Shown here in pieces: positions 1-32,000 of a stretch of DNA of 32,000 nt (position 1 is the stretch's first letter; each line of letters opens with the position of its first letter). Both the position numbers and the translations under genes were made by a program. The DNA comes from an uncultured Gammaproteobacteria bacterium. GTDB taxonomy: Bacteria > Pseudomonadota > Gammaproteobacteria > Steroidobacterales > Steroidobacteraceae. Below the pieces are notes generated by a model. The model saw only the letters and a program-made list of their open reading frames with translations, was not told the origin of the DNA and did no database searches. Where the stretch lies: contig CAVWUK010000003.1 of NCBI GenBank assembly GCA_963758145.1, positions 1-32,000 on the forward strand, in the 5' to 3' direction.

Positions 1-241
1 GAGAACGCCGTGTAAACTGCGAATCTCCCGGCAAGCCTCCCCTTCCTAAAGGAATTTCGATTCAAGGTCAGGATTTGTGCTTAAGCGCGCCGGAGGCGCG
101 CCAGCGAAAGCGATATGCAGGGCGGCATGCCGTCCCGCGTTAGCGGGATGAGCGATCAGCGAACCCGGAGCAGCGCGCTCGCGGTCGGTCCGCGATTCGC
201 CCAGATCCTATGCGAGCATTAAACAGCAACAACCGCTGCCG

Positions 242-388
242 TCAAAGGCCTCTGCGGCGGCCTCCCCCGTCTCTCGTAATTAGAAAGGTGACCCCAAGGA
301 CTGCAAACATACCCTTAAGAAGACCCGCCATGATGCGGCGAAACGCCGGCACAAATACCAGAAGCAATACAACCGTCAGAGTAACCAT
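242..388 (-). CDS. Hypothetical small hydrophobic protein (48 aa)
   Basis: ATG at 388 is preceded by AAGGAGG 6 nt upstream. The product MVTLTVVLLLVFVPAFRRIMAGLLKGMFAVLGVTFLITRDGGGRRRGL has two hydrophobic stretches and a basic tail. No family recognised. Confidence 0.3.
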   Translation of the reverse strand: MVTLTVVLLLVFVPAFRRIMAGLLKGMFAVLGVTFLITRDGGGRRRGL

Positions 389-757
389 GGAGAGCCTCCT
401 TGCGCGAAGACTTGCAAACCAGATAATTGTCAATTACCGCATATGAGTGGGCCGCATCGACGTCGGCGGAGTTAGCGTTGGTCCCGGCGCTTCGGATATG
501 ACCCGGCTGCTCCTAACGCAGCACAGCGTGGCGGGTCGCTCGACTATTCCCAACCGATGAAAAATGGTACTTCTCGATGCACCCCCTTTTAGACACCCCG
601 CGACACTTGAGCCTCAGAATCACGGTCCTCACGGTGAGGACAATAAGCCCAAGTGCATCCGAAATGGTCGCACTGGAGGTATAGTACATGTGCAACCAAA
701 ATGGAGGCAAGCAGAAAATGAGGTTATCTGTGGTGCATCCATATTGGGGGCGCCACA

Positions 758-988
758 TTGAAACAATTGCGAAGTCCAAGACACCGTGCCCTCATCAGCG
801 TCATCGTGGCCGCCCGAAAAGCGGCGGGACTCACGCAGCGGCAACTGGCAGCAAAGCTCAAACGATCGAACTCGTTTGTCTGGAAGCTCGAAGCCGGTGA
901 ACGCCAAGTGAATGTGCTCGAATTCATCGAAATCTCGCGCACGCTGGGAGTAAAGGCATCCAAGTTGATAGCAGAAATCGAGGGATAG
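758..988 (+). CDS. XRE/Cro-C1 family helix-turn-helix transcriptional regulator
   Basis: 76-aa ORF with the HTH signature AAGLTQRQLAAKLKRSNSFVWKLEAGERQVNVLEFIEISRTLGV. TTG start; the exact start is uncertain. Confidence 0.8.
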   Translation: MKQLRSPRHRALISVIVAARKAAGLTQRQLAAKLKRSNSFVWKLEAGERQVNVLEFIEISRTLGVKASKLIAEIEG

Positions 989-996
989 CCAGCTTC

Positions 997-1527
997 GTGA
1001 CATTAACATCCGTGGTTTGTGGAAGAGTACACCACAGACCCGTTCTTAACTGGACACGCGGATTCAGTGACATTATGAAGATGACAGGCCAATATTGCCC
1101 ACGCAGCAGCGTCGGTCGGCAGCCGGATGGTCCGCCAGGGGAAACCGAGGTACTGAGACTGAATCCGGGACGGCGAACCCGAATACTCGATGCCACCGGA
1201 TGGAAAATCTTAGAGCCCGGCTCGTTGAACCTCGCTGTCCACACTCGTAACTTCGAGAACCTGCTGGCGCTGCGGCCGACCATCACTGAGCCAGGGACGA
1301 GTATTCGTTACCCGAGTCCGTTCGAACAAATACCGATCGCTCGCGTTGAATACTATTACTACCGTGCAACGGCTTCGAGTGACGACCAGTCACGACCGGT
1401 CCTCGTTCGGAGGCCGAAGGTTCCCAGCCCGCACGCGCGAGTCGTGGAGCTGTTCGCAGACGTGAAATTGGTTACTGCGTTAAAAATAGATCCAGGCGAT
1501 TTCGTGAGAGTCGAACTTTTGCCGTGA
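997..1527 (+). CDS. DUF120 / archaeal-type (CTP-dependent) riboflavin-kinase-like beta-barrel protein
   Basis: PGSLNL and VLVRRPKVPSPHARVVELFADVKLVTALKIDPGDFVRVEL match the RibK/DUF120 pattern as I recall it from M. jannaschii RibK (PYEGTLNL ... [37 protein letters not shown]). GTG 997 lies 9 nt after the XRE stop. Alternative starts are ATG 1075 and 1081. Confidence 0.45.
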   Translation: MTLTSVVCGRVHHRPVLNWTRGFSDIMKMTGQYCPRSSVGRQPDGPPGETEVLRLNPGRRTRILDATGWKILEPGSLNLAVHTRNFENLLALRPTITEPGTSIRYPSPFEQIPIARVEYYYYRATASSDDQSRPVLVRRPKVPSPHARVVELFADVKLVTALKIDPGDFVRVELLP

Positions 1528-1830
1528 CCGGAGACATGAAAATCGCCGCCGTCATGCTGCAATCCCCAGTCGAGAATAACAACAAGCGCTCGTCCGCGGC
1601 GAGTAACGTGCAATCGACCGCATAGAGCGCATCGCATCACTTTTTGCATTGAACGTAGGTTAAATTCCCGGCCTTTCGGCGTCACGCAAAGGGTAAGTTT
1701 TGCGACGTTGTTTCGAATGTTCGCGATCAATGGTTTGGGCATCGCAAAAGTCCGCCGCGCGCGTCCTTGTTGGGTGCACAGATCGCGGCCGCACAACAGG
1801 ATCACCCGGGCGTTTGGTTTGCGCAGCGGC

Positions 1831-2091
1831 CTACTCAGAAAGTCCGAGGAAACTCCGTTTCTCGGAGGAAAGCGAATTGATATCTAATCCCAAGCCATCA
1901 TGGCCATACAGTCGTCGTAATACGGTCTGGTGCAACCCTTCCAAGGCATTTTCAAGTTCTGCATAGTTAGTACAGCAATCATATGTGTTGAGATAGCCGC
2001 TAATCCGCGACTCTATTGCGCGACCAAGGTCCGCCAATCGAATGTTGCGAGAGAGCAGATTAGTGATGGACCCGAGCTGTAGCAGTTCCAT
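1831..2091 (-). CDS. RT-coupled 86-aa ORF, thumb/X-domain-like (possibly the frameshifted C-terminus of the RT)
   Basis: ATG 2091 lies 2 nt after the RT stop (TAAGAATG), in the -1 frame relative to the RT. This frame stays open upstream into the RT 3' end. LGRAIESRISGYLNTYDCCTNY resembles the GWxNYY-type thumb motif of group II/UG-type RTs. Confidence 0.5.
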   Translation of the reverse strand: MELLQLGSITNLLSRNIRLADLGRAIESRISGYLNTYDCCTNYAELENALEGLHQTVLRRLYGHDGLGLDINSLSSEKRSFLGLSE

Positions 2092-2093
2092 TC

Positions 2094-3041
2094 TTATGGC
2101 GTCCCTCTGCGCTTTAAGAAGTACGAGCTCGTATCGATACCGTTCTTTCGTAGGCCGAGGCCTAAGAACTCGACCACCTCGTCAGGTGGAACGATCACTG
2201 ACTTCGAACCGGGTCCGGTATTTGGAATTGTTAGATTGAGACGGTCCAGCGACTCTTTGCAAAACCCCTCAAAAGCTTCGCACTGTTCCTTCGAATCTGC
2301 GAAGAACAATAAGTCGTCCGCATATCGGACCGCGTGAAAGCCGGCCTTCAGAATCCCGTCGTCAAGAGGTTCCAAAAATAGATTGGCAAAAAATGGTGAT
2401 AGCGGCATTCCTTGGCGTATGCCGAGACCCTCCTTGATTCCCAGGTCTGCGAGACGTTTTTTCTGCGTGCCAACTGGATTTTCGATTTCACAGTTCGCGG
2501 CCTCAATCAGGAGGCGATGCAGTGAGCGATGGCGTATTTCGTGAGCAATGCGGTCATGAAGCAGTCGCCGGTCAACCGTATCAAAGAATGCAGAGATGTC
2601 GGTCTTAAAAGCCCATCCATGCTTTTCACGAAGCCGGCAGGCACGCTCAGCAGCATCGTACACCGTGCGGCCTTTTATAAAGCCGTAGCTAATCTGGTTT
2701 GCGAGTCGCGCCCCATACTTCGCCGTGAGGAAATTCAGAGTCGCTCGTTGAACGATGCGATCGTTTACGGTTGGAACACAGATAGATCGAAATTTTCCGC
2801 TTCTATTCAGGGACCAAATGCGGGCGAAGGCGGCTAAACGTGTAGTCGCTATTAAGAACCTCGCTATGAAATGAATCGAAGGAGAGGTTTCGGGTCTCTG
2901 GCAAACTATTTTGAATATAACTTTCATCGATGCGACTGTGTTTCTTGATTTGGTTCTAAAGAAACGCTTATAGATCTCTTTCCAGGAACCGCCCTCGATC
3001 GCGGAATAACCGGCAACGAAGTTAAGGCCGGTCTTGGCCAT
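2094..3041 (-). CDS. Reverse transcriptase, fingers-palm only (UG/Abi-like, unclassified)
   Basis: RT motifs are present: KFRSICVPTVNDRIVQRA (RT1), YGFIKGRTVYDA (RT2), WAFKTDISAFFDTV (RT3/A), GIRQGMPLSPFFANLFL (RT4/B), VRYADDLLFF (RT5/C, YADD) and VEFLGLGL (RT7). GGGAG lies 5 nt before the ATG. The retron VTG motif and the DGR SQ-type motif 4 are absent, and the ORF ends ~20 aa after RT7. Confidence 0.9.
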   Translation of the reverse strand: MAKTGLNFVAGYSAIEGGSWKEIYKRFFRTKSRNTVASMKVIFKIVCQRPETSPSIHFIARFLIATTRLAAFARIWSLNRSGKFRSICVPTVNDRIVQRATLNFLTAKYGARLANQISYGFIKGRTVYDAAERACRLREKHGWAFKTDISAFFDTVDRRLLHDRIAHEIRHRSLHRLLIEAANCEIENPVGTQKKRLADLGIKEGLGIRQGMPLSPFFANLFLEPLDDGILKAGFHAVRYADDLLFFADSKEQCEAFEGFCKESLDRLNLTIPNTGPGSKSVIVPPDEVVEFLGLGLRKNGIDTSSYFLKRRGTP

Positions 3042-3089
3042 CGTCGCTCCCTGCTCGCAAGTGTCTATCCCCCGGACCTGCGCGATGAT

Positions 3090-3224
3090 GGAGCGCGGAC
3101 GCCTCAGTGCAGCGAGCCTCTTGCGAGGTTAACTTGCACCGGGGGCCGCCCGTGACGCCTAGACGATGGTTCGCCTGGGAATCACTTTGCCGCTTGGTGA
3201 CGTGCAGCGCACTCGCAGCGATGC
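3090..3224. repeat. Direct repeat module R1 (135 nt), RT-proximal copy
   Basis: Aligns to 3475-3610 with one 3-nt substitution block (3186-3188 ttt vs cac) and a 1-nt indel. Flanking sequences are unrelated. Confidence 0.95.
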
Positions 3225-3474
3225 GCGCGCCGACACTCAACGGCCACCGAAGTGCGAATGGGACGCATTAGCATATTGCACTCCCTCAGGCCACCTATAA
3301 ACGCGCTTAGAGCCCAAAAAGTCACGACCCAGCGTCGAAATACTCGGCGGCGATGAAGCTGCGCCCCACCACTTTCCGGCGATGTCCGCGCTTCCGCATC
3401 CCTGCCTTTGGGCTGCCCCACACGCCTGTCACCCGCCTTCCCGACAAACCCGGGGGAAGAAGACGGACCCTTAC

Positions 3475-3610
3475 GGAGCGCGGACGCCTCAGTGCAGCGA
3501 GCCTCTTGCGAGGTTAACTTGCACCGGGGGCCGCCCGTGACGCCTAGACGATGGTTCGCCTGGGAATCACCACGCCGCTTGGTGACGTGCAGCGCAACTC
3601 GCAGCGATGC
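3475..3610. repeat. Direct repeat module R2 (136 nt), RT-distal copy
   Basis: Near-identical to 3090-3224. It carries an intact 6-bp hairpin TCACCA-n7-TGGTGA (3567-3585) that is shortened to 4 bp in R1 (3182-3200). Confidence 0.95.
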
Positions 3611-3866
3611 AAGTTGGAAGCTACGTACGCTGCCGTTATTTGGGCCAGTCAACGTTTTTTCAAGTCTTTGGTGGCGCAGACAGCCAACGGCCAGTACCTC
3701 GTGGTAGTCAAAGCGCCATCAATGCTTGAAGATACCGCAGCAGAGGGTTGTCGACCGAGCGCCAATAAATGGCAAGACTTAATCGCAGGAAGAGCCCAAA
3801 GGCGTTTTCGGAAGACCTGATTCCGCCTGCAATTCGCGTGCTATTGGCTGCGGACTTGGTCACGGC

Positions 3867-5122
3867 ATGATGTCGTGTCGCCTTGAGCGCGAGCTTAAGA
3901 AGCTGTCGCCAGAGCTGGTCTCCCAGGCGGAATGGACAGTCGACAACTTTCGTTACCCAAGTTCTCCAGGATCGAGCGAATCGTGCGCTGACCGCGGTTG
4001 TATCAGGCGGCCTAAATCCATTTGCAATCCGCGGCGCGTGCCAGAGCCCCGCTTGCCGCGCGCAATCCGCGGAAAGAGTTGCGCGCACGATCGGTCTTTA
4101 TGCCGATGTTGTTATGGTGCCGGACATTGTGACGCGAATTCTCGCCATCGGTTGGAGGGGTAGCGAAGTACGATTACGCTTGGTTGGTCAACCAGTGGAT
4201 CGTGGTTCGGCTGCTTGCGCCGATGATCAGAAGCCGGTGTCATTCGGTTTTGGTCCGGGGCATTGCCGATTTGTCTGAAGTGCGCAGATGAATTGGTCGA
4301 AGTCATTGAGGACGCGCGCCGCCGAGATGCTTGGCCGTAGAAAAATTCAGGTCGAACATCACGAACGGTCGTCTGGTCATGGACATGACGAAGCTCTTCG
4401 GTAGCTCGTTAGTATTCTCGAAGGCACTTACCCGGACTGAAAAGAAGAAGCTCAACAATGGCACCACGCCAGCGAAATTGGTTCGATCCCGTCTACATGG
4501 AGCAGGCCGCGCTCTCGGTCAAGTCAGCATTGTTGGATCTCCGGTTTGCCGGCGACGCCGGAGCCGCTCTATTTACTACGGATCGCCAACAATTGATTGC
4601 GCTAAATGCCTTTGATTCCAAGGCACCTGCACTGAATCGTATCGCTGCATGGGAGGAGCCCCGATCGATTCAGCTCCCGTGGTTAGACAATCTCTCTGTG
4701 GCACAGGTGCTCGCGCTGCAGGGAAGAAGCGGCCAGCGCCCTCCCCGCCTTTCGCGCTTCATTCGTGCAGGAAGTCGTTCGTTCGAACGGAACGGCTCGG
4801 CCAATCGCCGACGCAATCGACAAGCTGCGGGCGGAGGCGGCTGACGTTCGAGCGTGAGCTCTCGGCGGCAGCAAGTGGACCGGAACGTGTGTTCAGGGCT
4901 ACATACGGGTTGCTTGGGATGGGCGTAGCGGTCTACGGCATCGCATCCGGGCAAGCTGCGGCGGCCGCTGCGGGATTGCTCTCGGTCCTTGGTTTGCTTC
5001 ACGAAAGCGGCAAGAAAAACCACCAGGCATTAGCAAAGGCAAAATCTCACCCGGCGTACGTTCTTGTTAAAGCGAAAGAACTTGCTGAGCACGCGCGTCA
5101 TCGCAAAGGTAGCGTGCCTTAA
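3867..5122 (+). pseudogene. Multiply frameshifted remnant of a ~400-aa protein with a hydrophobic C-terminal segment
   Basis: Protein-like sequence can only be followed by hopping frames (frames named by coordinate mod 3). Frame 0 from 3867: MMSCRLERELKKLSPELVSQAEWTVDN. Frame 1 to ~4225: RVARTIGLYADVVMVPDIVTRILAIGW. Frame 0 to ~4345: CLKCADELVEVIEDARAAEMLG. Frame 2 to ~4460: VEKFRSNITNGRLVMDMTKLFGSSLVF. Frame 0 to ~4722: WFDPVYMEQAALSVKSALLDLRF..LPWLDNLSVAQVLAL. Frame 1 to ~4850: EEAASALPAFRASFVQEVV..AIDKLRAEAADV. Frame 2 to 5122: ELSAAASGPERVFRATYGLLGMGVAVYGIASGQAAAAAAGLLSVLGLL. Family not recognised. Confidence 0.45.
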
Positions 5123-5181
5123 ATTCTCGTTCCCCTATTTTTACTCTTGATAACCTATTTTATCGGGAGTAAAAAGGGCGC

Positions 5182-6149
5182 ATGAGCAACACGCCGGTCC
5201 CCGTCCCGAAGTCCCCCCAAGGCCGCCTCCTGACGGCCGCCGCCTTCCAGGGACTCGCCGACGTGCCGCCCGAAATGGAGTGGTTCGCGAACCTCGGCAA
5301 CCCAGCCACCCGCCGCGCGTACCAGACGGCCCTGCAGGACTTCATGCGCTTCACCGGCATCAACGCGCCCAGAGGAGTTCCGGATCGTCACGCGGGCCCA
5401 TGTCATCGCCTGGCGCGACGAGCTCGGCCGCCGTGCGCTGTCGGCCACGACCATCCGCCACCGCCTGTCGGCGCTCGCATCCCTATTCGAGTACTTATGC
5501 GAGAAGAATGCCGTGACCCATAACCCCGTCAAGGGCGTGAAGCGGCCGGTGCCGGAGACCACCGAAGGCAAGACCCCAGCGCTCGGCGATCACCAGGCCC
5601 GGAAGCTGCTCGACGCGCCGGCCGGCGACACACTCAAAGCCAAGCGCGACCGGGCAATCTTGGCGACGCTGCTGTATCACGCGCTTCGCCGGGACGAGCT
5701 CTGCAAGCTGAAGGTCAAAGACTACGCCCAAGAGCGGCGCGGCGCGCCCCATTTAAAAGTGTCGGGCAAAGGCGGCAAGACCCGCTATGTGCCGCTGCAC
5801 CCGGCCGCGAGCGGCCTGATTACCGATTACCTCGAGGCGGCCGGCCACGGCGGCGCCGAGACGAGCCCCCTCTTCCGCCCTCTCCACAACAGCCGCGACC
5901 ATGCGTCCGGCCAGGCCATCACGCCGGACGGGGTTTATCGGATGGTGCGGGAATACTCGGCGCAGCTTGGTGTTCGAGATCGGCGCGCATTCGCTGCGCG
6001 CGACGGCTGCTACCAATGCGCTCGACCACCAGGCCGATATCGCCAAGGTCCAGGAGTGGCTGGGCCATGCGAATATTTCGACAACGCGAATTTACGATCA
6101 TCGCAAAACCCGGCCAGAGGATAGCCCGACGTTTAAGGTGGCGTATTAA
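5182..6149 (+). pseudogene. Tyrosine recombinase/phage-type integrase, two frameshifts
   Basis: Three frame pieces join into one integrase: ..AYQTALQDFMRFTGINAP / EEFRIVTRAHVIAWRDEL..KVSGKGGKTRYVPLHP..VREYSAQLG / EIGAHSLRATAATNALDHQADIAKVQEWLGHANISTTRIYDHRK. The R..HxxR..Y catalytic region is recognisable. Shifts lie near 5365-5375 and 5965-5975. Confidence 0.8.
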
Positions 6150-6167
6150 CTGGCATCAGCGGCTCAT

Positions 6168-6842
6168 ATGAAGCACCGCCGGTTCAAATATTTTACCAAG
6201 CTTCAATACGCTGAGGCATTTCTGGATGGAAATGTGCTTTGCCGAACTGCCTCATTTTTCCGAGATTATGAGGATGCGCATGCTCGACAGATAATTGGGG
6301 ACGAATATGAAGGTACGCGCCTATATCGTCCGTTAAACGGTTTAGAGATAAATAGTCTTACGCGTGGCCAGTCGTTAACGCTCAACGCGGGGATGGAATG
6401 CCTAACAAAGGCGCATGAAATCTATATTTTTTGCATGAGCCGTGCGTGTACCGACATTCTAAAGAAGGAATTCAACGCTGTTGCGTGTGCGGAGATTATA
6501 GACCCGCGTGAGTTCATCGGTCGTTGGCGTAATGCGCTTCCTGAAGAAGCCAAACAAAAGGGAAAGCACGTTGCTCGCAAGGTAGGTTACTACAAACCGG
6601 AGGATTTGCCAGGCAACGTGTGGGCCTTGCCTGATTTGATTACTACGACAAAGCTGAAGCACTTTCAATATCAAGAGGAGTATCGACTGGCCTATACGAC
6701 AACGGACGCATTTGCTTTTGAAAACTGCGTGTATCAAATCGTTGACCGCAAAGTGCGGCCATCACCGAAGCCGAATGAGCATCTCTGTCAAACACTAGAG
6801 TTAGGCGATCTCCGTGACATTTGCCGAATCCACACAGTTTAG
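6168..6842 (+). CDS. Hypothetical protein, DUF2971-like layout
   Basis: Intact 224-aa ORF in an AT-rich segment. FKYFTKLQYAEAFLDGNVLCRTASFFRDYED, IFCMS and KHFQYQEEYRL are reminiscent of DUF2971 motifs. This assignment is from memory only. Confidence 0.55.
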   Translation: MKHRRFKYFTKLQYAEAFLDGNVLCRTASFFRDYEDAHARQIIGDEYEGTRLYRPLNGLEINSLTRGQSLTLNAGMECLTKAHEIYIFCMSRACTDILKKEFNAVACAEIIDPREFIGRWRNALPEEAKQKGKHVARKVGYYKPEDLPGNVWALPDLITTTKLKHFQYQEEYRLAYTTTDAFAFENCVYQIVDRKVRPSPKPNEHLCQTLELGDLRDICRIHTV

Positions 6843-6912
6843 ATTTCTGTGGCCGCGGATGTAGCACCCTACTAGGGATGCACCTGAATCGCTTTACAGC
6901 GGCGATCGCCCC

Positions 6913-8104
6913 CTACCCCTTGGCCTTTTGGACCCCCCCAAACACCCCCGCCAGCAGGGACTGAAAGGTGTCTTTCGCTTGTGCCGTTGCCCGCCCCTGT
7001 TGATCTTCCAAACTCCGGCCGTCAGCAGCGCGAGCCCGGAATACCTCTTGGTTCGACATAGGCGGTAGGTAAACGAGAACGCTCTTCACATCGCCTTGAT
7101 TTATGCTTGATTGGTTTATCGCGTGTTTCGCGTTCTTTATCAGGGCCGAGCGAGCGAACGCGGTCTGCAGGTATGCAATAACAAATTCGGGAAGAACCCT
7201 CTCCCTGCTCACAGATACCCTCATCATATTAGACTCGTATACGGCAGACTCCTCGAGCCGCGGAATTATCGCGCTTTTACCTAAGTACTCCGGGCTATTA
7301 ACACGATTAACAACAATGTCTCCCTCCGTGAGGCGAAAACGCTTAGCCTCTGCCGTGTCTAGCCGTAGCCGTTTCCATTCGGCCATCGGCCGCACTCGCC
7401 CATCATAAAATCCATCAATTCGCAGTATTGGAGTACCGGAACCATACGTACCGGCATGCTTGTATAGGCCATTTTGCGGACCACCCGCGACAACCTCCCC
7501 AAGCGTGGTTGTCCGCCATCCCTTCGGATTCGTCGCCGGTTCTCCAAACATATCCAGAAACAGCGTCGGAACAATCTCTCTGGCCTTTTGCTCCGCCTCC
7601 CGCCGCATCCGCACGATGTTTTCGGCGCGCGACACCAGATCAACAATTCGACGCTGTTCGTCTAGGGATGGAAGCGGCACATCCCACGTTTCGACTTCAG
7701 ACTTCCGAATGGATGGAGGGTTTGAGTCACTTGCAAAATCTGAGAGATTCTTCGTCCTAAATAGGTAGTAGAGATACCGCGGTTCCACACGAGTCGAGTC
7801 GCCTGTAAGCCCATGAATTGTTGTCAATGCAACATGGGCGCGTTAGAAGACGCTTCTTATTAGTCGCAATGGCAGCACCAATCTTGGGAAAAATCACTGT
7901 GCCCGGTTGGAAAACCTTTGCTCGGAGCCGCGAGCGGACTGCGTCGGACACGGAATGATTCCAACGGGTGATCTCTATCTCATTCCCTGGAAGATTCATG
8001 TCACTGACTTTGAGAAATGGGAACGCGGCGTCGGGGACTCCCTGATCGAGGATAGGAAATCCGCTTCCTGAATCAATAGCCGCAAAGTCCGAAAGGCGCA
8101 TCAC
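6913..8104 (-). pseudogene. hsdS: Type I R-M specificity subunit HsdS, one frameshift
   Basis: N-terminal TRD piece is 8104-~7835 (..VIFPKIGAAIATNKKRLLTRP). The remainder is in another frame (AHVALTTIHGL..LPSLDEQRRIVDLVSRAENIVRMRREAEQKAREIVPTLFLDMFG..second TRD..). The start overlaps the hsdM stop (GTGATG). Confidence 0.8.
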
Positions 8105-9725
8105 GCGTTATCCGCCAACGCCTCTCTCAACGCCGCAACTTCGCTCGCAATTTCCCGCTCCAACTCCGCGAGCTCGTCGAGCAGCTCCCGCGGATCGCGA
8201 TGCACGGCTGTTGAGGCATTCACCGGGCGATATCGCCCGGCCGACAGATTGAATTCATTGGCGCGCAGTTCCGCTGCATCGGCAAACCACCACTTGGCAT
8301 GCCACGGCGCCTTGGAATCGCGTTCGGCCCATTCCACTGCCTTGGCTTCGCGATCCCGGTACGCGGCCACCAATTCCGGCAAGTCGTCGGCCTCTATCGG
8401 CGTGTCGTGGTTCGCATCGAGCTTGTAGCCGTCATTGTCGACATGCAGAAACAGCACTCGGTCGGTCGTTCCTCCCTTCTTGAAGAGCAGGACCGACGTC
8501 TTGACGCCGGAATACGGCTGAAACACCCCGCCGGGTAGTGACATCACCGCTTCGACCCGATTGTTCTCGATCAATTGCCGCCGGATTTCCTTGTGCGCGC
8601 CCGTCGAACCAAAAAGCAGTCCTTCCGGCACGATCACGCCGCAGCGGCCGCCGGCGCGCAGGCTTTCCATCATGTACTTGAGAAACAAGACTTCCGTCGA
8701 CTTGGCATTGCCAACTTTCACATCGTCGACGACGCGGTCGGAATCGATCTTGCCGGCGAATGGCGGATTGGCTAGCACGACGTGATAGCCCTCATCGGGA
8801 AGCTGCAGCTCCGCCTTCTTTTCGGAGTCCAGGCTGCGTGGTCAACACATTGCGCAGCAGGATCCGCACATTCGGCAGTCCCCGTAGAGTCAAATTCATG
8901 GTAGCGAGCCGCACCATTTGCGGATCGACGTCATTGCCGAAAAAAGTCTTGGATCTGCAGCGTCGAGGCCTGTGCGGACGAAAGCTTATCGCCGATGCCG
9001 CGGCGCTGGATCTTGCCGTCGATCTCGACTTCCTGGATCCCCGCCGGCGACGAGTTGGCGAGTCGCATGTGATTGTAGGCGGCCACCAAAAACCCCGCCG
9101 TGCCGGCAGCAGGGTCATAGACCGTTTCGCCGATCTTTGGATCGATCATTTCGACGATCGCCCGGATGATGTGTCGCGGCGTGCGGAACTGCCCCAATTC
9201 GCCAGCCTGCTTGATTTGCTTGAGCACGTGCTCGAACAAATCACCCTTCGTGTCGGCATCCTCCCGATCGAGCTTCAGGCCGTCCACGAGGGTCACGACT
9301 TGGGTGAGTACCGTCGGCTCGGTGATATTGAGCCGCGCACCACGCATGAAGTTGGTGGCCGACCGAGTCGCAATTTCCTCGAAGAACGCAAACACCTCGT
9401 CTTGCACGAAGCGCACCAGCGCCTCGCCGGACAGGCCGCGCGCCCACACCGACCAGCGGAACCGATCACGCGGAATGCTGGTCTGGCCTTTCTCCGGTGC
9501 ATTCAGCGGATTTTTGAGCTCCCAGTCGCCGGCGAAGACGCTCTCATAGGCTTGTTCAAGCACCTTGGCGCGTTGCGCATTCTCGGCATCGATCCCTTCG
9601 ATCAAATAGAAGAAGAACAGGAATGAGAGCTGCTCGGCATTGGCCATTGGATTCGGATAACCACCCCCAAATAGGTAGTCCCGGATCTGGTCAATCTGGC
9701 GGCGCATATCAGCGGTCAACGGCAT
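8101..9725 (-). pseudogene. hsdM: Type I R-M N6-adenine DNA methyltransferase HsdM, two frameshifts
   Basis: The gene is in three pieces. First: ..GQFRTPRHIIRAIVEMIDPKIGETVYDPAAGTAGFLVAAY... Second: FFGNDVDPQMVRLATMNLTLRGL. Third: VLANPPFAGKI..EVLFLKYMMESLRAGGRCGVIVPEGLLF. Shifts lie at the A6 run 8940-8945 and near 8810-8830. Confidence 0.85.
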
Positions 9726-9766
9726 CAGTCTTCACTCTTTTATTTGTCCCCACGCGGGGCCACTTG

Positions 9767-11918
9767 CTAGGGTAACTTACGATCTCCCTGATACTCGCCT
9801 TTCGGGCGATCGCGAGCCTCCGAAAACGTTGGATCGGCAAAAACAAACGCATTCAGTGATTTCAGCGTCGCCTCCAGCCCCTTCTCGCCCCCAAAGCGCC
9901 GCACCGCCTGACCAATACCACCCAGCAGCGAGAATGGAGCAAAGGCGAAATTGCCGGTGGACACTTCCGTCCAGGTATCGGCATTGGCGCGAATTTGGCT
10001 CCCAACGAGCCCCAACCAACGCATCTGGTCGGACGTTAGCCCCTCTTGCGTGAGGAGCCATGCCTCAAAACGCGCACCGAGCGCCGCACTTTTGGCTTCC
10101 GAAGCCTGAGGAAACACGAGTCGGCCGTCTTCATCTACCGTAATCCAGGCCCGCGTCATCGGATCAATATGATCCTCCACATCAACGACCAGCAGCCGGC
10201 GGGGCTGGTAGCTCTTCTTCGGCCGAGGCTCCGCGACAAAGCCGCCCTCCCCCACGGCATCGTCATCGCCGTGATAATCGGAAACCCCCACAAAATCGAA
10301 CATCGTAAAGAGTGGCTTGCCCTTGGATTTGCGCGTGCCGCGGCCGCGCATTTGCTGATAAAGAATCGCCGATTTCGTAAACCGCGCGAACACCAGATTC
10401 ACCACTTCCGGACAATCAAACCCGGTGTCTAGCATGTTGACAGACACCAGAATCTCCGGGAACTTCTCCTTCTTGAAGCGCTTGATCAGAGTCTCGCTGA
10501 CCGGGCTGTCGTCATTCCCAAGGCCCGACACCACGTAATCGGCATAGCGGATCTCGGGGGAAGGCTTCTGGTCCGCATATGCGGCATCGAATAGCTGCGC
10601 GAGGATCTCCGCGTGGCGCTTCGTGACCGCAGAAAACGATGGTTTTGCCGAGCAGCGGTTTACGTTGAATCCCTTTGGCATCGACGTAGCCGTCTTTGAG
10701 CACACTTTGAAACTCTCGAACCATGGCGCGATTTCGCTCCGGAATCGTAAAGCGTCGCTCGAGAGCCGATGGATCGACCGTAATCGGATCCCCCGTCTCG
10801 AACAGCTTCTCGAACTCGGTGCGGCTGTCGGTATCCAGCGCTGCCCAGTCAATATCGGAGCGACTGACCGGAAATCCGCCCTCTGCCGCGGTCTTGACCG
10901 TCTTTGCCTTGTAGATTTGATACGGAACCAGATACCCCTCACGGATGGCATCTCGCATCTTGTAGGAGTACGTCGGCGTCTCGACTTCGAAGAACCGCAT
11001 CGTGTCCCGCACAAAGAGCTTGTCCTCCTCGTCTGGCGCATCATCGTCCACATCGGCGACGCACGGCGTCGCCGTGAGCCCAATCTGCACTCCGTCAAAA
11101 TGCTCTAGCACGCCCCGCCACTTGCCATAAATGCTTCGGTGACACTCATCCGAAATCACCAGGTCGAAATACCCGGCCGAGTAGTCGCGGTAGATATTGA
11201 TCATGCTCTGCAGCGTCGTGATCGTGATGCGCTTTTCATCCTGAAAGCGCCGCCCGCTTTGCAACCGATACGACGGATAATCCGGCAAGTGCTCGGCGAA
11301 GGCATCTTCGGTCTGTTTTGCGAGCGTATTGCGATCTACGAGGAACAGTACTCGCGTAACGGCATTGGCTTCGAAAAGGCGTTTAATGAACGCCGCCGCG
11401 GTCCGCGTCTTGCCCGTCCCGGTCGCCATTTCGACCAGCATCTTGCGCCGGCCGCGGTGAAACTCGCCGGTGAGGACCTCAATACAATCCGTCTGATATT
11501 CCCGCTCGACAATGCGATGATCGATCGGCACAAATCGCGGATCCCGCCGAACCACCCGCGTCGCAAACCGTCTCTCGAGATCCTCCGGCTCGAAAAACGT
11601 CTTGACCGGGCGCGGATGCGCCTCGTTCTCCCAGTCCCAGAACCGAACCTCATCGCCGTTGCTTAAGAATATGAACGGAACCTTTAATTGCACGGCATAG
11701 GCCTTCGCCTGAGCCGCCGCATCCGCCGGGTTGACGGCCGCTCGCTTCGCTTCTACGACCGCGAGGGATCGCCCGTTCCGATCACACAGCACATAGTCGG
11801 CCTTCGTACCATCCTGAAGCACATACTCAAAACGCACGGCATTGGAGTTCTGAATTTCCCAGCCTTGATCCTTGAGCTGCGCGTCTATCTTGACCCGAGA
11901 GAATGCCTCATTCGTCAT
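9767..11918 (-). pseudogene. hsdR: Type I restriction enzyme R subunit HsdR (EcoEI-like C-terminus), one frameshift
   Basis: It has an HsdR_N-like N-terminus, helicase motifs MATGTGKTRTAA and VISDECHRS, then ..GKTIVF. The frame then changes to SAVTKRHAEILAQLF..VSVNMLDTGFDCPEVVNLVF..QQMRGRGTR... The C-terminal LTSDQMRWLGLVGSQIRAN tail is EcoEI_R_C-like. The shift lies near 10625-10640. Confidence 0.85.
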
Positions 11919-12013
11919 TTAGCAACCCATTGTTTCACCACCGCATTCAGATTTCGCGCAGCGCGCACTGATCTCGGTGGTTTCGTCACTTTTCGTGGAC
12001 TCGCTGTGCCCCG

Positions 12014-12865
12014 CTAGGACATCGCGCTGATCCAAAAATCCAACTTCGCATGATTTGCCAGCTCCATCATTAACACCACTCGCCAATGACTGGCGCCATA
12101 AATCGCTCTTCTATCTACCGCCTGGGCCTTCAAAAATCCTTTTGGATTGGTGCCACCCGAATCCAAATGCACCCGACAGTCCGCGAGAATCTCACCAATC
12201 TCGTCGTTACTCAATTCCTTATAGCGCTCAATCAGGTGAAGTCGCTCGAAATGGCACTCGATTAATCGCCACTGAGTTGCGCCAACGCCGTTGGGCCGAG
12301 CAAGACTGAATACGGCTCCTACGCCCGTTAAGTTCGCGTCTTCAATCAGAGTTACGCGAAGAAACGTCTTGTCCGGGATGTCGTCCGAAAACGAATGTAA
12401 GTACTGCCGTTCGCCGTTCGTCGTCAACCAATCGTCGTGTTTAATCGAGTTGCATCTTGAACAGCAAGGAACAAGGTTTAACGGGTGTACCGAGAACTCG
12501 GGAAAGCGTGCCATTGGCATGTAATGGTCAAATGTCGAGTACAGCGTCGTTCCGCACATTGGACAATATTTCATCGATCTGCGGGGTTGCGTGCGCTTTA
12601 TCGCTTCCTTTAGATCTCGCAGTGGCGATGTCGCGCCCTCGTAGCAAGCTCTCAATTCACTAGCGACAGCGTGCCTTCGCGCATCCGCTTTTACATCGCA
12701 GAGCTCGTCGGCATTCAATGCGCTGGTCAATTCGTCGAATCGCTCCTCTACGAAAACGTGTGCCGTAGTCAACTTCTCTCGCACCTTCAAATGCTTGCGA
12801 TCGCGTATCGCGATATAGCGCTCCAAATAACTTGGCGGACATTTAATCCTGACTAACGCCTTCAT
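12014..12865 (-). CDS. HNH endonuclease (Septu PtuB-like partner of the upstream ATPase)
   Basis: HNH core is CPMCGTTLYSTFDHYMPMARFPEFSVHPLNLVPCCSRCNSIKHDDW. The start overlaps the ATPase stop (ATGA at 12862-12865). Confidence 0.85.
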   Translation of the reverse strand: MKALVRIKCPPSYLERYIAIRDRKHLKVREKLTTAHVFVEERFDELTSALNADELCDVKADARRHAVASELRACYEGATSPLRDLKEAIKRTQPRRSMKYCPMCGTTLYSTFDHYMPMARFPEFSVHPLNLVPCCSRCNSIKHDDWLTTNGERQYLHSFSDDIPDKTFLRVTLIEDANLTGVGAVFSLARPNGVGATQWRLIECHFERLHLIERYKELSNDEIGEILADCRVHLDSGGTNPKGFLKAQAVDRRAIYGASHWRVVLMMELANHAKLDFWISAMS

Positions 12866-14355
12866 GATCTATTGCTGTACTGCGCTAGAAGGTAAGCCTG
12901 CGCGCTTAAACTCAAGCGGCCCTCAAATCGAGCTATAACCTCCTCTGCAGACTCCTCGTACGCTAGTTGCTTGAGCGTTCTACGATAAAGGCTATCCACG
13001 TCGATCGTTTCAAACACGTGGCGTGTTAACTCTGTGACACTCTCCCCAAAGCTTTCCAGACCGAGCGGCTCTGCCTCTGTTACGTTTCCTGTTCGCTGAA
13101 ATACTACGACACGCTTTGAAGGAATCTGCTGAATCACAACAGGCGAGTGCGTAGCCACTATGGAATATGAATCATGCGCGGCCAGCACGTCCGTCAGAAC
13201 TAGAAACAGATTGGCAACCGCATTTGGATGAAGATGAGTTTCGGGCTCGTCAAACAAGACAAGACTGTTGGGCTGAATCCAGGCTAAGAGAGACGTTACG
13301 AAATGACAGAGGATCGATTGTCCAGAGCTCAACAATGACAAGGCCTGATCGTCTTCCGTAGGATCGGCAATCTCTTTCTCAAGACTAGCGGACATCGATT
13401 CGCTTGAATCTCCCAATATTCGCTGCATGTAGTCGGTCCATTCAGTCTGTATCACTCTATCCCGGATACGCTGCTGGTTTTTCCTATAAGCTTCAATTAG
13501 AGAGGTTTGAGAAAGATTCCCCTTTTCATTCCGTATTCCGCAATAGACATAGCTGCTTGTAGTATCGCGGCGCGGGCGCTTGAAACGATCGAAAGCACTG
13601 TAGGAGATCGCGACAATACGAGTGAACAGTGGACGGCCCGCTGGAAACCGGTTTTCACGTTCGACGGCGGAATTGGCCGATACCTGCGCGATTTGAGAAA
13701 GATCTTCCCCGAGTTTAGCCAAGAACCGTGTCTTACCAACGGCGTTTCGACCGATTATTCCAAACACTCTCCCGGGAAGAGAATCCTTGCCGTTAAAGTC
13801 CACGCCCAGAATCGTGGGGGCTTCAGCGCCATCGATGGTGCATGAGTAGGAAAATGCGAAATTCTCTAGAATACTTTGACCCTGGACCCAAGCTTGGCCG
13901 AATCGCCTAGATCTTCGTGCGCCATTTTCCCTCATCATCGCATTACGAAACGGGGTTGTAGGTTCGAAGTCCGCCGACAGAGCTGGTTGCCACGCAATAT
14001 CACGCAGCGCAATAAGAATGTCCTTTCCGTTGTCTCCGAATAGTTTATTCAAGTTCTTGTAGTAGTCGTCCTCTTGGGCAAGCGATATGAAGTCTTCACT
14101 TAGAGAGCTGAAAGATTTGGGAAGTTCGGTGGCGGGCGCCACCCTGATTGGTTCCTGTGGTGAACTTATTCGATGAAGGATTTTTACCGCGCCAATGCGG
14201 GTCTCCGCACCGTCTTTATCTATATAGGCGAGATGAAACTGGATCACATGTCCAAAGTCGTCCCAGTTGTCAGTTGTCAGGGCAAAGATCGGGCGAGGAC
14301 TATTTGGTATTCTTTCTCGGTGGCGCCTGACCACAAACGCTAGATTTGAAGCCAT
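12862..14355 (-). CDS. ABC/AAA_15-21-type ATPase with an unassigned ~160-aa N-terminal domain (Septu PtuA-like)
   Basis: Walker A GRNAVGKT (aa 202-209), signature LSSGQ, Walker B LVLFDEPETHLHP and H-loop VATHSP are present. AAGGA lies ~10 nt upstream of the ATG. Confidence 0.85.
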   Translation of the reverse strand: MASNLAFVVRRHRERIPNSPRPIFALTTDNWDDFGHVIQFHLAYIDKDGAETRIGAVKILHRISSPQEPIRVAPATELPKSFSSLSEDFISLAQEDDYYKNLNKLFGDNGKDILIALRDIAWQPALSADFEPTTPFRNAMMRENGARRSRRFGQAWVQGQSILENFAFSYSCTIDGAEAPTILGVDFNGKDSLPGRVFGIIGRNAVGKTRFLAKLGEDLSQIAQVSANSAVERENRFPAGRPLFTRIVAISYSAFDRFKRPRRDTTSSYVYCGIRNEKGNLSQTSLIEAYRKNQQRIRDRVIQTEWTDYMQRILGDSSESMSASLEKEIADPTEDDQALSLLSSGQSILCHFVTSLLAWIQPNSLVLFDEPETHLHPNAVANLFLVLTDVLAAHDSYSIVATHSPVVIQQIPSKRVVVFQRTGNVTEAEPLGLESFGESVTELTRHVFETIDVDSLYRRTLKQLAYEESAEEVIARFEGRLSLSAQAYLLAQYSNRS

Positions 14356-14416
14356 TACCGTGTTTCCTTACGCGTCGTATCCATTGTAGTCTGATCCCGC
14401 ACTCAGCAATCCTCTA

Positions 14417-15217
14417 TCACGCCTCCATATTAAGCTTTGCCTTCAGGTCAGCCGCGATTTTCTTCAAGGCCGCCAATGCATCAAATGCACTTCCTCGATC
14501 GCACACTTCTCCCAGTCGCGCTTGTCGACCTGGATGAATTAGATTCCGATAATTCTGTGCGAGTTCGGCCTGTTTTCTTTTATTGCTCGAGATTAGTTGG
14601 CAGACGAAGGCAGCCTCGATCATGGGACCCAGAGACCACCCGTTAAGAGGCTTTAAAATCCATGACTGCAGCGAGGGTGAATTCGCTGCCTTATTGACTT
14701 CTGGTTTGTCGAGTTGCTCGAGCGCCCAAAGCAGCAAGGCCTCGATAATGGAACCTGCTAGTACCGCCGCAGCCTTGTATTCATGATTAATGAGTGCAGA
14801 ATTGGCAGAGGTCATGTCTGTCCGAAGCATGTTGCGAAACTTACTGTCAGGAAGAAACTCGAGACCTGTCGAATCTGCCGAAGGCGCCTCGTCCGGGCAC
14901 TTTTCCAAATGGTTTATTAATTGAAATAACGAACTATGCTCCTGGCCCGCAAGCCCGCGATCATAAAGTTGGTTGTTAGCTTGGTTTCGATCCTCCCACG
15001 CATTTCGAAGCGCGGACAAGTTGGCCCAAAACAGGACATCGTCGCCGGCAGATAGACGAATAAGCTCCTCGGGTATGCTAGCGGTCAGGTCCAGGACTGC
15101 ACGCACGTCTGTCCCGCGCCGTATGCGGTTCTGGCCCTTCTCCGCCTTTTCCCCGACAAGGTCTGGAAAAGGCTCCGAGATAAAGACACGAACCTGGCTT
15201 GGAACGGTTCTAGCCAT
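14417..15217 (-). CDS. Hypothetical 266-aa protein with a helical HEPN-like C-terminal half
   Basis: Intact ORF 17 nt downstream of the PRTase stop. The C-terminal half (EYKAAAVLAGSIIEALLLWALE ... AELAQNYRNLIHPGR ... FDALAALKKIAADL) resembles HEPN four-helix domains. However the motif is R-x3-H rather than the canonical R-x4-6-H. Confidence 0.6.
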   Translation of the reverse strand: MARTVPSQVRVFISEPFPDLVGEKAEKGQNRIRRGTDVRAVLDLTASIPEELIRLSAGDDVLFWANLSALRNAWEDRNQANNQLYDRGLAGQEHSSLFQLINHLEKCPDEAPSADSTGLEFLPDSKFRNMLRTDMTSANSALINHEYKAAAVLAGSIIEALLLWALEQLDKPEVNKAANSPSLQSWILKPLNGWSLGPMIEAAFVCQLISSNKRKQAELAQNYRNLIHPGRQARLGEVCDRGSAFDALAALKKIAADLKAKLNMEA

Positions 15218-15234
15218 GTGCTTACAATTTCATC

Positions 15235-15858
15235 TTATGGTCGACGCCACGACTCGCCGTCGCTGTCTAGGTCGATAGTCCCCGTGACGGGCTCCCGAAT
15301 CGCTTCAATCTCGCCATCGGTGATGGATCGAACTAGCGCGAACGCCTTGATGTCGGCGGCTGCAATTTCGCTCTGCGCGCGAGAAGCGGCACCCAGAAAT
15401 GTGGCGCCACGCGTCACAAAGTCGTCAATCAACACGATGCGTTCCGGCTTTATCAGCGATTGCTCCATAGAGATGGTATCGAAATGCTCGAGAGCGCGCG
15501 GTCGGTCTGCGCCTCTAGTCCACGCCGACTTGGTTACCCTCCTCGTTCGTTTGAGTACCGGGCTGACGGTACCTAGCCCGCGCTTCGCGAGCGCGGTTGC
15601 AATGCGTTCCGCCGTGCCGACGGCGCCGGGCGCCAACGGTGCGTGGCCTGGTACGGGTATCAGCACTACGTCCGAGCCGAAAAACTGCGGAAATTCGCCG
15701 GCGGCGACGAGCTGCTCAACATGCTCCGCAATTTGCTGGAATAAGCGTATGTCGTTACTCTTGATCCGATCTCGCAATTCCCGAGATTTCTTCGACACAT
15801 CTGAGACGCCTTTCGTCGAGTAAACGAAGGGTGTCGCAAACGGTACCCGATTGATCAA
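15235..15858 (-). CDS. Phosphoribosyltransferase (ComF-like PRTase)
   Basis: PRPP-binding motif ERIVLIDDFVTRGATF. The likely TTG start at 15858 overlaps the DprA-like stop (TTGA). The ORF-track ATG at 16047 would overlap the upstream gene. Confidence 0.8.
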   Translation of the reverse strand: MINRVPFATPFVYSTKGVSDVSKKSRELRDRIKSNDIRLFQQIAEHVEQLVAAGEFPQFFGSDVVLIPVPGHAPLAPGAVGTAERIATALAKRGLGTVSPVLKRTRRVTKSAWTRGADRPRALEHFDTISMEQSLIKPERIVLIDDFVTRGATFLGAASRAQSEIAAADIKAFALVRSITDGEIEAIREPVTGTIDLDSDGESWRRP

Positions 15859-16541
15859 AAGTAATCCGCCAACCCTTTGTCGTAGCGACGGGTGACGGCT
15901 GGAATATCTGACAGCATCTCGTCGAGGTTGTCGCGCGACAGAACGTGGGCGCCATAGTGAATCATCTTTGCTGGCCAGGACAAGGTGGAATCTTTCGCCA
16001 CGCTTTCCAACAGAAACAATTGACGCCCTAGTCGCAGAGCTTCCCATCCTTGATGCACGGTTCCGCTTTTTTCACCCGCCTCCACGATCACGGTCGCATC
16101 CGTAAGCAACGCCATGGTGCGATTGCGAATCGGAAAGTTCTTTTGCGTGGCGGCGCTGCCGATCGGAAACTGAGTGACCACAAGTTGCTCGCGTGCCATG
16201 CGTATGCTGCAGCTCCTTGTTTTCGCTCGGATAATAATTATCGAGCGGCGTGCCAATGACTGCAACCGTCTCCCCGCCCGCTTCGAGCGCACTGGTATGC
16301 GCCGCCGTATCAATTCCTTCGGCGAGTCCACTGACCACCACGACCCCGTGATCAACCAGCGCGCGCGACAACGAGCGCGCGCGCTTCAGGCCTTCGGCGG
16401 AGGCCTTTCGAGACCCACGACGGACACTCGCGGACCATGACTGAGCAGCTCGCGGTTACCCTGAAAATATAGGGTTTTTGGCGCATTTTTCTCTTCGACG
16501 TCAGTCAGAGTTCCAAGCGCTTCCGCGACGGTCATCTGCAT
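15855..16541 (-). pseudogene. DprA/Smf-like (SLOG Rossmann) protein, two frameshifts
   Basis: The gene is in three pieces. First: MQMTVAEALG..GPRVSVVG. Second: SRKASAEGLKRARSLSRALVDHGVVVVSGLAEGIDTAAHTSALEAGGETVAVIGTPLDNYYPSENKELQ. Third: REQLVVTQFPIGSAATQKNFPIRNRTMALLTDATVIVEAGEKSGTVHQGWEALRLGRQLFLL. Shifts lie near 16405 and 16205. GGGGAG lies 6 nt before ATG 16541. Confidence 0.75.
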
Positions 16542-16649
16542 GGAACGCTCCCCATTTGAGAAGAGTGGATTAAATGCGCGCGCCGGCATAAGCGTAGGTT
16601 AGCACCGACTGGGAACGCAAGCAGCTTTTGCGAATATTCGCGTCTCGCA

Positions 16650-16764
16650 CTATTCGACCGCTCTTTTGATGGCCTCGAGAATCGCATCCCTTGTCTTCGG
16701 ATCCGCAAACTCCACTATCAATTTCCCCGCCCCGCTCGATTTCTGCTGCAGCTCGACCCGCACC
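16650..16764 (-). pseudogene. ParB-like C-terminal fragment
   Basis: PVRVELQQKSSGAGKLIVEFADPKTRDAILEAIKRAVE matches the ParB C-terminal dimerisation pattern (..V.i....G.G.l.I.f.s.e.l..il..l). There is no N-terminal part, and it abuts the integrase fragment. Confidence 0.35.
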
Positions 16765-16953
16765 GGCCTTGCAGCCAAACTGCCGTTTCCCATCCACCCG
16801 CACATGCTCCGCCACGCCTGCGGCTTCAAGCTCGCCAATGAGGGTCACGACACCCGATCACTGCAGCACTATCTCGGCCACAAGAATATCGCGCATACGG
16901 TGCGCTATACCGACCTGGCACCGGATAGATTCAAAAGATTCTGGAGAGACTGA
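16765..16953 (+). pseudogene. Tyrosine recombinase C-terminal fragment (FimB/integrase-like)
   Basis: LPFPIHPHMLRHACGFKLANEGHDTRSLQHYLGHKNIAHTVRYTDLAPDRFKRFW carries the HxxR..H..Y catalytic C-terminus only. It lies ~140 nt from the tRNA-Arg 3' end. Confidence 0.7.
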
Positions 16954-17089
16954 GTTGATCACTCCAAAGACCGGGAGGTCCGGTGCCGACTGGCTGGACC
17001 CCCATCACCGTCTAGAAGGCGAAGTGGTCACTCGTTGGTCACTCAAGATAAGCGGCTGGTGATCGTCTAACGGCAAGTGATTGATTTAA

Positions 17090-17166
17090 TGGTGCGCCCG
17101 GAGAGATTCGAACTCCCGGCCTCCTGGTTCGTAGCCAGGCGCTCTATCCAACTGAGCTACGGGCGC
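17090..17166 (-). tRNA. tRNA-Arg (anticodon ACG)
   Basis: The reverse complement reads GCGCCCGTAGCTCAGTTGGATAGAGCGCCTGGCTACGAACCAGGAGGCCGGGAGTTCGAATCTCTCCGGGCGCACCA. It has a cloverleaf acceptor GCGCCCG/CGGGCGC, anticodon loop CUACGAA and an encoded CCA. Confidence 0.95.
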
Positions 17167-17192
17167 ATATTGAGCAAATCGGTCGCAATCCA

Positions 17193-17211
17193 TGGCGGAG
17201 AGGGAGGGATT
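17193..17211. repeat. 19-bp duplicate of the tRNA-Ser 3' end (att-like direct repeat)
   Basis: TGGCGGAGAGGGAGGGATT is identical to 17351-17369, the 3' terminal part of tRNA-Ser in plus-strand reading. Confidence 0.8.
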
Positions 17212-17350
17212 GCTCGCGGCCTGCCGGCCGCTCGTCCCGGCGTTTTCGCTCGGGACCGCCGTCGCTAATGCTCCGGCGTCATCCCTCCTCCACCGATACA
17301 ATTCCATTGCCATTTAAGCACAGAACCAACTCTGAGCTTTTAGAGCCTAT

Positions 17351-17441
17351 TGGCGGAGAGGGAGGGATTCGAACCCTCGATGGGCTTTTGACCCATACGC
17401 CCTTAGCAGGGGCGCGCCTTCGACCACTCGGCCACCTCTCC
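17351..17441 (-). tRNA. tRNA-Ser (anticodon GCU), long variable arm
   Basis: The reverse complement reads GGAGAGGTGGCCGAGTGGTCGAAGGCGCGCCCCTGCTAAGGGCGTATGGGTCAAAAGCCCATCGAGGGTTCGAATCCCTCCCTCTCCGCCA. Confidence 0.95.
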
Positions 17442-17529
17442 GGATCAGGTAATGAGCCCTAATCAAGGAGCGCGGGATGATACCCGTGTGGAGCAGTCTA
17501 GGTAAAGCTGTGCGGGAATTTAACCGGTT

Positions 17530-17751
17530 TCAATACGCATCATCGGCGATTTGGGCGTCCGCACCGGGCGACTTGCCGTCATGATCCTCTTCGCGCTTGA
17601 TTCGCTCGTAGATCTCTTCGCGGTGAACAGCAACGTCCTTGGGGGCGTTGACTCCTATGCGCACCTGATTGCCCTTCACGCCAAGGACGGTGAACGTGAC
17701 CTCGTTGCCGATCATTACAGTTTCACCGACACGCCTTGTCAAAATCAACAT
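17530..17751 (-). CDS. csrA: Carbon storage regulator CsrA
   Basis: [52 protein letters not shown] is the canonical CsrA sequence. AGGAG lies upstream of the ATG. Confidence 0.95.
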
Positions 17752-17936
17752 GCTGATGCTCCTAAATCTTCCTTCGCAGTTTCAGCGGTGCACCTGATCG
17801 TCGCGGGACCGTTTCGTCGTCAAGCACTTGCTGATGGAAAATGCTCGCGCAAATCACCACGGGAATTCATCGATGCTCAAGAATACAAGAATTGCAGATG
17901 CAAATCTCGCATCCCGCCACAGTATAAACAAACCGT

Positions 17937-20540
17937 TCAATTAGACAGACGGCTTCGCACCAGGGACTCGACTCCCGCCAAAGCCGCGCCGAGATTCTCC
18001 GGCTGAGTCCCGCCGGCTTGTGCGAAGTCCGCACGCCCGCCGCCGCGTCCGCCCACCTGAGCGGCGACCGCGCCGGCGATCTCACCCGCCTTCAGCCGCG
18101 CCACCAAATCGGCTGAAACACCGGCAACCAGCGTCACTTTGCCTTCCTGAACGCTGGCGAGCACGATCACGGAGGAGCCCAGTTTGTGTTTGAGCGCATC
18201 GACCGTATCGCGCAATGCCTTCGCGTCCGCGCTGTCGATCTGTGCAGCTAAAACCTTAACGCCACCCACGGACTTCGCCTGAACGGATAGGTCGCCGCCC
18301 TGTCCGCTCGCGAGCTTCGACTTGAGCTGCTGCACTTCCTTTTCCAGGCGCCGCGCCCGCTCAACGAGTTCGCGCACCTTCTCGTCCACGTCCTCGCGGC
18401 TGGCGCGCACCATGCCGGCGACGTCGCGCAGCGTTTGGTCCGTACGTACCGCCCATTCGTAGGCCGCCTGACCCGTCACCGCTTCAATTCGACGCACTCC
18501 TGCGGCGACGCCGGATTCGCTGATGATCTTGAAAAAGCCGATGTCACCGGCCCTTTGGACGTGGGTACCGCCGCAGAGTTCCATCGAAAATTCGCCGATC
18601 GAGAGAACGCGCACGTCGCTCTCGTATTTTTCGCCGAACAGCGACATCGCACCCGCGGCGACCGCGTCGTCCAACGCCATGACGCGGGTTTCCGCCGCCG
18701 CGTTGCTGCGAATCGCCGCATTGACGAGCTCTTCGATGCGGCGCAGATCCCCCGCGGAGAGCGCTTGACCATGCGAGAAGTCGAAGCGCAGGCGATCCGG
18801 GGCGACCAGCGAGCCCTTTTGCTGGACATGCTTGCCGAGCACTTCACGCAGCGCCGCATGCAACAGGTGAGTCGCGGAGTGATTGAGCGCGATGGCGGTG
18901 CGGCGCTCGCGATCGACTTGCGCCTGCAGCTCGTCCCCGACGCGTATCTCCCCCTTCTCGAGCATGCCGACGTGGGCAATCGATGTGCCGAGCTTCTGCG
19001 TGTCTTTCACGGTGAATCGCGCCGATGACCCGATCAGCGTGCCGGTATCGCCGATCTGACCACCGCTCTCTGCGTAGAATGGCGTGCGATCCAGCACCAC
19101 CTGGCCCTCTTGGCCCTCGCGCAATGCCGCCACCAATTCTCCACCGGCAATCAACGCAGTGACACGACCGGCACCGGCCAGCCTATCGTAGCCTTGGAAA
19201 TCCGTTTTCCCCGACAGCTTGATCGAGTCGCGCAGCTCAGCGCCGAACTTGCTTGCGGCCCGCGCACGTCCGCGCTGCGCCGCCATGGCGGCATCGAAAC
19301 CGGCCTGATCGATCGTGAGGCCCCGCTCGCGAGCCACGTCGGCGGTCAGGTCGAGCGGAAACCCGTAAGTGTCGTACAGGCGAAAGACCGTTTCGCCCGG
19401 GATCATGGATGAGCTTAGTTTGGCGGTCTCGGCATCGAGCAGTGCCATGCCGGTCGCGAGCGTTTCGGCAAACCGACTCTCCTCGAGCGCCAGCGTTTGA
19501 ACGGCGCGCGCTTCGCCTGTGATCAATTCCCCGTAGTAGGCGCCCATCTCTCGCACCAGGGAGGGAACCAGCTTGTGCAAAAAGGGCTGGGTCTGCCCCA
19601 GTTTGTAGCCATGTCGGATCGCGCGCCGAATGATGCGCCGCAGTACGTAGCCCCGACCCTCGTTGGACGGCACGACTCCATCGATGATTAGGAACGTGCT
19701 TGCGCGGATGTGATCGGCAATGACCCGCAGGCTGGAGGAATTGAGGTCCGGCGCACCGGTGAGCTCCGCCGCCGCGCGAATCAACCTCTTGAACAGATCG
19801 ATGTCGTAATTGCTGTGCACGCCCTGCATGACCGCGGCGACGCGCTCCAGCCCCATGCCGGTATCCACCGAAGGTTTGGGCAGGGGTACCAACACACCGT
19901 CCGCCGCGCGATCATACTGCATGAACACCAGATTCCAGATCTCCACATAGCGGTCCCCGTCCTCGTCGGCGGATCCCGGTGGCCCGCCGGCAATCCCGGG
20001 GCCATGATCGTAGAAAATCTCGGTGCAAGGGCCGCAAGGGCCGGTCTCCCCCATGGACCAAAAATTCGATTTTTCGCCCATTCGAGTGCAGCGCGTCGGG
20101 TCGATGCCGATCTCCTCGGTCCAGATGCGTTCGGCTTCGTCGTCCTCGGTGAACACCGTGACCCAGAGCCGATCCTTCTGGATGCCGAGCGCGCCGGTAA
20201 CAAAATTCCAGGCAAAGTGAATCGCCTCGCGCTTGAAGTAGTCGCCAAAGCTGAAATTGCCGAGCATCTCGAAAAACGTATGGTGCCTGGCGGTGTAGCC
20301 GACGTTTTCCAGATCATTGTGCTTGCCCCCGGCGCGCACGCAACGCTGCGCGCTCGCCGCGCGCGTATAGTCGCGAGAATCCCTGCCGAGGAACACGTCC
20401 TTGAACTGCACCATGCCCGCATTGGTAAAGAGCAGCGTCGGATCGTTTCCCGGCACGAGTGAGCTCGACGGCACGATCGTGTGCCCGTTCTTGCGAAAGA
20501 ATTCCAGGAAACTCGCTCGGATCTCCGCACTCGTCATCAT
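17937..20540 (-). CDS. alaS: Alanine--tRNA ligase
   Basis: Full-length AlaS (..[34 protein letters not shown]..). The start is probably ATG 20540 or 20537; the ORF-track start at 20564 adds 8 residues. Confidence 0.97.
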
Positions 20541-20571
20541 TTTCAATTTGGCGTCGCGTTTCATAGGTTAC

Positions 20572-20988
20572 TTAATCTGCATCACGGTCGGTGTCAAAGC
20601 CCAAAGCCATGCGAATCTGCGCGCTGGTGAAGCCACGGTAGCCGAGAAATCGAGCCTGGCGCTGTCGATCAGGGTAATTGGTCGGCATCGAAGTGCCAAA
20701 CTTCTTTTCCCGGGCCCTGCGCAACTGCATGACCCAATCGGGATAGGCGCCAATACTCGCCTCCACCGCCTCGTCATGCATTCCGAGCTTGCGCAGATCG
20801 GCGCGCACACGCTCGGGCCCCTGGCCGCGCACCGCGCGAAAGGCCACGAAGTTCTCCAGGAAACGCCGATCATCCAGCAATTTGTCGGCGAAAAGACGCT
20901 CTATCAGCAGACCCACGATGGCCGAATCGTAGCCTTTATCGATCAATTTGCGGCGCAATTCCTCCGACCCATGGTCGCGTCGCGCCAA
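20572..20988 (-). CDS. recX: Recombination regulator RecX (true N-terminus probably further upstream, up to 21051)
   Basis: [20 protein letters not shown].. with three-helix repeats is typical of RecX. Homology to the RecX N-terminus continues upstream of the TTG at 20988. Confidence 0.85.
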
Positions 20989-21054
20989 CGCGTCGAGCGC
21001 CGCGACCCGAGCCGCGCGCGCATCGAGAGGCTCTACCTCGCGGCGCCGCAGGTG

Positions 21055-22086
21055 CTAGGCCTCTTTGGCGTCGCCACCGCGATTCATGGTCGCCTTCTCC
21101 GGAATCAACTTGGCGCGAATTTGGTCTTCGATGTCCTTCGCCGTCTCCGGATGTTGCTGCAGGAAGTTGCGCGCATTGTCCTTGCCCTGTCCGATGCGTT
21201 CGCCCTTGTAGCTGTACCAAGAGCCGGACTTTTCCACCAAATTGTGCAGCACGCCCAGCTCGACGAGTTCGCCTTCCTTGGAGATCCCGGTGCCGTACAT
21301 GATCTCGAACTCGGCCTCGCGGAACGGCGGCGCCACCTTGTTCTTGACGACTTTGACGCGAGTCAGCGATCCGACCACTTCCTCGCCGCTCTTGATCGAG
21401 CCGATGCGACGAATGTCCAGGCGCACGGAGGAATAGAATTTCAACGCATTGCCGCCGGTGGTGGTTTCGGGGCTGCCGAACATGACGCCGATCTTCATGC
21501 GGATCTGATTGATGAAAATCACGATGGTGTTCGAGCGCTTGATGTTGCCGGTCAGCTTGCGCAGCGCCTGGGACATCAGGCGCGCCTGTAAGCCCATGTG
21601 CTGATCGCCCATCTCGCCCTCGATTTCCGCCTTTGGCGTGAGCGCAGCCACCGAGTCGACCACGACCACGTCGACGGCGCCCGAGCGCACCAGCATGTCG
21701 GTGATTTCGAGCGCCTGCTCACCCGTGTCCGGCTGCGATACGAGCAAATCATTGACCTTGACGCCGAGCTTCTCCGCGTACACGGGGTCGAGCGCATGTT
21801 CGGCATCGACGAACGCCGCGGTGCCGCCTTGCTTCTGCACCGAGGCGATGATCGCCAACGTCATGGTTGTTTTGCCCGACGACTCGGGTCCGAATATCTC
21901 GATGACGCGTCCGCGGGGTATGCCGCCGACGCCGAGGGCAATATCGAGACCCAGCGAACCGGTGGGAATGGAGTCCACCTCGTAGGTTGCGGCGGCGTCG
22001 CCCAAGCGCATCACCGAGCCCTTGCCAAATTGCTTTTCGATCTGGCTCAACGCGGCTGCGAGAGCTTTCTTGCGATTCTCTTCCAT
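21055..22086 (-). CDS. recA: Recombinase RecA
   Basis: [40 protein letters not shown]-type Walker A ([13 protein letters not shown]). AAGGA lies 9 nt upstream of ATG 22086. Confidence 0.97.
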
Positions 22087-22174
22087 TGGTGGAGTCCTTA
22101 ACAAATTGTGGCGCCATTATTTCATATTCGGCGCCCGACACTCATCTCATATGCGTCGAAATGATGGAGTTTGT

Positions 22175-22726
22175 CTAAGGTTTTTCGCACTCATCCAGTA
22201 GTGACCATGTGTTCAATACTGTATAGGTGCGCTGAGCGCCGTCCCTGCTCGATTGCATCAGGCTGAATGATTGCGCCTTCCAGACGAATGCAGACATTGC
22301 TTGCAACACAGGCGCTTGCGACACCTTTCTCGCAATCGTTACATGCGGCCGCAGCATCTCCGGTTTTCGCGCCAACTGGCGGCTCGCCAGGCCGGCGTGA
22401 ATCCGCTCCCATAAGCCCCTCAGTGCGAAAGGAATTTCTCGTGCAGCCGCCACCAGCACCGCGGCCTCCGGCCAGTATTCGTACGCGTCGAACCGCACGG
22501 TGAACCCACAGGCGCGCTGCGAGTCGCCGATTTCACGCACGGTCGCGAGCTGCGACGCCGCGACCTCGCCGACGAATGCGAGGGTCATATGATAGTTTTC
22601 AGGCCGCACCAGCGCGGTCTTTGCGCCGTGCGGCAGCCGACGCGCGGCAGCCGCGATGCCGTTACGCACCTCGACAGCGGGCAATACGGCAAAAAACAAA
22701 CGCACGATGCATCCTTCGCCGGGCAT
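22175..22726 (-). CDS. thpR: RNA 2',3'-cyclic phosphodiesterase (2H family, ThpR/LigT)
   Basis: RLFFAV.., HMTLAFVG and HVTIAR give the two H-x-T/S-x motifs. The start was chosen at ATG 22726; the longer ORF-track start overlaps pncC. Confidence 0.8.
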   Translation of the reverse strand: MPGEGCIVRLFFAVLPAVEVRNGIAAAARRLPHGAKTALVRPENYHMTLAFVGEVAASQLATVREIGDSQRACGFTVRFDAYEYWPEAAVLVAAAREIPFALRGLWERIHAGLASRQLARKPEMLRPHVTIARKVSQAPVLQAMSAFVWKAQSFSLMQSSRDGAQRTYTVLNTWSLLDECEKP

Positions 22727-22736
22727 CGCCCGAGGG

Positions 22737-23267
22737 TCAGCGCTCGAGCAATCCCTTGAGGGCGAGGCGCACAGTTTTCCGCCGTACGGTCTCGCGGTCG
22801 CCACGCAAGCGCTTGCACTGCGCGATCGATCGAATGCCGCGTCCCCGCCGCTCGGCCCAGCACAGCCACACCGTTCCGACCGGTTTGCCCGGCACCGCAC
22901 CATCGGGACCGGCAATACCGGTGACCGCCACCGCCAATTGCGCTCCCGTGCGGCGCAAGGCTCCGCCGGCCATTGCGCGCGCAACGGCCCGGCTCACCGC
23001 ACCATCGCGTGCGATCAGGGAACGCGGCACCCCGAGCCTGCGTATTTTGGCATCGTTGCTGTAGGTGACGAATCCTTCGCAAAACCATTGCGAGCTGCCG
23101 GCGACGTCGGTGAGCGCCTTGGCGATCCAACCGCCGGTGCACGACTCCGCCGTGCACACATAGCGCCCTGAATCCTTCAAATGTCGTCCCGCCCGAGCGG
23201 CGAGGCGCGAGAGTTCCTGGTCGTCGATCTTCAATGGCCGCTCCTGTGCTCGAATTTCTGATAGCAA
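22737..23267 (-). CDS. pncC: Nicotinamide-nucleotide amidohydrolase PncC (CinA C-terminal domain family)
   Basis: [46 protein letters not shown] is diagnostic of CinA/PncC. Confidence 0.85.
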
Positions 23268-23350
23268 GAACGGCCGCGACAGTCAATGATCCGGCTATCG
23301 GCAAGCGGCGATCCACATTGGGCGTGCGGTTCGGATTCCAGACGTGGACA

Positions 23351-26008
23351 ATGGACCGGATGAACACCGAGGCACCCTCCGAAGGCTTGCGCCAAGGCAG
23401 TCTCCTGCAGGACCACACCCCCATGATGCAGCAGTACCTGCGCATCAAGGCGCAGCATCCGAATGTCCTGCTGTTCTATCGCATGGGCGATTTCTATGAA
23501 ATGTTCTACGACGATGCGCGCCGCGCGGCCCAACTGCTCGACATCGCGCTGACCCAGCGCGGCGCCTCCGCCGGCGCGCCGATCCCCATGGCCGGTGTGC
23601 CGGCGGTCACTCTCGACGCCTACCTGGCGCGCCTGGTGCGCAAAGGCGAATCGGTCGCCATATGCGAGCAGCGCGGCGAACCCGGCAAAGCCAAGGGTCC
23701 GATGGAGCGGGAAGTGGTGCGCATCGTCACGCCCGGGACGGTCACGGACGAGGCGCTCCTCGATGAACGCCGCGACAACGTGCTCGCCAGCGTTTGCGGT
23801 TCGAACGGGCGCTATGGCCTCGCGTGGCTCGACCTGTCGGCCGGCCGCTTCAGCCTGATGGAGCTCGAGGACGGTGCGGCGCTCGATACGGAACTCGAAC
23901 GGCTGCGTCCCGCGGAGTTGCTGGCCCCCGACGGCTGGCAGCCGCCGGCTGCGACCGAGCCGCCCGCGCACGGCCGGCCGTGGAAGCTGCGCGCGCCGTG
24001 GCATTTCGACTCCGAGTCGGCGATGCGCTCGCTGTGCGAACAGTTTCATACCCGCGGCTTGGCCGGTTTCGGCTGCGCCGACAAGCCGTTGGGCGTGGGC
24101 GCGGCAGGCGCGCTCCTCGCCTATGTGCGCGAGACGCAAAAGGCGGCGCTGCCGCACCTGCTGTCGCTCACCACCGAGGAGCACGACGGCGCCTTGATCA
24201 TGGATCCGGCCACCCGCCGCAATCTTGAGTTGGACGAAAGCCTGGCGGGCAGGCCGGAGCTGACCCTCGCCGGGGTATTCGACCACACCGCCACCCCGAT
24301 GGGAGCGCGCATGTTGCGGCGCTGGATGCACCGGCCGCTGCGCGACCGCGATACGCTTCGCTCCCGCTATCATGCGGTTGCCACGCTCCTCGAAGCTTCC
24401 CGCCATGCGGCGCTCGCCGAATCGCTGCAGGGTGTCGGGGACCTGGAGCGCATATCGGCCCGGATCGCGCTGCGTTCGGCGCGCCCCCGGGACCTTGCGC
24501 AGCTGCGCGCCGCGCTCGCCGTGTTGCCGACCCTGCGGGAGTGGCTGCTCACCGTGCAAACGGCGACGCCGTCACCGCTGATCGAGCGGCTGCTCGGCGA
24601 GTTCAACGATCACCGCGCCGAACACGCGGTGCTGGTCCGGGCCGTGGTCGATTCCCCACCGCATTTTTTGCGCGACGGCGGCGTGATCGCCCCGGGCTAC
24701 GACGCCGAACTCGACGAGCTGCGCTTGCTGGGAAGCGACACCGAGCAATTCATGCTGGATCTCGAACGAAGGGAACGCGAGCGCAGCGGCCTCTCCAGCC
24801 TGAAGCTGGGCTTCAACCGCGTGCAGGGATTTTTCATCGAAATCAGCCGCGCCCAAGCAGGGGCGGTGCCGAAGGACTACCAGCGCCGCCAAACCGTGAA
24901 ATCCGCCGAACGATTCATCACGCCCGAACTGAAGTCCTTCGAGGACAAGGTCTTGGGCGCCCGCGACCGCGCGCTCGCGCGCGAACGGGAGCTCTACGAC
25001 GGGTTGATCGATCTGCTGACGGCGAGCTTGCCGGCGCTGCAACGAACCACTTCGAGCATCGCGCAGCTCGATGTGCTGGCATGCTTTGCGGAACGCGCAG
25101 CCGCTCTCGATTGCGTGGAGCCGGAGCTGATCGATGAACCGATGCTGCGCATCGACGGCGGCCGGCACCCGGTGGTCGAGCGCGCCAGCCGGGAACCCTT
25201 TATTCCGAACGACGTTCGCTTGGATGAGGCGCGCCGCATGTTGATCATTACCGGCCCGAACATGGGCGGCAAAAGCACCTACATGCGCCAGACAGCCCTG
25301 ATCGCCATCCTGGCGCACATGGGCTGCTTCGTTCCGGCGAAGCGCGCGGTCTTGGGACCCCTCGATCGCATATTTACCCGCATCGGGGCCTCGGACGATT
25401 TGGCGGGCGGCCGGTCCACTTTCATGCTTGAAATGACCGAGACGGCGAATATCCTGCATAACGCCACCGACAGGAGCCTGGTTTTGATGGACGAGGTGGG
25501 TCGCGGCACCAGCACCTTCGACGGACTCTCGCTGGCCTTTGCATGCGCCGCCTTCATTGCATCCAAAATCCGCGCCTTTACGCTATTTGCGACTCACTAC
25601 TTCGAGCTGACCAGTCTTGCGAGCGAGGCACCCGGCGTGGTCAATGTGCATGTGCAGGCGGTCGAACACGGCGACGCGCTCGTGTTCTTGCACAGCGTCA
25701 AGGAGGGACCCGCCAACCAGAGCTACGGTTTGCAGGTTGCCGCGCTCGCAGGAATTCCCAAATCGGTCATCGCGGCGGCGCGGCGCTATTTGACGGAACT
25801 CGAGCGCGAACGCGACGCCCTGCGCAACTCGGTCTCGCCGCAGACCGAACTGCCGCTCATCGTTGCGCAGCCCGGCGCAGCGGGGCCCTCGCGATCAGCC
25901 GTCCTCGATGCCTTGCGCGCCATGGATCCAAACACCTTGAGTCCGCGCGAGGCGCTCGACTCGCTGTTTCGCCTGCAACAATTGGACAGCGAGGAACGCG
26001 AGGAATAA
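23351..26008 (+). CDS. mutS: DNA mismatch repair protein MutS
   Basis: [35 protein letters not shown], Walker [14 protein letters not shown] and [12 protein letters not shown] are present. The start was taken at ATG 23351 (or 23360). Confidence 0.97.
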
Positions 26009-26019
26009 GGCGTCGACAT

Positions 26020-26679
26020 TCACGGCCCGAATTGCCCGTCGTGCAGGAAAGCCGCCGTATGCCGCGCCACCCTCGCGGACAGCATCATGCCGCTGTGCGA
26101 AACGGGCAACGTCAATTGCGCCTTGGCGCCGCAGAGGCGCGTCTCCTCAACCAACACCGTGCCGTCGCTCGGCGCATTCAGCGGCCCGAGCAGTTGGCCG
26201 AAGCCTAGCGCCAGATCCCCTGCGATGACGCCCAACTCGCGCGCACCGTTCCAACGGCTCTCGTGCGGGGTCAGCAGCGCCTCACGGGCCGTCAACCCCA
26301 TGATGCGCTTGCCGAACGGCAGCCGCGCCAGGCGCTGCGCGGCAAGGCTGCCGCGCACCGGCGAGCCGAGCAGCACGATACGCCCCGGCGGCAATGGGCT
26401 GCGGTCACTCTGCATGCCGTCCGCCGACAATTCGTTCGAGAAGAATTTCAAGATCACCGGACCGCCCATGCTATGGCCGACCAAGTGCAGCGTGTCGCAG
26501 CGCAATCCGGCCAAGAACTGCGCGAGGGCATGAGCGTTGGCGGCGAGATCCGCCGTCACGGAGGGATAGCGAAACACGCGCGCCTCGCATCCCATCTGCT
26601 GCGACAAGCGGCGGCGCAGCAAGAGTGCCTCCCAACCGTGGAGCCATAACCCATGCACGTAAACCACATGGCCGCTCAT
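26020..26679 (-). CDS. Alpha/beta-fold hydrolase
   Basis: VVYVHGLW.. and the nucleophile elbow GHSMGG. The start was taken at ATG 26679. Confidence 0.7.
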   Translation of the reverse strand: MSGHVVYVHGLWLHGWEALLLRRRLSQQMGCEARVFRYPSVTADLAANAHALAQFLAGLRCDTLHLVGHSMGGPVILKFFSNELSADGMQSDRSPLPPGRIVLLGSPVRGSLAAQRLARLPFGKRIMGLTAREALLTPHESRWNGARELGVIAGDLALGFGQLLGPLNAPSDGTVLVEETRLCGAKAQLTLPVSHSGMMLSARVARHTAAFLHDGQFGP

Positions 26680-26683
26680 CCGA

Positions 26684-27118
26684 TCATCCGCCTTGATGCA
26701 GGCGCTCGATGACGGCCCGGTTGGTGCTCGATGATGCCAGTTCGATCGCCTCGGCCGCCGGCAGCCAACGATACTGAGTGTGCTCATGCTCGCTCATGGC
26801 GACGGGCACCCGCTGCGCGAGTTCCAGGGCAAAGGCATGCTCCAGGTTGCGCGTGACGCCCGGTGCGTACTTTTTGCCGAACGAGGGCAGAATGTCGTAT
26901 TCCTGCGACCAATGCAGATTGCGCATCGCTCCCTGCGTGATGCCGGTTTCTTCCTTGATCTCGCGGCATGCCGCCGCATCGGCCGACTCGCCCCATTCAA
27001 GGCTGCCGGTGACCGATTGCCAGAATCCGGGCGGCTTGCGCCGTTCCAGCAGCAGAAACTCGCCGCCGGCGGTGTAAATCACGATCAAAACCGATTCCGG
27101 GCGTCGAAACGGCTGCAA
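26684..27118 (-). CDS. nudB: Nudix hydrolase, dihydroneopterin triphosphate diphosphatase-like
   Basis: Nudix box GSLEWGESADAAACREIKEETGI with GFWQSVTG. It lies directly downstream of aspS, as nudB does in E. coli. Confidence 0.7.
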   Translation of the reverse strand: MQPFRRPESVLIVIYTAGGEFLLLERRKPPGFWQSVTGSLEWGESADAAACREIKEETGITQGAMRNLHWSQEYDILPSFGKKYAPGVTRNLEHAFALELAQRVPVAMSEHEHTQYRWLPAAEAIELASSSTNRAVIERLHQGG

Positions 27119-27126
27119 GCGGGGGC

Positions 27127-28902
27127 CTAATCCACTTTGGGCGGTACGCGCACGCGAATGTGCAATTCCTTCAGCTGCGCCTCGCTCACCTCGGTGGGCG
27201 CATCCATCAATGGGTCCGCGGCGGTCTGGGTCTTCGGGAACGCAATGACGTCTCGAATACTCTCCGCGCCGGCCATGAGCATCGCCAGCCGGTCCAGCCC
27301 AAAAGCGATTCCGCCGTGGGGCGGCGCGCCGAACTTGAGCGCATCCAGCAAAAAGCCGAACTTGAGGCGCGCTTCATCGGGCGAAATGCCCAATAAGTCG
27401 AACACGACGGACTGCAGATCCTGGTGGTGAATGCGCACAGAACCGCCGCCGATCTCCGATCCGTTGAGCACCAGGTCGTATGCCTTCGCGATCGCGTCCC
27501 CGGGACTCGCGGCGAGCGCGGCATAGTCCAGGTTCACCGGACTGGTGAACGGGTGGTGCATGGCGGCCCAGCGCTTGGCGCCCTCATCCCACTCGAACAT
27601 CGGAAAATCGACCACCCAAAGCGGTCGCCAGCCCGGCGTCGCCAGTTTGAGATCCTGTGCGACCTTCAGGCGCAGCGCCCCGAGCGCATCGTTCACCACC
27701 TTGGCCGTATCGGCACCGAAGAAAATCAAATCGCCGTCCCCCGCCGCCGTGCGCTCGAGAATTCCCGCAATGGCCGCATCGCTCAAGAATTTCAAAATCG
27801 GCGCCTGCAGTCCGTCGCGTCCCTTGGCGGCCTCATTCACTTTGATGTACGCCAGCCCCTTGGCGCCGAAACGCGCGACGTACGCCGTGTAGTCATCGAT
27901 TTCCTTGCGGGTGAGCTTCCCGCCCTGCGGCACACGCAGCGCCGCCACGCGGCCGCCGGGGTTTGCGGCGGGTGTGGCGAACACCTTGAAGTCGCAGTCC
28001 CGCACCAGATCGGCCACATCGACCAATTCCAGCGGCACCCGCAAGTCCGGCTTGTCCGATCCAAAGCGGCGCATCGCCTCCGCATACGACATGCGCGGCA
28101 GCGGGTTCGGCAGCTCCACGCCGAGCACTTGAGCGAACAGGAACCGCACCAGGCCTTCCATCAGCTCTTGAATCTGCGCCTGATCGAGAAACGAGGTCTC
28201 GATGTCGAGCTGCGTGAACTCGGGCTGCCGATCGGCGCGCAAATCCTCGTCGCGGAAACAGCGCACGATCTGGTAGTAGCGGTCAAAGCCCGCAATCATC
28301 AGCAGCTGCTTGTAGATCTGCGGCGACTGGGGCAACGCGAAGAACTTGCCCGGATGCGTGCGGCTCGGCACCAGGTAATCGCGCGCGCCTTCCGGAGTCG
28401 CCTTGGACAGCATCGGCGTTTCAATATCGATGAACCCCGCATCGTCCAGATAATGGCGCATGGCACGCGTAATGCGATGGCGCAGCAGCAGCCGCTCGCG
28501 CATTTGTTCGCGGCGCAGGTCGAGATAGCGGAAGCGCAGCCTTACCTCTTCGCTCACGAATTCATCGAGCTGGAAGGGCAGCGGCTCGCAGCGGTTGAGA
28601 ATTTCCAGGCTTTGGCACAGCAGTTCGACCTGCCCCGATTTCAAATGCGCGTTGGCGGTTCCGTTCGGCCGCAGGCGCACCAAGCCCGTGACTTTGAGCA
28701 CGTACTCATTGCGCACGCGCTCCGCCAACGCAAACACATCGGCGGCATCCGGATCGAACACGATCTGCAGCAGCCCCTCACGGTCGCGCAGATCGACGAA
28801 GATGACGCCTCCGTGGTCGCGGCGCCGATGGGCCCATCCGGCCACCGTGACGATGCTGCCGACCGAGGATTCGCCGACCTGGCCGCAGTAGTGAGTGCGC
28901 AC
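27127..28902 (-). CDS. aspS: Aspartate--tRNA ligase
   Basis: Full-length class II AspRS ([43 protein letters not shown]..). GTG start lies 1 nt after the upstream stop. Confidence 0.97.
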
Positions 28903-28903
28903 G

Positions 28904-29398
28904 TTAGCGGCGCCGCGCCGGCTTCGCGGCGGTTCTCTTGGCCGCCGGCCGCACCGGCCGCTTGGACGCCGCCTTGACCTTGGACTTGTTCGGCGCGGAT
29001 GCGTGAGCGCGACGGGACGCCGTCTTGGGTGAGGGCTCGGCCGCTGCGGCCTTCGCGGGCGCCGCCTTCTCGGCCGGCTTGTCGGCGGTCTTTTCCGCCG
29101 GCTTGGCCGTATCGGACGTCGCGGCGTCCTTCGACGGCGCTTCGGCGGTTTCCTTCTTTTCTTCCTTCGGGGCCTGCGCCTCCGGCCGATCCGCGAGGTT
29201 GCGTTTGGCGTCCTGGTCCGACTTGAAATCCGTTTCGTACCAGCCCCCGCCCTTCAAACGGAATACGGGCGCCGACATCAACCGCTGCAGCTGCGACTTG
29301 CCGCAATGCGGGCATTTTTTCAGGGGCGAATCGTGGAGCTTCTGCATGGCCTCCAAGGTGTGGCCGCAGTTGTTGCACTGGTACTCGTAGAAAGGCAT
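28904..29398 (-). CDS. FmdB-family zinc-ribbon protein with a Lys/Ala/Pro-rich basic tail
   Basis: [57 protein letters not shown] carries the CxxC...CxxC motif, followed by ~100 aa of low-complexity K/A/P/E-rich sequence. Confidence 0.85.
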
Positions 29399-29475
29399 GT
29401 GTTTCCTCTTGGTCGCGCCCGCGGAAGTATAGCGAAGCGGCGGCCAATGTCGCAGCTTCAGCGCGAAACCGGCCG

Positions 29476-29571
29476 CCTCAGCGCACGTGCGCCTCAGCGC
29501 GGGTGCGCCTCAGCGCGGGTGCGCCTCAGTGCAGGCGCTCCTCAGTGCAGGCGCTCCTCAGTGCAGGCGCT
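29476..29571. repeat. Six tandem 16-bp units overlapping the clpB stop codon
   Basis: Plus-strand units: cctcagcgcacgtgcg x1, cctcagcgcgggtgcg x2, cctcagtgcaggcgct x3. The last unit encodes the clpB C-terminus ..ERLH plus TGA. Confidence 0.9.
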
Positions 29572-32000
29572 CCTTCTCGAACACCAGGCCGTCGCGCTTG
29601 ACTTTGGCGACCACCCGGTCGCCGGCGATGAACTCGCCGCGCAAAATCTGCTGCGCCAGCGGATTCTCGATTTGCGACTGGATGGCGCGCTTCAAAGGCC
29701 GGGCCCCAAAGAGGGTATCGAAGCCCGCTTCGCCGATGCGGTCCCGCGCGGCGTCATCGAGCCGCAGCTGGATATCGCGCTCCGCCAACCGCTTGCGCAG
29801 CCGGCCCAACTGAATGTCCACGATCGAGCGGATCTGCTCTCGGCCGAGCGGGTGGAACACCACGATTTCATCGACGCGATTGATGAACTCCGGTCGAAAA
29901 TGCTGCGCGACCACTTCCAGGACGGCCGCCTTCATCTTGGCGTAGTTCGCCTCGCCCGCGAGTTCCTGGATGACCTGGCTCCCCAGGTTCGAGGTCATGA
30001 TCACCACGCAATTGCGAAAATCCACGGTGCGTCCCTGGCCGTCCGTGAGCCGGCCGTCATCGAGCACCTGCAACAGCACGTTGAACACGTCGGGGTGCGC
30101 CTTCTCGATTTCATCGAGGAGAATCACGCTGTACGGCCGGCGGCGCACCGCTTCGGTCAGATACCCGCCCTCCTCATAGCCCACATAGCCCGGCGGCGCG
30201 CCGATCATGCGCGCGACCGAGTGCTTCTCCATGAATTCCGACATGTCGATGCGCACCATGGCCTCTTCGGTGTCGAACATGAATTCGGCGAGCGCCTTGC
30301 AAAGCTCCGTTTTGCCGACGCCGGTCGGCCCGAGAAACATGAACGATCCGCTGGGGCGATTCGGATCCGACAGCCCCGCGCGCGAGCGGCGAATCGCATC
30401 CGCCACCGCTTTGACCGCCTCTTCCTGGCCCACGACGCGCTTGCCGAGCACTTCTTCCATGCGCAGCAGCTTGTCGCGCTCTCCTTCGAGCATGCGCGAG
30501 ACCGGAATGCCGGTCCACTTCGAGACGATCTCGGCGATTTCCACCTCCGTCACCGAATTGCGCAGCAGCTGATTGGGCTTCTTTTCCACTTCCAGCGCCT
30601 TGGCGAGGCGCTGCTCGAGATCGGGAATCCGCCCATACTGCAGTTCGGACATGCGGGCCAGATCCTGCGCACGGCGGGCCGCATCGAGATCCGTGCGAGA
30701 GCGCTCGAGTTCCTCTTTGATGTGGGCGGCGCCCTGCACCGAGGCCTTTTCCGCCTTCCACACCTCCTCGAGATCCGAGTACTCCTTCTCCAGCACCTCG
30801 AGCGAATCTTCCAGCGTGCTCAAACGCTTGCGCGACATTTCATCGGTTTCCTTCCTGAGCGCCTCGCGTTCGATCTTGAGCTGAATGATGCGCCGGTCGA
30901 GCTTGTCGAGCGCTTCGGGTTTGGAGTCGATTTCCATGCGAATCAGCGAACCGGCCTCGTCGATCAGGTCGATGGCCTTGTCGGGCAACTGCCGGTCGGA
31001 AATATAGCGGTGCGAGAGCGTCGCCGCGGCAACGATGGCGGGGTCCGTGATCTCGACGCCGTGATGGACCTCGTAGCGCTCCTTCAATCCGCGAAGAATG
31101 GCGATGGTGTCCTCCACCGACGGCTCGTCCACCAAGACCTTTTGGAAGCGCCGTTCGAGCGCCGCGTCCTTTTCGATGTATTTGCGGTACTCGTCCAGGG
31201 TGGTCGCGCCGACGCAATGCAGCTCGCCGCGCGCCAGCGCCGGCTTCAACATGTTGCCCGCGTCCATCGCTCCTTCGGCCTTTCCGGCGCCGACCATGGT
31301 GTGCAATTCGTCGATGAACAGAATCACCTGGCCTTCCTGCTTCGCCAGGTCGGCGAGCACCGCCTTGAGGCGCTCCTCGAATTCGCCGCGAAATTTCGCT
31401 CCGGCAATGAGCGCGCCCATGTCGAGCGCGAGGATGCGCTTGTTGCGCAAGCCTTCCGGCACTTCGCCGTTGACGATGCGCTGCGCCAGGCCTTCGACGA
31501 TGGCGGTTTTGCCGACCCCGGGTTCGCCGATGAGCACCGGATTGTTCTTGGTCCGGCGCTGCAGGACTTGAACGGTGCGGCGGATCTCGTCGTCGCGGCC
31601 GATGACCGGATCGAGCTTGCCCTGGGATGCCCGTTCGGTCAGATCGATGCTGTATTTTTGCAGCGCCTGCCGATTTTCTTCCGCAGCCGCGTCTTCGACC
31701 TTGGCCCCGCCTCGAACCTCTTCGATCGCCTGCTCCAACGCCGCGCGGGCGGCGCCGCAGGATTTCAATATACGGCCGAGTTCGCCGCGATCGTCGCAGG
31801 CCGCGAGCACGTAGAGCTCGCTGGAGATGAATTGGTCGCCGCGCTTTTGAGCCAGCTTGTCGGTGACGTTGAGCAGCTTGTTGAGGTCGTTGCTGATCAA
31901 CACCTCGCCGGCGGAACCTTCCACCTTCGGCATGCGATCGAGCGCCGCGCCGAGCTCGGAACGCAGCTTCGCGACATTGGCGCCGGCTTTCTCGAGCAGC
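29558..32000 (-). CDS. clpB: ATP-dependent chaperone ClpB (5'-partial, runs off the window)
   Basis: Two AAA+ modules are present ([32 protein letters not shown]) with a coiled-coil middle domain. The reading frame stays open upstream of the ORF-track ATG 31933 to the window end (..[28 protein letters not shown]..). Confidence 0.97.

What the first reader, a model, noticed from the sequence alone, without database searches (positions are those of the whole stretch)
3042..3660. Orphan RT preceded by a 0.6-kb leader with two near-identical 135-nt structured modules (repeat-unique-repeat layout)
Seen: the RT gene (2094-3041, minus) is preceded on the same strand by module R1 (3090-3224), 48 nt from the ATG. 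After a unique 250-nt spacer comes module R2 (3475-3610). The modules differ only by one 3-nt block and a 1-nt indel, while their flanks are unrelated, so a discrete unit was copied. In the RT-sense strand each module can form GGUGCA..UGCACU enclosing CCUC-GCAA-GAGG (GNRA tetraloop; plus 3106-3140 and 3491-3525). Each can also form CACGGG-cggc-CCC(G)GUG and a third hairpin (3567-3585). The spacer holds CUUCCC-n11-GGGAAG. Established: retrons and class 2 UG/DRT reverse transcriptases (DRT2, DRT3, DRT9) use an upstream co-oriented ncRNA as scaffold or template. Inference: two identical repeats flanking a unique segment is the geometry that permits cDNA strand transfer or rolling reverse transcription (retroviral R-region transfer, DRT2 template jumping). 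I do not know of a described RT defence system with a duplicated template-like module.
Basis: partly seen in the sequence, partly recalled or inferred. Interest (0 to 1): 0.85.

Follow-up and report, generated by a model that had tools for sequence, protein, structure and literature searches.

The report
Reverse transcriptase with duplicated coding leader
Two near-identical 135-nt modules upstream of this reverse transcriptase gene are a conserved feature of a whole enzyme family. Their spacing always keeps an open reading frame, which suggests the enzyme copies the leader RNA into a repeated gene for a small membrane protein, much like the DRT2 "Neo" phage-defence system.

Summary
R1 (3090-3224) and R2 (3475-3610) differ only by a 3-nt block and one indel, and the indel is specific to this window.

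The layout is not a local accident. About 90% of loci encoding homologues of this ~400-aa group II intron-like RT carry a 95-100% identical direct repeat of 75-220 nt upstream of the gene, even where RT identity falls to 30%. These loci come from Alpha-, Beta- and Gammaproteobacteria, plasmids and one viral contig.

- **Concerted evolution:** the two copies change together (335 concerted versus 41 single-copy changes).
- **Reading frame:** the repeat period is a multiple of 3 in 76 of 80 loci, across about 30 different lengths. The circularised unit always has a stop-free frame on the RT-sense strand. That frame carries its own RBS and start codon and usually a transmembrane-like helix.
- **RNA structure:** a hairpin follows each module, and the two loops pair with each other. 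Covariation supports this in two clades whose sequences are unrelated.
- **Partners:** no other gene is conserved next to the RT.

Best reading, inferred and not shown: the RT copies this terminally redundant RNA and jumps between the repeats, producing periodic DNA that encodes a repeated membrane protein. This would be a DRT2/Neo-like system in a different RT lineage, and I found no description of it. The window's own copy carries frameshifts in the RT and the leader ORF.

The parts
3637..3663 (-). Promoter-like element upstream of the distal module: TTGAAA (3658-3663), 16 nt, then a weak -10 AAATAA (3637-3642). The predicted RNA 5' end lies about 10-20 nt before R2.
   Evidence: Positional homologue of TTGAAA-16-TATCAT in L001 (10/12 match). 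Many loci have a -10-like hexamer ending 4-16 nt before the repeat. The consensus scan of the window itself found none, so this is suggestive only.
3475..3610 (-). Distal module R2 (5' copy).
   Evidence: Both copies are conserved in L001 and L003-L006 and across the RT family.
3571..3573 (-). Distal discriminating block (GTG), directly 3' of the invariant GCUGC...GCGGC stem-loop.
   Evidence: Across 31 Beta/Gamma-clade loci this block is hypervariable (entropy 1.7-1.9 bits per position), even among close relatives.
3431..3468 (-). D-hairpin directly after R2 (GUCCGUCUUC ... GAAGGCGGGU). Its loop carries kissing element x, UCCCCCGG (3450-3457).
   Evidence: Covariation in alignment A4: helix 1 is 96.9% paired and two of its pairs show changes on both sides.
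3225..3474 (-). Unique spacer. In the open RT-sense frame it encodes a Pro/Ser/Gly- and Arg-rich stretch and then a hydrophobic segment (about 3287-3349). It also holds an RBS (GAGGGAG, 3281-3287) and ATG codons at 3272-3274 and 3266-3268.
   Evidence: The corresponding L003 frame is open from 9322 to 10018.
3090..3224 (-). Proximal module R1 (3' copy), ending 48 nt before the RT start codon.
3186..3188 (-). Proximal discriminating block (AAA).
   Evidence: The first position is A in 31 of 31 Beta/Gamma-clade loci and the consensus is AAA.
3056..3082 (-). P-hairpin directly after R1 (CGCAGG ... CUUGCG). Its loop carries x', CCGGGGGA (3068-3075), which is complementary to x.
   Evidence: In A4, helix 3 is 99% paired and all 6 pairs change on both sides. 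The kissing helix 2 has 7 of 9 pairs changing on both sides. The same architecture appears in an alphaproteobacterial clade of unrelated sequence (A5). Across all loci, cognate flanks are more complementary than non-cognate flanks.
3022..3274 (-). Small leader ORF (84 aa in L003: MLMRPIRTSVAVEVSAR + R1-encoded peptide + tail). It overlaps the RT start by 20 nt. In the window it is broken by two 1-nt deletions near 3238 and 3212.
   Evidence: P0122.
1831..3041 (-). [quoted passage not shown] It is about 401 aa in relatives. The window copy has a 1-nt deletion at about 2138 and a scrambled stretch at 2784-2992.

Best explanation
The leader and the RT together form a self-contained two-part retro-element.

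Shown by comparison:
- A transcript in the RT sense starts just upstream of R2 and carries R2, the D-hairpin, the spacer, R1, the P-hairpin and the RT ORF.
- The two modules are kept identical within each locus, except for one short block.
- The hairpins that follow the two modules pair through their loops, which holds the 3' ends of the two modules together.
- One repeat period is always a multiple of 3 and has no stop codon in one RT-sense frame. That frame contains an RBS and start codon, a basic stretch and usually one hydrophobic helix.

Inferred:
1. The group II intron-like RT, a lineage known for template switching, copies this terminally redundant RNA.
2. Once the cDNA has copied R2, its 3' end is also complementary to R1. 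It re-pairs there and copies the spacer and R2 again.
3. The result is head-to-tail DNA of unit length, or a unit-length circle after recombination.
4. In that product the start codon reads through module, spacer and module without end, making a repeated small membrane protein that stops growth of an infected cell.

This is the logic of DRT2/Neo, achieved with long homology repeats rather than 3-nt motifs, and in a different RT lineage. The conserved A-rich block in R1 and the hypervariable block in R2 probably tell the RT which copy is donor and which is acceptor. Alternatively they mark the jump junction.
For: **Family-wide repeat.** 68 of 76 evaluable genome loci have a 95-100% identical direct repeat upstream of the RT, with RT identity down to 30%. 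Sixteen further metagenome and viral loci have it too.

**Concerted evolution.** Over 23 locus pairs, 335 sites changed in both copies together and 41 in one copy only.

**Period.** It is a multiple of 3 in 60 of 64 loci and in 16 of 16 extra loci, across about 30 distinct lengths from 273 to 453 nt. The four exceptions are off by 1 nt relative to their relatives.

**Open frame.** All 60 loci with a 3n period have a stop-free circular frame on the RT-sense strand. About 7.6 would be expected to have one in any of six frames by shuffling, and close to 0% in the AT-rich loci.

**Signs of translation in that frame.**
- A hydrophobic 19-mer with Kyte-Doolittle hydropathy (KD) of at least 1.6 occurs in 46 of 60 loci, against 9 and 3 in the other two frames.
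- Substitutions in the spacer are enriched at the third codon position (275/305/382, p = 7e-5).
- dN/dS is lower than in the other frames for most pairs.

**Start position is circularly permuted between clades.** It lies after R2 and before the helix in Alphaproteobacteria. It lies after the helix and before R1 in the window's clade, where the helix can be translated only from a permuted or concatenated unit.

**Burkholderia loci.** R1 carries a conserved frameshift, while the R2-containing unit stays open.

**RNA structure.** Covarying hairpins with a kissing interaction follow both modules in two clades. Across all loci, cognate flank complementarity averages 6.6 nt against 5.2 nt for non-cognate flanks. 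The G-U pairs fit the RT-sense strand.

**No other partner.** No other gene is conserved next to the RT, so the effector is probably encoded by the leader.

**Setting.** The locus sits in a defence island with type I R-M, PDC-M01 and ShosT-like genes next to tRNA genes.

**Precedent.** In DRT2 the template lengths are divisible by 3 and one frame spans the junctions (PMC12039810).
Against: - No cDNA, concatemer or repeated protein has been observed. No contig with three or more modules was found, and no multi-unit protein is present in the protein database.
- The ORF lies on the RNA-sense strand, unlike Neo. Expression from the product would therefore need second-strand synthesis and a promoter inside the unit. 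No sigma-70-like site was found in the window's unit.
- In alphaproteobacterial clades the linear genome already encodes a complete small membrane protein: RBS-ATG after R2, the helix, R1, then a stop. A concatemer is not needed there to make a membrane protein.
- Purifying selection on the peptide is weak (dN/dS 0.4-1.0). AlphaFold gives no confident fold (pLDDT 36).
- Eight evaluable loci and L093 have an RT without the duplication.
- How cDNA synthesis is primed is unknown.
- The window's own copy has frameshifts in the RT and the leader ORF, and its relatives L003-L005 have an IS21 element inside the RT.
Confidence: 0.5

Rival explanations
1. Ordinary two-gene operon. A small membrane or leader protein is translated from the linear mRNA and works with the RT. 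R2 is only a cis-acting RNA copy, for example a second RT-binding or priming site or a translational control element that sequesters the start region through the kissing hairpins. No periodic DNA is made or translated.
For: Alphaproteobacterial clades have a strong RBS (GGAGG) and ATG right after R2, and a complete ORF ending just after R1. In the window's clade the small ORF stop abuts or overlaps the RT start, which suggests translational coupling. The kissing element x overlaps the first codons of that ORF in the alpha clades. No concatemers were seen in public assemblies.
Against: It gives no reason for the repeat period to be a multiple of 3 in 76 of 80 loci, nor for the R2-to-spacer junction to stay in frame. 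It does not explain why the hydrophobic segment in the window's clade lies upstream of the only RBS-ATG yet stays open and hydrophobic. It does not explain why R1 can carry a frameshift while the R2 unit stays open.
Confidence: 0.2
2. RT-independent DNA-level array. The direct repeats mediate RecA-type unequal crossing-over or excision, which expands or contracts the unit or releases a circle. The 3n rule keeps expanded alleles in frame, and gene conversion keeps the copies identical. The RT has another, unrelated role.
For: Concerted evolution of the copies is what gene conversion produces. The 3n period and open frame would also be selected under this model. Two solo modules without an RT exist (L134 and L194).
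Against: No locus with three or more modules was found among about 100 loci. The repeat is tied to this RT family across phyla, with no other conserved gene. The covarying RNA hairpins and kissing loops placed exactly after each copy point to an RNA-level function.
Confidence: 0.1
3. Miniature DGR-like retrohoming. The RT copies the proximal module (a template repeat with a conserved AAA) into the distal module (a variable repeat). This homogenises the two copies while randomising one short block.
For: The proximal block is invariant (A in 31 of 31 loci; AAA consensus). The distal block is close to random even among close relatives. The rest of the module is homogenised. The invariant copy lies next to the RT, as template repeats usually do (established DGR layout).
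Against: The differences are confined to one 2-5 nt block and are not adenine-specific. C and T positions in the proximal block also vary in the distal copy, while many other adenines in the module never differ. The RT has the group II-type QGxxxSP motif rather than the DGR-type motif (own knowledge). There is no Avd-like gene and no target gene with a variable C-terminus.
Confidence: 0.07
4. Generic repeat (REP/MITE-like), a recent local duplication, or an assembly artefact, with no function.
For: The window comes from an error-prone assembly: 33 gap openings over 10.8 kb against L003.
Against: The same layout is present in independent assemblies and in about 90% of homologous loci across three proteobacterial classes. 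The module occurs only twice in the window. Genuine module hits in metagenomes lie next to the RT.
Confidence: 0.01

Closest known systems
DRT2 (UG2 reverse transcriptase + ncRNA, product Neo)
   Same: A compact RT-plus-upstream-RNA module with no separate effector gene. The template unit length is always divisible by 3 and one frame has no stop across unit junctions. Every unit carries an RBS and a start codon. RNA structure brings the two ends of the template together (PMC12039810, PMC11100668).
   Different: The RT belongs to another lineage, group II intron-like: the Drt2 model scores 41 bits against a cutoff of 390. The jump would be guided by 75-220 nt identical repeats encoded in the genome rather than ACA triplets. 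The unit is 273-453 nt rather than about 120 nt. The ORF is on the RNA-sense strand, not the cDNA-sense strand. No promoter reconstituted at a junction is evident. The encoded unit has a transmembrane-like helix.
Retroviral R-region strand transfer and the terminally redundant pregenomic RNAs of hepadnaviruses and caulimoviruses
   Same: The RNA carries the same sequence at two positions, so a nascent cDNA made on the 5' copy can re-pair with the 3' copy. The genome encodes more than one unit length (own knowledge of these viruses).
   Different: The RT gene lies outside the repeat-bounded unit. The element is not a virus or a transposon. There are no multiple genomic copies and no integrase function is tied to it.
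Diversity-generating retroelements (TR/VR pairs)
   Same: [quoted passage not shown]
   Different: Variation is limited to one short block and is not adenine-specific. There is no Avd and no variable-protein target. The RT has the QGxxxSP motif.
Group II intron RTs and free-standing G2L RTs (G2L4; CRISPR-associated RT-Cas1)
   Same: These are the closest sequence relatives. GsI-IIC RT scores E = 7e-20, Cas6-RT-Cas1 4e-18 and G2L4 1e-12 in the PDB search. The TIGR04416 model scores 126 bits. This lineage is known for efficient template switching.
   Different: There is no intron RNA: no Rfam hit, even at E <= 5. The active site is YADD, not the YIDD of G2L4. There is no Cas1. The score is far below the group II maturase cutoff of 300.
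DRT10 (UG17) and DRT9
   Same: Best specific PADLOC hit after a generic RT model (UG17, 129-142 bits). These systems also use an upstream ncRNA to make tandem-repeat DNA (PMC12632851; bioRxiv 10.64898/2026.04.29.721553).
   Different: The match covers only the RT core. No SLATT partner is present. The DRT10 repeat unit is 7 nt and non-coding, and its ncRNA is about 137 nt without a long duplication.

Membership tests
DRT2 (UG2/Neo) | RT belongs to UG2 (NCBIfam Drt2 equivalog, cutoff 390 bits) | tested here: not met
   41.3 bits on a 70-residue stretch only. PADLOC Drt2 E = 8e-12, partial.
DRT2 (UG2/Neo) | Structured RNA encoded upstream of the RT and co-oriented with it | tested here: met
   Covarying hairpins and a kissing interaction on the RT-sense strand.
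DRT2 (UG2/Neo) | Template unit divisible by 3, with a stop-free frame spanning unit junctions | tested here: met
   60 of 64 loci plus 16 of 16 extra loci. All 3n units are open on the RT-sense strand. The strand is opposite to Neo.
DRT2 (UG2/Neo) | Template jump programmed by short ACA motifs, and a promoter reconstituted across the junction | tested here: not met
   The ends are defined by 75-220 nt identical repeats. No sigma-70-like site was found in the window's unit.
DRT2 (UG2/Neo) | Concatemeric cDNA produced on phage infection | not testable with these tools
   No assemblies with three or more modules. Needs an experiment.
Diversity-generating retroelement | TR/VR pair differing at template adenines throughout the repeat | tested here: not met
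   Differences are confined to one 2-5 nt block and are not A-specific.
Diversity-generating retroelement | Variable repeat at the 3' end of a target gene, plus an accessory Avd | tested here: not met
   No conserved neighbouring gene apart from the RT.
Group II intron | Ribozyme RNA domains (domain V/VI) flanking the RT ORF | tested here: not met
   No Rfam match at the gathering threshold or at E <= 5.
Group II intron | RT/maturase reaching the TIGR04416 cutoff (300 bits) | tested here: not met
   125.8 bits.
DRT10 (UG17) | UG17 RT tightly linked to a SLATT-domain protein | tested here: not met
   The UG17 model matches only the RT core (positions 18-277 of 429). There is no conserved partner gene.
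Retron | Retron-type RT with msr/msd flanked by inverted repeats | tested here: not met
   The best retron model scores 60.7 bits against a cutoff of 235. The repeats are direct, not inverted.
G2L4 DNA-repair RT | YIDD active site and close similarity to P. aeruginosa G2L4 | tested here: not met
   RYADD is invariant in the family. G2L4 chains score only E = 1e-12 over the RT core.

The most novel reading that the evidence does not exclude
[quoted passage not shown] A terminally redundant leader RNA is held in shape by kissing hairpins. The RT copies it with homology-guided strand transfer of the retroviral type, producing unit-length periodic or circular DNA. The stop-free frame of that DNA encodes an open-ended, repeated membrane protein that serves as the antiphage effector. 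The hypervariable 3-nt block in the distal copy would be the scar or selector of the jump.
Probability: 0.45. Interest if true: 0.92.

Novelty: new variant of a known kind. Interest (0 to 1): 0.88.

Why it matters
DRT2/Neo is so far the only known case in which a cell writes a gene from a non-coding RNA by reverse transcription.

A second, unrelated RT lineage doing the same through a different, retrovirus-like mechanism would show that this strategy is recurrent. It would also assign a function to a sizeable group of unexplained G2L-type RTs (at least 250 clusters at 50% identity). The system is compact, about 2 kb, and its design rules can be read from sequence: repeat identity, a 3n period, kissing loops and the discriminating block. 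That makes it directly testable and potentially usable for programmable synthesis of tandem DNA in vivo.

It also links bacterial defence RTs mechanistically to strand transfer in retroviruses and pararetroviruses.

Tried and rejected
**Explanations considered and rejected**
- **DGR reading** (TR/VR pair of about 135 nt, AAA versus GTG). Rejected because the differences are limited to one block and are not adenine-specific.
- **Conventional gene spanning both repeats.** Rejected because no conserved start lies upstream of or within R2, and a stop codon often abuts the 5' edge of R2.
- **Leaderless translation from the RNA 5' end.** The conserved ATG near the start of R2 is out of frame.
- **'Jump across the kissing helix' as the definition of the unit.** The x-to-x' distances (384, 397, 398 nt) are not the 3n periods, so the repeat homology defines the unit.
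- **Antisense template RNA.** Rejected because the G-U pairs fit only the RT-sense strand.

**Searches that gave nothing useful**
- RNAalifold on the module alone gave little covariation, because the core is invariant.
- duplexfold on the flanks was too noisy.
- Rfam gave nothing, even with relaxed thresholds.
- Pfam, PADLOC and NCBIfam gave nothing for the unit peptides, the divergent 447-aa gene or the 224-aa gene.
- AlphaFold on the 196-aa linear ORF P0121 gave pLDDT 36, which is uninformative.
- A search of the protein database for multi-unit proteins found only three single-locus ORFs.
- Of the 120 metagenome pattern hits, 95 were chance matches to the 18-nt pattern.
- Literature searches for a described equivalent found none in the held library.
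- An exact look-up of the window's 315-aa ORF found no contig on record.
Full report
**1. What is in the window**

Read on the minus strand, the region contains the following parts, in order:
- a weak promoter-like element (TTGAAA at 3658-3663, AAATAA at 3637-3642);
- the distal module R2 (3475-3610);
- a unique spacer (3225-3474);
- the proximal module R1 (3090-3224);
- 48 nt of further leader;
- the RT start codon at 3041.

The two modules are identical apart from AAA (3186-3188) versus GTG (3571-3573) and a 1-nt indel. A 35-nt core of the module occurs only at these two places in 32 kb.

The RT ORF as listed (2094-3041, 315 aa) is cut short. Homologues are 397-401 aa. The closest intact one, P0002 (70% identity), aligns to 3041-2112 in one frame and to 2148-1840 in another.

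Four independent assemblies of a 97-99% identical relative (L003-L006) show the following:
- The window lacks one base at about 2138.
- The window has two 1-nt deletions near 3238 and 3212.
- The window has a scrambled stretch at 2784-2992.
- Overall there are 33 gap openings in 10.8 kb.

In those relatives the repeat period is 387 nt. Their RT is interrupted by an IS21 element. I cannot tell whether the window's indels are assembly errors or real decay.

**2. What the RT is**

- Pfam RVT_1 matches.
- The best NCBIfam model is the group II intron RT/maturase, at 126 bits against a cutoff of 300. The retron, Drt2, Drt3 and Drt4 models score far lower.
- In PADLOC the best hits are a generic RT model, then UG17, RT-Cas1 and UG26. 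All cover only the RT core.
- In the PDB the nearest chains are GsI-IIC RT, Cas6-RT-Cas1 and other group II RTs. G2L4 is more distant.
- The family alignment has invariant RQGMPLSP and RYADD motifs and a conserved C-terminal region of about 100 aa.

It is therefore a free-standing group II intron-like RT. It is not a member of any characterised DRT, retron, DGR or G2L4 family. The family is sizeable: 253 clusters at 50% identity at E <= 1e-30.

**3. The duplicated module is a property of the family**

A scan of one genome per species returned 80 loci.
- **Prevalence.** In the 1.2 kb upstream of the RT, 68 of 76 evaluable loci contain a direct repeat of 75-220 nt at 95-100% identity. The start-to-start spacing is 273-517 nt, and the proximal copy usually ends 40-140 nt before the RT.
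- **Taxonomic range.** The loci come from Beta-, Gamma- and Alphaproteobacteria. Acinetobacter and Acetobacter plasmids and one IMG/VR contig carry the same system.
- **Divergence.** Between clades the module sequences are unrelated. Within the window's clade they are 65-75% identical.
- **Concerted evolution.** In 23 pairs of related loci, 335 variable sites changed in both copies together and 41 in one copy only.
- **Not a dispersed repeat.** Among 120 metagenome stretches matching an 18-nt core pattern, 95 were chance hits. The 25 with a genuine module had the RT next to it wherever the contig reached, apart from two related solo copies.

**4. The period is a codon multiple and the unit is an open frame**

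- **Period.** The start-to-start distance is a multiple of 3 in 60 of 64 loci analysed, and in all 16 additional metagenome and viral loci. It takes about 30 different values. The four exceptions differ by 1 nt from close relatives.
- **Open frame.** In every locus with a 3n period, the circularised unit has a frame without stops on the RT-sense strand. Shuffling predicts about 7.6 of 60 with any open frame, and essentially none in the AT-rich loci.
- **Linear extent.** In the linear genome the frame opens at or shortly before R2, often directly after a stop codon. It closes 0-70 nt after R1.
- **Hydrophobic segment.** A transmembrane-like segment is present in that frame in 46 of 60 loci, against 9 and 3 in the other two frames. 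It always lies in the spacer.
- **Coding signal.** Spacer substitutions are enriched at third codon positions (p = 7e-5). dN/dS is modestly below that of the other frames. The peptide is therefore only weakly constrained, as reported for Neo.
- **No known fold.** There is no Pfam family and no confident AlphaFold model.

**5. Where translation would start**

In alphaproteobacterial clades a strong RBS (GGAGG) with ATG or GTG lies 10-40 nt after R2. The linear genome there encodes a complete small protein of about 95-110 aa: basic stretch, hydrophobic helix, R1-encoded tail, and a stop just after R1.

In the window's clade the only RBS-ATG lies after the hydrophobic segment, about 50 nt before R1 (window ATG 3272-3274, RBS 3281-3287). 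The linear product is then an 80-aa peptide (P0122, P0123) whose stop abuts or overlaps the RT start. The hydrophobic segment can be translated there only if the unit is permuted or repeated.

In four Burkholderia and Paraburkholderia species, R1 carries a conserved 1-nt deletion. The linear ORF therefore stops inside R1, while the R2-containing unit remains open.

Three findings are hard to explain unless reading continues from a module into the sequence that follows R2:
- the start position shifts around the unit between clades;
- the 3n rule holds;
- the Burkholderia unit stays open despite the R1 frameshift.

**6. RNA architecture**

A hairpin follows each module directly. In the window, the D-hairpin is at 3431-3468 and the P-hairpin at 3056-3082. 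Their loops are complementary (UCCCCCGG at 3450-3457 and CCGGGGGA at 3068-3075).

| Alignment | Clade | Sequences | Cells paired | With partners slid | Pairs changed on both sides | Shuffles reaching this |
|---|---|---|---|---|---|---|
| A4 | window's clade (Beta/Gamma) | 16 | 92.5% | 41-57% | 15 | 0 of 500 |
| A5 | alphaproteobacterial, unrelated sequence | 9 | 94.8% | 13-48% | 7 | 0 of 500 |

- In A4 all three helices covary. Examples in the kissing helix are CCGG/CCGG, CUAG/CUAG, CUGG/CCAG and CCGA/UCGG.
- In A5 the kissing helix is 100% paired.
- Over all 64 loci the longest complementary run between the two 3' flanks averages 6.6 nt for cognate pairs and 5.2 nt for non-cognate pairs.
- G-U pairs place the structure on the RT-sense RNA.
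- The architecture puts the 3' ends of the two modules side by side.
- No Rfam family matches.

**7. The discriminating block**

In 31 loci of the window's clade the block lies directly 3' of an invariant stem-loop (GCUGC-N10-GCGGC).
- **Proximal copy.** The first position is A in 31 of 31 loci, and the consensus is AAA.
- **Distal copy.** The same positions are close to random (1.7-1.9 bits). They differ even between loci that share the same proximal block.

The variation is not adenine-specific, which argues against a DGR mechanism.

Either the distal block is never part of the functional product and drifts under a 'not AAA' constraint, or it is rewritten at a template-switch junction. I could not decide between these.

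**8. Context**

No gene other than the RT is conserved next to the leader. PGAP leaves the leader unannotated on an Acinetobacter plasmid.

In the window the system lies in an island that contains:
- a tyrosine integrase;
- a type I R-M system;
- a PDC-M01 (PtuA-like) pair;
- a ShosT-like gene.

The island sits beside tRNA-Arg and tRNA-Ser. Core genes follow: alaS, recA, mutS, aspS and clpB.

**9. Interpretation**

Shown:
- a conserved, structured, concertedly evolving, terminally redundant leader specific to this RT family;
- a unit constrained to 3n with an RT-sense open frame that carries translation signals and a hydrophobic helix.

Inferred:
- the RT copies the leader RNA and transfers between the repeats;
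- periodic or circular DNA results, and its frame is translated into a repeated membrane protein that acts as effector, in analogy to DRT2/Neo (PMC12039810, PMC11100668).

Weak points:
- no product has been observed;
- the ORF is on the RNA-sense strand, with no evident promoter inside the unit;
- alpha clades already encode a complete linear small protein;
- about 10% of loci lack the duplication.

I put about 0.5 on the periodic-product model and about 0.95 on the narrower claim that the duplicated leader is a functional RNA partner of the RT.

**10. Novelty**

Searches of the held literature found DRT2, DRT9, DRT10 (UG17 with SLATT), DRT11 (UG5), UG27 arrays and G2L4 repair RTs. None describes a group II intron-like RT with a long duplicated, frame-preserving leader.

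Noticed in passing
window 5182-16047: Defence island beside tRNA-Arg (17090-17166) and tRNA-Ser (17351-17441). It holds a tyrosine integrase split into three frames (5182-6149), type I R-M S/M/R genes (6913-11918, also fragmented), PDC-M01B (12014-12865) with a PDC-M01A/PtuA-like ATPase (12862-14355), and a ShosT-like gene (15235-16047). Core genes alaS, recA, mutS, aspS and clpB follow.
   Followed up: partly
window 1-13055 versus L003/L004: The window is 98.5-98.7% identical to relatives from other assemblies, but with 33-36 gap openings per 10.8 kb. Many are single-base insertions that break genes: the 447-aa divergent gene at about 3867-5150, the integrase, the R-M genes and the RT. Substitutions cluster at 2784-2992 and 3788-5280, while the leader 3042-3787 is almost unchanged. 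It is undecided whether this is long-read assembly error or real decay.
   Followed up: partly
L003-L005 10753-13331 (window ~2293-2307): An IS21-family element (istA/istB) is inserted in the RT gene of the closest relatives. The window lacks it.
   Followed up: yes
L009, L012, L013, L016 (proximal module, just after the discriminating block): Four Burkholderia and Paraburkholderia species share a 1-nt deletion in the proximal copy only. The linear small ORF therefore stops inside R1, while the unit containing R2 stays open.
   Followed up: partly
L134 2075-2215 and L194 3009-3149: Two related metagenome contigs carry a single module with no RT homologue within several kb. They may be remnants.
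   Followed up: partly
L093 (Ga0208887_100030) 638-2032; L030, L038, L040, L043, L046, L048, L075, L078: These RT homologues have only one module or no detectable upstream repeat. About 10% of loci lack the duplication.
   Followed up: partly
L067 (contig labelled Candidatus Heimdallarchaeota B3_Heim): Its leader and unit peptide are almost identical to those of Acinetobacter higginsii and A. lwoffii (L070, L073). The contig is probably Acinetobacter contamination of the archaeal bin.
   Followed up: no
window 3867-5150 (+), L003 7928-9271: A divergently transcribed 447-aa gene and the 224-aa gene at 6168-6842 have no Pfam or PADLOC match. They are conserved only in the closest relatives.
   Followed up: partly
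window 2112-2139 (-) and 3005-3055 (-): Weak sub-threshold Rfam matches: CRISPR-DR44 at 25 bits (E = 0.36) and the DnaX frameshift element at 15 bits (E = 3.4). The first lies at the site of the RT frameshift. Both are most likely chance.
   Followed up: no
Beta/Gamma-clade loci, e.g. L008, L011, L018, L019, L022, L031 (5994-6009): The stop codon of the small leader ORF falls within a few nt of the RT start codon, or overlaps it (20 nt overlap in L003). This suggests translational coupling of RT synthesis to the leader ORF.
   Followed up: no
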